Positions 1-64,000 of a DNA stretch of 64,000 nucleotides are shown one piece after another; within the stretch, counting starts at the first letter, position 1; every line of letters starts with the position of its first letter. The stretch covers positions 3 to 64,002 of the forward strand of contig NZ_JAEUMO010000128.1 of assembly GCF_016793285.1 (NCBI RefSeq). Direction: 5' to 3'. The notes below the pieces were generated by a model, which saw only the letters and a program-made list of their open reading frames with translations, did not search any database and had not been told where the DNA came from. Source of the DNA: Phenylobacterium sp. (GTDB taxonomy: Bacteria > Pseudomonadota > Alphaproteobacteria > Caulobacterales > Caulobacteraceae). Position numbers and translations under genes: made by a program.

Positions 1-438
1 GACGGCGATGTCATGGTCGGCGTCCAGGAACTCGGCCTCGCAGTCGCCGTGGACGCGGCAGGCCGCCTCGAAGGCGCTGCGGCTCACCACCTTCACGCCC
101 TCGGCCGCCGCCAGCCGCGGGACCATGTCGTCGTCGACGATCGCCACCGACGGCGCCGTGCGCGCCAGCAGCCTGTTCAGGTCGGCGTCGGGCAGGCGGT
201 AGTTCAGCGGCGCGAAGGGCTTCGCCAGCATCCCGGCCGCGAAGATGGCGATCGGCAGGGTCGGCCCGTTCAGGCCCACGAAGGCGACGTTGGACCCGCC
301 CATCTGCTCCAGGAACGCCGCGCCGTGGTGCGCGCGCCGGCGCGTCTCGCGATAGCTCAGGCCCGCCGCGCGCGGCCCCAGGGCCAGCCGGTCGGGCGCG
401 GCGTCCGCCGCCATGTCGAGCAAGAGGGCCGTGTGCAT
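1..438 (-). CDS. AMP-dependent acyl-CoA synthetase/ligase, N-terminal part (gene runs off the window start)
   Basis: My own translation of the minus strand from ATG 438-436 gives MHTALLLDMAADAAPDRLALGPRAAGLSYRETRRRAHHGAAFLEQ...KPFAPLNYRLPDADLNRLL. The frame is open to position 1, so it is absent from the ORF track. The pattern is typical of adenylate-forming enzyme N-termini. Confidence 0.6.
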   Translation of the reverse strand, partial: MHTALLLDMAADAAPDRLALGPRAAGLSYRETRRRAHHGAAFLEQMGGSNVAFVGLNGPTLPIAIFAAGMLAKPFAPLNYRLPDADLNRLLARTAPSVAIVDDDMVPRLAAAEGVKVVSRSAFEAACRVHGDCEAEFLDADHDIAV

Positions 439-497
439 GGCTAGACTTCCGAAACACCGCTCATCCCCGCGAACGCGGGCATGAGCGGAAATCAAAC

Positions 498-821
498 TCA
501 GTCCGACGCCGGCAGCTTCTTGGCTTCCTTGGCGCCGATCGGACGGCCGCCGATGGTCAGCGTGCCCTGACCGGTCTTGGTGCAGAGCACCTCCATCCCG
601 GTCTCCTCGTCGGCGTAGCGCTTGCCCGCCTGGCTGCCGTCGGTGAAGCCTTCCGCGATCGTCTTGCCATCGGGCCGGGCCTCGGCGTGCGCGATCACCG
701 GATAGCCGCCGCATTCGAGCGACGCCTCCGATTTCGGGGGGCGCACGACCACCACCTCGGTATCGCACACCGCACTCTTCCAGCGCGATCCGGGCTTCAG
801 CTCCATCCGTTCGATCCCCAC
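498..821 (-). CDS. small conserved hypothetical protein (107 aa)
   Basis: ORF 498..821 has a non-junk composition (MGIERMELKPGSRWKSAVCDTEVVVVRPPK...). It sits co-directionally between acyl-CoA metabolism genes. I recognise no family. Confidence 0.55.
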   Translation of the reverse strand: MGIERMELKPGSRWKSAVCDTEVVVVRPPKSEASLECGGYPVIAHAEARPDGKTIAEGFTDGSQAGKRYADEETGMEVLCTKTGQGTLTIGGRPIGAKEAKKLPASD

Positions 822-924
822 GTACCGATTGTTCTGATTGGCCTATCTCTAGCGGGCGGTCCGCGCCGCGTCCACGCACGACAGCGCCAATTACGGATAC
901 GACGCCGCCTTCCGGTCGTCCGCG

Positions 925-1698
925 CTACCGGCCGCCCTGGCCGTCGTCCACGCGGATCACCGTGCCCGTCACCGCCTCCGAAGCCGGTCCGACCAGGTAG
1001 AGCAGGGTCGAGTCGAGCTGCGCCGGATCGCCCAGGCGCTGGCGCGGGAAGCGCTGGGTGATGTCGCCCATCCGGCTCAGCATCCCGTCCATCATCTCCG
1101 AGGCGAAGGCGCCGGGCGCGATGGCGTTGACGTTGATGTTGAACCGCGCCCACTCGACGGCCAGCACCTCGGCCGAGCGCGCGACCGCGGCCTTGCTCAC
1201 GGAATAGAGCGCCGCCCCGCCGCCAGCGTAGGAGAAGGCCGCCACCGAGGCGATGTTGACGATCCGGCCCGGCTTCTCGGCCGCCATCAGCCGGCGCGCC
1301 ACTTCGCAGGCCAGGATGAACGGCGCGCGGACGTTCAGGTCCAGCACCCGGTCGATCAGCTCCAGCGACATCTTGTGCGCCCGTTGCGCGTCGGGGATGC
1401 CGGCGTTGTTGATCAGGATCTGCACGGTCCCGAGCTCGGCCTCGGCCCTGGCGACCGCGGCGATGCACTGCTCGGCGTCGGTGGCGTCCAGCGCGACCGG
1501 CAGGCACACGCCGCCCGCGTCGCGGATCTCCCGCGCCAGCGCCTCCAGTTTGTCGGTCCGGCGCGCGGCGACGGCGACCTTGGCCCCGCACGCCGCCAGC
1601 ACCCTGGCGAACCGGTAGCCCAGCCCCGAGGAGGCGCCGGTGACCAGCGCGACCTGGCCCGTCAGGTCGACCGAGTTGTTCGGAAGGGGGAAGCTCAT
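925..1698 (-). CDS. short-chain dehydrogenase/reductase (SDR)
   Basis: It carries the TGASSGLG Rossmann motif, NNAG, and YSVSKAAV (YxxxK). Its start overlaps the stop of the upstream ACAD gene in an ATGA at 1695-1698. Confidence 0.9.
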   Translation of the reverse strand: MSFPLPNNSVDLTGQVALVTGASSGLGYRFARVLAACGAKVAVAARRTDKLEALAREIRDAGGVCLPVALDATDAEQCIAAVARAEAELGTVQILINNAGIPDAQRAHKMSLELIDRVLDLNVRAPFILACEVARRLMAAEKPGRIVNIASVAAFSYAGGGAALYSVSKAAVARSAEVLAVEWARFNINVNAIAPGAFASEMMDGMLSRMGDITQRFPRQRLGDPAQLDSTLLYLVGPASEAVTGTVIRVDDGQGGR

Positions 1699-2954
1699 GC
1701 CTTGCTCCGGCCGCTGGTGGGGATGTCCTTGAAGGGGACGGTCTTGTCGACGCGGATGTCGCCGGGCAGGCCCAGGACGCGCTCGCCGATGATGTTCTTC
1801 AGGATCTCGTCCGAGCCGCCCTCGATGCGGGTCGCGGGCGAGCGCATCAGCATCCCCTGGAAGCGGCCGTTCTGCGGGCTGTCGGCGTCCCAGACCACGC
1901 CCGCCTGGCCCTGCAGGTCCAGCGCGAACATCGCCAGCTCCTGCATGTTGGCCCCGGCCACCAGCTTGCCGATGGAGTTCTCCGGCCCGGGCGTCTCGCC
2001 CTTGGAGAGCGCGCTGATCGCGCGCATGCCGGTGTACTTCAGCCCCGACTGCCGCACCGCGAACTGCGCCAGCTTCGAGCGCACGTTGGCGTCGTCCGTC
2101 GCCGGCGCCCCGTCGATCTCGGTCTCCAGGCAGTAGCGGAACAGCTCAGGGAAGCCGTTCGACATCCCCGACCCGATCGACAGCCGCTCGTTCATCAGCG
2201 TGGTGAGCGAGACCTCCCACCCCTGGCCGACCGCGCCCAGCCGCTGGTCGTCGGGGATCCGCACGTCGTTGAAGAACACCTCGTTGAAGCCCGACTGCCC
2301 GTTCGCCTGCTTGATCGGCCGCACGTCGACGCCGGGGCTGTCCATCCGCAGGAAGAACATCGTCAGCCCCTTGTGCTTCGGCACGTCGGGATCGGTCCGG
2401 GTGATGAGCAGGCCCCACTGCGAATGCTGGGCCCCGCTTGTCCACACTTTCGACCCGGAGATGATCCAGTCGCCGGAGCCGTCGTCGGCCTTCGTCGCCT
2501 TGGTGCGCAGGCCCGCCAGGTCCGAGCCGCCGGCCGGCTCGGAGAAGAGCTGGCACCAGATCTCCTCGCCGCTCGCCAGCGGCGGCAGCAGGCGGCGCCT
2601 ATGCGCCTCGCCGGCCCAGGCCATGACGGTGGGGCCGCACATGCCGTGGCCGATGATGAAGGGCCCGGAGAGCGCGCCGTAGACGCCCTCTTCCTGGCCG
2701 AAGATCACGCGCTCGATGGGGCTGGCGGCGCGGCCGCCGTACTCCTTCGGCCAGTGCAGGCAGGCCCAGCCGCCCTCGGCCTTCTTCTTCTGCCAGGCCT
2801 TGGAGGCGGCCATGGGGTCCATGCTCTCGATGCCGCTCGAGGCGAAGCTGGCGCGCTTCAGCTCGGCTTCGAGCTGCTTCGGCGCATTGGCGTCGATCCA
2901 GGCGCGGACCTCGGCGCGGAACCTGGCTTCTTCGGGGGTGTCGTCGAAGTTCAT
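1695..2954 (-). CDS. acyl-CoA dehydrogenase (catalytic-type subunit)
   Basis: The 419-aa product has the ACAD fold pattern. The C-terminal ATRIEGGSDEILKNIIGERVLGLP retains the Glu at the position of the ACAD catalytic base (I-x-E-G-x-x-E-I). Confidence 0.9.
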   Translation of the reverse strand: MNFDDTPEEARFRAEVRAWIDANAPKQLEAELKRASFASSGIESMDPMAASKAWQKKKAEGGWACLHWPKEYGGRAASPIERVIFGQEEGVYGALSGPFIIGHGMCGPTVMAWAGEAHRRRLLPPLASGEEIWCQLFSEPAGGSDLAGLRTKATKADDGSGDWIISGSKVWTSGAQHSQWGLLITRTDPDVPKHKGLTMFFLRMDSPGVDVRPIKQANGQSGFNEVFFNDVRIPDDQRLGAVGQGWEVSLTTLMNERLSIGSGMSNGFPELFRYCLETEIDGAPATDDANVRSKLAQFAVRQSGLKYTGMRAISALSKGETPGPENSIGKLVAGANMQELAMFALDLQGQAGVVWDADSPQNGRFQGMLMRSPATRIEGGSDEILKNIIGERVLGLPGDIRVDKTVPFKDIPTSGRSKA

Positions 2955-2970
2955 CTCGTGCTCCTCGCGC

Positions 2971-4092
2971 TCAGGCCGCCGCTTCGGCGTTGCCGGCGCT
3001 CATCCGTTCGATCAGCAGGCTCTCCCAGGTCGACAGCGACCCCAGCGCAAGCGCCAGCGCGTTCGAGCGCCGGTAGTAGAGGTGGCAGTCGAAGGCCCAG
3101 GTGAAGCCCATGCCGCCATGCACCTGGATGTTGTTCTTCGCGCAGTGCTGGAAGGCGGTGGTGGCCGAGACGCGCGCGGTGGCCGCCGCCACCGGCAGCT
3201 CCGCGGCCTCGGTGGAGAGCGCCCAGGCCGCGTAGTAGCAGTTGGAGCGCGCCAGCGTGGCCGAGACGTACATGTCGGCCAGCATGTGCTTGATGCCCTG
3301 GAACGAGCCGATCTGGCGGCCGAACGCCATCCGCTCGAGCGCATAGTCGCGGGCCATTTCCAGCGCCTTGTCGGCGCCGCCCACCTGCTCGTAGGCCATC
3401 AGGATCGCGGCGCGGTCGATCACCCGGTCGGTCAGGCCCCAGCCGTCGCCGGTCGCGCCCAGCGGCTCGGCCGCGGCGCCGTCGAACGTCAGCTTCGCAT
3501 AGCTGCGGGTCGGGTCGATGGTCTCCAGCGTCTCGCGCTTCACGCCCGGTCCGCCCAGGTCCACGAGGCAGAGCGACAGGCCGCCAGGCCCCTTCGCCAG
3601 CACCACCGCGACGTCGGCCACGTCGCCGTCCGGCACGACGGTCTTCGCGCCCGTCAGCCTGCCGTCCTTCAGGCTGGCCTTGATGCCCTCCGGCTTCACG
3701 CGGCCCGAACTCTCGACGTAGGCGAAGGTCCCCACCGCTTCGCCGCTGGCCAGTTTCGGCAGCCACGCCTGCTTCTGCGCCTCCGAGCCCGCCAGCAGCA
3801 GGAACTCGGCGCAGAGGTAGATGGACGAACTCACCGGCACAGGGGCGATGGCGCGACCCAACTCCTCGGCGATCAGGCAGAGCTCCAGGTGGCCCAGGCC
3901 CATGCCGCCGTAGGCCTCGGGAATCGCCACGCCCAGGACGCCGAGCTCGGCCAGGCCGGCGTAGAGCGCCCTGTCGTAGGGTTCCGGGCCTTCGAGGATC
4001 GCGCGCGGCGCGCTCGTCGGGCACTTCTCGGCCAGGAAGCGGCGGACCTGCTCCTGCAGCGCCTTCTGGTCGTCGGAGAAATCGAGGTTCAT
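2971..4092 (-). CDS. acyl-CoA dehydrogenase family protein lacking the usual catalytic-Glu motif (probable partner subunit)
   Basis: I trimmed ORF 2971..4239 to ATG 4092 (MNLDFSDDQKALQEQVRRFLAEK, a typical ACAD N-terminus). The C-terminus reads QVHGGMGFTWAFDCHLYYRRSNALALALGS where the YEGT-type motif normally sits. Confidence 0.85.
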   Translation of the reverse strand: MNLDFSDDQKALQEQVRRFLAEKCPTSAPRAILEGPEPYDRALYAGLAELGVLGVAIPEAYGGMGLGHLELCLIAEELGRAIAPVPVSSSIYLCAEFLLLAGSEAQKQAWLPKLASGEAVGTFAYVESSGRVKPEGIKASLKDGRLTGAKTVVPDGDVADVAVVLAKGPGGLSLCLVDLGGPGVKRETLETIDPTRSYAKLTFDGAAAEPLGATGDGWGLTDRVIDRAAILMAYEQVGGADKALEMARDYALERMAFGRQIGSFQGIKHMLADMYVSATLARSNCYYAAWALSTEAAELPVAAATARVSATTAFQHCAKNNIQVHGGMGFTWAFDCHLYYRRSNALALALGSLSTWESLLIERMSAGNAEAAA

Positions 4093-4213
4093 GGAATGCT
4101 CCGTAGCTCGCCGCGCAGTTGAACCCGGTGCCGCCACGGCAGGGAAGCGCGTGATTTCGCTGGGACGCGGGGCGCCCGCACGGCAAGCTCGGCGGCCTCG
4201 AGGGAGCTGTGAG

Positions 4214-5455
4214 ATGATCGATCCGAAGAACCTTGCCACCGCGGCCCTGGCGGCTCTCGCGGCGGCGACTCAGGCCTCGGCGCAGCCCCGGTGGCCGGGA
4301 GTCGACGCTGCCCTCAGCCCCTACGTCGAAAAGGGCGAGCTGGCCGGCGTGATCACCTACGCGCTGAAGGACGGCAAGCTCGTGCATGCCTCTGCCATCG
4401 GCAAGCGCGACCTCGAGACCGGCGCCCCGATGCAGATGGACACCATCGTGCGCGCCTTCTCCATGACCAAGCCGGTGACGGCCGTGGCCATGGCGATCCT
4501 CTACGACGAGGGGAAGTGGCGGCCGGAAGACCCGCTCGCCAAGGTGCTGCCCGAACTGGCCGACCTGAAGGTGTTCAAGGGGATGGACGCGGACGGCAAG
4601 CCGATCCTGGCCGCGCCCGCGCACCAGCCGACCATCGGCGAGGTGATGACCCACACCGCGGGGTTCTCATACGGCTTCAACCCCGGCTACGTGGACGACG
4701 CCTACCGGGCCAACAATCCGCTGCGGGCCCCGACGTCGGAAGACGCGCTGAAGCGCATCGCCGGCCTGCCCCTGGCCTACGAGCCGGGGACGAAGTGGCA
4801 GTACTCGATCTCGATGGACGTCGAGGGCCTGATCGTCGAGCGCCTGTCGGGCCAGTCGCTGCCGCTCTTCATGCAGAGCCGCATCTTCGGCCCGCTGAAG
4901 ATGGTCGACACCGCCTTCATGGTGCCCGAGGGCAAGCGCGACCGCTTCGCCCAGCTCTACGAGTGGAAGGACGGCCGGCTGCAGGTTCCCGGCCCCGGAC
5001 CGTTCAACTCGGCCTACGCCAAGGTCCCCGGCTTCGCGATGGGCGGCGGCGGCCTGGTGACCACCGCCTCGGACTACGCCCGCTTCGCCCAGATGCTGCT
5101 GAACGGCGGCACGCTGGACGGCGCGCACATCCTGAAGCCCTCCACGGTCAGGCAGATCATGACCAGCCACATCTCGCCCGAGATCGCGGCCGGCGGCTAC
5201 GGCATCGGCCAGCAGCAGATCCGCCCCGGCTACGAATACGGCTGGAACGGCGTGGTGGTCACCGACCCCGAGCGCGCCGGCGTCGCCATGGGCAAGGGCA
5301 GCTACCTCTGGGACGGCGCGGCCGGCACCTGGTTCTGGGTCGATCCGCAGAACAAGGTCGTCTTCGTGGGCCTCATCCAGCGCCTCGGCGGCGAGAACAC
5401 CCCGCAGGTGCAGCCGGTCAGCCAGAAGGCGGTCAAGGCGTCGCTCGGGAAGTAG
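4214..5455 (+). CDS. exported serine hydrolase, beta-lactamase/esterase family
   Basis: I trimmed the ORF to ATG 4214. It has a signal peptide (MIDPKNLATAALAALAAATQASAQ) and an SxxK motif (FSMTKPVT). Confidence 0.85.
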   Translation: MIDPKNLATAALAALAAATQASAQPRWPGVDAALSPYVEKGELAGVITYALKDGKLVHASAIGKRDLETGAPMQMDTIVRAFSMTKPVTAVAMAILYDEGKWRPEDPLAKVLPELADLKVFKGMDADGKPILAAPAHQPTIGEVMTHTAGFSYGFNPGYVDDAYRANNPLRAPTSEDALKRIAGLPLAYEPGTKWQYSISMDVEGLIVERLSGQSLPLFMQSRIFGPLKMVDTAFMVPEGKRDRFAQLYEWKDGRLQVPGPGPFNSAYAKVPGFAMGGGGLVTTASDYARFAQMLLNGGTLDGAHILKPSTVRQIMTSHISPEIAAGGYGIGQQQIRPGYEYGWNGVVVTDPERAGVAMGKGSYLWDGAAGTWFWVDPQNKVVFVGLIQRLGGENTPQVQPVSQKAVKASLGK

Positions 5456-5457
5456 TT

Positions 5458-5552
5458 CCTCCCCTATCGGAGGAGGTGGCGCGAGGCGCCGGAGGCGTCC
5501 GCTCCAAACGTGGATGCCCCCCAGTCGGCATTCGCCGACAGCTCCCCGAACG
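5458..5552. repeat. dispersed intergenic element, copy A (12-nt end + 45-nt core + 21-nt end)
   Basis: GAGGAGGTGGCG lies at 5470-5481, followed by 45 nt and then GGCATTCGCCGACAGCTCCCC at 5527-5547. Both ends and the 45-nt spacing recur in inverted orientation at 28240-28317. Confidence 0.75.
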
Positions 5553-5565
5553 CGAGCAACTGGGC

Positions 5566-6336
5566 CTACTTCAGCTCCATCACCTCGATCCTGCGGAACT
5601 CCAGCGGCGAGCCCTCGCTCTGGAGCGCGATGTAGCCGCCGTTCACCGGCAGCGCACCGCCGGCCGCCGCGATCAGCGGCGTCGCGGTCTTGTCCGTAGG
5701 GTCGTACTGAGGGGCGTCGTACTCGAAGACGGCCTTGCCGTTGATGCGATGGATCACGTGGCCGGTCTTGGAGACCTCGGCCTCCACCTTCACCCACTCG
5801 CCGAAGGGCAGCGCAGGCGACGTCGCATTGTTGCAGTGCTGGGTGATCAGCTTGCCGCCCATCTCGACGTTCAGGCCCGGCGTACAGAGGTTGCCCGTGG
5901 TCCGCGTCTGGCCCGGCACGACGCCCAGGTACTGCACCTCCAGCGACACCGGGAACGGCTGACCCGCGGCCATGGTCGCCGGCGCCTGAGCGTGGATCAT
6001 CACGCCGGAGTTGCCCTTGGCCCAGTCGGGCGTGTCGGCCGGCCAAGTCCCGACGAAGCGGTACTCCATGCGCAGGCGATAGGCCGTGTACGGCGTCTTC
6101 CAGAAGAGGTGGCCAAAGCGGTTCCTGAAGGCCCCGCCGTACTGGTCGTAGCTGACGACGATCTTCCCTTCCCGGGCCCGGAAGGTGTGGAGCGGGTCCT
6201 CGCCGGCGGGCAGGCCCATGATCTTCGGTGTCCAGCCGTTCAGCGTCCTGCCGTCGAACAGCGAGACCCACTTCTCGGCCGCCATCGCCGGCGCCGCCAG
6301 GGCCAGCGCCGTCAGTCCCGCCAGCAGCCCCCGCAT
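5566..6336 (-). CDS. exported DUF1080-type (3-keto-disaccharide hydrolase-like) protein
   Basis: I trimmed ORF 5566..7041 to ATG 6336. It has a signal peptide (MRGLLAGLTALALAAPAMAAE), then KWVSLFDGRTLNGW and a C-terminal GYIALQSEGSPLEFRRIEV, which are characteristic of DUF1080. Confidence 0.8.
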   Translation of the reverse strand: MRGLLAGLTALALAAPAMAAEKWVSLFDGRTLNGWTPKIMGLPAGEDPLHTFRAREGKIVVSYDQYGGAFRNRFGHLFWKTPYTAYRLRMEYRFVGTWPADTPDWAKGNSGVMIHAQAPATMAAGQPFPVSLEVQYLGVVPGQTRTTGNLCTPGLNVEMGGKLITQHCNNATSPALPFGEWVKVEAEVSKTGHVIHRINGKAVFEYDAPQYDPTDKTATPLIAAAGGALPVNGGYIALQSEGSPLEFRRIEVMELK

Positions 6337-6347
6337 CGCAGCCTCCT

Positions 6348-7889
6348 TCAGACGATCGTGCCGCCGGTCTTGCCCCAGTAGGCGTCGCGGATCAGGCGCT
6401 TGTACAGCTTGCCCGTGGGATGGCGCGGCAGCTCGGCCATGAAGTCGATCACCCGAGGCCGCTTCACCCCCGACAGGTTCGCCCGGCAGTAGGCGTCGAG
6501 TTCGGCCCGCAGGTCGTCGCCGGCGTCGGCCCAGTCCATCGGCTGGATCACCGCCACCACCTTCTCGCCCATCTCCTCGTCGGGCGCGCCGACCACCGCG
6601 GCGTCGGCCACGCGCGGGTGGGTGATGAGCAGGTTCTCGACCTCCTGCGGGTAGATGTTCACGCCGCCGGAGATGATCATGAAGCTCTTGCGGTCGGTGA
6701 GGTAGAGGAAGCCCTCCTCGTCCATCCAGCCCACGTCGCCCAGGGTCGTCCAGCCGTACCGGTTGGTGCTGTCGGCCGTCTTCTCGGGCGCGTTGTGGTA
6801 CTCGAACTTCGCGCCGCCCGAGAAGAACACCATCCCCTCGCTGCGGACCGGCAGGGGCTCGCCGTCGTCGCCGCAGATGTGAAGTTCCACGGGCAGCGTC
6901 GCGCGCCCCACCGAGCCCTTGTGGGCCAGCCAGTCGGTGCTGTCGATCGTGGTGCGGCCATTGCCCTCGGTGCCGGCGTAGTACTCGTGGATCAGCGGGC
7001 CCCACCAGGCGATCATCTGCTCCTTGACCGGCACCGGGCACGGCGCGGCGGCGTGGAACACCACCTTCAGCGATGAGTGGTCGTACCTGGCCCGCACCGC
7101 CTCAGGCAGCTTCAGCATCCGCACGAAGTGGGTCGGCACGAACTGGACGTGGGTGATGCGGTGTTTCTCGATCAGCCGCAGGCAGTCCTCGGGGTCGAAC
7201 TTCTCCATCATCACGACCGTGCCGCCCAGCCGCTGCACGTTCATCGACCAGCCCAGCGGCGCGGCGTGATAGAGCGGCGCGGGCGAGAGGTAGATGGTGT
7301 CCGGGTCCATGCCGTACAGCGTCCGCGCCCATTCGGTCAGGCCCTCGGCGGCGGTCAGCGGCCCGCCGGGCAGCGGCCGTTTCACGCCCTTCGGCCGGCC
7401 CGTCGTGCCGGACGAGTAGAGCATGGCCACACCCGGCGTCTCGTCGGCCACCGGCGTCGCCGGATGCTTCGCCCGCTCGGCCTCGAAGGACAGGAACGGC
7501 GCCACCGCCTCGTCTGCCATGAACAGCGGCATGGCCGGCGCGTCCTTCACCGCCTCGACCGCCACGTCGGCCATGGCGCGCGAGACCACGAACGCCTTCG
7601 CGCCCGAGTCCTGGAGAATGTAGGCCACCTCGCCGGCCGTGAGCCGCGACGAGATCGCTGTGTAGCGCAGGCCGCACCGCTGCGCCGCCCACAACACCTC
7701 GTAGTAGATGGGGTGGTTCTCCATCATGATCGCGACACCGTCGCCGACCTCCAGGCCCAGCGAGCGGAAAAGCTGCGCGCCCTGGTTCGAGCGCTCGTCG
7801 AGCTGGCGGAAGGTCACGGTGTGGCCGCTGCCGGCCATGATGAAGGCGGGCTTGTCGGGCGTGGTCTGCGCGTGGACGGACGGATGCAT
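6348..7889 (-). CDS. long-chain/medium-chain acyl-CoA synthetase (AMP-binding enzyme)
   Basis: The 513-aa product carries the AMP-binding signature YSSGTTGRPKGV, then GYGWTTLGDVGWMDEEGFLYLTDRK, and a C-terminal KLYKRLIRD. Confidence 0.92.
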   Translation of the reverse strand: MHPSVHAQTTPDKPAFIMAGSGHTVTFRQLDERSNQGAQLFRSLGLEVGDGVAIMMENHPIYYEVLWAAQRCGLRYTAISSRLTAGEVAYILQDSGAKAFVVSRAMADVAVEAVKDAPAMPLFMADEAVAPFLSFEAERAKHPATPVADETPGVAMLYSSGTTGRPKGVKRPLPGGPLTAAEGLTEWARTLYGMDPDTIYLSPAPLYHAAPLGWSMNVQRLGGTVVMMEKFDPEDCLRLIEKHRITHVQFVPTHFVRMLKLPEAVRARYDHSSLKVVFHAAAPCPVPVKEQMIAWWGPLIHEYYAGTEGNGRTTIDSTDWLAHKGSVGRATLPVELHICGDDGEPLPVRSEGMVFFSGGAKFEYHNAPEKTADSTNRYGWTTLGDVGWMDEEGFLYLTDRKSFMIISGGVNIYPQEVENLLITHPRVADAAVVGAPDEEMGEKVVAVIQPMDWADAGDDLRAELDAYCRANLSGVKRPRVIDFMAELPRHPTGKLYKRLIRDAYWGKTGGTIV

Positions 7890-7891
7890 GG

Positions 7892-8635
7892 CTAGTTCTG
7901 GCCCCCGTCGCAGCGGACGATCGCGCCGGTCGTGAACGACGAGGCGGGGCTCGCCAGGAACAACGCCGTGGTGACGATCTCCTCCGGCCGGCCGGGGCGG
8001 CCCAGCGCGTTGTCGGATGTCTCGCGGGCCTCCTCGCTCCAGGCCTTGGAAATGTCGGTCAGGAACGGCCCCGCCGAGATCGAATTCACCCGCACCTTGG
8101 GCCCGTACTCATGCGCCAGCGACACCGTCATCGCGTTCAGCGCCGCCTTGGCGCCCGAGTAGGGGATCACCGCCGGCAGCGGCATCAGCGCGCCGGTCGA
8201 GGAGATGTTGATGATCACGCCGCCGTCGCCCTGGCTCATCCGGTGCGCCACCTCGCTGGCCAGCCGGAACGGGCCCTTGAAGTTCAGGCTCATCACACTG
8301 TCGAACAGTTGCTCGGTCACCTCGTGGCTCGGCACGGCCGGGCTCATGCCGGCGTTGTTCACCAGGATGTCGATGCGGCCGAAGTCGGCGTAGACCTCCT
8401 CGATCAGCCGCTCCATCTCCGCCCAGCGGCCGGCATGCACGGCATACGCCTTCGCGTTCCGGCCCATCGCGCGGATCTCGGCAGCCACCTCCTCGCAGGC
8501 GTCGAGCTTGCGGCTGGCGACGATCACGTCGGCGCCGTGGCGGGCGAACGCACGCGCCATCTGCAGGCCGAGCCCGCGGCTGCCGCCGGTGATCAGCGCG
8601 ACCTTTCCGGACAGGTCGAAGAGGTCGTCGGCCAT
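7892..8635 (-). CDS. short-chain dehydrogenase/reductase (SDR)
   Basis: I trimmed ORF 7892..9910 to ATG 8635 (MADDLFDLSGKVALITGGSRGLG). It has NNAG and YSGAKAAL motifs. The 5' extension in the track is Arg/Gly-rich junk that overlaps the next gene. Confidence 0.9.
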   Translation of the reverse strand: MADDLFDLSGKVALITGGSRGLGLQMARAFARHGADVIVASRKLDACEEVAAEIRAMGRNAKAYAVHAGRWAEMERLIEEVYADFGRIDILVNNAGMSPAVPSHEVTEQLFDSVMSLNFKGPFRLASEVAHRMSQGDGGVIINISSTGALMPLPAVIPYSGAKAALNAMTVSLAHEYGPKVRVNSISAGPFLTDISKAWSEEARETSDNALGRPGRPEEIVTTALFLASPASSFTTGAIVRCDGGQN

Positions 8636-8770
8636 GGGCGTCTCCGTTTCGGCCCATGCTAGGCCGCGTCCTGGAGAAATTGGAACCACGGAAGTCCGCC
8701 TGCGGCGCGTGCCGCAGGGTGAGCCGAAAGGCGTGCTAAGCGTCCGCGGAATCCAGATCGGGAGACCGCC

Positions 8771-9565
8771 ATGAAGCTCGACTCGTCCGTGTCCGCCATC
8801 GTCACCGGCGGCGCCTCCGGCCTCGGCAAGGCCACCGTGCAGGCTCTGCGCAACCTCGGCGTGAAGGTGGCGATCTTCGACTTCAACGCCGAGACGGGCG
8901 AGGCCGCGGCCAAGGAGACGGGCGCCGTCTTCTGCCAGGTCAACGTGATGGACGAGGCCTCGGTCGACGCCGGCTTCGAGAAGGCCCGCGCGGCCAACGG
9001 CCAGGAGCGCATCCTCGTCAACTGCGCCGGCGGCGGCCGCGGCGGCAAGACCGTCGGCAAGAACAAGGAGACCGGCGAGATCGTGCCGTTCAAGGTCTCC
9101 GACTTCTCCTACGTGCTCGAACTCAACACCGTCGGCACCTTCCGCTGCATCGTGAAGAGCGCCGCGGGGATGATCGCCAACCTGGAGCCGGACGAAACCG
9201 GCGACCGCGGCGCCATCGTGAACACCGGATCGGTGGCGGCGGAAGAGGGCCAGATCGGCCAGGTGGCCTATTCGGCGGCCAAGGCGGCGATCAAGGGCAT
9301 GACCCTGGTGATCGCGCGCGACCTGTCCGGCGACGGCATCCGCATCAACACCATCCTGCCGGGCATCATGGACACCCCGATGCTGGGCGGCCTCAAGACC
9401 CGCGCGCCGCAGGTCTACGCCGGTCTCGCCGCCTCGGTGACCTTCCCCAAGCGTCTCGGCCACGCCGAGGAGTACGCCGACCTGGCCGTCACCATGTGCC
9501 GCAACGGCTACCTGAACGGCGAGACGGTCCGCCTCGACGGCGCCATCCGCATGGCGCCGCGCTGA
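8771..9565 (+). CDS. SDR, 3-hydroxyacyl-CoA dehydrogenase type-2-like
   Basis: It has [20 protein letters not shown], and a C-terminal [14 protein letters not shown] typical of HSD10-like 3-hydroxyacyl-CoA dehydrogenases. Confidence 0.88.
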
Positions 9566-10168
9566 GGCGTCGTCACTACGCCAGGTAGAGTAGAGCTTTC
9601 GGGCCGCCCCCGTGGCCCGGAGCTCCCCCGACGGAGTGCCCCGGGCCGATCCACACCGAGTCAAAAAAGGGGGGTGCTTCGGTGCGAACGACGAATCGAT
9701 AGCACAACCTACGGCAGCGCCAGCATAAAAAGTCGGCCTCCCGACGGACTCGTGTGGACGACCCGGTAACAAACGCGGCGCGCCGAGGTCCTTCGGCGGC
9801 CGTCGGCGGCCGGGATTCGCAGGGCCGCCGGCATCCGGCGCCTGCGGGGTCGCGCCTGAGGATCCCCCGCGGCCGCGCGTAGGACTTTGGTCGTAGGACT
9901 TCCGTCCCATACCGGCGTGCGGCGCCCGGTGCTACCGCTCACGCTGCGCCGCGCGCGGCCCGGCGGGGGTGGACGAGTGCCGAGCTTTCAGCCTGCAGAG
10001 CCGCGAGCGACCCGCCGTCGGGCGCGCCTTGCACGGCGCGGCCGCGTGCAAAGCCGCCCGCCTCGCGGCATCGGCGCGAATCCACGTCGCAAAATACCTG
10101 TGGGTGTGCTTTCGATTGACGATCCGCGCTCAGGGGCGGGCCGGTTACTTGGCGCTGGGCGGCAAGAC

Positions 10169-11875
10169 GTGACAGGTCGGGTGTTGAAACTGGTCGGCCA
10201 GGCGCTTCTGGCCGCCTGGGTCTGGGTTGGGCCGGACCTCGCGATGGCGCAGGTTTCGCCCCCTGCCCGCGGCGGCGCCGTCGCGCCCAGCCGCCAGGAC
10301 CTGAACCCCGAGGCCCGCCGCGGCGCGCGGCCGCCGTCGCGGGACTCCGACCTCTTCTCCGCGCCGGCCCCGCTGCCCTGCCCGCTCGCGAGTTCGGCGC
10401 TGACGTTCCGTCTGCAGGGCGTCGACGTGGTCGGCAGCTCCATCGCGCCCGAGGATGCGCGCGCGGCCTATGCCCGCCTGGTCGGGACGGAGATCCCGGT
10501 GGCCAGGATCTGCGAGATCCGCGACCGGCTCTCGCTGATCCTGTTCCGCAAGGGCCGGCTGGCCCGCGTCGAGATCCCCGAGCAGACGATCTCGGGCGGC
10601 CGGCTGCGGATCGAGGTCACCGAGGCGCGCATCGTCGCCGTCCGCGTCCGCGGCGACATCGGCCCAGCCCAGGACCGCGTCGAGGCCTACCTGGACAAGC
10701 TGCGCGGCATGACCCCCTTCGATCTCGACACCGCCCAGCGCTACCTGCTGCTGGCCAACGACGTGCCGCGGGTGCGCGTCTCGGCGGCGCTGCGGCCTTC
10801 GGCCGAGGGCCAGGGCGCGATCGACCTGGAGGTCCAGTTGTCGCGCGACCCGGCGAACTACCTGGTCGCCGGCCAGAACACCGGCTCGGAGTCGCTGGGC
10901 CCCTGGAGCGTGCTCGGCCGCGCCGACTTCAACGCCTACACCCGGTACGGCGAGCGCACGACGCTGATCGCCTACCGCACCGTCACCGACAACGAACAGT
11001 GGATCGCCCAGGTCGTCGAGGAGGCGCGCGTCGGGTCCAGCGGCCTCTCGGGCCGCGTGTCCATGGCCTACGGCCGGTCCCGCCCCGGTGGAGGGCTGGC
11101 GGAACTGAAATTGCAGGGCGTGTCCTTCGTTGGGACAGCCGAGGCGCGCTATCCGTTGATCAGGCTTCGCCGCTACAGCGTCTATGCCTCGGCGGGCGTG
11201 GACGTCGTGAGCCAGAAGACGTCGTTCCCCGGCGGCGACGTGCTGGCCGACGACCAGTTGCGCGTGGCCTGGGCGCGGCTGAGCGGCGAGTTCACCCACG
11301 GCCTCGGCCCCCGGCTGGGCATGGCCGCCAACGGCAGCCTCGAGACCCGCAAGGGCTTTTCCGCGCTGGGCGGCAGCAAGGCCGGCGACCAGGGCCTGTC
11401 GCGCATCCAGGGCCTGCCCGACGCCTGGCTGGTCCGCGCCGAGGGCGAGGGCCACCTCGTTCACCGCTGGTTCGACCTGGGCGTCCGCACCCAGGCGCAA
11501 TGGGCCGACAAGCCGACGCTGGCCTACGAGGAACTGGCGGTCGGGGATCTCACGATCGGACGCGGCTACGAGCCGGCCGTCCTCTCCGGCGACCGTGCCG
11601 TGAGCGGGGAGGTGAAGCTTCAGGTCCGTCCCCAGCGTATCGTAAACGGGGTCACGCTTTCGCCCTTCGCCTTTGCGGACGCGAGCTACATCAAGAACCT
11701 GGACGTAGGATCGGAGAAGCGCGTGCTGCGCTCGGCCGGCGCCGGCCTCGAGGCCCGGCTGCCGTATGGCGTGCGCGCTCAGGTCGAGTGGGCGCGCCCC
11801 TTCGACAAGCCGTTCCCGAACGCGCCGAACAAGCCTGCCGACCGGATCCTCTTCCAGTTGCTGGTGGCGGGCTAG
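10169..11875 (+). CDS. two-partner secretion outer-membrane transporter (TpsB; ShlB/FhaC/HecB family)
   Basis: This lies in ORF 9887..11875. The Arg-rich 5' extension is discarded. A signal-like segment (LKLVGQALLAAWVWVGPDLAMA) is followed by a POTRA-like segment (LTFRLQGVDVVGSS...GRLRIEVTEARIVAVRVRGD) and a long beta-barrel-like C-terminal half. The start (GTG 10169, GTG 10181 or TTG 10184) is uncertain. The stop lies 3 nt before the tpsA ATG. Confidence 0.85.
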   Translation: MTGRVLKLVGQALLAAWVWVGPDLAMAQVSPPARGGAVAPSRQDLNPEARRGARPPSRDSDLFSAPAPLPCPLASSALTFRLQGVDVVGSSIAPEDARAAYARLVGTEIPVARICEIRDRLSLILFRKGRLARVEIPEQTISGGRLRIEVTEARIVAVRVRGDIGPAQDRVEAYLDKLRGMTPFDLDTAQRYLLLANDVPRVRVSAALRPSAEGQGAIDLEVQLSRDPANYLVAGQNTGSESLGPWSVLGRADFNAYTRYGERTTLIAYRTVTDNEQWIAQVVEEARVGSSGLSGRVSMAYGRSRPGGGLAELKLQGVSFVGTAEARYPLIRLRRYSVYASAGVDVVSQKTSFPGGDVLADDQLRVAWARLSGEFTHGLGPRLGMAANGSLETRKGFSALGGSKAGDQGLSRIQGLPDAWLVRAEGEGHLVHRWFDLGVRTQAQWADKPTLAYEELAVGDLTIGRGYEPAVLSGDRAVSGEVKLQVRPQRIVNGVTLSPFAFADASYIKNLDVGSEKRVLRSAGAGLEARLPYGVRAQVEWARPFDKPFPNAPNKPADRILFQLLVAG

Positions 11876-11878
11876 CCG

Positions 11879-14800
11879 ATGACCGCGCGCGCCATCGCCT
11901 CCGCCGACCGCAGCCGCCGGGCGCGCCTCCTCGGCGGCTCGGCCCTGGGCGGCGCAGCAGCCCTGCTGCTGGCGGCGACGGCGCAGGCCCAGACGCTGCC
12001 GACGATCCCCGACGCCTCGGCGATCACGGTGGCCACGGGCGGGACGCAGCCCACGATCACGGCGCCCGACGCCAACAGCCTCGACGTCGACCTGAAGGCG
12101 ACCCGCACGGTCATCAACTGGGACAGCTTCCACGTCAGCGCCGCCGACAAGGTGACGTTCCACTTCGGCGCGACCTCGGACATCGTGCTCAACAAGTCGC
12201 CGACCCAGGTGAAGGTGGACGCGGGCGGCCAGGTGGCTGGCCTCGTCGGCGCCGATCCCGGCGGCGCCATCTGGTTCTACTCGCCGCAGGGCGTGGTGAT
12301 CTCGCCCGGCGCGGTGATGAGCGCCGGCAACTTCGTCTTCGCGCGCGGCGACGCCATCGTCGACATGGCGTTCGTCGACGCGGCCGCCCCGCTCTCGGTG
12401 CTGCGCAGCGCGTCGGACTCGCTGATCAGGATCGACACCATCACCTCGGCGACGAGCGCCTCGATCAACGACGAAGGCGAACTGGTGCTGAGCGCCACGG
12501 CCGGCGACCTGGCCGCCGAGACCGTGCTCGCCGCCAAGGGCGCGACGGTCACCACCGCCGCGGGCGGGATCAACATCGGCGAGGTGACCGCTGGCGAGAT
12601 GGCCAGCGTCACCGCGACCGGCGGCGACATCGCCCTGACCTCGCTGAACGGCGGAACGGGCGCCGGCGCCTCGGGCGGGGCCGTCACCGTGGCCTCGGCG
12701 TCGGCCAGCGGCGCAGGGGCCGACATCCAGATCACCGGCCTGACCAGCGCCAGCCTCGGCAGCGGCGCGGCCGGGCGGGACATCAAGGTCGCCGGTCCGG
12801 ACGCCAGCCTGGGTTCGGGCGCGGCGGGGCGCGATGCGTTCGTCACCGCGACCACCGGCGCGGCCACCGTGACGGGCTCGGTCTCGGCCGGCGACGACAT
12901 CGAGGTGACCGCCACGGCGGGCTCTGTCGTCGCGGGTAGCGGCAGCCTGACGTCCACGGGCGCCGGCGCGGACGGCGGCGAGGCGCATGTGCTGGCGCGC
13001 TCCACCGCCGGCAACGTCACGGTCGGCTCGGCCGCGACGCAGGGAACCGCGCCCGGCGCCACGGGCGACGTCACCGTCGACGCGGCGGCCGGGACCTCGA
13101 TTCTGACTGCGGGCGCCTCGACCCGGGACATCGCGGTGACCGGCGTGACGGCCACCCTGGGCTCCGGGGCGGCCGGCGGCGACGTGACCGTCACGGCCTC
13201 GGGCACGGCCAACGTCACGGGCGCGGTCTCGGCGGGCGACGACATCGAGATCACCGCGAACGGCGGCTCGGTGAACGCGTCGGGGGCCTCGCTCACCTCC
13301 ACGGGCGCCAACGCCGACAGCGACGCCCACGTCACGGTCCGCTCGCTCAGCGGTGCGGCGAACGTCGGCTTCGCGGCCACGCAGGGGACGGGCGGCGCGC
13401 GCGGCGACGTCCGCGTCGAGGCCACCAGCACCGCGACGCTGAGCGACGGCGGCGCGTCGCAGGACATCTTCGTGCTGGGTCCCTCGGCGGTCCTGGGCTC
13501 CGCCACCGCCAGCCGCAGCGTCTTCGTCACCGGCACGACCGGCAACGCCAGCGTGACAGGCGCGGTCACCGCCGGCGACGACATCGAGGTCACCACCACC
13601 GCGGGCTCGGTCAACGCCGCAGGCGGCACGCTGACCGCGACGGGCGCCGGCGCGAGCGACGACGCGCACATCCTGGCGAAGTCCGTGAGCGGCGCGGTCA
13701 ACGTAGGGTCCGCGACCACCCAGGGGACGGGCTCCAGGGCCGGCGACGTCATCCTCGAGAGCCCGACGGCCGCGAGCCTGGGCTCCGGCGGCTCGTCGCG
13801 CGACATCAGGATCTCGGGCCAGTCGGCGAGCCTCGGCTCGGCCGACGCGGCGCGCGACATCTTCGTCACCGCCACCAGCGGCAACGCCAGCGTCACCGGC
13901 GCGGTCACGGCCGGCGACGACATCGAGGTCACCGCCGGCTCGGGCTCGGTCACCGCCGCCGGCGGCAGCCTGACCTCCACCGGCGTCGGGGCCGGCGACG
14001 ACGCCCATGTGCTCGCCAGGTCGACCGGCGGCTTCGTGGATGTCGGCTCGGCGGCGACGCAGGGGACCGGCGCGGCGCTGGGCGACGTCACCGTCGACGC
14101 CGCCACCACCGCGACGCTGGGCTCGGGCGCCGCCTCGCGCGACGTCAACGTCCTGGGCCCCGCCGCGTCCCTCGGCGGGGGCTCGGCCGGACGGCACGTC
14201 TTCGTCACCGCCACCACCGGCAACGCCGCCGTCACCGGCTCGGTCACGGCAGGCAACGACATCGAAGTGACCTCCGGCGCCGGCGATGTCACCGCCGCGG
14301 GCGGCAGCCTGACCTCCACCGGCGTCGGGGCGGGCGATGACGCCCACGTCCTGGCCAGGTCCGCGAGCGGCGCCGTGATCGTCGGCGCGGCGGCCACCCA
14401 GGGGACCGGCGCGGCGCTCGGCGACGTGACGATCGAGAGCACGACGACGGCGACCCTGGGCTCGGGCGCCTCGTCCCGCGACATCAAGGTCACCGCCCCG
14501 ACCGCCAGCCTGGGCTCCGCCAACGCGGCGCGGGACGTGTTCGTCACCGCGACCTCCGGGACGGCCAGCGTCACGGGCGCGGTGACGGCCGGCGACGACA
14601 TCGAGATCACCGCGACCACGGGCGCGGTCACCGCCGGCGGCGGCAGCCTGACGTCGACCGGCGTCGGGGCGAGCGACGACGCCCACGTCCTGGCGAAGTC
14701 CGCGAGCGGCGCGGTCACAGTGGGCTCGGCGACCACTCAGGGAAGCGGCGCGGCGCTCGGCGACGTCACCGTGGACGCAGCGACCACCGCGACCGTCACC

Positions 14801-17800
14801 GGCACGTTGCGCTCGACGCAGGACGTCGTCGTCCAGGCGGCCGGCCAGGTGCAGGCCGCGGCGTCCACGATGATCGCGGGCCGCGACGCCGCGGTCCGCA
14901 GCGCCAACGCCAGCGTGGCCGTCGGCACGATCCGCGCCGGCGACGACATCGCGCTCCGGGCGCTCAACGGCTCGATCATGGGCGGCGGCGACCTGCGCGC
15001 CGGCACGACGCAGGGGACCAGCGACCCGTCCGGGGCGGCCGACACCCTGGCGGGCGCGACGCTCGCCGGGCACGACATCGACATCCGGGCCCCGGCGGTC
15101 ACCGTCACCGGCGACGTGGCCGCGGGGCGCACGGCCGGCGACGGCGAGAGCCTGGACCCGGTCCAACTGGACTCCGACGTCTTCGTCACCGTCACCGCCG
15201 CCGACCCCTCGCCGGCGGTCGCGGCGCTGCGGCTCTCGACGGGCAACAACAGCGCCGTCTCCGCCCACCGCGACATCGTGCTGACGAGCGAGGGCGCGGT
15301 CGCCGCGACGCTGCAGACCGGCGACGTGTTCGCCGGCCGCGACGTGGCCGTCCACGCGCCCAACGGCGCCATCTCGATGCGCTCGGCCAGGGCCGGCGAC
15401 GACGTCGTGCTGCGCGCGCCGAACGGCATGGTCGAGGTGATCGGCGACGTACAGGCCGGCCGCGACCTGGCGGGCCAGCCCACCACCGACGCCAACGGCG
15501 CCGGCGACGACCTCAACACCGCCCTGCCCTTCGTGGACTTCGACGGCAACCTGGGCACGGTGTTCAAGGTCGTCGGCTTCGACGTGAGCATCACCGGCCA
15601 GGCCGTGCGCATCACCGGTACGACGGTCGCGGGCCGCCAGCCCAGCACCGACGATCCGGACACCGCCGGCGCCGTCGACAACTCGACGTCGGACGTGCGG
15701 ATCGAGACGCGGACGCCGATGACGCCGGTCATCGGCCTCGCGCCCAGCATCGAGCTGGGCGGCGTCATCGCCACGCGCGACATCCAGATCGACTCGGCGA
15801 AGGCGGTGACCGCCGGCGACCTCAAGGCCGGCCGCGACATCGCGATCCTCGGGCGCGGCGGCGTGACCCCCGGCGCGGCGCCCAACGACCACAGCGGCTC
15901 GGGCGTGACCCTCGGCTCGGCGCGCGCGGGCGACGACGTGCTGGCCTTCAGCGTCTATGGCCGCACCAGTATCGTGGGCGGCGCGACCTCCGGCTCGCCG
16001 TTCCCGCGCCTGCCGGTGAACCTCGACCGCGTGACCGACGGCGCGACCGAAGCGGCCGACCAGCTCGCCATCTACCTGCATTACCTGAACCTCGACGAAG
16101 AGAGCGCGCCGCTGCTGGCGCAAGGCGCCCTGCTGCGTCTCGTGGGCCAGGGCGTCACCGTGGGCGGTCCGCTCACGGCGATGGGCGCGACCTCGGACGT
16201 CCGCATCCGCTCGACCCTCGACATCGACGTGAGCGGCGCCACCCACGCCGGGCGCTGGGCGATGTTCTCCACCGATGCGGGCGGCGGCGCGCTGAAGGTC
16301 GGCGCGGTGACGGCCGCGCGCGATGTCCTCCTCGACGGCGCGACCGGCGTCGAGGCCACCGGAACCCTCACCTCCAGCGGCAGCGACGTGGCCGTGCGCT
16401 CGCGCGGCGGCGGTCAGGTGAAGCTCGCCGGGATCTCGGCGGGCGACGACATCGTGGTGCGCACGGCCGGCGCGGTGATCGTCGATGGCGCTGTCGGCGC
16501 CGGCGGCGCGGGCGACAGCACGGGCCTGGGCGACGACCTGCGGATCAGCGACGGGGCGGTCACGCTCGAGGGTGTGACCTTCGACCTGACCGGCCACGAC
16601 ATCGACATCACCGCCGCCTCGGTGACGACCACCGGCTCGATGAGCGCCTTGGGCGGCAGCTCCGACGTGCGGATCCAGTCCACGGGCGTCCTCAACCTCG
16701 GGGACCTGGGCGCCGGGCGCGACGTGCTGGTGGACGGCGCGACGACGGTCTCGACCGGCGTGCTGACCGCCGGCCGCGACGTGGGCGTCCGCTCGACCGG
16801 CGCGAACAGCGCCGTCACCGTCGGCGGCGCCGCCGCCGGCGACGACGTGGTCATCCGCGCCGGCGGCGCGATCAACGTCACCGGCCCGCTGGGCAACGGC
16901 GCCGGCAGCGACTCCGCCGACGCGGACCAGGCCGGCGACCTGATGTTCGCCGTCGCGAAGTCCAGACTCGGGGGCGACTTCGACCTTGCGGGTCGGAACG
17001 TCGATGTCCGCTCCAGCGGCGGCGCGATCCTGGCCACCGGCGCCGTGGACGCCGCCGACGACGCGCGCTTCCAGACCGGGAGCGCCGGCTCGGTGAAGGT
17101 CGGGGCGGTGACCGCCGGCCGCGACGTGCTGCTCGACGGAGCGGGCGTGGAAGCCACCGACACGCTCACCTCCATTGGCGGCGACGTGGCGGTGCGCAGC
17201 CGCAATGGGGGCCAGGTCAGGCTGGCGGGCGTCCTGGCCGGCGACGACCTGGTCGTGCGCACATCCGGCGCCGTGACCCTCGGCGGCGCCGTCGCGACCG
17301 GAGGCGGGGCCGACGCCGCGGGCCTGGGCGACACCCTGCTGGCGCTGGAAGGCGCCATCGTCCTCGAAGGCCAGAGCTTCGACCTGACGGGCGCCGACAT
17401 CGACATCGCCGCCGGCTCGGTCACCGCCGCCGCCCTGCTCCGGGCCAACGGGTCCGCGTCGGACGCGCGCATCCGGGCGGGCGGCGCCGCCAGCCTCGCC
17501 AACGTCACCGCCGGCCGAGACGTGCTCGTCGACGGCGGCGCGGCGATCACGACCGGCGTGCTGACGGCGGCCCGCGACGTGGGCGTGCGCTCGACCGGCG
17601 ACGGCGCAATGGTGACGGTCGGCTCCGCCGTCGCCGGCGACGACGTCGTGGTCCGCGCCAGGGGCGCCATCCGCGTCACGGGCGCCCTCACGGCCGGCGC
17701 CGGAGCGGACTCCGCCGACACCGACCAGGCCGGCGATCTCATGTTCGGCGTCGCCAGGACACGGCTCGCCGGCGACTTCGACCTGACCGGCGGCAACGTC

Positions 17801-20800
17801 GACCTCCGCTCGGGCGCGGGCTCGATCGACGTCAGCGGCGCGGTGACGGCCGCCACCGACGCCCGTTTCCAGACCGAGGGAGCCGCCGGCGCCGGCGTGA
17901 AGGTCGGCAACGTCACCGCCGGCCGCGACGTCCTGCTGGACGGCAGCGCCGCGTCCGGCTCCAGCGGCGTGGAGTCCACCGGCACGCTGATGGCGACGAC
18001 CGGCGACGTCGCCGTCCGCGCCCGCAACGGCAGCAACATCCGCCTGAAGGCCGTCACCGCCGGCGACGACGTGGCCATGCGCACCACCGGCGCCCTCACG
18101 ACCGAGGGCACGGTCTCGACCCTCGGCGCCGCCTCGACCCTCGGCGTCGCCGACCGGCTCACCGACGCGGCCGAAGCCGGCCGGCTGCAGGTGGGCGGCG
18201 TGGCGTTCGACCTCGCCAGCTCCGACATCGACGTGGTGGGCGGCCAGGTGAACATCTTCCGCAGCGCCGCCCGGGGCAGCGCGCGCGTCAAGGCCGGCGC
18301 CGTCGCGATGAACGGCGGCGCCGCGGTCGGCATCGACATCCTGATCGACAGCGAAATCTCGCTGACCGTGGGCGATCTCACGGCCGCGGGCGACATCGCG
18401 CTGCGCTCGCGCAGCGGCAGCCTGACGGTGGGGAGCCTCGTCGCCGGCGACGACATCGTCCTGCGCGGCGCGACGGGCGTGACCGCCGTCTCGCTGAAGT
18501 CCGGCGGCCTGGAGCGCATCGGCGTCGGCGACCAGATGTACCTCTCCGATCCCACCCTGCTGGGCGGCGAACTCAGCCTGATGGGCGGGACGATCGACGT
18601 GCGGTCGGGCGGCGGCGCGATCTCGATCGGCTCGGCCGATTCGGCGGGCGACGTGCGGGTGCAGGCGGCGAGCGGCGACGTGACCCTTTCGGGCCTGATC
18701 GTCGCCGGCCGGGACATCTTCGCGGACGGCGGCTCGGTGAACGCGACCGGCAGCCTCACCGCGGGCGGCGACGTGGCGCTCTACGCGCGGACCGGCCTGG
18801 TCAGCGTCGGATCCGTCACGGCCGGCGACGATCTGGTGATCCGGGCCGCAGGCGACGTGACCACGACGGGCGAACTGAAGTCGGGCCAGGGCGCCGACGT
18901 GGAGGGGCTCGCAGATCGCCTCGTCACCCTCACCGGCCCGACGTCGATCTTCGGCGTGGAGACCACCGCCGCGGGCGGCGTCATCGACATCAGCGGCGCG
19001 AACATCCGCCTGGGCGGTGTCATCAATGCCGCCGGCGAGAGCGCCCACCTGCGCCTGAAGTCCAGCGGCGTGACCACCCTGGGCGACGCGACCCTGACCG
19101 GCGACATCGCCATCGACTCCGTCGGCGACGTGACCGCCGGGGCTCTGACCGCCGGCCGCGACCTGGCGGTGCGTTCGTCGGACGGGAGCGTCGCGCTTGC
19201 CTCCGGCGCGGCAGGCGACGACATCGTGCTGCGCGCGGCGCGCTCGATCACCGTGACCGGCGCGCTCAGCGTGGGCCAGGGCGCCGACGGCCAGGGCTTC
19301 GGCGACGTGCTCTTCGACCTCGCGCGGACCAACCTCGGCGGCGACTTCGCGCTGGGCGGCCGGAACATCGACATCCTCTCGGCCTCGGGCGACGTGACGG
19401 CCGGCGCGATCACCGCGCCCGACGACATCCGCATCCAGGCGGCGAACGGCCGGGTAACCGCCGCCGATGTCGACGCCGGCCGCGACGTTCTGCTGGACGG
19501 CGGCGGCGTCAGCGCCGGCGCGGTGCAGGCCGGCGGCGACCTCGCCGTCCGCGCCACGAACGGCGCGCTGACCCTGGGCTCGGCGCGGGCCGGCGACGAC
19601 CTGGTCGTCCGCGCGCGAGGCGACATCACCGTCACCGGCGCGCTCACCGCCGGCGGCGGCGCGAACGGCGCCGGCGCGGGGGACCGCCTCGCGGCCATGG
19701 ACGGCGAGGCGACCGACCTCGGCGGGGCCAACATCGACATCCGGTCCGCGACGGGCGGCGTCTCGGCGCAGGGCTCGCTCACTGCGGCGGACGACATCCG
19801 CCTGCGCGCCGCCGGCGCCGTCAGCAACACCGGCCGGGTCGAGGCGGGCCGGGACGTGCACCTCCTGGCCGCCAGCGTCGCCATCGGCGGCGAACTGCGC
19901 GCCGGCCGCGACGCCGTCCTCGACTCCACCGGCGCCGTGGCGATCACCGGCCGGGTCGCGGCGGGCCGCGACGCGCTGCTGCGGGCCGAAGGCGATGTCG
20001 CCGCCGCCGGCGAGGTCGAAGCGGGCCGCGACGTCATGCTGGACGGCGCCTCGGTCAGCGCCGGCACGGTGCGCGCCGGCCGCGACGTGGCCGCGCGCGG
20101 GCGCACCGGCTCGCTGACGCTGGGTTCGATCGGCGCGGGCGACGATGTGGTGCTGCGCGCCGCGCAAGGGATCACCGTCACCGGCCAGGTCACGGCGCAG
20201 GGCGGCGCCGACGGCGAGGGCGTGGCCGACGCGCTGTTCGCGGCCGAGCGCACGACGCTGGGCGGCGACTTCGACCTCGCCGGCGCCAACGTCGACATCC
20301 GCGGCGGCGCCATCAACGTCACGGGTTCCGCCCTCGCGGGCCGTGACGCCCGTTTCCAGACGAGGGGCGACGGCGCGCTCAGCCTGAACGCAGTCACCGC
20401 GGGCGGCGACATCTTGGCCGACGGCCGCTCGGTCACCGCCACAGGCCAGCTCTCCGCCGGCCGCGACGTGGCGGTCCGGGCCCGCGCCGGCGGCGTGGAC
20501 CTGGCCTCGGTCACCGCCGGCGACGACATCGCCATCCGCGCTGCGGGAGCCGTGCGGGCGTCCGGCGCGCTGACGTCCGGCGCCGGCGCCAACGCCGATG
20601 GGGCCGCCGACCGCCTGATCTCGGCCGGCGAGGGCGGCGCGATCATGCGCCTCGTCGATCCGCTGGCCACGACCGCGGTCGTCCAGGGCTTCACGCTCGC
20701 GGCCGGCGATATCGACATCCGGAGCGGCGAGGCGATCTCGCTCGCCGGCAGCGTCGGCGCGGCCAACATCCGGCTGCAGGCCGCAACGAAGATCACCCTG

Positions 20801-21904
20801 GCCTCGGCCACCGCCGCGGAGTCGATCTTCACCCGCGCCGCCGACGTCTCGCTGGGCGGCGCGTGGCGGGCCCAGAGGGCGCGGATCGAAGTCACCGCCG
20901 CCAGCCTGAACCTCGGCGAAGGCGCCACCGGCACGGGCGGGGTCACCCTCTCCAGCGAACAGATCGGCCGCATCGACGCGCCGGTCGTACAGATCTTCCT
21001 GGGCGACACCTCCGGCCCGGCGCGGGGCGGCAATATCTCGATCGGCGCGCTGGCTGTCGATACCGCCAAGATCCGCACCTCGCTGGAACTCTATGCGAGC
21101 AGCGCCTCCGACGTCGTCATCACCGGCGCCTTCGCACCCGGCAGCACGGCGACCAACACCACGATGCTGCGCATCGGCGCCGCCGACGCGGCGGGCAACT
21201 GGACGCCGCGCTCGATCCGCGTGATCGCCAACAGCGGCGGCTCGATCGGCTCGGCCCTGACCACCGGCGGGCGCACGTTCACCGACGTGCGCGCCTTCAA
21301 CGTCGTCGAGCTGAACGCCAGGGCCGACATCCTGATGGGGTATCAGGACTTCATCGACCGCATCCTGACGACGTCGGCCGCCAGCGTGCCGGGCGCGGTC
21401 AAGGGCATCATCGCGCCGCAGACCACCAGCGGCCCGCGCATCCTGCTGACCGCCGGTTCGCTGATCCTGCGCGCCGACGGCAAGGTGGCCCAGCAGGACA
21501 CCGGCGGCCTGCTCGGGACCACGCCGACCGGCCTCTACCTCCTGGGCGGCGGCACGCCGCAGCTCCTGCTGGGCCGCACGTCGGCGACACCGGGCCTGCC
21601 GGAGTTCATCGAACTCAACGGCGCGCTCACCTCGGGCACGACGATCATGGTCGGCGAGAGCGTGTCGCTGCTGGCCGGCATCGCCTTCGACCGCGGCGTC
21701 GCGCCCAGCGGCTACTATCGCCTCAACACCTGCGCGATCCTGCAGCAGGGCAGTTGCATGCCCTCCAACGGCCACCCGACCATCTCGATCCCGCCCGAGC
21801 AGCTCACCGGCCTCACCCTCGAGGACCGCACCGCCGCGGCCGGCGCCGCCGACCCCACGGTGGCCAGCGCGACCAACGAGGAAGTCTGGAAGGACTCCAA
21901 CTGA
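11879..21904 (+). CDS. giant TpsA-type exoprotein (filamentous haemagglutinin-like, 3341 aa)
   Basis: It has a signal peptide (MTARAI...LLLAATAQA/QT). The TPS (haemagglutination-activity) domain signature is TRTVINWDSFHVSAADKVTFHF...DIVLNKSP...AIWFYSPQGVVISPGAVM. About 2700 aa of G/A/D/T/V-rich beta-helix-type repeats follow (AGDDIxVxA, AGRDVxL, GDFDLxGxNxDI). Confidence 0.92.
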   Translation: MTARAIASADRSRRARLLGGSALGGAAALLLAATAQAQTLPTIPDASAITVATGGTQPTITAPDANSLDVDLKATRTVINWDSFHVSAADKVTFHFGATSDIVLNKSPTQVKVDAGGQVAGLVGADPGGAIWFYSPQGVVISPGAVMSAGNFVFARGDAIVDMAFVDAAAPLSVLRSASDSLIRIDTITSATSASINDEGELVLSATAGDLAAETVLAAKGATVTTAAGGINIGEVTAGEMASVTATGGDIALTSLNGGTGAGASGGAVTVASASASGAGADIQITGLTSASLGSGAAGRDIKVAGPDASLGSGAAGRDAFVTATTGAATVTGSVSAGDDIEVTATAGSVVAGSGSLTSTGAGADGGEAHVLARSTAGNVTVGSAATQGTAPGATGDVTVDAAAGTSILTAGASTRDIAVTGVTATLGSGAAGGDVTVTASGTANVTGAVSAGDDIEITANGGSVNASGASLTSTGANADSDAHVTVRSLSGAANVGFAATQGTGGARGDVRVEATSTATLSDGGASQDIFVLGPSAVLGSATASRSVFVTGTTGNASVTGAVTAGDDIEVTTTAGSVNAAGGTLTATGAGASDDAHILAKSVSGAVNVGSATTQGTGSRAGDVILESPTAASLGSGGSSRDIRISGQSASLGSADAARDIFVTATSGNASVTGAVTAGDDIEVTAGSGSVTAAGGSLTSTGVGAGDDAHVLARSTGGFVDVGSAATQGTGAALGDVTVDAATTATLGSGAASRDVNVLGPAASLGGGSAGRHVFVTATTGNAAVTGSVTAGNDIEVTSGAGDVTAAGGSLTSTGVGAGDDAHVLARSASGAVIVGAAATQGTGAALGDVTIESTTTATLGSGASSRDIKVTAPTASLGSANAARDVFVTATSGTASVTGAVTAGDDIEITATTGAVTAGGGSLTSTGVGASDDAHVLAKSASGAVTVGSATTQGSGAALGDVTVDAATTATVTGTLRSTQDVVVQAAGQVQAAASTMIAGRDAAVRSANASVAVGTIRAGDDIALRALNGSIMGGGDLRAGTTQGTSDPSGAADTLAGATLAGHDIDIRAPAVTVTGDVAAGRTAGDGESLDPVQLDSDVFVTVTAADPSPAVAALRLSTGNNSAVSAHRDIVLTSEGAVAATLQTGDVFAGRDVAVHAPNGAISMRSARAGDDVVLRAPNGMVEVIGDVQAGRDLAGQPTTDANGAGDDLNTALPFVDFDGNLGTVFKVVGFDVSITGQAVRITGTTVAGRQPSTDDPDTAGAVDNSTSDVRIETRTPMTPVIGLAPSIELGGVIATRDIQIDSAKAVTAGDLKAGRDIAILGRGGVTPGAAPNDHSGSGVTLGSARAGDDVLAFSVYGRTSIVGGATSGSPFPRLPVNLDRVTDGATEAADQLAIYLHYLNLDEESAPLLAQGALLRLVGQGVTVGGPLTAMGATSDVRIRSTLDIDVSGATHAGRWAMFSTDAGGGALKVGAVTAARDVLLDGATGVEATGTLTSSGSDVAVRSRGGGQVKLAGISAGDDIVVRTAGAVIVDGAVGAGGAGDSTGLGDDLRISDGAVTLEGVTFDLTGHDIDITAASVTTTGSMSALGGSSDVRIQSTGVLNLGDLGAGRDVLVDGATTVSTGVLTAGRDVGVRSTGANSAVTVGGAAAGDDVVIRAGGAINVTGPLGNGAGSDSADADQAGDLMFAVAKSRLGGDFDLAGRNVDVRSSGGAILATGAVDAADDARFQTGSAGSVKVGAVTAGRDVLLDGAGVEATDTLTSIGGDVAVRSRNGGQVRLAGVLAGDDLVVRTSGAVTLGGAVATGGGADAAGLGDTLLALEGAIVLEGQSFDLTGADIDIAAGSVTAAALLRANGSASDARIRAGGAASLANVTAGRDVLVDGGAAITTGVLTAARDVGVRSTGDGAMVTVGSAVAGDDVVVRARGAIRVTGALTAGAGADSADTDQAGDLMFGVARTRLAGDFDLTGGNVDLRSGAGSIDVSGAVTAATDARFQTEGAAGAGVKVGNVTAGRDVLLDGSAASGSSGVESTGTLMATTGDVAVRARNGSNIRLKAVTAGDDVAMRTTGALTTEGTVSTLGAASTLGVADRLTDAAEAGRLQVGGVAFDLASSDIDVVGGQVNIFRSAARGSARVKAGAVAMNGGAAVGIDILIDSEISLTVGDLTAAGDIALRSRSGSLTVGSLVAGDDIVLRGATGVTAVSLKSGGLERIGVGDQMYLSDPTLLGGELSLMGGTIDVRSGGGAISIGSADSAGDVRVQAASGDVTLSGLIVAGRDIFADGGSVNATGSLTAGGDVALYARTGLVSVGSVTAGDDLVIRAAGDVTTTGELKSGQGADVEGLADRLVTLTGPTSIFGVETTAAGGVIDISGANIRLGGVINAAGESAHLRLKSSGVTTLGDATLTGDIAIDSVGDVTAGALTAGRDLAVRSSDGSVALASGAAGDDIVLRAARSITVTGALSVGQGADGQGFGDVLFDLARTNLGGDFALGGRNIDILSASGDVTAGAITAPDDIRIQAANGRVTAADVDAGRDVLLDGGGVSAGAVQAGGDLAVRATNGALTLGSARAGDDLVVRARGDITVTGALTAGGGANGAGAGDRLAAMDGEATDLGGANIDIRSATGGVSAQGSLTAADDIRLRAAGAVSNTGRVEAGRDVHLLAASVAIGGELRAGRDAVLDSTGAVAITGRVAAGRDALLRAEGDVAAAGEVEAGRDVMLDGASVSAGTVRAGRDVAARGRTGSLTLGSIGAGDDVVLRAAQGITVTGQVTAQGGADGEGVADALFAAERTTLGGDFDLAGANVDIRGGAINVTGSALAGRDARFQTRGDGALSLNAVTAGGDILADGRSVTATGQLSAGRDVAVRARAGGVDLASVTAGDDIAIRAAGAVRASGALTSGAGANADGAADRLISAGEGGAIMRLVDPLATTAVVQGFTLAAGDIDIRSGEAISLAGSVGAANIRLQAATKITLASATAAESIFTRAADVSLGGAWRAQRARIEVTAASLNLGEGATGTGGVTLSSEQIGRIDAPVVQIFLGDTSGPARGGNISIGALAVDTAKIRTSLELYASSASDVVITGAFAPGSTATNTTMLRIGAADAAGNWTPRSIRVIANSGGSIGSALTTGGRTFTDVRAFNVVELNARADILMGYQDFIDRILTTSAASVPGAVKGIIAPQTTSGPRILLTAGSLILRADGKVAQQDTGGLLGTTPTGLYLLGGGTPQLLLGRTSATPGLPEFIELNGALTSGTTIMVGESVSLLAGIAFDRGVAPSGYYRLNTCAILQQGSCMPSNGHPTISIPPEQLTGLTLEDRTAAAGAADPTVASATNEEVWKDSN
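12887..14934 (+). repeat. six tandem ~339-nt (113-aa) coding repeats inside tpsA
   Basis: The AGDDIE/AGNDIE codon blocks start at 12887, 13232, 13571, 13910, 14249 and 14588. A related AGDDIA block starts at 14935. The spacings are 345, 339, 339, 339, 339 and 347 nt. Confidence 0.85.
16307..18250 (+). repeat. ~800-nt (about 267-aa) higher-order coding repeats inside tpsA, about 2.4 copies
   Basis: The VTA(A/G)RDVLLDG block starts at 16307, 17108 and 17912 (spacings 801 and 804 nt). Long collinear similarity runs between the copies (e.g. DVAVRSRxGGQVxLAGxxAGDDxVVRTxGAV...FDLTGxDIDI...AGRDVLVDG...DQAGDLMFxVA...). Confidence 0.7.
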
Positions 21905-24900
21905 TGCGGGCGCCGCGCCGCCATCGTCCGGCGTGGCCCGGCGCGCTTGCGGCGCTTGCCTTGGCCGCGTGGGGCGCGGGCGCCCAGGCCGCGCCGCGCG
22001 AGGACTTCGTGCTGGGCCAGAGCGCGCGCAGCGGCGCGGTCTGCACCGCCGTTCGCGACTGGGACGATCCCGTCGCCCAGCGGGCCGGGCAGCGCGCCTG
22101 GCAGGTCATGTGCCGCGGCTGGACCCAGGCGCTGGGCCGCATCTACGCCTTCCACACCGACGGCGCCGCGGCGGGCGAGACCTGGCGCAGGTCGCTGGCC
22201 GATCGCGCGGCCTGCGAACCGGCCATGGACGCGCCCGATCCGGGGCTGAGCCGGACCACGCTCGCGGCCTGCAAGACCCGGCCGCTGGGCGCGAGCTACG
22301 TCGTCTACGAGGCGCGCGACGGCAAGGATGTGATCGTGGCGGAGGGCTACGCCGCCATCGCCGACGTGCTGGGCACGGGCGTCAAGGTGGCGCTGGGCCG
22401 CCAGAGGCCGCCGGCCGCCACCAGCCAGCAGACCGCCAACCTCGGCACGGTGCTGGGCGGCCAGATCGAGAACCTGAACGCCGTCGCCGAGGCCAGCGCC
22501 GCCTCGCCCGCCAAGCAGAAGGAGGCGGCCTACCGCGAGGCCCAGCTCTGGCAGTTCGGCGACGCGGAGTCGCGTTTCAGCCAGTTGGCCGGCGCGTCGC
22601 TGGAGCGGCTCGGCGTGGCCGACCGCGCCGAGGCCTACCTGAACGTGGCGCTGAACGCCTCCAACGCCGGCCGCACCTCCGAGGCCGAGGCCTACTTCAA
22701 GGCTGCCGCGCCCCTGGTCGCCGAGGCCAACAGCGCGCCTCTGCGGGCGCTCTCGCTCAACATGCAGGCCGCTCACGCCCGCAACCAGCGCCGCTTCGAA
22801 GACGCCATCGCGCTGGCCAGGCAGGCCATCGCCCAGCGCGCCAGCATGGCCGAGGTCGCCGCCTCGGGCCTGGTCACCAGCGTCGGCCCCGACGTCCGCC
22901 TGGGCCACGCCGCGGCGCTGGCCCTCAACGCCCAGGGCAAGATGCCCAGCCTGCAACTCTCGGCCGACGAGCGCGAGGCGGTGCGCGACGCCCAGGCCTG
23001 GCAGATCATCGGCACCAGCCAGGAGGCGCTGAAGCAGCGCGCCGCGGCCCGCGCCAGCCTGCAGAGCGCCATCGACATCCTGAACCGGCCACGCGGCGCC
23101 GACGTGCTGGGCTCGGCCGCGCCCTGGCTGGTGGTGCGCCTGCAGGTCGACCTCGCCACCCTGGAACGCGCGGACGGCCAGCCGCAGCTCGCCGTGCGCC
23201 GGCTGGAAGCCGCGCTCGCCACCTACGAGATGCAGGATGCGGGCTCGCTGCCGCTGGGCCGCTTCCTGCTGGAGCTGGCGCGCGCCAAGGCCGGCGCCGG
23301 CATGGAGGACGACGCCCTGGGCGACTTCGAGCGCGCCTTCGGCATCTTCCAGCTCAAGCGCGGCGCGCTCGGCGCCTCGGCCGACGCCGCCGCCGACTAC
23401 TTCGACATCCTCCTCAAGCGCGTGGGGAACGATCCCGTCGCCAAGGCCGCCGACGCCCAGCGGTTCTTCGCCAGCTCCGAGGCGCTGGTGGGTGAATCCA
23501 CCGCCGCCGCTTCGCTCCAGTTCGCCGAGCGCCTGAGTTCGGAAGGCTCGGCCAGCGCCGGCATCTCGCGGGCCCGCGACGCCACGCTGCGCCTCGTCGC
23601 CCAGAAGGACCAGGAGATCCGCCAGCTCCAGCGCGCCGGCGCCTACGCCGGCGAGGCGCGCGCCAAGGCCGACGCCGAGCTCGACGGCCTGCGCAAGCAG
23701 GCCAACGAACTGGAACAGCGCCTGTTCGACGCCAACCCGCGCTACGCCACCGCGCTCTCGACCACCGTCACCAGCAAGGACCTCCAGGCCGAGTTGAAGG
23801 ACGGCGAGGCCTACCTCAAGGTGATGCTGCTCTCGAACCGGGGCTATGGCCTGCTGATCACGCGCGACGCGGTGCGGCCCTACGCCATCGACCTCAGCCG
23901 CCCCGAGGCGCGCAAGCTCGCCGCCAAGCTGCGCGAGCCGATCGCCGAGGTGGGCTCCGGCTTCCTGGGCGAGTGGGACGTGGCCGTCGCGCACCGGCTC
24001 TACAGCGCGCTGCTCGGCCCCATCGAGCCGCAGCTCAGGACCATCGCCAAGCTGATCTACCAGCCGGATCCGACGATGGTGGGCGTGCCAATCGGCGCCC
24101 TCGTCACCGACGACGCCAGCGAGCAGGTGATGGCGAAGAACATCGAACGCGCGCGTCAGGCGAAGAAGGAGGTGTCGTACCGGGGCGTAAGCTGGGTCGC
24201 CGCGCGCCTGGAGACCTCCGTCTCCGTCTCGACCGCGGCCTTCTACAACACCCGCCGCAGCCGCCCGAGCCGCGCGCCGAAGCCGTTCCTCGGGTTCGCC
24301 GACCCGATCATCGCCAAGGACGACGCGGCGTTCCGCAGCGTGATGGCGCCCGACTGGTCGATCGCGCTGGCCGGCGGCGCGGACTTCTGCGCCAGCTTCC
24401 GCAAACAGCTCATGGAGATGCCGCAACTGCCCGAAGCCGCCACCGAGGTCCGCTTCGTGGCCAAGGCCGTCGGCGCGCCCGACAGCGTGATCGTGGGCGC
24501 CGATTTCACCGACGAGCGGGTCAAGAACGGCGGCGGCTTCGAGGGCGCGCTCGACCAGTACCGCGTGCTCTACTTCGCCACCCACGGCCTGCTGCCCCAG
24601 GCCAACGGCTGCCTCCAGCCGGCGCTGGTCACCTCGCAGGGCGGGACCGGCAGCGACTCGCTCCTCGACACCAGCGAGATCCCGCAACTCCAGCTCGACG
24701 CCGACCTGGTGGTGCTGTCGGCCTGCGACACCGGCGCGGGCCTGGAGGACGGCGGCGGCGGCGCGGCCCTGGGCGGCCTCGTCTCGACCTTCACCTACGC
24801 CGGGGCGCGCAACCTGCTGGTCTCGAACTGGGAGGTGGACTCCGCCGCCACCGAGACCCTGATGTCGGCCCTCTTCAACGCCAAGGCCGCCACCCAGGGC

Positions 24901-25044
24901 GAGGCGCTGGCCGCCGCCATGCGCAGCTTCATCGCCCGCGACGACGACTACTCCCACCCCTACTACTGGGCTGCCTTCCTCATCGTCGGCGACGGCGCGC
25001 GGGCGCTGCCGGGGGCCGAGACCGCGCGCGTCGCGTCGAACTGA
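21904..25044 (+). CDS. exported TPR-repeat / CHAT-domain (caspase-haemoglobinase fold) protein, 1046 aa
   Basis: I trimmed ORF 20863..25044 to ATG 21904, which overlaps the tpsA TGA by 1 nt (TGATG). It has a signal peptide ([31 protein letters not shown]), a helical TPR-like middle region, and a C-terminal CHAT signature: [12 protein letters not shown] (His codon 24583-24585), [13 protein letters not shown] (Cys codon 24724-24726) and [14 protein letters not shown]. Confidence 0.88.
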
Positions 25045-25127
25045 CCGAGCTGGAGCCGCGGGCGCCTCATCCCAGGCGAACAACCTTCATGGTTTCGACA
25101 GCCAGGCGCCACGGCGGCGGGCGGTGG

Positions 25128-25156
25128 TTGACAGCTCCAGCCCCTTCCACTATCCA
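25128..25156 (+). promoter_or_regulatory. candidate sigma70-type promoter of rpmH
   Basis: TTGACA (25128-25133), a 17-nt spacer, then TATCCA (25151-25156). It lies about 30 nt upstream of the rpmH GTG, with GGAG at 25175-25178 as a possible SD. Confidence 0.4.
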
Positions 25157-25187
25157 CCGCGGCTCGATTTCGACCGGAGCTTTCCTC

Positions 25188-25322
25188 GTGAAGCGCACTT
25201 TCCAACCCTCTCGCCTGGTGCGTGCGCGCCGTCACGGCTTCCGTCTGCGCATGTCGACGAAGAACGGCCAGAAGATCCTGGCCCGTCGTCGCGCCAAGGG
25301 CCGCAAGCGCCTGAGCGCCTAG
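25188..25322 (+). CDS. rpmH: 50S ribosomal protein L34
   Basis: The GTG start gives (M)[43 protein letters not shown], an unmistakable L34 sequence. Confidence 0.95.
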
Positions 25323-25347
25323 GGCCGGCTTCGGCTAAGGTGTCCGG

Positions 25348-25716
25348 GTGTCGGACGCCGCCCCCTCGATCCAGCGACTGACGAAACGCAGCGAGTTCCT
25401 CGCCTGCGCCCAGGCTCCCTCGTGCGCGAAGGGGGCCGTCGTCGTTCAGGCCCGCCCGCGCGGCGACGAAGACCCGACCGTGCGCGTCGGCTTCACCGCC
25501 ACCAGGCGCATCGGCGGCGCCGTCCAGCGCAACCGCGCCAAGCGGCGCATGCGCGAGGCCGCCCGCGCCGTCCTGCCCGGCCACGCCACGCCCGGCGTCG
25601 ACTATGTGATCATCGCCCGCGGCGGTGTGACCACCCGCCCCTGGGCCCGTTTGCTTGACGATGTGAAAAGCGCGCTGGTAAGGCTCGCCGCCGACCGGCC
25701 GGCGCCCCACATCTGA
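25348..25716 (+). CDS. rnpA: ribonuclease P protein component
   Basis: It lies immediately downstream of rpmH. The basic protein carries the RNR-type motif [24 protein letters not shown]. Confidence 0.9.
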
Positions 25717-25755
25717 CGGGCCCGCCCCATCCCTCGACGGACCCGCGTCTCCCCA

Positions 25756-27558
25756 ATGCAAGACGAGAACAACCGCAACACGATCATCTTCGTCGTGTGC
25801 GCGTTCCTGATCCTGATGGCCTACCAGTTCCTGGTCATCGAACCGGCGAACCAGAAGAAGGCCGCCGAGGCCAAGGCGAAGGCGGCGGTCGCCCAGACCG
25901 CTCCGGCCAGCAGGCCCGCCGTCCCGCTGGGGCCGCAGGTCGTGACGCGCGACCAGGCCGTGGCCGCCGCGCCGCGGGTGCCGATCGCGACGCCGGCCCT
26001 CAAGGGCTCGCTCTCGCTGCAGGGCGCGCGCATCGACGACATCTACCTGGTGCAGTACCGCGAGAAGCTGCCCAAGACCTCGCCGCCGGTCGAACTGCTG
26101 CGGCCCGAGGGCACGCAGTACGCCTGGTTCGCCAGCACCGGGTGGGCCGGCGCGAACATCCCGGGCCTGCCCGGCGACCAGACCGTCTGGACGCTGGCCT
26201 CGGGCTCCGTGCTGGCGCCCGGCAAGCCCGTCACGCTGACCTACGCCAACGGCCAGGGGCTGACCTTCACGCGGCTGATCACGGTGGACGACAAGTACAT
26301 GTTCACCGTCACCGACACGGTGGCCAACACCGGCGGCGCGCCGGTGACGCTGGCGCCCTTCGGCTCGATCCAGCGCCGCGGCGTGCCCGAGGGCCTGGGC
26401 CGCAACTCGGTGGTCCTCGAGGGCGGCATGGGCTGGCTGGACGGCAAGCGCCGCCCGATCAAGTACGCCAAGTGGCAGAAGGACGGCGGGGGGCCCGCCT
26501 ACGACTCGCATGGCGGCTGGATCGGCATCACCGACCACTACTGGCTGGCGGCGCTGATCCCCGCCCAGAACGAGCAGATCCGCGGCCAGTACCGCCTGAC
26601 CCGGGCGCCGGGCCTCAACATCCTCGACGCCAACTATGTCGGCCCGGCGCGGACCATCGCGGCCGGCGCGCAGGTGTCGAACACCGTCCACGTCTTCGCC
26701 GGCGCCAAGCAGGTGCAGGTGCTGAAGGACTATCAGGCCAGCCTGGGCGTGCAGAACCTCGACGAGGCCGTCGACTGGGGCATGCTGTGGTTCCTGACCC
26801 GGCCGGTCTACCAGTTCCTCAGCTTCATCTTCCAGCACGTCGGCAACTTCGGCGTCGCCATCCTCGTCCTCACCGTCGTCGTGCGGCTCGTCCTCTTCCC
26901 GCTTGCGAACAAGCAGTACGAGTCGATGACCAAGATGAAGAAGGTGCAGCCGGCGATGGAGGAACTGCGCAAGAAGTTCAAGGACGACCCGCAGAAGCAG
27001 CAGCAGGAACTCCTGGCGCTCTACCAGCGCGAGAAGGTGAACCCGCTGGCGGGCTGCCTGCCGCTGTTCCTGACGATCCCGGTCTTCTTCGCGCTGTTCA
27101 AGGTGCTGCAGATCTCCATCGAGATGCGGCACGCGCCCTTCTACGGCTTCATCAAGGACCTGTCGGCGCCCGACCCGACGACCATCTTCAACCTGTTCGG
27201 CCTGATCCCGTGGGATCCGGGTACGGCGCCGCTGATCGGCAGCCTGCTGGCCTACGGCACGCCGCCCGGCTTCCTGCACATCGGCATCATGGCGATCCTC
27301 TACGGGGCCACCACCTGGCTCACGACCGCCATGAGCCCGCCCGCGCCCGATCCGACCCAGCAGCGGATCTTCCAACTGATGCCGATCCTGTTCACCTTCA
27401 TCATGGCGCAGTTCCCGATCGGCCTGCTGCTCTACTACACTTGGTCGAACATCCTGACCGCGATCCAGCAGTACGTGATCATGCGGCGCTTCAAGGTGGA
27501 CAACCCGATCGACCAGCTCATCGCCAGGCTGACCGGCCAGGGCAAGGCGGTCGGGTGA
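25756..27558 (+). CDS. yidC: membrane protein insertase YidC
   Basis: The 600-aa product has an N-terminal TM segment, a large periplasmic domain, and the conserved C-terminal core ([36 protein letters not shown]). It is in conserved rpmH-rnpA-yidC order. Confidence 0.95.
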
Positions 27559-28220
27559 GCGGGGCCGAAGCGGCAGGCGACGACGGTCCCTTCGACGCGG
27601 GGTCGCTGGAGGCGGCGCGGGTCTTCTTCGCCCATCCGGTGACCTTCCTGATGGGTGCGGTCTCGATACCGGGGCTGCCGCCGGCCGACCTGCCCGAGGT
27701 GGCCTTCGCCGGCCGCTCGAACGTGGGCAAGAGCTCGCTGATCAACGCGGTCACGGGCCGCACGCACCTGGCCCGGGCGTCGACCGCGCCGGGACGCACG
27801 CGCGAGATCAACTTCTTCGTCGCCGACGAAAAGCTGCGGCTGGTCGACCTGCCGGGCTACGGCTTCGCCAAGGTCGGCCGCGGCGAGAAGAACAAGTTCC
27901 AGAACCTGGGCCGCAGCTATCTGCGCGGCCGGCCGAACCTGAAGCGCGCCTACCTGCTGATCGACAGCCGCCACGGCCTCAAGGAGGTCGACAAGGAGGC
28001 GATGGACGCGTTCGACATCTCGGCCGTCAGCTACCAGATCGTGCTGACCAAGATCGACAAGCTGCGAAGCCAGCGCGACGTCGAGCAGGTGGTCGCCGAA
28101 ACCGTCCGCAAGATCGCCAGGCGCCCCGCCGCCTTCCCCCGGGTGCTCGCCACCAGCGCCGAGAAGGGCGCCGGCATCCCCGAACTGCGCGCCGAGATCC
28201 TGGCCGCCTGCGCGGTGTGA
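27555..28220 (+). CDS. engB: ribosome-biogenesis GTPase EngB/YihA
   Basis: GTG 27555 overlaps the yidC stop (GTGA). It has the P-loop [21 protein letters not shown], and TKIDK (NKxD-type G4). Confidence 0.9.
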
Positions 28221-28232
28221 CCCTTCAGTGCG

Positions 28233-28322
28233 CCCATCGGGGGAGCTGTCGGCGAATGCCAACCGGGGTCACTCGCGGCCTGAGCGCACCCCCTCCGACC
28301 CTTGCCGCCACCTCCTCAGCCG
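28233..28322. repeat. dispersed intergenic element, copy B (inverted relative to copy A)
   Basis: GGGGAGCTGTCGGCGAATGCC lies at 28240-28260, followed by 45 nt and then CGCCACCTCCTC at 28306-28317. These are the exact reverse complements of both ends of copy A, with the same 45-nt spacing. Confidence 0.75.
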
Positions 28323-28390
28323 GGGATGAACTGCGGACTTTCGCTCCGCGACGTCATCGCGCTAAGTCCCGGACAACATAGGGACCCGCC

Positions 28391-29533
28391 ATGATCGACA
28401 CCGCCGCCCGCCCCGTCTTCGACGAGGAGCTGAACCTGTTCCGCGACCAGGTGCGGAAGTTCTACGACAAGGCGCTGACGCCCAACCTCGACCGCTGGGA
28501 GCAGGAAGGCATCATCGGGCGCGACTTCTGGCTGGCGTGCGGCGAGGCGGGGATCCTCTGCCCCGGCGTGCCGGCCGAGTACGGCGGCCTGGGGCTCGAC
28601 TTCCGCTACAACGCCGTGATCAGCGAGGAACTGTTCTATGCGGGCAGCTCGGCCGGCATCACGCTGCAGAGCGACATCGTCGCGGACTACATCGTCAACT
28701 ACGGCTCCGAGGAGCAGAAGCGGCAGTGGCTGCCGAAGATGGTGTCGGGGGAGGCCATCACCGCCATCGCCATGACCGAGCCCGGCACGGGCTCGGACCT
28801 GCAGGCGGTGCGCACGACCGCGATCCGCGCCGGCAACCACTACGTCGTGAACGGCTCGAAGATCTACATCACCAACGGCCAGAACGCGGACCTGGTGATC
28901 GTGGTGGCCAAGACCGATCCCACCCAGGGCGGCAAGGGCATCTCGCTCATCCTGGTCGAGGCCGACCGCGAGGGCTTCAAGCGCGGCCGCAACCTGGACA
29001 AGATCGGCCAGCACTCGGCCGACACCTCGGAGCTGTTCTTCGAGGATGTGCGCGTGCCGGTGACCAACTGCCTCGGCGAGGAAGGCCGGGGCTTCGCCCA
29101 GCTCATGAACCAGTTGCCACAGGAGCGGCTGGGCATCGCGCTCCAGGCGCAGGCCGCCGCCCAGCGCGCGTTCGACGAGGGCGTGAAGTTCACCAAGGAC
29201 AGGAAGGCGTTCGGCCAGACCGTCTTCGACTTCCAGAACACCCGGTTCACGCTGGCGGGCCTCAAGGCCAGGATGCAGGCGGGCTGGGCGCACCTGGACT
29301 GGGCCATCGCGCGGCACCTGGAGGGCAAGCTGACGGCGGCGGAGGCCTCGGCCGCCAAGCTCTTCCACACCGAGCTGCAGTGGGAGGTCGTCGACGCGGC
29401 CCTGCAACTGCACGGCGGGGCCGGCTACATGAACGAGTATCCGATCGCGCGGCTGTGGCGCGACGCCCGCGTGCAGCGGATCTATGGCGGCACCAGCGAG
29501 ATCATGAAGGAGGTCGTCGCGCGGACGATTTGA
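28391..29533 (+). CDS. acyl-CoA dehydrogenase
   Basis: The 380-aa product is a canonical ACAD with C-terminal RIYGGTSEIMKEVVARTI (catalytic Glu motif). Confidence 0.93.
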   Translation: MIDTAARPVFDEELNLFRDQVRKFYDKALTPNLDRWEQEGIIGRDFWLACGEAGILCPGVPAEYGGLGLDFRYNAVISEELFYAGSSAGITLQSDIVADYIVNYGSEEQKRQWLPKMVSGEAITAIAMTEPGTGSDLQAVRTTAIRAGNHYVVNGSKIYITNGQNADLVIVVAKTDPTQGGKGISLILVEADREGFKRGRNLDKIGQHSADTSELFFEDVRVPVTNCLGEEGRGFAQLMNQLPQERLGIALQAQAAAQRAFDEGVKFTKDRKAFGQTVFDFQNTRFTLAGLKARMQAGWAHLDWAIARHLEGKLTAAEASAAKLFHTELQWEVVDAALQLHGGAGYMNEYPIARLWRDARVQRIYGGTSEIMKEVVARTI

Positions 29534-29612
29534 CCGGCGGTGCGCGGAACCTGACGCAACAAGCATCGCCTTAGCGCGTTCCGGAAGGGATCCAGGCACG
29601 GGGATCCTACGG

Positions 29613-30368
29613 ATGAACACGTCTCTCTTCGCGCAGCCCGACGACGGATCGGGCCGGACGGTCCCGCGGCGAGCCAACCGCCTGCTGGGCGCGCTCTCGG
29701 CGCGGGACTTCGAGGTGCTGGCGCCCCACCTCGAACGAGTCGACCTGCCGCGCGGTCACGTCCTGTTCGAGCCGGGCGACGACGTCACGACCACCTACTT
29801 CCCGTGCTTCCGCACCATGGTCTCGCTGCTGGTCGCCACCCGCGACGGGCGCGAGGTGGAGGCCGCCACGATCGGCCGCGAGGGCGCGGTGGGCGGCATC
29901 GTCTCGGAGGGCCACAAGCCGGCGTTCGGCCGCGCGGTCGTGCGGATCGGCGGCGAGGCGCTGGCCATCCCCACCAGCCACCTGGAGGCGGCCAAGACCG
30001 GCTCGCCCCGCTTCGGCGACCTCTTCTCCCGCTATGCCGACGCCCTGCTCGCCCAGATGATGCAGTCGGTCGCCTGCAACGCGCTCCATCGCGCCGAGGA
30101 ACGGGCGTGCCGCTGGCTGCTCGCGACCCACGACCGCGCGGGCGACAAGATCATCCACCTCACCCAGGAATCGCTGGCCGAGATGCTGGGGCTGCAGCGG
30201 ACGACGGTGACGGCGGTCACGTCCGCGCTCCAGACCCGCGGCCTGATCCGCAACTTCCGCGGCGGCGTCGAGGTGATCGACCGCGCCGGCCTCGAACGCG
30301 CGGCCTGCGAATGCTACCGCGCCGTCGAGGACCACTTCGCCAAGCTGCTGCCGGAAGTGGACGTCTAG
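29613..30368 (+). CDS. Crp/Fnr family transcriptional regulator
   Basis: It has a cNMP-binding-like N-terminal domain and a C-terminal HTH (IHLTQESLAEMLGLQRTTVTAVTSALQTRGLI). Confidence 0.85.
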   Translation: MNTSLFAQPDDGSGRTVPRRANRLLGALSARDFEVLAPHLERVDLPRGHVLFEPGDDVTTTYFPCFRTMVSLLVATRDGREVEAATIGREGAVGGIVSEGHKPAFGRAVVRIGGEALAIPTSHLEAAKTGSPRFGDLFSRYADALLAQMMQSVACNALHRAEERACRWLLATHDRAGDKIIHLTQESLAEMLGLQRTTVTAVTSALQTRGLIRNFRGGVEVIDRAGLERAACECYRAVEDHFAKLLPEVDV

Positions 30369-30373
30369 AGGGT

Positions 30374-30416
30374 CCGCTCATCCGGGCAAATGCACGACAA
30401 ATGCCGGGACGAGCGG
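30374..30416. terminator. hairpin between convergent genes (possible bidirectional terminator)
   Basis: CCGCTCATCCGGGCA (30374-30388) is nearly complementary to TGCCGGGACGAGCGG (30402-30416). There is no clear U-tract. Confidence 0.35.
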
Positions 30417-30428
30417 TAGATCTAAGGC

Positions 30429-31694
30429 CTACTTCTTCGCCACCTCGCCGCCCTTCATAACGAAGACCGGCCGTTCCAGCACGGTGACGTCGGTGAGGGG
30501 ATCTCCCTTCACGCCGACGAGATCGCCCCAGAAGCCCTTGGCGACCTGGCCCACGTCCTTCTCCCAGCCCAGCGCCTCGCCGGCGTTCAGCGTGGCCGAC
30601 TGGATCGCCTGAAGCGGCGTCGCGCCGTAGCGCACCATCACCGCGAACTGCCTGGCGTTCAGGCCGTGCGGATAGACCCCGGCATCGGTGGAGAAGATCA
30701 TCTTCGCGCCGGCCTTGATGGCCTTGCGGAAGTTCTCCCGCTGGACCTCGCCGATCTCGCGGTCCTTGCGCAGGTTGTCGGCGAGCTCGCCGTTCTTCGC
30801 GCCTTCGGCCTGGGTGTAGTCGGTGTTGTAGATGTCGAAGCCGAGCCAGGTCCCCTTCTGGATCGCCAGCCCGATCCCCTCGTCGTCGATCAGGCTGACG
30901 TGCTCGATGGTGTCGACGCCGCCCAGGATGGCGGCCTTGATGCCGGGCGCGCCGTGGGCGTGGGCGGCCACCTTCATGCCGGCCATGTGCGCCTCGTCGG
31001 TGATCGCCTTGATCTCGTCGAGGGTCATCTGCTGCGCGCCCGGCTCGTCGCCGCGGGAGAAGACGCCGCCGGTCGCGCAGATCTTGATCGAGCGCGCGCC
31101 GTACTTGCGCTGGGTGCGCACCTGCTTGCGGCCCTCGTCGGGGCTGTCGACCAGGGCCGGGCTCTTCTCCTCCATCGACGGCGGGAAGAAGGTCTCGTCG
31201 CAGTGGCCGCCGGTGGCGCCCAGCGCATAGCCGGACGCCATGATGCGCGGCCCCGGGATCCAGCCCTCGTCGATCGCCTCGCGGATCCCCACGTCGGCGT
31301 AGAAGGCCGTGCCGACGTTGCGCACCGTGGTGAAGCCGGACTCCAGCGTGGTCCTGGCGTTGGCCACGCCGACCGCGGTCCAGAAGGTGTCGGTGAACTC
31401 ATAGGGGCGGTAGCCGCCGTACTTGCCGGCGCTGGTCAGGTGGACGTGCATGTCGATCAGGCCCGGCAGCAGCGTCACGCCCGGCAGGTCCACGCGCACG
31501 GCGCCGGCAGGCACACGGTCGCCCTGCCTGCCGACGGAGGCGACGCGCCCGTCCTCGACGATCACCAGCGGCTTTTCGGCGTACTTGCCGGTCTTCACGT
31601 CCAGCAGGCGGTCGGCGGTGACCGCCACCGTCTTCGCCTGCGCAGCGCCCGCGACCAGTGCTGCGGCCAGCGCCGCACTCAGGACCCAACGCAT
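30429..31694 (-). CDS. exported metal-dependent amidohydrolase
   Basis: It has a signal peptide ([20 protein letters not shown]), the HxH motif (LIDMHVHL), and later AAHAHG and TDAGV motifs typical of the amidohydrolase superfamily. Confidence 0.88.
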
Positions 31695-31800
31695 GCCCGA
31701 TGCCTCCCAACCCGTGACGGTGGGCTTAGCACGGCCGCGGGCGGGTGACAGGGGCGCCCCTGTCCGCTATCGGGACGCCGCGGCGTGTGAGGACGGTGAA

Positions 31801-32715
31801 TTGAGCGGCGAGACGGAAGAGCAAGGCTGGGCGACGGCGAAGACGCTGGCGGAGTCCCTGCCCTACATCCAGGTCTACGACCGCGAGACCGTGGTCATCA
31901 AATACGGCGGCCACGCCATGGGCGAGGAGAGCGTCGCCAAGCTGTTCGCCGCCGACGTGGTGCTGCTGAAGATGCTGGGCGTACACCCGGTCGTGGTGCA
32001 TGGCGGCGGGCCGCAGATTTCGGCGTGGCTGGAGAAGGCCGGCGTGAAGTCGACCTTCATCGACGGCCTGCGCGTCACCGACCAGGCGACCATGGAAGTG
32101 GCCGAGATGGTGCTCTCGGGCGCCATCAACAAGGAGATCGCGAGCTGGATCACCCAGGCGGGCGCCGAGGCCGACGTGCGTGGCGTAGGCCTGTCGGGCA
32201 AGGACGCCAAGCTGATCACCGTCGAGAAGGTGACGCGCACCACCCGCGCGACCGACAGCGTCGAGGAGAAGATCGTCGATCTGGGCTTCGTGGGTGAGCC
32301 GAAGATCATCGACACCACCCTGATCGAAGCGCTGATCAAGGCCGATCACGACTACATCCCGGTGATCGCGCCTATCGGGGTGGACGACAACGGCCAGACC
32401 TACAACATCAACGCCGACACGGTGGCCGGCGCGCTCGCCGGCGCCCTGGGCGCCAAACGGATGCTGCTCCTCACCGACGTCTCGGGCGTGCTCGACGCGA
32501 ACAAGGACCGCATCGCCCAGATGACGATCGCCGAGGCGCGCAAGGCGATCGCGGAGCGGGTCGCGACCGGCGGCATGATCCCGAAGCTGGAGACCGCCAT
32601 CGCAGCCGTCGAGAGCGGCGTCGAGGCCGTCGTCATCCTGGACGGCCGCCGCCCGCACGCCATGCTGGTCGAGCTCTTCACCGAGCACGGGTCGGGGACG
32701 ATGGTGAAGCCGTGA
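31801..32715 (+). CDS. argB: acetylglutamate kinase
   Basis: This lies in ORF 31423..32715. The conserved region begins [33 protein letters not shown]...[10 protein letters not shown]. The start is uncertain; TTG 31801 is proposed. Confidence 0.88.
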
Positions 32716-33389
32716 GGCCAGACACCCACAGGGCAGACCTCCGGCATATCGACACCTGGCTGTTCGACCTGGACGGCACGCTCTATCCGGCCGAGTCCGG
32801 CTTCCTCGACGCCGTGGTCGACCGCATGACCGACTTCGTGGAGAAGGTCACCGGCCTGCCGCGCGACGAGGCGCTGAAGGTGCAGAAGGCCTACCTGGCC
32901 GAGCACGGGCTGACGCTGAAGGGCCTGATGCTGCACCACGACGTCGACCCCGACGACTTCCACGCCATCTTCCACGACCTGTCGCTGGAGGCGCTGGCGC
33001 ACGATCCGGACCTGCTCGCGCAGCTCGGACGCCTTCCGGGCCGCCGGCTGATCTTCACCAACGCCGACGACCGCCACGCCGCGCGCGTGCTTGAGCGGCT
33101 GGGCCTGGGCCACCTGTTCGACGACGTCTTCCACATCGCCTCGACGGGATACGAACCCAAGCCGAGCGCCGCGGCCTTCTCCGCCATCGGCGCGGCCCAT
33201 GACATCGCCCCGGCGAGCACCGCCTTCTTCGAGGACTCCGCGCGCAACCTCGAGCCCGCGGCCGGGCTGGGCATGACCACCGTGCTGGTCGGCCCCTACG
33301 CCGAGCAGTCCACCGCCCCCTTCGTGCAGTACCGCACCCGCCATCTCGCGCCGTTCCTGCGCGACGCCCAACTCAAGGAAGCCGCCTGA
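32712..33389 (+). CDS. HAD-superfamily hydrolase (pyrimidine 5'-nucleotidase-like)
   Basis: It has HAD motif I ([10 protein letters not shown]). The GTG start overlaps the argB stop, and its stop overlaps the dapD ATG. Confidence 0.8.
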
Positions 33390-34210
33390 TGAGCGCCGAG
33401 CTGAAGTCCGTGATCCAGGCCGCCTGGGCCGAGCGCGACGGGATCAACACCGCCACCAGGGGTCAGGTGCGCGACGCCGTGAACGAGACGCTGGCGCTGC
33501 TCGACGCCGGCAAGCTGCGGGTGGCCGAGCGCGGCGCCGACGGGGCGTGGAGCGTCAACCAGTGGGCCAAGGAGGCGATCCTGCTCTCCTTCCGCCTGAA
33601 CCCGTCCGTGGTGATGGAGCCGGGTCCCTTCTGGGACAAGGTCCCTTTGAAGTTCGACGGCTGGACGGCCGCCCAGTTCGAGGCCGCTGGCTTCCGCGCC
33701 GTCCCCGGTTGCGTCGTGCGCCGCAGCGCCTTCATCGCCAGGAACGTGGTGCTGATGCCGTCGTTCGTGAACGTCGGCGCCTACGTCGACGAGGGTACGA
33801 TGGTCGACACCTGGGCCACGGTCGGCTCGTGCGCCCAGATCGGTAAGAACTGCCACATTTCGGGCGGCGCCGGCATCGGCGGCGTGCTGGAGCCGCTGCA
33901 GGCGAACCCGACCATCATCGAGGACAACTGCTTCATCGGCGCGCGCGCCGAGGTGGCCGAGGGCGTGATCGTGCGCGAGGGCTCGGTGCTCTCGATGGGC
34001 ACCTTCATCACCGCCACGACGCCGATCATCGACCGCAAGACCGGCGTCACCACCACCGGCGAGGTGCCGCCCTACTCGGTCGTGGTGTCGGGGAACCGGC
34101 CGAACCCGGTCGACCCGTCGCTGCCGTCCACCTACTGCGCGGTGATCATGAAGACCGTGGACGAGCGCACGCGCTCCAAGACCTCCATCAACGAGCTGCT
34201 TCGCGACTGA
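33389..34210 (+). CDS. dapD: 2,3,4,5-tetrahydropyridine-2,6-dicarboxylate N-succinyltransferase
   Basis: The 273-aa product has hexapeptide-repeat beta-helix segments ([40 protein letters not shown]) and the characteristic C-terminal [10 protein letters not shown]. Confidence 0.92.
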
Positions 34211-34466
34211 CCGCGTCGACAGGCACGCCCGTCACCGGCCCCGGATAGGGCCCGCTGAAGTACACCCCGCGCCGGCCTTCGCCCTCCTGCGCCACGAAGG
34301 CGCCCTGCGTTCGCGCGCAGGCCGGCTTCGGCTCGAAGGGGCCTGTGTAGTAGCCGACCGGGCCGCCGTAGGGGTCGTAGCAGTAGGCGTAGCCGTATTG
34401 CGACGAGGCGCAACCGCTGAGCGCGAGCGCGCCGCCCAGGGCCAGCAGGATCGGTCTCACAGCCAT
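34188..34466 (-). CDS. small putative lipoprotein (92 aa)
   Basis: This is the tail of ORF 34188..35711 from ATG 34466. It has a lipobox ([19 protein letters not shown]) followed by a Tyr/Gly/Pro-rich mature part. It overlaps the dapD 3' end by 23 nt. Confidence 0.5.
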
Positions 34467-34640
34467 CGCAGTCCGCCTTCTGCGGTCGAGGCCGCCACTC
34501 AACGCCCCGCCATCGCGGCGCGCAACGCCGCTCGCCCCGCACGCGAGGCGCCGCCGCCGCCGGGCGGACGTCGCGCCACGACAGCCATCTTCGGCATGTG
34601 CGCTCTCGCCTCTGCGGCGATTGCTAGGTATGGCGACGGA

Positions 34641-35801
34641 ATGCCTGTCCGGACCCTCGCCGCCCTCGACGCCGTCGAACTGACCCGCGACCTGATCCGC
34701 CGCCCCTCGGTGACGCCCGCAGACGCCGGGGCCATGGACGTGGTGCAGGAAACGCTCACGGCGCTCGGCTTCGCCTGCCGGCGCATGAAGTTCGGCGAGA
34801 TCGAGAACCTCTACGCCCGGTACGGGACCGCCTCCCCCAACCTCTGCTTCGCCGGCCACACCGACGTGGTGCCGGTGGGCGACGCCGGCGCCTGGTCGAA
34901 GGACGCCTTCGCCGCCGAGGTGGTGGACGGCGTCCTGATCGGCCGCGGCTCGGTGGACATGAAGAGCGCCATCGCCGCCTTCGCCGCCGCCACCGCGGAG
35001 GCCATCGCCGCCAGGAAGGTGCCCGGCTCGATCTCGTTTCTCATCACCGGCGACGAGGAGGGCGTGGCGACCGATGGCACGACCAAGGTGGTCGACGCGC
35101 TGAGGGCCGAGGGCGAGGTCATCGACCACTGCGTGGTGGGCGAGCCCACGTCGGCCGAGACGTTCGGCGACATGGTCAAGGTGGGCCGTAGAGGTTCGAT
35201 CAACGCCGAGATCGTGGTCGAGGGCATCCAGGGTCACGTGGCCTATCCGCACCGCGCGGCCAACCCCGCGGCGCCGCTGATCCGGATGCTGACGGCGTTG
35301 CAGACGCGCGTGCTGGACGAGGGCTATCCCGAGTTCCAGCCGTCGAACCTCGAAGTCACGATGATCGAGATGCCGAACGCGGCGACGAACGTGATCCCGG
35401 GCATGGCGCGGGCGCGGCTCAACATCCGCTTCAACCCGAACCACACCGGCCAGCAACTGGCCGACTGGTTCGACCTGGAGGCCTGGCGCGCCTCGGTCGA
35501 CTTCGGCGGCAAGATCACCGTCAGGTCGTCGATCAGCGGCGAGGCCTTCCTGACCGAGCGCGGCGCCTTCACCGACCTGGTGGCCGCCGCGGTCGCCGAC
35601 GTGACCGGCCAGCCGCCCGAGCTCGCCACCAGCGGCGGCACCTCCGACGCCCGCTTCATCCGCGCGCTCTGCCCGGTCATCGAGGTGGGCCTGGTCGGCA
35701 AGACCATGCACCAGGTCGACGAGCGCGCGCCGGTCGACGAGATCCGCCGGCTGCAGGCCGTCTACGGCCGCATCATCGCTCGCTACTTCGACGCGACCTG
35801 A
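34641..35801 (+). CDS. dapE: succinyl-diaminopimelate desuccinylase
   Basis: I trimmed the ORF to ATG 34641 (MPVRTLAALDAVELTRDLIRRPSVTP). It has M20 peptidase motifs (FAGHTDVVP, GRGSVDMKS, ITGDEEG). Confidence 0.9.
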   Translation: MPVRTLAALDAVELTRDLIRRPSVTPADAGAMDVVQETLTALGFACRRMKFGEIENLYARYGTASPNLCFAGHTDVVPVGDAGAWSKDAFAAEVVDGVLIGRGSVDMKSAIAAFAAATAEAIAARKVPGSISFLITGDEEGVATDGTTKVVDALRAEGEVIDHCVVGEPTSAETFGDMVKVGRRGSINAEIVVEGIQGHVAYPHRAANPAAPLIRMLTALQTRVLDEGYPEFQPSNLEVTMIEMPNAATNVIPGMARARLNIRFNPNHTGQQLADWFDLEAWRASVDFGGKITVRSSISGEAFLTERGAFTDLVAAAVADVTGQPPELATSGGTSDARFIRALCPVIEVGLVGKTMHQVDERAPVDEIRRLQAVYGRIIARYFDAT

Positions 35802-35933
35802 GGCGCATTACGTGGGTGGAGCGCGGTAGCTTTCACCACCAAGAACACCAGGCACACCAAGATGGTCCGAGGCTGCATCGCCTTTGGCGAACTTGGTGGG
35901 CTTGGTGGTTCACATGGATCGCGCTGCGCCCCC

Positions 35934-36872
35934 TCAGATCTTCCCGAAGCACCAGGCCAGGATCGACTTCTGGGCGTGGATGCGGTTTTCGGCTTCGTCC
36001 CAGATCAGGCTCTGCGGGCCGTCCATGACCTCGTCGGTGACCTCTTCGCCGCGGTGCGCCGGCAGGCAGTGGAGGAAGACCGCGTCGCCCGCCGCCTCGC
36101 CCATCAGCTTGCCGTCCACCTGGTAGGGCTCGAGCGCGTCGAGGCGCTCGTCGTGGTCGGTGTCGCCCATCGAGACCCAGGTGTCGGTGATCACGCAGTC
36201 GGCGCCGCGGACGGCTTCGCGCGGGTCGTGCGTGGTCATCACCTGGCCCTGCTGCTCGGCCGCGCGCGCCAGGTCCATCATGTCGGGATGGAAGATCGCG
36301 GGCGTCGCGATGTTCAGCCTGAAACCCAGCTTCGGCGCGGCGTGGATGAAGCTGGAGCAGACGTTGTTGCCGTCGCCCACCCACGCGAACGTCTTGCCCG
36401 TCACCGGGCCGCGATGCTCCTCGAAGGTCATCAGGTCGGCCAGGATCTGGCAGGGATGGCTCCTGTCGGAGAGGCCGTTGATCACCGGGATCGTCGACCA
36501 CATGGCCAGGCGCTCCACGTCCTCGTGGACGTTGGAGCGGATCATGATGGCGTCGACCATCCGCGAGAGCACGCGGGCGGTGTCCTCGATCGGCTCGCCG
36601 CGGCCGATCTGCATGTCGACCGCGTTGGAGATGATCACGTCGCCGCCGAGCTGGCGCATGGCCGCGTCGAACGAGAAGCGCGTCCGGGTGGAGTTCTTCT
36701 CGAAGATCATCGCCAGCACACGATCCGCTGCGGGGCGGTCGGCGTCCGGCCGGCCCTGAGGCCAGCCCTGGCGGGCGGCCTTGCGGGCCTTGGCATCTTC
36801 CAGGATGGCGCGAAGTTCGTGGCCTTCGAGCTTCCAGATGTCGAGGAAGTGCCGCGGAGCCCCGGCGCTCAT
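35934..36872 (-). CDS. argF: ornithine carbamoyltransferase
   Basis: This is the tail of ORF 35934..38183 from ATG 36872. It has STRTR ([12 protein letters not shown]), HPCQ ([12 protein letters not shown]) and HCLP ([13 protein letters not shown]). Confidence 0.93.
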
Positions 36873-38089
36873 GCCGGGACCGCCGCTCTGGACTGGGCGA
36901 CCTCGCAGGCGCGCTCGAGCTTCTCGATGGCTTCGCGCGCCTCTTCCTGCGTCAGGACGAGCGGCGGCAGCAGGCGCACGCAGTTGTCGCCGCCGCCGGC
37001 GATCAGCAGGTGCTGGTCGCGGGCATGCTGCATGAACTCGCGGTTCGGCGTCTTCAGCTTCACGCCGATCAGCAGGCCCTTGCCGCGGATGTCTTCGACG
37101 ACGTCGGGGAAACGCTCCTTCAGCCCCGTGAGCTGCTGGTTCAGGTAGCCGGCCACTTCGCGGACGTGGGCAAGCAGTTCGGGCTTCACCAGTTCCTCGA
37201 CCGACGCGACGCCCACGGCCATGGCCAGCGGGTTGCCGCCGTAGGTCGAGCCGTGGCTTCCGGGCGTCATGCCGCTGGCGGCCTCGGCCGTGGCCAGGCA
37301 CGCGCCGACCGGGAAGCCGCCGCCCAGCGCCTTGGCGACCGCCATGATGTCCGGCGGCGCATCGGCCCACTCGTAGGCGAAGAGCCTGCCGGTCCGGCCC
37401 AGGCCGCACTGGATCTCGTCGTAGATGAGCAGCGTGCCGGTCTCGTCGCAGAGTTGGCGGATCTCCCTGAGCTGCTGCTCGGTCCACGAGCGCGCGCCAC
37501 CCTCGCCCTGCACGGGCTCCAGCAGGATCGCCGCCGTGGTCGGGCCAACGAGCGTCTTCAGCCCCTCGATGTCGCCGAACTTCGCGCCGACGAACCCGGG
37601 CGGCGGCGGGCCGAAGCCTTCCACGTAGCTCGGGTTGTTGGCCGCGAAGATCGCCGCGATCGTGCGGCCGTGGAACGAGCCGTCGAAGCCGATGATGTCG
37701 ATCCGCTCGGCGTTGCCCTTCGACCAGTGGTACTTGCGCGCCGTCTTGATGGCGCACTCGATCGCCTCGGCGCCCGAGTTGGTGAAGAAGCAGACGTCGG
37801 CGAAGGTGTTGTCGGTCAGCAGCTTGGCCAGCTCTTCCTGCTGCGGGATGCGGAAGATGTTGGAGGTGTGCCAGAGCTTCTCGGCCTGGTCCTTCACCGC
37901 CGCCACCAGCTTCGGATGGCCATGGCCCAGGGCCGTCACCGCGATGCCGGCCATGCAGTCGAGGTATTCCTCGCCCTCCGCCGTGAACAGTCGCACGCCC
38001 TCGCCTCGCTCGAACGCCAGCGGGGCGCGCGCGTAGACGCCCATGATGTGATCGCTGGGAACGGGAGCGGTGGCGGACGTCTGGGCCAC
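36869..38089 (-). CDS. argD: acetylornithine (succinylornithine-type) aminotransferase
   Basis: The 406-aa class-III aminotransferase shows [12 protein letters not shown], plus the PLP-Lys region [12 protein letters not shown]. Its stop overlaps the argF start (ATGA). Confidence 0.9.
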
Positions 38090-38302
38090 GGGCAGTGCCC
38101 TCCTGAAATGGAACGTCCCCGCAGCGGTGCGCAGCGGGGACCGGAAGGCCTGGCGTTTTCGACGCCAAGCCCTGGCGTGTCAATGTTTCCCGAGTTCCGG
38201 CCCGTCGGGGAGATGGCGCAGCGCGCCGGAGGGGCCTCCGCGAACCTTGCGGAAGCCCCCTTCACGTCCGCGCCGCGGAAGCCGCCCGCGGGGCGACCTG
38301 GC

Positions 38303-41300
38303 CTAGAAGTCGACCGTGGCGCCGACGAAGATGAACCGGCCCAGCGCGTCGTAGACCTGCGGCCAGGTGTTGCCGTTGCAGGGGCCGGTCGGGCAGTTCG
38401 ACGACCCGTTGAGCGGCGGGTCCTTGTCGAAGAGGTTGTTCACGCCGACGCGGACGGCGATGTTGTCGCGCATGGTCCAGCCGGCGGTCAGGTCGAAGTA
38501 GTCGCGGGCGCGCAGGACGCGGTCGGTCTCGTACTGCAGGCCGGTATTGTTGAGCTGCGGATCCGAGTCGTAGGCGTCGAGCTTCACCTTGTCGAAGTGG
38601 CGCCATTGCAGGGCCACCGAGACGTCCTTCATCCACTCCCCGTACTCCAGCGGCGTCTTCCAGGCGACGCGGAACTTGTGGCGCCATTTGGGGTTCGGCG
38701 ACGACAGGCCGCCCGAGACCGAACAGATCGTCCCGTACTTGCCGGCGCAGTTGAAGAAGGCGTCGCCCGGCAGCGACTGGACCGACAGGTCGTCGAGGAG
38801 GGTGCCGACGAAGTTGATGGTCACCGCGCCCATGTTCGAGAGCCCGATCGCGTCGAGGTCGGTGCGGTAGTTGGCGTTGAAGTCGAAACCCTTGGTGCGC
38901 AGGCCGCCGGTGTTCAGCGTGGTGTCGGTGACGAAGCCGTTGCTGGACAGCCAGATCGAGCCGGCCGCGTCGCGGTTGACCAGGTTGCAGAAGAACGGGT
39001 CGAGTGTCTGGACGCAGCGGTTGATGATGACGTCCGCGCCGATGCCCGAGATGTAGTCCTTCACCTTGATGTTGAAGTAGTCGACCGTGAAGTTGAACCC
39101 GGGCAGGAAGGTGGGCGTGAAGACCGCGCCCAGGGTGTAGGTGTCGGACGTCTCGGGATCGAGGTTCGGGTTGCCGCCGACCTGGCCGTTGTACTGGTTG
39201 GCCGGGTTGGCCTCGATGGCCAGCACCTGGGCCGTGGTCAGGCCGAACGCCTGGGCGCACCTCGCAACGAGAGGATTGCTGGCCGCAAGACCCGCGCAGG
39301 GGTCCTGCGTGCCGTCGAGCACCACGTTCTGCGGGCTGAACAGCTCCAGCACGTTCGGGGCCCGTACCGCGCGGTTGTAGCCCCCGCGCAGGCGCACACC
39401 GTCCACGATCTCCCAGTCGGCCGCCAGCTTGTAGGTCTCGGTCGTGCCGATCGAGGTGTAGTCCGAGTAGCGGAAGCCGAGCTCCAGCGAGAGCCGCTTG
39501 GCGAACGGCCGGTCGGTGACCAGCGGCACGCGGGCCTCGGCGAACAGCTCATAGACGTCGAAGGCGCCGTTGACCGGCGGCGCGGCGCCGCCCGCGCCGT
39601 TCAGGAGGCCGGCGCGCGAGACGAAGTCGGACGTGAAGTCCAGGTTCTCGCGGCGGTACTCGCCGCCGATCGCCACGCCCACGCCGTCCTCGGACCACGG
39701 GGACTTGATCCCGTAGTCGGTGAGGTCGCCGGCGATGGAGACGTTGGCCACGCGCTCGACGGTGTTGCCCTTGGTGAAGCTGGGGGTCTCCAGGTAGTCC
39801 AGCGCGGCGCGGGTCACGCCCCCGTTGGCCCAGATGTTGTAGGGCACGCAGGCCGCGTCCGAGCCGGTGACGACCGACTGACAGACCGGCTGGCCGGCGG
39901 CGTTGCGCACGACGAACAGCGAGTTCTGGATCCGCGCAGTCTGGAAGAAGCCGCCCGTCTCGCCGCTGAAGCCGACCTTTCCGTATTGCAGATAGGCGTC
40001 GTAGCTCCAGGCCTCGTTGAGCTGGCCGCGGAGGCCGACCACGAAGCGGTAGTCGGTATGGGTGAAGGTGGTGGTCCGGCCGCCGCCTTCGACGTTGCGG
40101 CGCGCGATGGTCATCGAACGGATGGCCGGCGTGCCCGCGTCGGCGCCGCAGAGCAGGTTGAGCTGCTGGGCCGACGCCAGCGCGTTGTTGCAGTTGATCG
40201 AGAACGTGCCGGCGAAGATGCCGCCCGGCGCGATCTGGGCCGTCGACACGTCGTCCATGAACATCAGGTCGGCATAGGCCTCGGCCCACGGCGCGACCTC
40301 GTAGCGGGCGAAGGCGCCCATGCCGTAGCGCTCGTCCGGACGCATGTAGAAGTTGGTCGGGCCGAAGTTGTAGACGTCGCGGGCGGCGACGCGGGGCCGG
40401 AACTGCTGGGTCGGCGAGGTGACGTCGACCACGAAGTTGCCGAAGCGCGCCGGGAAGGCCGTGCCGGAGCCGCCGCAGCCGGCGGCCGCGAAGGTGGCCC
40501 CCGAGTTCAGCGTGCAGGCCGAATAGTCGCGGTCGCCCTGCAGGACGGCGTTGTTCTGCCGGTAGAAGGCGTAGGCGGTGATGTTGCCCTTGTCGTCGGG
40601 ACTGTTCGTGCCGAGCACCAGGGTGACCTGGGCGCCCTCGCCGTCGCGGACGTTCTTCCTCGGCAGGGCGAACAGCTCGGGCGTCGGCGAGGTCGCCGCC
40701 TTGGCGCGGACCACGTCGGCGACGGCGTTGCCGTTGTCGTGCTGATAGATCGAGTACTGCGCGTCGACGCGCACGCCCTCGAAGTTCTTGGTCATGATGA
40801 AGTTGACGACGCCGCCCACGGCGTCGGCGCCGTACACCGCCGACGCGCCGCCGGTCAGCACGTCGACGCGCTCCACCAGGGCCGAGGGGATGAAGTTCAC
40901 GTCGGCGCCCAGCCCCGCCGGCGTCGAGGCCGGGTCGCCCGGCATCAGGCGGCGGCCGTCGATCAGCACGAGGGTGCGCGAGACGCCCAGGCCGCGCAGG
41001 TTCAGCGTCGCGGTGCCGGTGGCGCCGTTGGAGATCGACGAGCCCTGCGCCGCGAAGGCCTGCGGCAGGCTGTTGATCATGTCCTCGACCCGGGTGACGC
41101 CCTGCGCCTTGATCTCGGCGGCGGTCACGGCGGTGACCGGCGACACGCTCTCCAGGTTGGGCGACGGGATGCGGGTGCCGGTGACGACCACCTCGGACAC
41201 CTCGTCGTCGCCGGCCGTGGTCTGGGCCAGCGCGGGCGTGACGGTCAGCGCGACCCCACAGATCATCGAAGACGCCAGGAGGCGCGCGCGTACGGTTTGC

Positions 41301-41314
41301 TTTCTCACGGTCAA
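38303..41314 (-). CDS. TonB-dependent outer-membrane receptor (1003 aa)
   Basis: It has a signal peptide ending TPALAQ and a TonB-box/plug region (EVVVTGTRIPS...VEDMINSLPQA...NLRGLGVSRTLVLIDGRR). The terminal barrel strand ends FIFVGATVDF. The start codon is TTG at 41314. Confidence 0.92.
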   Translation of the reverse strand: MTVRKQTVRARLLASSMICGVALTVTPALAQTTAGDDEVSEVVVTGTRIPSPNLESVSPVTAVTAAEIKAQGVTRVEDMINSLPQAFAAQGSSISNGATGTATLNLRGLGVSRTLVLIDGRRLMPGDPASTPAGLGADVNFIPSALVERVDVLTGGASAVYGADAVGGVVNFIMTKNFEGVRVDAQYSIYQHDNGNAVADVVRAKAATSPTPELFALPRKNVRDGEGAQVTLVLGTNSPDDKGNITAYAFYRQNNAVLQGDRDYSACTLNSGATFAAAGCGGSGTAFPARFGNFVVDVTSPTQQFRPRVAARDVYNFGPTNFYMRPDERYGMGAFARYEVAPWAEAYADLMFMDDVSTAQIAPGGIFAGTFSINCNNALASAQQLNLLCGADAGTPAIRSMTIARRNVEGGGRTTTFTHTDYRFVVGLRGQLNEAWSYDAYLQYGKVGFSGETGGFFQTARIQNSLFVVRNAAGQPVCQSVVTGSDAACVPYNIWANGGVTRAALDYLETPSFTKGNTVERVANVSIAGDLTDYGIKSPWSEDGVGVAIGGEYRRENLDFTSDFVSRAGLLNGAGGAAPPVNGAFDVYELFAEARVPLVTDRPFAKRLSLELGFRYSDYTSIGTTETYKLAADWEIVDGVRLRGGYNRAVRAPNVLELFSPQNVVLDGTQDPCAGLAASNPLVARCAQAFGLTTAQVLAIEANPANQYNGQVGGNPNLDPETSDTYTLGAVFTPTFLPGFNFTVDYFNIKVKDYISGIGADVIINRCVQTLDPFFCNLVNRDAAGSIWLSSNGFVTDTTLNTGGLRTKGFDFNANYRTDLDAIGLSNMGAVTINFVGTLLDDLSVQSLPGDAFFNCAGKYGTICSVSGGLSSPNPKWRHKFRVAWKTPLEYGEWMKDVSVALQWRHFDKVKLDAYDSDPQLNNTGLQYETDRVLRARDYFDLTAGWTMRDNIAVRVGVNNLFDKDPPLNGSSNCPTGPCNGNTWPQVYDALGRFIFVGATVDF

Positions 41315-41546
41315 AATCCCCTCGGCGGCTCCCGCAGGCGGCGGGTCCGCATCCCCACTGAAGGTTTCGGCCCTGCGTGACAGGACCCGGTGACAGGCAG
41401 TTACGTTCGCGTCACAAAGGGGGTCAATCGACGCTCAAGCAACGGTCGATGCCGGGAAAGCAACACCTCGGACGATGGCATGAAATCGCGGATTCCACAG
41501 AAATTTTCGATGATTCGGATCCGGATTTTTTCTATCCGTGTGGTGC

Positions 41547-41583
41547 GGAAAACACAGATCACGCTTGAGGAAGCAGCGTGATC
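41547..41583 (-). terminator. candidate intrinsic terminator at the end of the ArsR gene
   Basis: GATCACGCT (41557-41565) and AGCGTGATC (41575-41583) form a 9-bp stem with a 9-nt loop. On the minus strand the stem is followed by TGTGTTTTCC. Confidence 0.4.
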
Positions 41584-41870
41584 GCCACTGTCGTCAGCGC
41601 TACGTCGAAGTAGCGGCGCAGGATCGTCAGCGACTGCGGTCGCACCGCCGCCTGGCGCTGGCGCCGGTCGATCAGTCCCGCCGCGGCCAGCACCGACAGG
41701 TGGTGGCTCACGTTCACGCGCGGCAGGCCCAGGCGGCGCGCCAGGTCGCCGGCCGATGCGGGCGCCGCGACCAGCATCTCCAGGATCCGCCGACGCGTCG
41801 GGTCCGCCAGCGCGCGGAACATCGCGGCGGGGGCCTCCGTCGCCCGGCTGAGCCAGGGCGGGTCCTCCAT
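41559..41870 (-). CDS. ArsR/SmtB family transcriptional regulator
   Basis: It has FRALADPTRRRILEML...AGDLARRLGLPRVNVSHHLSVLAAAGLI, the classic ArsR winged helix. Confidence 0.85.
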   Translation of the reverse strand: MEDPPWLSRATEAPAAMFRALADPTRRRILEMLVAAPASAGDLARRLGLPRVNVSHHLSVLAAAGLIDRRQRQAAVRPQSLTILRRYFDVALTTVAITLLPQA

Positions 41871-41885
41871 CGGGGCCTCCTGGAT

Positions 41886-42245
41886 TCAGGCGCTCCGCGC
41901 GCGCGGCGCGGCGGGTTCGGCCCCCAGGGCCTGGAGGCGGCGCGAGACGGCGAAGCGCTCGCGCAGCCAGCCTTCGCCGACCGACGCCTCGAACCACAGC
42001 CGGTCGAAGTAGGTGCGCAGGTGCGGCAGCGGATCGAGGGCGGCCACGAGGAGGCCCTCCTCCTCGCGCACCAGGCCGGCGTCCTTCAGCACCCGCACAT
42101 GGTGGCTGACCGCGGGGCGCGTCACCGCGACGGCGGCGGCCAGGGCGTTGATCCGCGAGGGCCGCGCCAGGATGCGCTCGTAGAGGTCGCGGCGGGTGGG
42201 GTCGCCCAGGGCGTCGAGCGCCGGGCCGATGGCGGCGTCGGTCAT
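41886..42245 (-). CDS. ArsR/SmtB family transcriptional regulator (paralog)
   Basis: This is the tail of ORF 41886..43271 from ATG 42245. It has LDALGDPTRRDLYERIL...INALAAAVAVTRPAVSHHVRVLKDAGLV. Confidence 0.8.
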   Translation of the reverse strand: MTDAAIGPALDALGDPTRRDLYERILARPSRINALAAAVAVTRPAVSHHVRVLKDAGLVREEEGLLVAALDPLPHLRTYFDRLWFEASVGEGWLRERFAVSRRLQALGAEPAAPRARSA

Positions 42246-43177
42246 CGTGACGCCCCCGCCGCGCGCAGCGGCTGCACGGTCGCGCCGCCCCCCAGCGGGT
42301 TGGCCACCGGCGGGCTGGCCCGCAGCAGGCTGACGAAGCGGCGGAGCGCCGGGTTGTCGTGGTCGCCCAGCCAGGCTGCGGTCAAGCGCAGCGACGCGGC
42401 CGGTCCCGGCAGCGGCGAAAAGGCCACGGCGGCGCGGGTCGACTGCGCCACGCTCTGCGGCACGACCGCATGCCCGGCGCCGGCGGCCACGAGGCTCAGC
42501 ACGCCGTCGTGGGAGGTCATCTGCACACGCACGCCCGCGCGCGCGCCGCCGCGCTCGGTGACCAGCCGCCGGATGCGGCCCCAGTCGTCGCCGGCGGCGC
42601 AGAGGACCGGCGCGGCGCCCAGGGCGTCCTCGGGACTCTCCAGCGGCCGCGCCACGAGCCACGGCTCGGCCCAGAGCGTGAGGCGGTCGAGGCCAGGCGG
42701 CGCATCGTCGGCGTCGATCAGCACGGCGTCGAGCTCGCGATCCAGCAGCGCGGCCACGAGTTCTGCGGCTGAGCCCGCGCGGAGTTCGAGCTCCACGCTC
42801 TCGGCCGAACGGCGATAGGCGCGCAGCAGCGTCTCGGCGGGGCCGGCCGTCACCGGCCAGACATGGCCCAGGCGCAGGCGGCCCACCTCTCCGCGGCCGG
42901 CCGCCCCGGCGCGGACGGCGGCCCTGGCCAGCAGCTCGAGGGCGCGTTCGACCTCGCTGAGGAACCGCTCGCCGGCGCCGGTGGGCCGCGCCCCGCCCGG
43001 CGAACGCTGGAAGAGCGAGACGCCCAGCGCGTCCTCGAGCGCCAGCACCCGGCGCGACAGCACCGACGGGTTGACGCCCAGCACCTCCGACGCGCGCCGG
43101 AAGCCCAGATGCTCGCGCACCATGAGCGCCGAGCGCAGGGCCGCGATGTCCTGCGCCGCTGTCGCCTCGCGCCTCAT
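42242..43177 (-). CDS. LysR family transcriptional regulator
   Basis: It has an N-terminal HTH (LRSALMVREHLGFRRASEVLGVNPSVLSRRVLALEDALGVSLFQR) and a substrate-binding-like C-terminal domain. Confidence 0.88.
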   Translation of the reverse strand: MRREATAAQDIAALRSALMVREHLGFRRASEVLGVNPSVLSRRVLALEDALGVSLFQRSPGGARPTGAGERFLSEVERALELLARAAVRAGAAGRGEVGRLRLGHVWPVTAGPAETLLRAYRRSAESVELELRAGSAAELVAALLDRELDAVLIDADDAPPGLDRLTLWAEPWLVARPLESPEDALGAAPVLCAAGDDWGRIRRLVTERGGARAGVRVQMTSHDGVLSLVAAGAGHAVVPQSVAQSTRAAVAFSPLPGPAASLRLTAAWLGDHDNPALRRFVSLLRASPPVANPLGGGATVQPLRAAGASR

Positions 43178-43689
43178 CGGGCCGCCCCTGCGCCGACGGG
43201 GGCGCCGATCGGGGCGCTACGGCTGAGCACGAAGGCGATGGCGTAGGCCACGCCGACATGTGCCCCGACATCCAGCACGGACGGCATGCCGTCCCAGGCG
43301 CCCGCGCCCGCCCACCGGAGCGGCAGGACCACGCGGTACATGATCCCGTAGAGGATCAGGCCGTAGACCGGCGCGGCGGCCCACCAGAGCCGGTAGAGGA
43401 CCGGGAAGCGTCGCGCCGCCAGCGCGTAGGTCGCCGCCATCGCTGTGGCGATGCAGAAATGGGTGAGGATGCCCAGCGCCGGCGCCCAGGCCGCGTCGCG
43501 CGCGGCCTTGCCGATCCAGCCCGACGCCACCGAGCGCCACGGCATGTCCCACGCCCGCCCCTTCGAGAGCGCCATGACGATCGGATAGACGAAGTCGACC
43601 GCGCCGCCCGCGAGGCCGGCGACGAGCACGCGCGCCAGACGGTCTCGGGCCGGGACGGGAAGGCCGGGAGAGGCGGCGGCGATGGTCAT
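43174..43689 (-). CDS. hypothetical integral membrane protein (about 4 TM segments)
   Basis: I trimmed ORF 43174..43764 to ATG 43689. It has hydrophobic segments (VLVAGLAGGAVDFVYPIVMAL, ALGILTHFCIATAMAATYALAA, AAAPVYGLILYGIMY). It overlaps the LysR start by 4 nt. Confidence 0.6.
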   Translation of the reverse strand: MTIAAASPGLPVPARDRLARVLVAGLAGGAVDFVYPIVMALSKGRAWDMPWRSVASGWIGKAARDAAWAPALGILTHFCIATAMAATYALAARRFPVLYRLWWAAAPVYGLILYGIMYRVVLPLRWAGAGAWDGMPSVLDVGAHVGVAYAIAFVLSRSAPIGAPVGAGAAR

Positions 43690-43835
43690 GCTGGCGATCC
43701 TCGGGTGACGACTGGACGGTGCGACGGAGGCCCTGCCGCCGTCGCGCACGTTCGGAGGGCGCAAAGCACGTTCGGATGATGACGTGGCGACAGCCCCCGG
43801 TTGCGCTTTGACATGCCCGCGGTTCTGGCGCTCGT

Positions 43836-44711
43836 TTGGCGCCCCAGAGCGTACCGATGACCTATCCGTTCAAGTTCACCCACGCCGGCGAGCCGACGCT
43901 GACCCTCGGGAGAGGCCGCGAATGGGGGCCGCTGGCGGCGCGGGAGATCCACGCGACGCCGGGCCGCTATCCCGGCACGGTGATGACGGACCACCGGGTG
44001 GTCTTTTACCTGACGCCATCGGTGCCCACCGACTGCGTGTGCGAAGGCGTCGGCCACTGGCGCATCGGCCAGCCCAGCGACTTCGACCTCGTGCCCGGCG
44101 GCGCGGACGGGTTCTGGGAGGACCACATCGCCTGCGACATGGTCTCGGTCCGCCTCGCGCCGTCGCTGATCGCCTCGACCGCCGACGCGCTGGGCCTCCC
44201 CGCCGACCGGGCCAACCTCGTCCCCAAGATCGGCGCCCGCGACCCGCTGGTCGAGCATGTGGTCCACGCGCTGCTGGCCGAGTTGCGCGCGCCCGCGCCC
44301 GCCGGGCGCATCTACGCCGACAGCCTGGCGACCGCCCTGACCACGCGGCTGCTGCAGAGCTTCGCGCCGGTGGGCGCCGCGGGCTGCCAGACCCTGTCCA
44401 AGCCGCAACTGCGTCGACTGGTGGAGTTCGTCGAAGCCAACCTCGACGGCGACCTCGGCCTGGAGCCGCTCGCCGACGTGGCCGGCATGAGCGTGCCGCA
44501 TCTGACCACCCTGTTCCGCCGCACCATGGGCCAGTCGGTCCACGCCTACGTGATGGAGCGCCGCGTCGAGCGCGCCCGGGCGCTGCTGCTGGAACGCAAG
44601 GCGAGCATCTCGGCGGTGGCGCTGGAGACCGGCTTCGCGCACCAGAGCCACCTCGCCCGCTGGATGCGCCGCCTCCTGGGCGTCACGCCCTCGGAAGTCC
44701 TGAAAGCCTGA
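43836..44711 (+). CDS. AraC family transcriptional regulator
   Basis: It has the C-terminal double HTH (LEPLADVAGMSVPHLTTLFRRTMGQSVHAYVMERRVERARALLL...VALETGFAHQSHLARWMRRLLGVTPSEV). The start could instead be the ATG at 43857. Confidence 0.85.
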   Translation: MAPQSVPMTYPFKFTHAGEPTLTLGRGREWGPLAAREIHATPGRYPGTVMTDHRVVFYLTPSVPTDCVCEGVGHWRIGQPSDFDLVPGGADGFWEDHIACDMVSVRLAPSLIASTADALGLPADRANLVPKIGARDPLVEHVVHALLAELRAPAPAGRIYADSLATALTTRLLQSFAPVGAAGCQTLSKPQLRRLVEFVEANLDGDLGLEPLADVAGMSVPHLTTLFRRTMGQSVHAYVMERRVERARALLLERKASISAVALETGFAHQSHLARWMRRLLGVTPSEVLKA

Positions 44712-44794
44712 TCTCCGGCGCGGCCCGGCCACGATGGGCCTCCTTGACAGCGTCCGCCCGGGGTCAATTCTGCGGGCCAGCGGCGTGCGTCGCC

Positions 44795-45286
44795 ATGAGC
44801 AAGACGGCGGCGGAGCATGGCGGAATGACTGAAAATCCGTCCGAGCATAGGCAAACCGGCGGTGTGCGCGACGCGATCGACGAGAAGCTCGTCGCGCTCC
44901 TGAGCGCCGACGCGCGCATGACGCTGACCGCGCTGGCCCGGGCGCTCGCGCTCTCCCGTACAGCCGTCCAGGCCCGGATGGCCCGGCTGGAGCGGGACAG
45001 GGTGATCCTCGGCTACCGCGCTGTGGTCGCGGAGCGCGACGAGGAGACGCTGCAGGCCGTGCTGACGCTGACGTTCAGCCGGCGGCCGTGCCTTCCGGTC
45101 GTTCGCACGTTCCGCCACTGGCCGGAGATCCGGGAATATTTCTCTGTCACCGGGCCGAACGACGCGGTGCTGATCGTCCGGGTCGGCGACGCCCACGCCC
45201 TGTCGGCCCTGGTGGACCGGCTGAGCGCCGTGGCCGGCGTGGCCTCGGTGCAGTCGGCGGTGGTGCTGCGGACGGAACTCGATTGA
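44795..45286 (+). CDS. Lrp/AsnC family transcriptional regulator
   Basis: This is the tail of ORF 43784..45286. It has the HTH region IDEKLVALLSADARMTLTALARALALSRTAVQARMARLERDRVILGY and a RAM-like C-terminal domain. The start is ATG 44795 or ATG 44825. Confidence 0.82.
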   Translation: MSKTAAEHGGMTENPSEHRQTGGVRDAIDEKLVALLSADARMTLTALARALALSRTAVQARMARLERDRVILGYRAVVAERDEETLQAVLTLTFSRRPCLPVVRTFRHWPEIREYFSVTGPNDAVLIVRVGDAHALSALVDRLSAVAGVASVQSAVVLRTELD

Positions 45287-45375
45287 GGCCCGCCGTTCCG
45301 CCCGCGCGGCGTTGATCGAGCGCAGGGCGGGGCGGCGACGCCGGGAGCAATGAAGCGGCAAGGAGGCGCAAAGCC

Positions 45376-45759
45376 ATGATGGAGTTGTTGAGCGCGCCGG
45401 ATCAGGTGCTGGCCTGCCGCGTGTCCGGGAAGCTGGACGCGCAGGACTTCGACCGCATGGTCGAGGCGTTGGATGCGAAGCTGGCGGCGCACGAACGCGT
45501 CGGGGTCTTTGCCGACATGACCGGGTTCGAGACGATGACCGCCGAAGCCCTGATGAAGGACCTTCGCTACAACCTGACCCGGATCGGCCAGTGGAGCCGC
45601 TTCCCCCGCGTCGCGGTGGTCACCGAGGAACCCTGGCTGAAGGCCTGGATGCAGATCCTCGATCCGATCTTCCCGCAGTTCGAGGCGCGCGTCTTCAAGC
45701 CGGGCGAGACGGAGGCGGCGATCCGCTGGGCGGCCGAATTCCCGCCGGTCAGGTCTTGA
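45376..45759 (+). CDS. STAS/SpoIIAA-like (DUF3478-type) protein
   Basis: The 127-aa product has a pattern I recall from STAS/SEC14-like DUF3478 proteins (LACRVSGKLDAQDFDRM...FADMTGFETMTAEALMKDLRYNL...RVAVVTEEPW). Confidence 0.65.
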   Translation: MMELLSAPDQVLACRVSGKLDAQDFDRMVEALDAKLAAHERVGVFADMTGFETMTAEALMKDLRYNLTRIGQWSRFPRVAVVTEEPWLKAWMQILDPIFPQFEARVFKPGETEAAIRWAAEFPPVRS

Positions 45760-46567
45760 TCTTGTAGCCGACCCTGAACATCCACAGGCACGTCCAGCCC
45801 AGGCCTAGCACCAGCACGCCGGTCATGATCGCGCCGATGGCGAGGTTGCTCTCCGCCTGGCCGATGAAGCCGTAGCGGAAGCCGTCGATCAGGTAGAAGA
45901 AGGGGTTGTAGTGGCTGGCCGTGCGGAAAGGCTCGGGCAGGCGCTCGACGAGGTAGAAGGTCCCCGACAGGAACGTCATCGGCATGATGACGAAGTTGGT
46001 GACCGCGGCCATGTGGTCGAACTTCTCGGCCCATAGCCCGGCCATGATGCCGATGAAGCCCATGATCAGCGCCGCGCCGACGCCGAAGTAGAGGATCGCC
46101 CAGACATGGGCGACCGGCAGGGCGGCGAAGGGCAGGATGGCGACCAGGCTGACCAGGCCCACCACGATGCCGCGGGTGGCGGCGCCGGCGCCGAAGCCGA
46201 TCATCTGCTCCAGGGCCGACAGCGGCGGGGTCACGAAGTCGCCCATCAGCCCGTTGAACTTCGCCTGCAGCAGCGAAGACGAGGAGTTGGCGAAGGCGTT
46301 CGACAGGATCTGCATCATGATCAGGCCCGGCGCCACGAAGGTCCCGTAGTGGACGCCATGCACGTCGCGACCGCCCCCCACCGCGACCACGAACACCAGC
46401 ATGTAGAGGAGCGCGGTCACCACCGGCGCCGCCAGCGTCTGCATGCCGACCTTCCAGAAGCGCTGGATCTCCCGGATGTAGAGGGTCTTCAGACCCTCCC
46501 AGTTGATCCCGTGGTACGCCCGCGGCAGCGGCGGCAGGACAGCTTCCTCGATCGGCATATCTCGCAT
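45749..46567 (-). CDS. ABC-2 type transporter permease (NodJ-like)
   Basis: I trimmed ORF 45749..46771 to ATG 46567 (MRDMPIEE...). It shows about six hydrophobic segments and FLSGTFYLVERLPEPFRTASHYNPFFYLIDGFRYG, typical of ABC-2 permeases. Confidence 0.82.
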   Translation of the reverse strand: MRDMPIEEAVLPPLPRAYHGINWEGLKTLYIREIQRFWKVGMQTLAAPVVTALLYMLVFVVAVGGGRDVHGVHYGTFVAPGLIMMQILSNAFANSSSSLLQAKFNGLMGDFVTPPLSALEQMIGFGAGAATRGIVVGLVSLVAILPFAALPVAHVWAILYFGVGAALIMGFIGIMAGLWAEKFDHMAAVTNFVIMPMTFLSGTFYLVERLPEPFRTASHYNPFFYLIDGFRYGFIGQAESNLAIGAIMTGVLVLGLGWTCLWMFRVGYKIKT

Positions 46568-46842
46568 CGTCCCCGTGTGCGCCGGGAAGGCGGACCGCGC
46601 AAGGCTTCGCCCCTCCGGCGGCCCCTCCGCTCGCTGAGCGGGGCCGGCCCCGCACGGTGAGCGAACGCAGAGGACTGCCCCTACATCTAGTTCCTGTGGA
46701 TGGAAGCGATGGCGCCTATTGTGGCCGTTATCGAGTTGTTTACTACTGATAGTGGTTGGTGAGGGACACAAACGTCCGCCGCCACAAGATGTTGATCCCG
46801 GGTCGTGGGGACGGCTTCGGGACCTCTGGTTGGGAGGGATCC

Positions 46843-47346
46843 ATGGGCTGGACCGACGAGCGCGTCGAACTTCTGAAGAAGCTCTGGCAGGACGGTCTTT
46901 CGGCCAGCCAGATCGCCAAGCAATTGGGGGGCGTCACCCGCAACGCGGTGATCGGCAAGGTGCATCGCCTGGGCCTCTCGGGCCGGGCCACGCCGTCCAA
47001 GCCCCAGCGCACCACCTTCAAGGCCCCGCGTCCGGCGCGGGCGCTGACCCACGCGCCGGCCGCGCCCCGCCGCATCGCCGAGCCGGTGACGGCTCACGCC
47101 GCGCCGACCCCCGTCCGCTATGTCGACGAGACGCCCGGGACGGCGACCGTGCTGACCCTGGGCGCGCACATGTGCAAGTGGCCGATCGGCGATCCCGCCC
47201 TCGACAACTTCACCTTCTGCGGCCGCCGCTCGGAAGAGAATGGCCCCTACTGCCACGAGCACGCCACGGTGGCCTACCAGCCCGCCCAGGCGAAGAAGAA
47301 GTCCAGCGCCGCCGAGCTCGCCCGGAGCCTGCGCCGCTACATCTGA
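46843..47346 (+). CDS. gcrA: cell-cycle transcriptional regulator GcrA
   Basis: I trimmed the ORF to ATG 46843. It shows MGWTDERVELLKKLWQDGLSASQIAKQLGGVTRNAVIGKVHRLGLSGR and a C-terminal MCKWPIGDP...FCG...YCHEHA, which are hallmark GcrA segments. Confidence 0.9.
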   Translation: MGWTDERVELLKKLWQDGLSASQIAKQLGGVTRNAVIGKVHRLGLSGRATPSKPQRTTFKAPRPARALTHAPAAPRRIAEPVTAHAAPTPVRYVDETPGTATVLTLGAHMCKWPIGDPALDNFTFCGRRSEENGPYCHEHATVAYQPAQAKKKSSAAELARSLRRYI

Positions 47347-47601
47347 TCCGCGGAGAGCGGACTGACTATCCGTTGGGGATGGGAGACGCGACCGGAACCG
47401 AAGCTCCTGGAGCCTCAGGTCCCGGGCGCGTCTCTTTCTTTGCTCTCCCGCGGGGAGCTCCCGCGGGCGAAGGGGGCTTCCGCGCGCTCCTCTCGACTGC
47501 AATCCTTCCGTTCACGGGGACTCGCCGCTCAACCTGTCTCGAGTCGAAGCCCCTCCGGCCCTTCGGGCCACCTCCCCGGCAGAGGTGGGACTGGACGATA
47601 G

Positions 47602-49050
47602 ATGACCGACGCCACCGCCCTGACCGACGAGACCGGCAATGCCCGGCCCTACTCCGTCTCGGAGCTGGCTTTCGCGCTGAAGCGGACGCTGGAGGACGCC
47701 TACGGCTTCGTGCGGCTGCGTGCGGAGCTGTCGAAGGTCACCCACCACTCCAACGGCCATATCTACCTGACGCTGAAGGACGATCGCGCGGCGATCGACG
47801 GCGTGGTCTGGAAGACGCAGGCGCGGTTCCTGTCGGTGCGGCCCGAGCAGGGGCTGGAGGTGATCGTCACCGGCAAGATCACCACCTATCCGCAAGGCAG
47901 CCGCTACCAGATCGTCATCGAGACGATGGAGGTGGCCGGCATCGGCGCGCTGCTGGCCCAGCTCGAGCGGCTGAAGCAGAAGCTGGCCGCCGAGGGCCTG
48001 TTCGAGGCGGCCCGAAAAACGCCGATCCCGGCGATGCCGGCCGTCGTCGGCGTGGTGACCAGCCCGACCGGGGCCGTGATCCGCGACATCCTGCACCGCA
48101 TCCGCGACCGCTGGCCGTGCCGGGTTATCGTCTGGCCCGTGGTGGTGCAGGGCGAGCAGGCGGCGGCGCAGGTGGCCGCCGCCATCCGCGGCTTCAACGC
48201 GCTGGAGCCCGGCGGGCGGGTCCCACGGCCGGACGTCCTGATCGTGGCGCGCGGCGGCGGCTCGGTGGAGGACCTCTGGGCCTTCAACGACGAGGCCCTG
48301 GCCCGGACTGTGGCCGAGAGCACGATCCCGCTCATCAGCGCCGTCGGCCACGAGACCGACACCACCCTCATCGACTTCGTCTCCGACCGCCGCGCGCCGA
48401 CGCCGACCGCCGCCGCCGAGATGGCGACGCCGGTGCTGGCGGAACTCAGGGCGCTGATCTCCGATCTCGGCGGACGCATGCATCGCTGCGGCGGCCGCGT
48501 CGTCGAGGACCGCCGCACGCGCATCGAGCACGCCGGCCGGGCGCTCGCCCGCGTGCCCGACATGCTGCGGCTGGCCGAGCAGCGGTTCGACATCGTCTCG
48601 GGCCGGCTCGCCGCCAGCCTGGCCCGGAACCAGGCGGCGCACGAGCGCGACCTGCTGGCGGTCTCGGCGCGCCTGTCGCCGCTCTTGCTGCAGCGGCCGC
48701 AGCAGGTGTGGAGGCAGCGCCTGGACGGCCTGGCCGCCCGCCTGCCGCCGGCGGCGGCCCGGCGCATGGACCGTGCGGCCGAGCGGCTGTCGGCGGTCTC
48801 GAAGCTGTTCGTGGCAGTGGATCCCGAGCGGCCGCTCTATCGCGGCTTCGCCCTGGTGACACGCGGCGACGGCTCGCTGGTCATCAACGGCGGCCTGCTG
48901 GGCGACGGCGAACAGGTGACCATCAAGTTCGGCGACCGCACCGAGCGCAAGGCGGTCATCGACGGCCAGCCCGGCGCCAACCCGACGATCGCACGCAAAC
49001 CGGCGCGGAGGGGCAAGGCGCCCGCCGCCGATCAGGGCGATCTGTTCTGA
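47602..49050 (+). CDS. xseA: exodeoxyribonuclease VII large subunit
   Basis: The 482-aa product has an OB-fold N-terminus ([30 protein letters not shown]...GHIYLTLKD) and a catalytic region ([16 protein letters not shown]...[16 protein letters not shown]). Confidence 0.92.
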
Positions 49051-49078
49051 GACGCGCAGAAGGACTAGATAGGCGCTC

Positions 49079-49294
49079 ATGAACGCCCACGACCGGAACC
49101 TCGGCGCCGACCAGGCCAGGCTGCACTACGGCGACGGCGACTACGCCGTGCTGAAGCCGGGCCGCTATGTGCTCTGCGCCGTCACCGGCCAGAAGATCCC
49201 GCTGGAGCAGCTCCGCTACTGGAGCGCCGAACTCCAGGAGGCCTACGCCGGCCCCGCCGAGTCCCTGAAGCGCTGGCAGGAGACGCAGCGCTAG
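49079..49294 (+). CDS. small conserved protein (DUF2093-like)
   Basis: The 71-aa product has a plausible composition (ARLHYGDGDYAVLKPGRYVLCAVTGQKIPLEQLRYWSAELQEAY). The family name is from memory only. Confidence 0.6.
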   Translation: MNAHDRNLGADQARLHYGDGDYAVLKPGRYVLCAVTGQKIPLEQLRYWSAELQEAYAGPAESLKRWQETQR

Positions 49295-49331
49295 CGAAGC
49301 GCTCCCTTCCCGCGGTATGCGGGAGGCACGC

Positions 49332-50243
49332 CTATCTGCGATAGACTTCGTTCGGCCACCGGCGGTGGACCCAGAACCACTCGGCGGGCCGCGCGCGCAC
49401 GCGATCCTCGATGAAGGCGGTGATGCGGCGGACGCCCTCGTGGATGTCGGCGTCGCGGTCGCCGGTGGCCTCCAGCACCATCTGCTCGTGAACCACCACC
49501 CTGAACCGCGCGCCCGGTCCGGTCCGCTGGACGCTCAGCGGCTGGATCGGAATCCCGAAACGGAGCGCGAAGGTGGAGGGGCCGGGCGCGGTCATGGCCG
49601 GAACGCCGAAGAACGGGACCTCGACGCCGCCGTTGAACTTCTGATCGTTCAGCAGCGCGACGGACTCGCCCCGGCCGATGGCCCGCATCAGTTCGCGCGC
49701 GCCCTCCAGCCCCTTGGGCGCGAACATCCGCACGCCGTAGCTGAACCGGGTGCGCCGGACGCGCTCGTCCATGCGCGGGTTGTTCATGGCGCGATAGGTC
49801 ACCTGCACCCGCACGCCGCAGCGGACCATCGCCGCCGCCATCATCTCGAAATTGGAGAAGTGGCCGGAAATGAACACGACCGGCCGTTCCCCTGCGGCGA
49901 TTGCGCCCAGCAGGGCCTCCCCCTCGATGGCAAGCCGCGATTCGTCGGCTACAACACGGTCGAGGATCGCGAACTCGGCTAGCGATCTACCCAGTTCAGT
50001 CCATTGTTCCTGGAGGAGAGTCTTGACCTCGGCGTCAGTGAGGTGAGGAAAGGCGATCCGGATATTCCTTTCCGCCACGCGATGAGCGGTGGTCAGCGGC
50101 CCGAGCCTCCGACATAGCCAGGCGCCGGAATTTGATACATAATCAATGGGAAAGAGGCGGGCGAGCGCCCGAAACGCGTCAAATAACGCGGCCTCCAGCA
50201 TCCAAACAAGTTCTGTCACGTATGAATGGTTACGTGCGGCCAT
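49332..50243 (-). CDS. lipid A biosynthesis (Kdo2-lipid IVA) acyltransferase family protein (LpxL/HtrB-like)
   Basis: The 303-aa product has an HX4D-type acyltransferase motif (FISGHFSNFEMM) and a C-terminal EWFWVHRRWP, typical of this family. Confidence 0.82.
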   Translation of the reverse strand: MAARNHSYVTELVWMLEAALFDAFRALARLFPIDYVSNSGAWLCRRLGPLTTAHRVAERNIRIAFPHLTDAEVKTLLQEQWTELGRSLAEFAILDRVVADESRLAIEGEALLGAIAAGERPVVFISGHFSNFEMMAAAMVRCGVRVQVTYRAMNNPRMDERVRRTRFSYGVRMFAPKGLEGARELMRAIGRGESVALLNDQKFNGGVEVPFFGVPAMTAPGPSTFALRFGIPIQPLSVQRTGPGARFRVVVHEQMVLEATGDRDADIHEGVRRITAFIEDRVRARPAEWFWVHRRWPNEVYRR

Positions 50244-50346
50244 TTACCTTCTTAGGTGCGGCCGCCCGCGTTCGGCAATGGAGGCTGCTGGCGTGCGACT
50301 TGCGATGTCTCAACCACGGAGTCCCGAACCGGGACAAAGGGAAATC

Positions 50347-50739
50347 ATGGTCGGGGATTCCATGGACGAGATCGACATCCACCTGGGCCGGCGCCTGCGT
50401 CGACGCCGCCGTCTGCTGGGCCTGACCCAGCAGGAGCTGGCGCACGCCTGCGGGGTCCGCTTCCAGCAGATCCAGAAGTACGAATGTGCGGCCAACCGCA
50501 TGTCGGCGGCCCGCCTGTGGCAGCTCGCCGAGGTGCTGGAGGTCCCCGTCAGCTACTTCTACGAAGGTCTGACCCGCGATCAGCGCGAGCACCTGGAGCG
50601 TGAAACCTCCTCCACGAGCGAGACCCTGGCCTCCAAGGAGACCCAGGACCTGATCCACGCCTACTACCAGCTCGGCGAACGGCCCCGCCGCCGCCTGCTG
50701 GACCTCGCCAAGGCGATGAACGGCGAGATCGAAGCTTAG
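50347..50739 (+). CDS. XRE-family helix-turn-helix transcriptional regulator
   Basis: I trimmed the ORF to ATG 50347. It has the HTH region IDIHLGRRLRRRRRLLGLTQQELAHACGVRFQQIQKYECAANRMSAARLWQLAEVLEVPVSYFYEG. Confidence 0.8.
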   Translation: MVGDSMDEIDIHLGRRLRRRRRLLGLTQQELAHACGVRFQQIQKYECAANRMSAARLWQLAEVLEVPVSYFYEGLTRDQREHLERETSSTSETLASKETQDLIHAYYQLGERPRRRLLDLAKAMNGEIEA

Positions 50740-50770
50740 GACTTCCGCCGCGGCGGGGTATGGCGGTCGC

Positions 50771-51586
50771 ATGACCGCCCTCCTCCCAGAGACCCGCCTG
50801 GCCGAGCTCGACTCCTTCCTGCTCGAACTCAACCGCGCCGCCGCGGAGGCCATCCTCCCCCTGTTCCGCGGCGAGCACGGGCTCTCAAACAAGTACGAGA
50901 TCGGCTTCGACCCCGTGACCGAAGCGGACAAGGGCGCCGAGCGCGCCATCCGCGAGCTCATCGCCGAGCGCTATCCCGACCATGGCGTCATCGGCGAGGA
51001 GTACGGCGAGGACCGGGCGGACTCCGAGTTCGTCTGGGTCCTCGATCCCGTCGACGGCACGCGCGCCTTCATCGCGGGGCTGCCCCTCTGGACCACCCTC
51101 ATCGGCCTGCGCTTCCAGGGGAAGCCCGTGCTGGGCTCCATCGGCCAGTCCTATCTCGGCGAGGTCTACATCGGCCACGCCGGCGGCTCGCGGCTGGTGA
51201 CGGCGCAGGGCGAGCGACCGCTCAGGGTGCGGCCCTGTCCCAGGCTGACCGGCGCGATCATCGCCACCACCGATCCCGAGGCCTGCTTCAGCGGCGCCGA
51301 ACTGGGCGCCTGGACGCAGGTGCGGGCCGCCGCCCGCCTCGCGCGGCTGGGCTGCGACGCCTACGCCTACGCCATGGTGGCGGCGGGCACGATGGACATG
51401 GTGATCGAGGCGGGCCTCAAGGCCTGGGACATCGACGCGGCGATTCCCGTCGTGGCCGGCGCGGGCGGGCTCACCACCGACTGGCGCGGCGAGCCCGTGG
51501 GACCGAACGGCGGACAGATCGTGATCGCCGGCGACCGCGCCTGCCTCGACGAGGCGCTGGTCGCGCTCAGGCGATCGGCGAACTGA
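50771..51586 (+). CDS. inositol monophosphatase family protein (HisN-like histidinol-phosphatase candidate)
   Basis: It has the IMPase motifs DPVTEADKGAERAIR, GEEYG and WVLDPVDGTRAFIAG. Confidence 0.82.
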   Translation: MTALLPETRLAELDSFLLELNRAAAEAILPLFRGEHGLSNKYEIGFDPVTEADKGAERAIRELIAERYPDHGVIGEEYGEDRADSEFVWVLDPVDGTRAFIAGLPLWTTLIGLRFQGKPVLGSIGQSYLGEVYIGHAGGSRLVTAQGERPLRVRPCPRLTGAIIATTDPEACFSGAELGAWTQVRAAARLARLGCDAYAYAMVAAGTMDMVIEAGLKAWDIDAAIPVVAGAGGLTTDWRGEPVGPNGGQIVIAGDRACLDEALVALRRSAN

Positions 51587-51589
51587 CCC

Positions 51590-53191
51590 CTACTTCTTGA
51601 CCGGCGCCTTCCTGGCCGCGGGCTTCTTCGGAACGGCGGCCTTCTTCGCGGCGGCGGGCTGCTTCGGGGCGGACGCCTTGGCCGCCGCAGGCTTCGCAGC
51701 CGCGGCCGGCTTGGCCGCGGGCTTGGGCGCCGGCTTGGGGGCGGTGGGGGCTTTCTTCGCCGCAGCCGGCTTGGCCGCAGGCTTCGCAGCCGCAGCCTTG
51801 GAGGCCGCAGGCTTGGCGGGAGCAAGCTTCGCGGGAGCGGGCTTGGCGGCCTTCGGCGCAGCCTTGGCGGTGGCGGGCTTCGCAGCCGGCTTGGGCGCCG
51901 CGGGTTTCTTGGCCGCCGGAGCCTTCTTCGCCGTCGCGGGTTTGGCCGCAGGCTTCGCCGCCGCCTTGGGGGTGGCAGCCTTCGGAGCGACAGCCTTCGC
52001 CGGCGCGGGCGCGGCCTTGGCGGGCGCAGCCTTCTTTGCGGCCGGCGCCTTCCTGGCCGCGGGCTTCCTGGCTGCCGGCTTCGGCGCCGCGGGCTTGGCC
52101 GCCGCCGGAGCCGGCGCGGCCGCCACGGGGGCGGGGGCGGGGGCCGGTGTCGGCGCGGGCGCCGGGGCGGGTTCGGGAGCCCTGGCCACCGGCGCCGGGG
52201 TCGGCGCAGGAGCCGCAGCCGGCTTCGGGGCCTCGGTGGGCTTCGGCGCGGTCTTGCCGGTGAGCGCGTCGAACACCCGCAGGAAGATGTTACGCATGTC
52301 GTCGGTCTCCATCAGGATCTCGTGGTAGGCGCCGGGCACGGTGATCAGGCGTCCCTGGGGCAGATTGCGGGCCGCGGCCGCTTGCGCGGCGTTGTCGACC
52401 AGCTTGTCCTCGGCGGCCGAGACGATCTCGACCGGAATGGTCACGCCGCGCAGCCGCTCGGGCCGGGCGAGGAAGGCTGTGGCCGACAGCGCGAAGTCGA
52501 GCCAGCCCCAGGTGGGCCCGCCCAGGGCCAGGTCGTTGTTGGCCTTCAGTTGCGCATGGTAGCGTGCAAAGCGTCGGCGGTCGTGTGTGAGCGGGTTGCC
52601 CTCGAACGTATCGTCGAACGGGGCCCCGGACTGGCCCAGCATGTATCGCCCGGCGCGGCCGAAGGTCAGCGACAGCCGCGTCAGCATCGCCGCCGTCCCG
52701 ATCGAGTACTTGCCGAACTGCAGGCCCAGCATCGGCGCCGACAGGCAGGCGCCGGCGAAGCGCCGCTCGCCATTCGCCAGCGCCAGCAGCGTCAGACATC
52801 CGCCCATCGAGTGGCCCACCGCGATCCACGGCTTCGGCAGCCGGTCCTCGTGGCTGTCGAGCAGCCGCCTGTAGTCCTCGAGAAACGGCTTGTAGCCCTT
52901 GGCGTGGCCCTTGAGCCGGTCGGCCAGCTCCCGCTGCGACAGCCCCTGCCCCCGCCAGTCGTGCGCGAGGACGACGAAGCCGCGATCCGTGAAGTCGCGG
53001 ATGGTCTCGTAGTACTTCTCGATCGGTTCGGTGCGACCGCCGGACAGCACCACGGAGCCGCGGGGCTTGCCCGCCGGGCGGAACACGGCCGCACGCAGCT
53101 TCGCGCCGGCGAGGCCCACGAACCAGCCCGCCTCGCCGGCGGGCGGGACGGGATCTTCGGGGATGTCGAGGAGGGGGGCGGGCTCGAACAT
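51590..53191 (-). CDS. alpha/beta hydrolase (lysophospholipase L2/PldB-like) fused to a ~220-aa Ala/Pro/Lys-rich tail
   Basis: The N-terminal ~310 aa has HDWRGQGLS and the nucleophile elbow GHSMGG. The C-terminal part is low-complexity (KPAA/AKPA/APAP repeats) and ends AARKAPVKK. Confidence 0.85.
   Translation of the reverse strand: MFEPAPLLDIPEDPVPPAGEAGWFVGLAGAKLRAAVFRPAGKPRGSVVLSGGRTEPIEKYYETIRDFTDRGFVVLAHDWRGQGLSQRELADRLKGHAKGYKPFLEDYRRLLDSHEDRLPKPWIAVGHSMGGCLTLLALANGERRFAGACLSAPMLGLQFGKYSIGTAAMLTRLSLTFGRAGRYMLGQSGAPFDDTFEGNPLTHDRRRFARYHAQLKANNDLALGGPTWGWLDFALSATAFLARPERLRGVTIPVEIVSAAEDKLVDNAAQAAAARNLPQGRLITVPGAYHEILMETDDMRNIFLRVFDALTGKTAPKPTEAPKPAAAPAPTPAPVARAPEPAPAPAPTPAPAPAPVAAAPAPAAAKPAAPKPAARKPAARKAPAAKKAAPAKAAPAPAKAVAPKAATPKAAAKPAAKPATAKKAPAAKKPAAPKPAAKPATAKAAPKAAKPAPAKLAPAKPAASKAAAAKPAAKPAAAKKAPTAPKPAPKPAAKPAAAAKPAAAKASAPKQPAAAKKAAVPKKPAARKAPVKK
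51593..52255 (-). repeat. low-complexity coding repeat (AKP-rich, histone-H1/AlgP-like tail)
   Basis: GCC/GCG/CCG/AAG codon reiteration encodes ...AAKPAAPKPAARKPAARKAPAAKKAAPAKAAPAPAKAVAPKAATPKAAAKPAAKPATAKKAPAAKK.... Confidence 0.85.
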
Positions 53192-53200
53192 CGGAGGGCT

Positions 53201-53509
53201 CTAGACCGCCCTCTCGAAGAGGGCCTGGATCTCGGGCGTCAGGCTCATCGCGAGCCCCATGTCCGAAAGCTTCATGCGTCCGGTCATCACCGCGCTCATG
53301 GGGTTGAGTTCGCCCTTGCCCAGCTTCTCGAGGTCGGCGCGGCTGATGCGGACGGTGAGGTCGGCGGGCGCGGCCTCGTTGGTCACGCTTGCTCCGGCCA
53401 CATGGATGTAGCCCTCGCCCTTCAGGTCGAGCGTGACGGTGCGGGAGAGCCCCGCCCCGGATTCCGCCGCGCGGCGGATCCTGTCGGTCAGCTCCTCGAG
53501 AGTGGCCAT
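53201..53509 (-). CDS. SCP2 sterol/lipid-carrier domain protein
   Basis: This is the tail of ORF 53201..54316 from ATG 53509. It shows ...RISRADLEKLGKGELNPMSAVMTGRMKLSDMGLAMSL..., where GxxxxxxAxMxGKxKxxGD is the SCP2 signature. Confidence 0.8.
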   Translation of the reverse strand: MATLEELTDRIRRAAESGAGLSRTVTLDLKGEGYIHVAGASVTNEAAPADLTVRISRADLEKLGKGELNPMSAVMTGRMKLSDMGLAMSLTPEIQALFERAV

Positions 53510-53583
53510 GTCCCCATCGGGTTCTCGTGAATCACGCGAGCTTCGCCGCACGCGTCCCGCGTGTAAACACACCGTGACCACTG

Positions 53584-54438
53584 TTAGTTCGGTTTGACGA
53601 ACTTCAGCGTCATCCGGTCGCTCTCGCCGATGGCGTCGTACTTCGCGTGATCGAAGGCCGGATCGAACGCCTCGCCCCGCGGCGACGAGCGGCGCACGGG
53701 CGGCAGGGTCCAGACGCCGAAGGGGTGGTCGCGGGTGTCCCTGGGGTTGGCGTTGATCTCGCTGCTCGCGGCCAGCCGGAAGCCCGCCTCCTGCGCCAGC
53801 CGGACGGCGTATGCCTGGTCGACGTAGCCGTCCTCGGCCAGCAGGTCGGGCACGCGCCCGGGAGCGGCGCGATGCTCCTCGACACCCAGGACACCCCCGG
53901 GCTTCAGCGCCAGGAACGCATCGCGAAACGCCTTCTCGGCGACGCCGGCCGCCATCCAGTTGTGCAGGTTGCGCAGGAAGAGGACGAGGTCGGCGCTGCC
54001 GGCCGGCGCGACCGGACCGCTGGTCGGCCCGAACGCGGTGAGCGCGATCTTTCCGTACAGCCTCTCGTCGGCGAAGTGGGCCTGGAACGCCTGCACGACG
54101 TCGCGCGCCGAGGCGTCGGCGGTGTCGCCCGGTTGCAGGTGCGCGGCATAGAGCCGACCGTTCGTCGCAGCCAGGAACGGCGCCAGGATCTCGGTGTACC
54201 AGCCGGCGCCAGGCCAGAACTCGACCACCGTCGCGCCAGGCTTCAGACCCCAGAACGCGAGGCTCTCGGCGGGATGGCGGAAGCGGTCCCGCACGCGGTC
54301 GGCGGCCGGACGCCACGGCCCGGCGACCGCCGCAGCGATGCTGGTCGCCGGCGCAACCCCGGGCGTCGCGGGCCTGTCCCGGCAGCCGGCCAGCGCAAGG
54401 GCGCCCGCGAGGAGCCCGCGGCGTGAAACGGTGATCAT
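53584..54438 (-). CDS. exported class-I SAM-dependent methyltransferase-like protein (COG4798-type), Tat/lipoprotein-like leader
   Basis: I trimmed ORF 53584..54504 to ATG 54438. The leader MITVSRRGLLAGALALAGC combines an SRRxLL twin-arginine-like motif with a lipobox. The motif-I-like segment is VVEFWPGAGWYTEILA. The C-terminus is KYDAIGESDRMTLKFVKP. Confidence 0.78.
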   Translation of the reverse strand: MITVSRRGLLAGALALAGCRDRPATPGVAPATSIAAAVAGPWRPAADRVRDRFRHPAESLAFWGLKPGATVVEFWPGAGWYTEILAPFLAATNGRLYAAHLQPGDTADASARDVVQAFQAHFADERLYGKIALTAFGPTSGPVAPAGSADLVLFLRNLHNWMAAGVAEKAFRDAFLALKPGGVLGVEEHRAAPGRVPDLLAEDGYVDQAYAVRLAQEAGFRLAASSEINANPRDTRDHPFGVWTLPPVRRSSPRGEAFDPAFDHAKYDAIGESDRMTLKFVKPN

Positions 54439-54526
54439 GGGCGCGCCACCCCCTCTCGCGACGCCCCCCGCGGCAGGGCTACCCGCTGGCGGGGGTCGCG
54501 TCAAAGCCCGCGGAGGTCGCGGGACC

Positions 54527-55363
54527 TCAGCCGCCCTTCACGAAGGTGAGCGTCATCCGGTCGGACTCGCCGATCGCGTCGTACTTCGTGCGGTCGAAGT
54601 TGGGATCCGAGCCGCGCCCGCCGGCGGTCGTCCAGCGCGAGGGCGGCAGGGTCCAGACCCCGAACGGATGGTCCTTGGTGTCCTTCGGGTTGGCGTTGAC
54701 CTCGGACGTCGAGGCGAGGCGGAAGCCCGCCTTCTCGGCTGCGGCGATGACGGTCGCGGTCGCGACATAGCCGTTGCTCACGCCCGGCAGCTCGGGCCTC
54801 GGATCCGAGCGGTGCTCCTCGACGGCGAGGATGCCGCCCGGCTTCAGGACCGCGTGGGCGTCCCTCAGCACCTTGTCGAGCATGTTCTGCATCATGAAGT
54901 TGTGGATGTTGCGCGACGTCATCACGAGGTCGGCCGAGTTGGGCGCGCCCAGCGGCCCGGACTGGGTCCCGAAGTTCACGTAACGGACCGCGCCGTACTT
55001 CGCCTGGTCGCCGAACTTCGTCTCGAACGCCGCGCGGCCGCGCCTGGCGCCTTCCGACAGGCTGGGGTTGGCGAGGTCGGCGGCCGTGGCGACGTAGGTC
55101 CCGCCGGTCGCCTTGGCGTAGGGCGCCAGGATTTCGGTCCAGTAGCCGCCGCCGGGCGAGATCTCGATCACCGTCTGCCTGGGCTTGAGCCCGAAGAACG
55201 TCAGCGTCTCGGCCGGATGGCGCGCGCCGTCGCGGGCCTTGTTCTCAGGTGCGCGCTGCGCGCCGGCGACGGCGGCGGCGAGCTGGGCGTCGGCAGCGTA
55301 GGACGGCGCATAGCCGACGACGACCGCAAGGGCCGCAAGGCCGGCCGAAGCGAGACGGATCAT
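54527..55363 (-). CDS. exported class-I SAM-dependent methyltransferase-like protein, tandem paralog (Sec-type leader)
   Basis: It has the leader MIRLASAGLAALAVVVGYAPSYAADA, the segment VIEISPGGGYWTEILA, and the C-terminus KYDAIGESDRMTLTFVKG. It is collinear with the preceding gene. Confidence 0.8.
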   Translation of the reverse strand: MIRLASAGLAALAVVVGYAPSYAADAQLAAAVAGAQRAPENKARDGARHPAETLTFFGLKPRQTVIEISPGGGYWTEILAPYAKATGGTYVATAADLANPSLSEGARRGRAAFETKFGDQAKYGAVRYVNFGTQSGPLGAPNSADLVMTSRNIHNFMMQNMLDKVLRDAHAVLKPGGILAVEEHRSDPRPELPGVSNGYVATATVIAAAEKAGFRLASTSEVNANPKDTKDHPFGVWTLPPSRWTTAGGRGSDPNFDRTKYDAIGESDRMTLTFVKGG

Positions 55364-55668
55364 GGAGTCCTCCAGGGAGCGTCTTCAGGGGTCCGCGAAG
55401 CTAGTGCATTCGACGGTTCGCTTGAACCGTCGAATGCTCGAGACTCTTGCCGCGGCTTCCCGACCTCGGACCAAGCTGACCGCCGAAAGGGCCAGGCTGC
55501 GCAAACGTCGCGGGACGGCCCCTTGAACGCTCAAATCGCGCCACCTAACTCATCGGGCGGAGGCGCTGGATGTCCGGGCCTCCTTGGGCTGCCGGCGACG
55601 CCGAATCCGGGTCGTCACAGGTCCAACGCAAACAACGCAACCTTGCTTTGCAAGAAGGATGTGAACCC

Positions 55669-56124
55669 ATGCGTACGATCGATTTCGCTCCCCTCTATCG
55701 CTCCGTCGTCGGCTTCGACCGCCTGGCGAACCTGCTGGAAACCGCCGCCGCCGACGGCGCCGCGGGTTATCCGCCCTACAACATCGAACGCACCGACGAG
55801 AACGCCTACCGCATCGACATCGCGGTCGCCGGCTTCCGTCCCGACGAGCTGAACGTCGAGGTGAAGGAGAACCTCCTCACCGTGGCCGGCCGCAAGGCCG
55901 CCAACGACGAAGCGCGCAAGTACCTCCACCGCGGCCTCGCCGAGCGTAACTTCGAGCGCCGGTTCCAACTCGCAGACTACGTGATCGTCACCGACGCGAA
56001 CCTGGCCGACGGCCTGCTGTCGATCTCGCTGAAGCGCGAACTGCCCGAGGCCCTGAAGCCGCGCACCGTCGCGATCACCACGGGCGCGCAAGGCAGCCTG
56101 ATCGAAGGCGAAAAGGCCGCGTAA
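55669..56124 (+). CDS. small heat-shock protein, Hsp20/IbpA family
   Basis: I trimmed the ORF to ATG 55669. It has the alpha-crystallin domain (GYPPYNIERTDENAYRIDIAVAGFRPDELNVEVKENLLTVAGRK...FERRFQLADYVIV...ANLADGLLSISL). Confidence 0.9.
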   Translation: MRTIDFAPLYRSVVGFDRLANLLETAAADGAAGYPPYNIERTDENAYRIDIAVAGFRPDELNVEVKENLLTVAGRKAANDEARKYLHRGLAERNFERRFQLADYVIVTDANLADGLLSISLKRELPEALKPRTVAITTGAQGSLIEGEKAA

Positions 56125-56136
56125 GCCAGATTGCTC

Positions 56137-56165
56137 CCCATCGGGGGAGCTGTCGGCGAAGCCGG
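56137..56165. repeat. partial third copy of the dispersed intergenic element end
   Basis: GGGGAGCTGTCGGCGAA (56144-56160) matches the first 17 nt of the 21-nt end motif of copies A and B. It is preceded by the hairpin GCTCCCC-ATC-GGGGAGC. Confidence 0.6.
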
Positions 56166-56177
56166 CGGTCGAACCGA

Positions 56178-56215
56178 GGCGGCGTCCCTTCGCGGGGGCG
56201 CCGCCTTCTTCATTT
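56178..56215. terminator. GC-rich hairpin plus T-rich tract after hsp20 (possible bidirectional terminator)
   Basis: GGCGGCG (56178-56184) pairs with CGCCGCC (56199-56205), with inner CCC/GGG pairs. It is followed by TTCTTCATTT. It overlaps the stop of the convergent pentapeptide-repeat gene. Confidence 0.5.
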
Positions 56216-57415
56216 GGGGAGCCGGGCGCCGCGGGTGTCGGCGTCCTGCAGGATCGCGCCGGTGATCTCGGCGCCGTCGAACTTCGCGTAGCGCAGCCGC
56301 GCGCCGGTGAGATTGGCCGGCGTCGAACGGTCGCCGCCGAGGGCCAGGGGCGAGAGCACGGCGTCGGTGAGGTCCGCGCGGGTGAGGTCGGCGCGCATGA
56401 GGCGGCAACCGCGCAGGTCGGCGTTCCGCAGGACCGCGCCACGCAGGTCGGCCGCTTCCAGGTTCGCGCCCTGGAGCTGGACGCCGGTGAGGTCGAGGCC
56501 CGCCAGGTTCGCGCCTCTCGCGCTGACGGCGGTGAGGCGCAGGCCCTTCAGCGCATCGCCCGCGGGCCGCAGGTCGGCGTCGTCGAGACGCGTCGGGGCC
56601 CCCTCGGCGCCGCCGGAGGCCACCCAGGCCGCGTGCGCGCGGGCCTGCTCGACCAGCTTGGCGCAGCGCGCGACGACGTCGCGCGTCGGCGGTTCGACCG
56701 CGCCCGCGAGGTTTGCGCCATGGGTCCTGGCGCCGGTCAGCGCGCCATCGGCGAGGTCGGCGCCGTCGAACCCGGCATCCTCGAGGACCGCGCCCGACAT
56801 CCCCGCGCCGGCCATCAGCGCGCCGGCGAAGTTCGCGCCCTTCAGGTTGGCGTCGCGCATCCGCGCGCCCTTGAGCGACGCGTCGGAGAAGTCGGCCGCC
56901 GCGGCGTAGAGCCCGTCGAGCAGCGAGCGGTCCAGCGTGGCGCCCGAGAGGTTCGCGCCGTCCATCTCACCGCTGCGGCCTTCCTCGACCACGGTCGGGA
57001 AGCCCTTGGTCGGATGCGGGCGGCCGATGACGCCGGGGCGGAAGTCCGCCTCGGTGAGGTCGGCCCCGGCCAGGTTGGCGGCCTGCAGGCAGGCGCCGCG
57101 CAGGTCGGCCTTGCGAAGGTTCGCGCCCCGCAGGTCGGCGCCGCGCAGGTCGCAGCCGGCCAGGATCGCCCCCGCGAGGTTCGCGCCCGCGAGTTCGGCG
57201 CCGTCGAACACCGAGCCGGTGAAGTCCGCCCCCGCGAGCTGGCGGCCCGCGAGGTTCAGGCCCGAGAAATTGACGAAAGGCAGCGCGGCGCGCTTGCCGC
57301 CCTTGCCCGCGAGATGGCGCGCATGGCCGTCCAGCAGGATGGCGAGTTCGCCCTCGGAGAGCTTGCGGCGGCCCGGGAGGAACGGCTCCTCTGACGACGT
57401 CTGCAGCCGGACCAT
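56210..57415 (-). CDS. pentapeptide-repeat protein (401 aa)
   Basis: This is the tail of ORF 56210..58600 from ATG 57415. It has two blocks of A(D/N)LxG-type pentapeptide repeats (ANLAGAILAGCDLRGADLRGANLRKADLRGACLQAANLAGADLTEADF...). A non-repeat linker separates the blocks. Confidence 0.85.
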   Translation of the reverse strand: MVRLQTSSEEPFLPGRRKLSEGELAILLDGHARHLAGKGGKRAALPFVNFSGLNLAGRQLAGADFTGSVFDGAELAGANLAGAILAGCDLRGADLRGANLRKADLRGACLQAANLAGADLTEADFRPGVIGRPHPTKGFPTVVEEGRSGEMDGANLSGATLDRSLLDGLYAAAADFSDASLKGARMRDANLKGANFAGALMAGAGMSGAVLEDAGFDGADLADGALTGARTHGANLAGAVEPPTRDVVARCAKLVEQARAHAAWVASGGAEGAPTRLDDADLRPAGDALKGLRLTAVSARGANLAGLDLTGVQLQGANLEAADLRGAVLRNADLRGCRLMRADLTRADLTDAVLSPLALGGDRSTPANLTGARLRYAKFDGAEITGAILQDADTRGARLPK

Positions 57416-57420
57416 CCGCG

Positions 57421-58695
57421 TCAGATCACGTCGTCGAGGCCGCGGGCCCCCTGGCGGTGGGAGACCTGGCTGAAGTCGGCCTGCTTCAGCAGCGCGCCGG
57501 TGAAGTTCGAACGGCTGACGTCGGCGTCGGCGAACAAGGCGTGGCGCAGGTCGGCGCTGGAGAGGTCGGCGCCCTTGACCTGCGCGCCGGTCAGGTTGCA
57601 CGGCAGCACGCGGTCGGCGCCCAGCAGCAGCGGACCCATCTGGGCGTCGCGCAGGTCGGCGCCGGAGAGTTTCGCGCCCACGAGGCGGGCGCCCCGCAGG
57701 TCGGCCCGGCGCAGGATGCAGTTGCGCAGGTCGGCGCCTTCCAGGTGCGCGCCCTGGAGCTGCACGCCCTCCATGTCGAGGCCGTAGAACGTCGCGCCCT
57801 TGGCCGAGAGCGCCGTCAGGTTGTAGCCGCGGATCGAGCCCAGGGCGCGCAGGTCGGCGTTGTCGAAGGACGAGGGCTTGCCCTCCCCGCCGCCGGTCTC
57901 GCACCAACGGGCGTGGTCCTCGATCATCTGGGCGTAGGGCAGGTCCGACAGCGCCCGGCCGACCGGATCGTCGGTCAGCGCGCCGGTGAGGTTCGCGTCG
58001 GAGACGTTCCACGCGACCGTGCGCGCGCCGACCAGGATCGCGTCGCGCAGGTCGGCCCCGGCCAGGTCCGCGCCCGAGAGGTCGGCGCCCGACAGGTTCG
58101 CGCCCGCAAGGGAGGCCTGCTTCAGGTTGGCGCGGATCAGCTTCGCGTCCTTGAGGATCGCGTCGGTGAAGTCGGCCCGCACGGCGACGGCGCCCGAGAG
58201 GCGCGAGCGCTCGAGGTTTGCGCCCGCCAGGATCGCGCCCTGAAGTTCGCCGAGGTGCGCCGCCCCGGTCTCGAGCTTGCGGAAGCCGAACTGGCGGTCG
58301 GCTGCGGCGAGGGTGCCTTCGCGCAGGTCGGCCTCGAACAGGTCGGCGCCGGTCAGGTTGACGTTGCGCATGCTGGCGCCACGCAGGTCGGCGCGCCGCA
58401 GCGAGGCCTCGCGCATGTCGGCGCTGGTCAGATCGGCGCAGAAGAGCGTGGCGTTGTCGAGCCGCGCGCCCCTGAAGTCGCAGTCGCTGAGGAGCGCGCC
58501 CGTGAAGTCGGCGTCGCAGAGGTTGCGGCCGTGCAGATCCGTGCCGGACAGATCCTTGAACGCGAACACCGCGCGGGCGCCGCCCGGCTTCGAACTCCAC
58601 AGCCGGTCGTGCTTCGCACAGATGGCGTCGACCTCGGCCTGGGTCAGGCGGGTCTGGACGAGGGTGCGCGTGCTGGCGACAGCAGGGGGCGACAT
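57421..58695 (-). CDS. pentapeptide-repeat protein (424 aa), tandem paralog
   Basis: ORF 57421..58695 has the same two-block architecture. Its stop lies 5 nt upstream of the next gene's start. Confidence 0.87.
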   Translation of the reverse strand: MSPPAVASTRTLVQTRLTQAEVDAICAKHDRLWSSKPGGARAVFAFKDLSGTDLHGRNLCDADFTGALLSDCDFRGARLDNATLFCADLTSADMREASLRRADLRGASMRNVNLTGADLFEADLREGTLAAADRQFGFRKLETGAAHLGELQGAILAGANLERSRLSGAVAVRADFTDAILKDAKLIRANLKQASLAGANLSGADLSGADLAGADLRDAILVGARTVAWNVSDANLTGALTDDPVGRALSDLPYAQMIEDHARWCETGGGEGKPSSFDNADLRALGSIRGYNLTALSAKGATFYGLDMEGVQLQGAHLEGADLRNCILRRADLRGARLVGAKLSGADLRDAQMGPLLLGADRVLPCNLTGAQVKGADLSSADLRHALFADADVSRSNFTGALLKQADFSQVSHRQGARGLDDVI

Positions 58696-58745
58696 GGTCC
58701 GGCGGGCTGAGAGAAGAACCTGTGAACCATGTTAGGCGCGGTCGA

Positions 58746-59195
58746 TTAACGGCGGCTTTCCGGGGGCCCGGCCGGCGCGTAGCCGCCGAGCAGCGCGGCG
58801 GCCTCGGCGGTGAGCAACCCCTGGTTTACTTCGATGCCGGCGTCTTGCAACCGACGCGCGCCATCGCCGGCCGCGAACACGGACGGATCCGCACAGGCGA
58901 AGATCACGCGGGCCACACCGGCGTCGACGAGCCGCGCGCTGCACGGGACGCCGCCGGCCGAGCGCCGGGCGCAGGGCTCGAGGGTGACGTAGGCGACGCC
59001 GCCGCGGGCCCGGTCGCCGGCCTGAGCCAGCGCAAGCTCCTCGGCGTGCGGGCGACCGCCCTCGCCGGTGACGCCCTCGCCCACCACCTCGTCGCCGTTC
59101 AGGATCACGCACCCGACGGGCGGGTTCTCGGCCGTCAGCCCCACACGGGTCGCGGCCAGCGCGATGGCGCGGCGCATGGCGTCTTCGTCGGTCAT
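58746..59195 (-). CDS. CMP/dCMP-type zinc deaminase domain protein (RibD N-terminal-like, stand-alone)
   Basis: This is the tail of ORF 58746..59810 from ATG 59195. It has NPPVGCVIL, the HAE motif (RPHAEELAL) and PCxxxxxxxxC (LEPCARRSAGGVPC). There is no reductase domain. Confidence 0.78.
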   Translation of the reverse strand: MTDEDAMRRAIALAATRVGLTAENPPVGCVILNGDEVVGEGVTGEGGRPHAEELALAQAGDRARGGVAYVTLEPCARRSAGGVPCSARLVDAGVARVIFACADPSVFAAGDGARRLQDAGIEVNQGLLTAEAAALLGGYAPAGPPESRR

Positions 59196-60472
59196 TCCGC
59201 CAGCATGGGGCTTTGCCGCGGCGTTGCGAAGGCGCCGTCGTAGACGCCGAGGTCGCGGCGCAGGAAGCCCGCCACCGAGACCAGGGCCATGCCGACCGCG
59301 CTCGCCACCATCACGGCGGCCGGCGAGGCGAGCCCGAGCACGAAGGGCGCGAGCGCGGTGGCCAGCGTCATCCCGCCCCAGTCGAAGACGATGAGCAGGC
59401 GATAGACCGCCGGAACCTCGTGGGCGGCGAACACCGTCTGCCGCAGTGTGGCGGCCGGCACGTCGCAGATCGGTCCGCCGAACGCCGCAAACGCGCAGCC
59501 CGCCATCATCATCGGCGCGATGAGCGGCTGGGGCGCCAGCAGCGCGGCGACGCCCGCCATCGCCAGGCCCGAACCCACGATCACGTTGCCGCCGAACACC
59601 ATCCGCAGCGGCCGCCGGATCTCCACGCCGCCGACGAAGAGGTTGCCGGCGACGTTGCCGGCCCCGTAGGCGCCGGTGATCAGCCCCACGACGGCCAGGC
59701 CCTCCAGGCCGAAAGCGGTCAGGCCGCTCGTCTGGACGATCAGCGGAACGCAGAGCCACAGCGCCACCATCCAGAACCCGGACATGACCGCGCCCAGCGC
59801 CAGCAGCCACAGGAAGATCGGCTGGGCGCGAACCGCACGCACGCCCACCAGCAGCATCTCCCTGCGCGAACGCGACGCGTCATGGGTCTGGCGCGGCAGC
59901 TCGCGCTTCAGGCTGCCGACCGCGAGCGCCGAGGCCACGAACGAGGCGGCGTTGATCGCCATGAGGCCCACGGCCGGCATCACGGCCGCCAGAGCGCCGG
60001 CGACACCCGGCCCCACCAGCCGCGCGATGCGCTGGGTGGCGTCCATCAGCGCGTTGGCGCTGACCAGCAGCCGCGGCTCGCTGGCGAGCCGCGGCAGGCT
60101 GCCCTGAAGCGCGGGATCGAACACGCCGCGCAGGCCTGCCAGCGCCACCGACGGGATCACCACGGTCCAGAGATCCAGCCGGCCCGTCAGCCAGGCGGCC
60201 ACCGGGATCAGCGCCAGCACCGCCCGGATCAGGTCGGTGGCGATCATCGTGCGACGGTGGTCCCAGCGCTCCGTCCAGGCGCCAGCGAAGAGCGCGACCA
60301 CCAGCACCGCGCCCATCTCGGCCGATGCGACGAAGCCGGCGTTCGAACCCGCGAGCTGCACAGCGATCCAGATCACCGCCATCCGCTGCAACTGGTCGCC
60401 GATAGCCGCCAGCGACAACCCGGCCCAGAGACGGGCCAACGGCGGATGAGCGAGGGCGGCGAAGGCGCGCAT
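59192..60472 (-). CDS. MFS transporter
   Basis: The 426-aa product is very hydrophobic with roughly 12 TM-like segments. Its stop overlaps the deaminase start (ATGA-type 4-nt overlap). Confidence 0.85.
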   Translation of the reverse strand: MRAFAALAHPPLARLWAGLSLAAIGDQLQRMAVIWIAVQLAGSNAGFVASAEMGAVLVVALFAGAWTERWDHRRTMIATDLIRAVLALIPVAAWLTGRLDLWTVVIPSVALAGLRGVFDPALQGSLPRLASEPRLLVSANALMDATQRIARLVGPGVAGALAAVMPAVGLMAINAASFVASALAVGSLKRELPRQTHDASRSRREMLLVGVRAVRAQPIFLWLLALGAVMSGFWMVALWLCVPLIVQTSGLTAFGLEGLAVVGLITGAYGAGNVAGNLFVGGVEIRRPLRMVFGGNVIVGSGLAMAGVAALLAPQPLIAPMMMAGCAFAAFGGPICDVPAATLRQTVFAAHEVPAVYRLLIVFDWGGMTLATALAPFVLGLASPAAVMVASAVGMALVSVAGFLRRDLGVYDGAFATPRQSPMLAE

Positions 60473-60882
60473 GAGCCCTGCCTATCCCGATCCGCCTTCC
60501 CGCGCGCTCGACTTCGCGATCGAGGTGTCGCCGCTGCGCGTCACCGATGCGCTGCAGAACGACCCGACCGACGCCCGCGGCATCGACGAACTGTGCCCGT
60601 GTGGCCGGCATGAGCCGCCGCTCGTTCATCCGCCACTTCCCGGCCGAGGCCGGCATGGGATTCGCCGAGTGGCGCCGGCGTCTGCGCCTGCTGCTGACCC
60701 GGCAACTGATGGCCGAGGGCGTGTCGGTGACCGAAGCCGCCATCGCACTGGGCTACGGCTCGGCCAGCGCCTTCATCGCCATGGTTCGCCGTGAGCTGCG
60801 CGTGACGCCCCGGCGCATCGCGGGCTTGCGCGTTCCCGCTCAGACCGCGGGGATGGCGGTGGCCCTGTCGGCGTCGAGGTAG
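60471..60882 (+). pseudogene. AraC-family HTH domain remnant with an apparent +1 frameshift and no N-terminal sensor domain
   Basis: Frame A (60471..) reads ...RVTDALQNDPTDARGIDEL up to 60593. Frame B, from 60595, reads ARVAGMSRRSFIRHFPAEAGMGFAEWRRRLRLLLTRQLMAEGVSVTEAAIALGYGSASAFIAMVRRELRVTPRR. Joined, these give a complete AraC C-terminal domain interrupted by one extra base (T 60594). Confidence 0.45.
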
Positions 60883-61550
60883 CGCGCAGAGGTCGGCTTC
60901 AGGTTCGCGTCCAGCTCGATGACCAGCGGATTGCCCGTCGGGATCTCGACGCCCACGATGTCGTCGTCCGACACGCCGAACAGCAGCTTCACGATGGCGC
61001 GCAGCGAGTTGCCGTGCGCAGCGACCAGGAGCGTCTCGCCGGCCTTCAGGCAGGGCGCGATGTCGGCGTTCCAGTAGGGCTCCACCCGCTCCAGCGTCGT
61101 CTTCAGACTTTCGGTCGCCGGTAGGCTCGCGCCGGCGTAGCGGCGGTCCTTCGAGAAATCGAACTCGCCGCCGGGCGCCATCTCGGGCGGCGGGATGTCG
61201 TAGCTGCGCCGCCACACCTTCACCTGGTCGGCGCCGTGCCGGGCGGCGGTCTCGGTCTTGTTGAGGCCGGTCAGGCCGCCGTAGTGGCGCTCGTTCAGCC
61301 GCCAGTCCTTGACCTCGGGCACGAACACCTGGCCCGCGGCGGCCAGCGCCAGCCATGACGTGCGGATCGCCCGCGTGAGCACCGATGTGAACACCCGGTC
61401 GATGGCGATGCCGTCAGCCTCGATCAACTCGCCGCCCTTCTTCGCCTCGGCCTCGCCCTGCGCGGTCAGGTCGACGTCCACCCAGCCGGTGAAGCGGTCC
61501 GCAAGGTTCCACTGGCTCTGGCCGTGGCGCAGCAGGATCAGGGTCGGCAA
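60840..61550 (-). CDS. gpmA: 2,3-bisphosphoglycerate-dependent phosphoglycerate mutase
   Basis: It shows [29 protein letters not shown] (the RHGxxxWN motif) and AAHGNSLRA. Confidence 0.93.
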
Positions 61551-61631
61551 GGCGGCGGCTCCTCTGGTCGGAGCGTCCGGCTAGGGCGCCGGGGCCTACC
61601 CCGTCAACCCGACGCGAGCTATAGCGGGGCC

Positions 61632-61877
61632 ATGTTCGACCGCTTCTACCTGGGCCTGCTCGTCGTCGGCGCGATCGCCGCTGTGGCGCTGGCCCTCGTC
61701 TGGCCGCAGGGGCTGGGCGACCGCTCGCCGGCGCCGTTCGGGCACGAGCCGGTGCTGCGCTCGGCCGAGATGCAGGCCAAGATGCGCGCCGAGACCGAGG
61801 CCGCCCAGAAGCGCGTCGACCAGGCGCGCCAGGCGGTCCGCACGATCCAGAACCAGGCCATCGCGCCATCGCAATGA
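61632..61877 (+). CDS. small membrane-anchored hypothetical protein (81 aa)
   Basis: I trimmed ORF 61524..61877 to ATG 61632. It has an N-terminal TM segment (MFDRFYLGLLVVGAIAAVALALVW) followed by a charged helical tail. Confidence 0.5.
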   Translation: MFDRFYLGLLVVGAIAAVALALVWPQGLGDRSPAPFGHEPVLRSAEMQAKMRAETEAAQKRVDQARQAVRTIQNQAIAPSQ

Positions 61878-61887
61878 CCCTGCCGCA

Positions 61888-62853
61888 ATGACGAGCAACG
61901 ACACCATCGCCGTCGGCCGCCGCGTGCTGGAGACGGAAGCCGAGGCGCTGGCCCGGCTGGCCGCCGAGCTGGACGAGAGCTTCGCCGCCGCCGTCGAGGC
62001 CCTGTTCACGGCGAAAGGCCGGATCGTCTGCACCGGCATCGGCAAGTCCGGCCACGTGGCGCGCAAGATCGCCGCGACGCTCGCCTCCACCGGCTCGGCG
62101 GCGATGTTCGTCCACCCCAGCGAGGCCAGCCACGGCGACCTCGGCATGATCGGCCAGGACGATGTGATCCTGGCGCTCTCCAAGACCGGAGAGACCCGCG
62201 AGCTGGCCGACATCATCGCCTATGCGGCGCGCTTCCATATCCCGCTGATCGGCATGACCACCGGGCGGGAGAGCGCGCTGGGGCTGGCCGCCGACATCGT
62301 GCTGCAACTGCCCGACGCCCCCGAGGCCGCCGACGCGGTCAACGCGCCCACCACCTCGACCACCCTGCAGATGGCGCTGGGCGACGCACTGGCCGTGGCG
62401 CTGCTGGAGCGGCGCGGGTTCCAGCCGAAGGACTTCAAGGTCTTCCACCCCGGGGGGAAGCTGGGCGCCCTGCTGCGCACCGCCGCCGACCTGATGCACG
62501 GCCGCGAGGAGCTGCCGCTGGTGGCGCCGCAGACGCCGATGCGCGAGGCGCTGCTGGTGATGAGCGAGAAGCGCTGGGGGATCGTCGGAGTCGTGGATCC
62601 CAGGGGCGTGCTTCTGGGCGCCATCACCGACGGCGACCTGCGCCGCCACATCGTGGGCCTTCTGGACCACACCGCCGGCGAGGTGATGACGCCCGGTCCC
62701 AGGAAGACCGCCCCGCCCGGCATGCTGGCCGGCGAAGCCCTGGCCCTGATGAGCGACCCGCCCCCCGCCGTGACCGTCCTCTTCGTGGTCGAAGGGGGCA
62801 AGCCGGTCGGCATCCTGCACGTCCACGACCTGCTCCGCGCCGGGGTGATGTAG
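61888..62853 (+). CDS. kdsD: arabinose-5-phosphate isomerase (KpsF/GutQ family; SIS + tandem CBS)
   Basis: It has the SIS motif (RIVCTGIGKSGHVARKIAATLASTGSAAMFVHPSEASHGDLGM) and a CBS pair at the C-terminus. Confidence 0.88.
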   Translation: MTSNDTIAVGRRVLETEAEALARLAAELDESFAAAVEALFTAKGRIVCTGIGKSGHVARKIAATLASTGSAAMFVHPSEASHGDLGMIGQDDVILALSKTGETRELADIIAYAARFHIPLIGMTTGRESALGLAADIVLQLPDAPEAADAVNAPTTSTTLQMALGDALAVALLERRGFQPKDFKVFHPGGKLGALLRTAADLMHGREELPLVAPQTPMREALLVMSEKRWGIVGVVDPRGVLLGAITDGDLRRHIVGLLDHTAGEVMTPGPRKTAPPGMLAGEALALMSDPPPAVTVLFVVEGGKPVGILHVHDLLRAGVM

Positions 62854-62954
62854 CGCCTGCCGCCTGGGCGCGCTCGCGCGTTAAGCCTTCCGCAGTGGCG
62901 CCCCCACTATCCCGCGGCTAAACACGCCGCCGACACGCGTTGCCCGGAGTTCCG

Positions 62955-64000
62955 ATGCTGCCCGCCCCCCGTGCCGACCTCGTCGCCAACACCTTCGAGT
63001 ACGAGAACGCCCCGCTGGTGAAGGCCACCGGCTTCCGGGAATACGACGCGCGCTGGCTGTTCGGGCCCGAGATCAACCTGCTGGGCGTCCAGGCGCTGGG
63101 CCTGGGCCTCGGCACGCTGATCCACGAGATGGGCCAGAAGCGCATCGTCGTCGGCCACGACTTCCGCAGCTACTCGCTCTCCATCAAGCAGGCGCTGACC
63201 ATCGGCCTCGTCGCCGCCGGCTGCGAGGTGCTGGACATCGGCCTCGCCGTCTCGCCGATGGCCTACTTCGCCCAGTTCGACCTGGACGCCCCCTGCGTGG
63301 CCATGGTGACCGCCAGCCACAACGAGAACGGCTGGACCGGCGTCAAGATGGGCGCGCAGCGACCGCTCACCTTCGGCCCCGACGAGATGGGCCGCCTCAA
63401 GGAGATCGTGCTGGGCGGCAGGTGGAAGCAGCGTCCGAACGGCTCGCTGGCCCACATCGACGGCGTGGCCGAGCGCTACATCGCCGACGCCGCGGCGCGC
63501 GTCAGCCTGAAGCGCCCGCTGAAGGTGATCGCCGCGTGCGGCAACGGCACCGCCGGGGCCTTCGCACCCGAGGGACTGCGCCGGATGGGCGTGGCCGAGG
63601 TCATCGAGATGGACTGCGACCTCGACTGGACCTTCCCGAAGTACAATCCCAACCCCGAGGACCACCACATGCTCACCGAGATGGCCAAGGCCGTCCGCGA
63701 GCATGGGGCCGACCTCTGCCTGGGCTTCGACGGCGACGGCGACCGCTGCGGGGTGGTGGACGACGAGGGCGAGGAGATCTTCGCCGACAAGATCGGCCTG
63801 ATGCTGGCCCGCGACCTGTCGGCCCTGCACAAGGACGCGACCTTCGTGGTCGACGTGAAATCCACCGGCCTCTTCGCCACCGACCCCGTGCTGGCCGCCA
63901 ACGGCGCCAAGACTGTCTACTGGAAGACCGGCCACAGCTACATCAAGCGCAAGACCGCCGAGCTTGGCGCCCTGGCCGGCTTCGAGAAGAGCGGCCACTT
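62955..64000 (+). CDS. phosphomannomutase/phosphoglucomutase (partial, continues past the window end)
   Basis: My own translation from ATG 62955 gives MLPAPRADLVANTFEYENAPLVKATGFREYDARW..., the active-site loop VAMVTASHNENGWTGVKMG, and the metal loop GFDGDGDRCGVVD. There is no stop before position 64000, so it is absent from the ORF track. Confidence 0.88.
   Translation, partial: MLPAPRADLVANTFEYENAPLVKATGFREYDARWLFGPEINLLGVQALGLGLGTLIHEMGQKRIVVGHDFRSYSLSIKQALTIGLVAAGCEVLDIGLAVSPMAYFAQFDLDAPCVAMVTASHNENGWTGVKMGAQRPLTFGPDEMGRLKEIVLGGRWKQRPNGSLAHIDGVAERYIADAAARVSLKRPLKVIAACGNGTAGAFAPEGLRRMGVAEVIEMDCDLDWTFPKYNPNPEDHHMLTEMAKAVREHGADLCLGFDGDGDRCGVVDDEGEEIFADKIGLMLARDLSALHKDATFVVDVKSTGLFATDPVLAANGAKTVYWKTGHSYIKRKTAELGALAGFEKSGH

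Follow-up and report, generated by a model that had tools for sequence, protein, structure and literature searches.

Three genes packed end to end on the + strand of the window (the whole 64-kb stretch of DNA analyzed) encode an outer-membrane transporter, a giant exoprotein, and an exported TPR-CHAT protein, and this trio recurs in hundreds of alphaproteobacterial genomes. We tentatively regard it as one conserved unit, a type Vb secretion system that may carry its own periplasmic cysteine protease, acting on the TpsA tail in a LapG-like manner. This reading, in which we place somewhat less than even confidence, draws on analogy with HMW1/HxuA anchoring, CdrA/LapG, and the FhaB prodomain.

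Gene layout and linkage across genomes

The positions below were confirmed from the sequence; signal peptides of all three proteins were assigned by inspection.

10169 to 11875, + strand: tpsB, an Omp85/TpsB-type outer-membrane transporter of 568 aa with a GTG start
11879 to 21904, + strand: tpsA, a 3341-aa exoprotein (ORF and translation)
21888 to 21906, + strand: coupling junction, a Shine-Dalgarno-like GGAAGGA within the tpsA 3' end and then a TGATG stop/start overlap
21904 to 25044, + strand: TPR-CHAT gene, encoding an exported protein of 1046 aa (Pfam CHAT, 1.2e-47)

An earlier note on this DNA had described the trio as lying edge to edge, and rereading the stops, starts, TGATG, and Shine-Dalgarno-like sequence gives the same picture. 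The tpsB stop (TAG, 11873 to 11875) is separated by 3 nt from the tpsA ATG at 11879. The tpsA stop (TGA, 21902 to 21904) shares its final A with the ATG of the CHAT gene at 21904, and GGAAGGA (21888 to 21894) lies 9 nt upstream of that ATG. Among 53 scored junctions in related loci, 41 place the stop of the giant gene and the start of the CHAT gene within -4 to +4 nt of each other; in four, the gene ahead of the CHAT gene is unrelated, and the spacing is +124 to +181 nt.

The tpsB product matches Pfam POTRA_2 (4.4e-8; 33 bits, cut-off 24) and ShlB (2.9e-6; 27 bits, cut-off 22.7). Its candidate GTG start at 10169, which is provisional, gives a plausible signal peptide by inspection (VTGRVLKLVGQALLAAWVWVGPDLAMA before Q). 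TpsB homologues (1e-40 to 1e-130) adjoin CHAT genes in 58 of 80 loci, and a gene for TpsB, a TPS giant, or both lies no more than 10 kb from the CHAT homologue in 68 of 80. In the remaining 12 loci, the CHAT gene is less than 4 kb from a contig end on the upstream side. None of four control TPR-CHAT proteins from outside the family has a TPS neighbor. The CHAT-TPS co-occurrence that the earlier note had described for some other genomes is borne out. The three genes are found in three different orders, and homologues of the window's flanking genes are absent from every surveyed locus. The linkage between CHAT and TPS genes is not due to chance; it is specific and very strong. In several loci (for example, L021 and L053), the CHAT and tpsB genes adjoin directly and overlap by 4 nt, and at two others (L043 and L083) TpsB and CHAT genes occur with no giant gene within 10 kb, indicating that TpsA may not be the sole or obligatory partner.

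Many relatives carry additional genes. A protein with CHASE2 and class III adenylate/guanylate cyclase domains is encoded within the cluster in 35 of 80 loci and a 250-aa exported protein of the p256 family in 34 of 80; the five-gene set of trio, CHASE2 cyclase, and p256 is present in about 44% of related loci (Sphingomonadales, about 35 loci). Homologues of CHASE2, cyclase, and p256 are absent from the window's 64 kb, and the Caulobacterales trios surveyed have no adjacent CHASE2 cyclase or p256 gene, so the trio is viable without both. In L001, a relative at 40% identity, an FHA-cyclase gene comes immediately downstream. A gene for a CPBP intramembrane protease comes after the CHAT gene in the distant L003/L004 subgroup; the best NCBIfam matches of this protease (MrtS, MrtJ, and myxosortase core, all C-terminal-sorting proteases) fall below cut-off. 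The CHASE2 cyclase genes suggest that the proposed proteolytic step is tied to cyclic-nucleotide signaling in many Sphingomonadales.

TpsA secretion domain and C-terminal tail

Gly, Ala, Thr, and Val are abundant in TpsA, and degenerate repeats cover most of the protein. Its features are as follows.

11879 to 11989, + strand: Sec signal peptide, aa 1-37, ending LLLAATAQA before QT (by inspection)
11996 to 12778, + strand: divergent TPS domain of the HMW1/EtpA/HxuA type (family profile)
12775 to 14770, + strand: tandem array of 339-bp (113-aa) repeats, 5.9 copies (Tandem Repeats Finder)
21725 to 21757, + strand: C-terminal Cys loop NTCAILQQGSC, with Cys3285 and Cys3293
21851 to 21889, + strand: C-terminal tail motif DPTVASATNEEVW, 4 aa from the TpsA end

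The signal peptide is kept among close homologues in the alignment. TpsA has no Pfam match, PF05860 included, and TIGR01901 gives only a sub-threshold match at aa 79-157; calling the protein TpsA therefore needed confirmation from a family profile. This profile, built from 27 family N-termini, matches the TPS domains of EtpA (8cpk, 4.7e-33), HxuA (4i84, 3.7e-22), and HMW1 (2odl, 1.9e-21). The domain contains the motifs VINWDSFHV, DIVLNK, and IWFYSPQGVVISPGA, with SPQG in place of NPNG, and 58 giant ORFs adjoining TpsB/CHAT genes share homology with TpsA at the N-terminus. Of the HMM families proposed earlier for the three proteins, CHAT and POTRA_2/ShlB are thus found and PF05860 is not, the TPS domain being recognized by the family profile alone. 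The tandem array (71% matches, score 1512 in Tandem Repeats Finder) is also seen as self-matches by phmmer.

Cys3285 and Cys3293 are the sole cysteines of the protein, and a closely spaced Cys pair lies 46-200 aa before the end of 33 of 40 complete giants. By analogy with HMW1/HxuA (PMC5422565), this loop is a candidate disulfide "stopper" that would hold the C-terminus in the periplasm. Downstream of it lies a family-wide motif, for which the consensus is [DE]P[VI]T[SG]G[GSA][ND]xx[LIV][WYF] or, more narrowly, [DE]P[VI]T[SG]GG[ND]xx[LIV][WY]. Most TpsAs of the family have it 4-27 residues before the C-terminus; the window's TVASATNEEVW is a degenerate form. Searched with a strict regular expression, 27 of 50 giants have the motif within their final 60 aa, compared with five matches in 1.86 million background residues, an enrichment of more than 1000-fold, and a variant can be seen by eye in about 44 of the 50. 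The motif is a candidate recognition or cleavage element, and together the loop and motif form a plausible periplasmic target for the proposed protease.

The TPR-CHAT protein

21904 to 21990, + strand: signal peptide, aa 1-29, AQA before AP (by inspection)
21991 to 22398, + strand: family-specific N-terminal alpha/beta domain, aa 30-165, with Cys 47, 70, 104, and 123
22471 to 23793, + strand: helical/TPR solenoid, aa ~190-630 (secondary structure of the AlphaFold2 model)
23806 to 25008, + strand: CHAT caspase-fold domain, aa ~635-1035, with His894 at 24583 to 24585 and Cys941 at 24724 to 24726

All 12 aligned CHAT homologues have hydrophobic N-termini, and two distant ones (P0046 and P0047) carry lipobox-like LAGC/VAAC sequences. 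The N-terminal domain, modeled separately at a pLDDT of 90.7, has only weak fold matches (PsbP/DcrB/Eag-like; E 6e-3, TM 0.4). Among 1.84 billion representatives it is found in 87 clusters, always at aa ~30-190 of proteins of ~1000-1080 aa or their fragments, and its four cysteines are kept in 81 of 85 family members. The signal peptide, these cysteines, and the lipobox variants in distant homologues fit the periplasmic site that the earlier note had proposed for the protein. The profile matches kinesin light-chain TPRs at aa 206-315 (6e-8), and Pfam TPR_12 falls just under cut-off at aa 412-482.

The earlier call of a CHAT fold with an intact dyad is upheld by Pfam (1.2e-47; 163 bits, cut-off 24), with aa 694-1030 covering profile positions 2-289 of 289 and both residues at the CHAT catalytic positions: His894 (CAC) in FATHG and Cys941 (TGC) in LSACDTG. 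All 85 family members, which span 26-100% identity, have both residues and the neighboring Gly. The dyad also aligns with the ATHG/LSAC consensus of 26 distant TPR-CHAT proteins, in which Cys is invariant and His at least 90% conserved. The full-length AlphaFold2 model (pLDDT 78.7, pTM 0.68) matches DdvA (8rw5, 6.9e-11), Csx29 (1.4e-10), and separase (3.6e-9) in Foldseek. The invariant dyad, the Pfam match, and these structural matches argue that the protein is likely an active protease kept by selection.

DdvA, the best structural match, is a solved precedent for a TPR-CHAT protein in the periplasm; it too pairs a TPR solenoid with a CHAT domain bearing the canonical His-Cys dyad, and it is presumed to act as a protease once activated by a signal. 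DdvA differs in being anchored in the membrane, in carrying an anti-sigma domain at its N-terminus, and in partnering an ECF sigma factor. The window's protein is predicted to be soluble and has a different N-domain; no sigma factor is encoded close by, and its association is with a TPS system. The DdvA dyad proved to be in a resting state, with no demonstrable protease activity. Csx29 (of the type III-E CRISPR "Craspase") and separase share the TPR-CHAT architecture and catalytic dyad (matches of 1e-10 to 4e-9), but they reside in the cytoplasm or nucleus, their activation depends on RNA or on securin/phosphorylation, and neither is connected with secretion.

A proposed tail protease and its alternatives

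In the mechanism that we favor, TpsB would be located in the outer membrane, and TpsA, exported by Sec and recognized through its divergent TPS domain, would be threaded outward from N- to C-terminus. The Cys pair would form a disulfide loop ~50 residues from the C-terminus, barred from the TpsB pore as in HMW1/HxuA-type proteins, in which such a loop locks the C-terminus in the periplasm (PMC5422565). Because the loop would be unable to traverse the pore, the filament would stay tethered, and the 48-residue tail with its DP(x)TxGxNxx(I/V)W motif would remain periplasmic. The TGATG coupling would synchronize the synthesis of TPR-CHAT with that of TpsA; after export by Sec, TPR-CHAT would stay in the periplasm, folded and disulfide-bonded. 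There, its N-domain/TPR solenoid may bind the TpsA tail, and His894/Cys941 may cut it, deciding whether the filament is retained on the cell, released, or cleared when stalled. In action, TPR-CHAT would resemble LapG, which cleaves the periplasmic tail of CdrA (PMC5422565, PMC4694147), although the protease folds are unrelated.

In the CdrA/CdrB and LapG/LapD system of Pseudomonas aeruginosa, c-di-GMP controls the release of a type Vb adhesin by a periplasmic cysteine protease. TpsA would likewise be a TpsB-tethered adhesin with a periplasmic C-terminal tail cut by a cysteine protease (PMC5422565, PMC4694147), the cutting here being proposed. As in CdrA/LapG/LapD, the protease step would be tied to an inner-membrane nucleotide-signaling protein, the counterpart being the CHASE2 cyclase of many relatives; the window contains no LapD-like or CHASE2 gene. 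Unlike CHAT, LapG is a transglutaminase-like (BTLCP) protease; lapG and lapD lie outside the cdrAB operon, unlike the window's CHAT gene; and LapD binds c-di-GMP, whereas the CHASE2 protein would make a cyclic mononucleotide. HMW1A/B/C, EtpB/A/C, and HxuC/B/A share the TPS-domain subtype of the window's TpsA and are also three-gene operons with an accessory protein. In none of them is the accessory protein a protease: HMW1C and EtpC are cytoplasmic glycosyltransferases, and HxuC is a TonB-dependent receptor. HMW1, EtpA, and HxuA also have no described conserved tail motif beyond the loop, unlike the window's family. In FhaB/FhaC of Bordetella, processing of the periplasm-retained C-terminal part of a giant TpsA by SphB1, CtpA, and DegP controls maturation and release (PMC5422565, PMC8263021). 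These three differ from the window's CHAT in being serine proteases whose genes lie away from the fha locus; the FhaB prodomain is ~1200 aa, compared with a tail of ~50 aa; and the TPS subtypes differ.

The giant-less loci L043 and L083, the degenerate tail motif of the window, and the resting DdvA dyad without demonstrable protease activity count against a tail protease, and the frequent CHASE2 cyclase and p256 neighbors could mean that the true substrate is a signaling protein. The five-gene sets and giant-less loci therefore make a signaling role or a non-TpsA substrate a live alternative, one that the earlier note had not raised. The filament could act as an antenna, with the state of the TpsA tail switching TPR-CHAT to cleave the CHASE2 receptor-cyclase, p256, or an unlinked receptor and thereby change cAMP/cGMP; TpsA would then be a sensor and not a substrate. 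Such trans-envelope signaling would account for the cyclase and p256 genes in the same cluster (35 and 34 of 80 loci), the FHA-cyclase gene directly 3' at L001, and the use of a periplasmic TPR-CHAT as an anti-sigma-factor sensor domain in DdvA, the closest solved structure. We consider it unlikely, as the window and the surveyed Caulobacterales trios lack these neighbors and the tail motif and Cys loop are most simply a substrate or anchor element.

Other roles for the CHAT protein appear less probable still. Caspase-fold (clan CD) enzymes include transpeptidases and ligases such as PorU, GPI8, and legumain-type ligases, and the short conserved motif near the end of most TpsAs resembles a sorting signal. 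CHAT might cut at the motif and join TpsA through a covalent bond to an envelope component, so that the filament is anchored and not released. This is improbable: no acceptor is known, no transmembrane helix or basic cluster follows the motif, in contrast to known C-terminal sorting signals, ligation is unknown for any CHAT-family enzyme, and the CPBP match at L003/L004, which would favor sorting, is generic and sub-threshold. We give the CHAT protein just as little chance of being a TpsA partner that does not cut it, with the TPR/N-domain as a periplasmic chaperone or docking factor keeping TpsA secretion-competent or delivering it to TpsB, and CHAT merely regulatory or self-processing. The large solenoid, the weak likeness of the N-domain to binding modules, a stoichiometry that translational coupling would fix, and the lack of a phenotype of the DdvA dyad mutation under the conditions tested would all suit such a partner. 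However, the invariant His, Cys, and Gly argue that catalysis is selected, and a dedicated chaperone is generally dispensable for TPS systems (PMC5422565). Least probable is that the CHAT protein is itself TpsB cargo, displayed or secreted as an extracellular protease, possibly beside TpsA. The giant-less pairs and the 4-nt CHAT-TpsB overlaps would be consistent with this, as would the TPS-CHAT fusions present in some cyanobacterial proteins. Yet the CHAT protein has no TPS domain, some homologues have lipobox-like signal peptides, and its compact alpha/beta N-domain has four invariant cysteines, disulfide-bonded folded domains being known to block TpsB pores.

With a periplasmic tail protease as the tentatively preferred reading, the trio points to an uncharacterized, built-in protease step for two-partner secretion.

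Gene layout and surroundings of the trio

The window has a G+C content of 71% and carries three closely packed genes:

10169-11875, + strand: tpsB-type ORF carrying POTRA_2 and ShlB domains, with a TAG stop at 11873-11875
11879-21904, + strand: tpsA, by ORF and translation 3341 aa, with ATG at 11879 and TGA at 21902-21904
21904-25044, + strand: TPR-CHAT gene, 1046 aa, with an ATG at 21904 that shares its A with the tpsA stop

The tpsB and tpsA genes are adjacent and co-oriented with a 3-nt spacer, and a GGAAGGA sequence at 21888-21894 precedes the ATG of the CHAT gene. An earlier note had described the spacer, the shared A at the tpsA/CHAT junction, and the GGAAGGA, and had proposed that the three genes form an operon in which the CHAT protein is a dedicated periplasmic processing or quality-control protease for TpsA. 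Re-reading the sequence bears out this anatomy, and the His/Cys dyad of the third protein is located where it had been placed, at His894 (FATHG) and Cys941 (LSACDTG). Sec signal peptides on the tpsB and tpsA products are judged by inspection only.

On its upstream side, the trio is limited by a 600-nt gap preceded by a short-chain dehydrogenase (SDR) gene, and on its downstream side by 143 nt followed by rpmH (25188-25322), rnpA, and yidC. The neighboring genes are SDR, an AMP-binding enzyme, and rpmH. The rpmH (GTG start, 44 aa), rnpA, and yidC genes occupy 25188-27558 directly 3' of the trio, with a TTGACA-like box near rpmH at about 25128; these three genes are usually found near dnaA and oriC. 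The region is further flanked by an AMP-binding (acyl-CoA ligase-type) gene together with three genes for acyl-CoA dehydrogenases (1695-4239, 6348-7889, and 28391-29533), and by genes for a beta-lactamase-fold protein (4091-5455) and a Crp-family regulator (29613-30368). These are ordinary metabolic surroundings in which nothing hints at a mobile element. Searches within the trio and next to it gave neither a sigma-70 consensus nor an intrinsic terminator, a result that is little informative for a high-GC alphaproteobacterium. A 3876-aa minus-strand ORF antisense to tpsA (10145-21775) was rejected as a gene, since the third-position GC test identifies it as a shadow ORF of a repetitive gene of 71% GC; by the same test, other long antisense ORFs overlying tpsA are likewise shadow ORFs.

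The TpsB/TpsA pair and the TPR-CHAT protein

The first protein matches PF08479 (POTRA_2; 4.4e-8, 33.3 bits against a cut-off of 24) and PF03865 (ShlB; 2.9e-6, 27.4 bits against 22.7), in agreement with its earlier assignment as a TpsB. The assignment of a TPS domain to TpsA stands by a different route from the one envisaged: the PF05860 search gave no match, while a family profile supports the domain. TpsA has no Pfam match at E <= 0.01, PF05860 included, and its match to TIGR01901 at aa 79-157 is sub-threshold (score 19.1 bits, cut-off 29.1). Pfam and NCBIfam searches on the giant alone gave no usable match as a way into the family and were replaced by an iterative profile. An iterative HMM seeded on aa 41-200 of TpsA recovers this N-terminal module from 58 giant ORFs, that is, very long TpsA-type ORFs, adjoining TpsB and CHAT genes. 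Further, profile A4, built from 27 family N termini, matches solved TPS domains over ~240 residues (EtpA, 4.7e-33; HxuA, 3.7e-22; HMW1, 1.9e-21), and one of the 58 homologous giants, at locus L004, has a precomputed PF05860 match. The giant in the window, visible by the family profile only, is predicted to be a true TpsA. In its TPS domain, SPQG stands in place of the canonical NPNG, which is probably why Pfam misses it. The domain is followed by 5.9 copies of a 113-aa repeat (12775-14770) and then by more degenerate repeats.

The third protein matches PF12770 (CHAT) at 1.2e-47 (163 bits against a cut-off of 24) over positions 2 to 289 of the 289-position profile, confirming the CHAT domain in full length; TPR_12, sub-threshold, is its only other Pfam match. 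His894 and Cys941 are present in 85/85 family members. When 26 distant TPR-CHAT proteins are aligned with them, the Cys never varies and the His is at least 90% conserved, both within the ATHG/LSAC consensus, which places the proposed dyad at the CHAT catalytic positions.

In an AlphaFold2 model of the protein (37-sequence alignment; pLDDT 78.7, pTM 0.68), aa 1-29 form the signal peptide, aa 30-165 a compact alpha/beta N-domain, aa ~190-630 a helical/TPR solenoid, and aa ~635-1035 the CHAT domain. Foldseek of this model against the PDB returns DdvA first (6.9e-11), then Csx29 of type III-E CRISPR (1.4e-10) and human separase (3.6e-9), and the protein is accordingly modeled with a TPR-CHAT fold like that of the solved members. 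These matches come from the structure search alone; by sequence, the CHAT profile and the CHAT domain find only TPR proteins or noise in the PDB. The structurally closest protein, DdvA, is a periplasmic TPR-CHAT anti-sigma factor. Unlike DdvA, the window protein has no anti-sigma domain, transmembrane helix, or adjacent ECF sigma gene, and its N terminus consists of a predicted cleavable signal peptide followed by the family-specific alpha/beta domain.

This N-domain contains four cysteines in 81/85 members, the remaining four being truncated. Among 1.84 billion representative proteins it occurs in 87 clusters, solely as the N terminus of ~1000- to 1080-aa proteins or fragments of them, and it therefore marks this CHAT family. 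A fold search gives only borderline PsbP/DcrB/Eag-like neighbors, and we rejected a function of that kind for the N-domain because the matches are too weak (E 6e-3, TM about 0.4). The signal peptide, the conserved cysteines, and the lipobox-like signal-peptide variants of distant homologues point to a periplasmic location of the CHAT protein. None of the three trio proteins matches a PADLOC-DB model.

Conservation of the linkage and additional genes in relatives

We surveyed one genome per species across 185,579 species, found 552 relatives of the CHAT protein, and examined the best 80 loci of these by phmmer and HMM searches of six-frame ORFs. These 80 loci come from Caulobacterales (40 to 82% identity) and many Sphingomonadales (~30%), with a few from Methylomonas, Hydrogenophaga, Burkholderiaceae, and Limibaculum; isolates of Novosphingobium, Erythrobacter, Sphingomonas, Croceicoccus, and Parerythrobacter are among them.

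TPS genes near the CHAT gene at the best 80 loci
TpsB within 10 kb: 58/80 loci
TPS-giant within 10 kb: 64/80 loci
TpsB and/or TPS-giant within 10 kb: 68/80 loci
Neither within 10 kb: 12/80 loci

At all 12 loci with neither gene, a contig end lies <4 kb from the CHAT gene on its upstream side. The main gene orders are TpsB-TpsA-CHAT, with or without genes for a CHASE2 cyclase and p256 (described below), CHAT-CHASE2 cyclase-p256-TpsB-TpsA, and CHAT-TpsB-TpsA. Where a giant gene comes before the CHAT gene, 41 of 53 scored junctions have a stop-to-start distance of -4 to +4 nt. Homologues of the window's flank genes rnpA, yidC, and SDR were absent from every locus examined. No TPS neighbor accompanies the four out-of-family TPR-CHAT proteins, which are adjoined by subtilisin or ECF-sigma-like genes instead. 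The co-occurrence expected in the earlier note is thus found by a wide margin (68/80 loci versus 0/4 out-of-family controls). We reject chance adjacency, and likewise plain inherited synteny, since the flanks differ even in relatives of 80 to 82% identity, the gene order varies, and out-of-family CHAT genes lack TPS neighbors. The CHAT-TPS linkage is real, specific, and old, and we regard a functional linkage of the three genes as close to certain.

A subtilisin (Peptidase_S8) gene adjoins the TPR-CHAT gene at three of the four control loci (L085, L087, and L088; proteins P0058, P0072, and P0069). An ECF-sigma-like gene is near it at two (L086 and L087), directly upstream only in L087, an arrangement recalling DdvA. 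Two family loci are exceptions, with a TpsB-CHAT pair and no giant TPS gene within 10 kb (L043:8097-12985 and L083:8086-12411); in the former, tpsB is split into two frames, and in the latter, the CHAT protein is shorter (868 aa).

Additional genes recur in the clusters. A ~680-aa protein with CHASE2 and a class III adenylate/guanylate cyclase is encoded at 35/80 loci (e.g., L026:13055-15097 and L078:3782-5734), among them many Sphingomonadales and one Burkholderiaceae MAG. To our knowledge, no signals or ligands of CHASE2 domains have been described, and a CHASE2 cyclase inside a TpsB/TpsA/CHAT cluster may offer a lead on them. Adjoining the cyclase gene, 34/80 clusters encode one or two ~250-aa exported proteins, p256 (e.g., L026:15087-15854 and 15858-16625; L078:3051-3782), with a signal peptide, two invariant cysteines, and a conserved N terminus (VVRSxGPS...GD.VTVLD). 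A FecR-like identity for p256 was rejected, as 0/22 members have a Pfam or PDB match.

One relative of 40% identity has, directly 3' of its trio (L001:13334-14389), a gene for a cytoplasmic protein that joins an FHA domain to a C-terminal half resembling class III cyclases, another cyclase link to the trio, here without CHASE2. In a distant subgroup (29 to 31% identity; L003:3527-4360, L004:10804-11658 and 11645-19850), the CHAT gene overlaps a gene for a CPBP/Rce1-like intramembrane protease whose best NCBIfam matches, all sub-cut-off, are the C-terminal-sorting proteases MrtS, MrtJ, and myxosortase. These are followed by genes for an M23 peptidase and for type VI secretion (VasE, DotU, IcmF, TagF, PP2C, FHA, Ser/Thr kinase). 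The 64-kb window carries none of these additions; searches of it found no CHASE2 cyclase, p256, Rce1-like, or M23 homologue, and no GGDEF/EAL gene (LapD-like receptor) is among the window genes scanned.

The TpsA C terminus and a proposed role for the TPR-CHAT protein

The window TpsA has only two cysteines in 3341 residues, Cys3285 and Cys3293 (NTCAILQQGSC), and a tight Cys pair lies 46 to 200 residues before the C terminus in 33/40 complete family giants. Past this loop and a variable linker, 4 to 27 residues before the C terminus, most giants carry the motif [DE]P[VI]T[SG]G[GSA][ND]xx[LIV][WYF]. The strict pattern is found in the last 60 aa of 27/50 giants, compared with 5 occurrences in a background of 1.86 million residues, and by eye a variant is present in about 44/50; in the window it is DPTVASATNEEVW, 4 residues before the C terminus. 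A ~260-aa C-terminal domain of the window TpsA was rejected as a family feature, being conserved only within Caulobacterales (9 loci). The features of the TpsA C terminus that run through the family are the Cys loop and the short tail motif. Between the two, the window tail contains TAAAG (RTAAAGAAD, 21827-21841), kept only in the two closest relatives (L005 and L006); it is similar to the di-alanine site of LapG in LapA/CdrA, a similarity that may be fortuitous given an Ala-rich proteome. At one locus (L052:13256-19741), a second, more distant TPS-domain giant 3' of the CHAT gene has neither Cys loop nor tail motif and so provides a naturally occurring negative control.

The C terminus of HMW1 and of HxuA remains periplasmic, locked in the TpsB pore by a disulfide loop (PMC5422565). 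The window TpsA combines a TPS domain of the HMW1/HxuA type with a unique Cys loop near its C terminus and a conserved tail, and its operon partner is a predicted periplasmic cysteine protease with a large solenoid of peptide-binding type. Together these features suggest a model of release or maturation. The Cys loop would tether the TpsA filament, leaving the tail as a periplasmic handle that the TPR-CHAT protein would bind and cut, and this cleavage would control release, maturation, or clearance of TpsA. We consider this the most economical reading and give it somewhat less than an even chance. The step from CHAT protease to TpsA substrate is one that we infer; the trio is otherwise a solid, widely conserved, and testable lead.

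Other roles can be envisaged for the CHAT protein. It might be a signaling protease that acts on the CHASE2/p256 side, which we consider unlikely. It might instead be a sortase-like transpeptidase, or a non-catalytic chaperone or dock; both seem improbable, and to a similar degree. That it is itself cargo of TpsB strikes us as very improbable. A broader version of the tail-cutting model, doubtful at present, is a widespread envelope-spanning device in which the TPR-CHAT protein, as a dedicated caspase-fold protease, would read and cut the tail motif of a disulfide-locked TPS filament. In many Sphingomonadales it would be wired to the CHASE2 receptor-cyclase and convert the state of the filament (contact, pulling, damage, or phage attack) into a cyclic-nucleotide signal, or the reverse. 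If true, such a device would supply CHASE2 domains with their first candidate input.

The tail-cutting model resembles CdrA/LapG in mode of working. The fold of the trio's predicted protease is unrelated to that of LapG, which belongs to the BTLCP (transglutaminase-like) family, outside which the window protein falls by its Pfam matches, and, unlike in CdrA/LapG, the protease is encoded within the operon. HMW1ABC, EtpBAC, and HxuCBA have the same TPS subtype as the trio, an anchoring loop, and a layout of three genes; their third genes encode glycosyltransferases or a TonB-dependent receptor, whereas that of the trio encodes a TPR-CHAT protein. FhaB is matured by proteases encoded elsewhere, and according to a 2017 review of TPS, the operons of such systems do not include the genes of the proteases that mature TpsA (PMC5422565). 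Contrary to this rule, a predicted protease gene is here translationally coupled to tpsA; if the model is true, this would be the first type Vb system to encode a protease in its operon. Full-text searches of openly accessible literature, covering 7.7 million PMC papers and 0.34 million bioRxiv preprints, found no paper that brings a CHAT domain or CHASE2 together with TPS components in this sense.

The linkage of protease and TPS genes spans orders of Alphaproteobacteria and some Beta- and Gammaproteobacteria, and the trio offers a genetically compact system in which to study the release or maturation of a tethered type Vb filament. After DdvA, its CHAT protein would also be the second periplasmic TPR-CHAT protease, in this case a soluble one whose candidate substrate is obvious, and relatives with the CHASE2 cyclase open a testable route to the stimuli of CHASE2 sensor domains.
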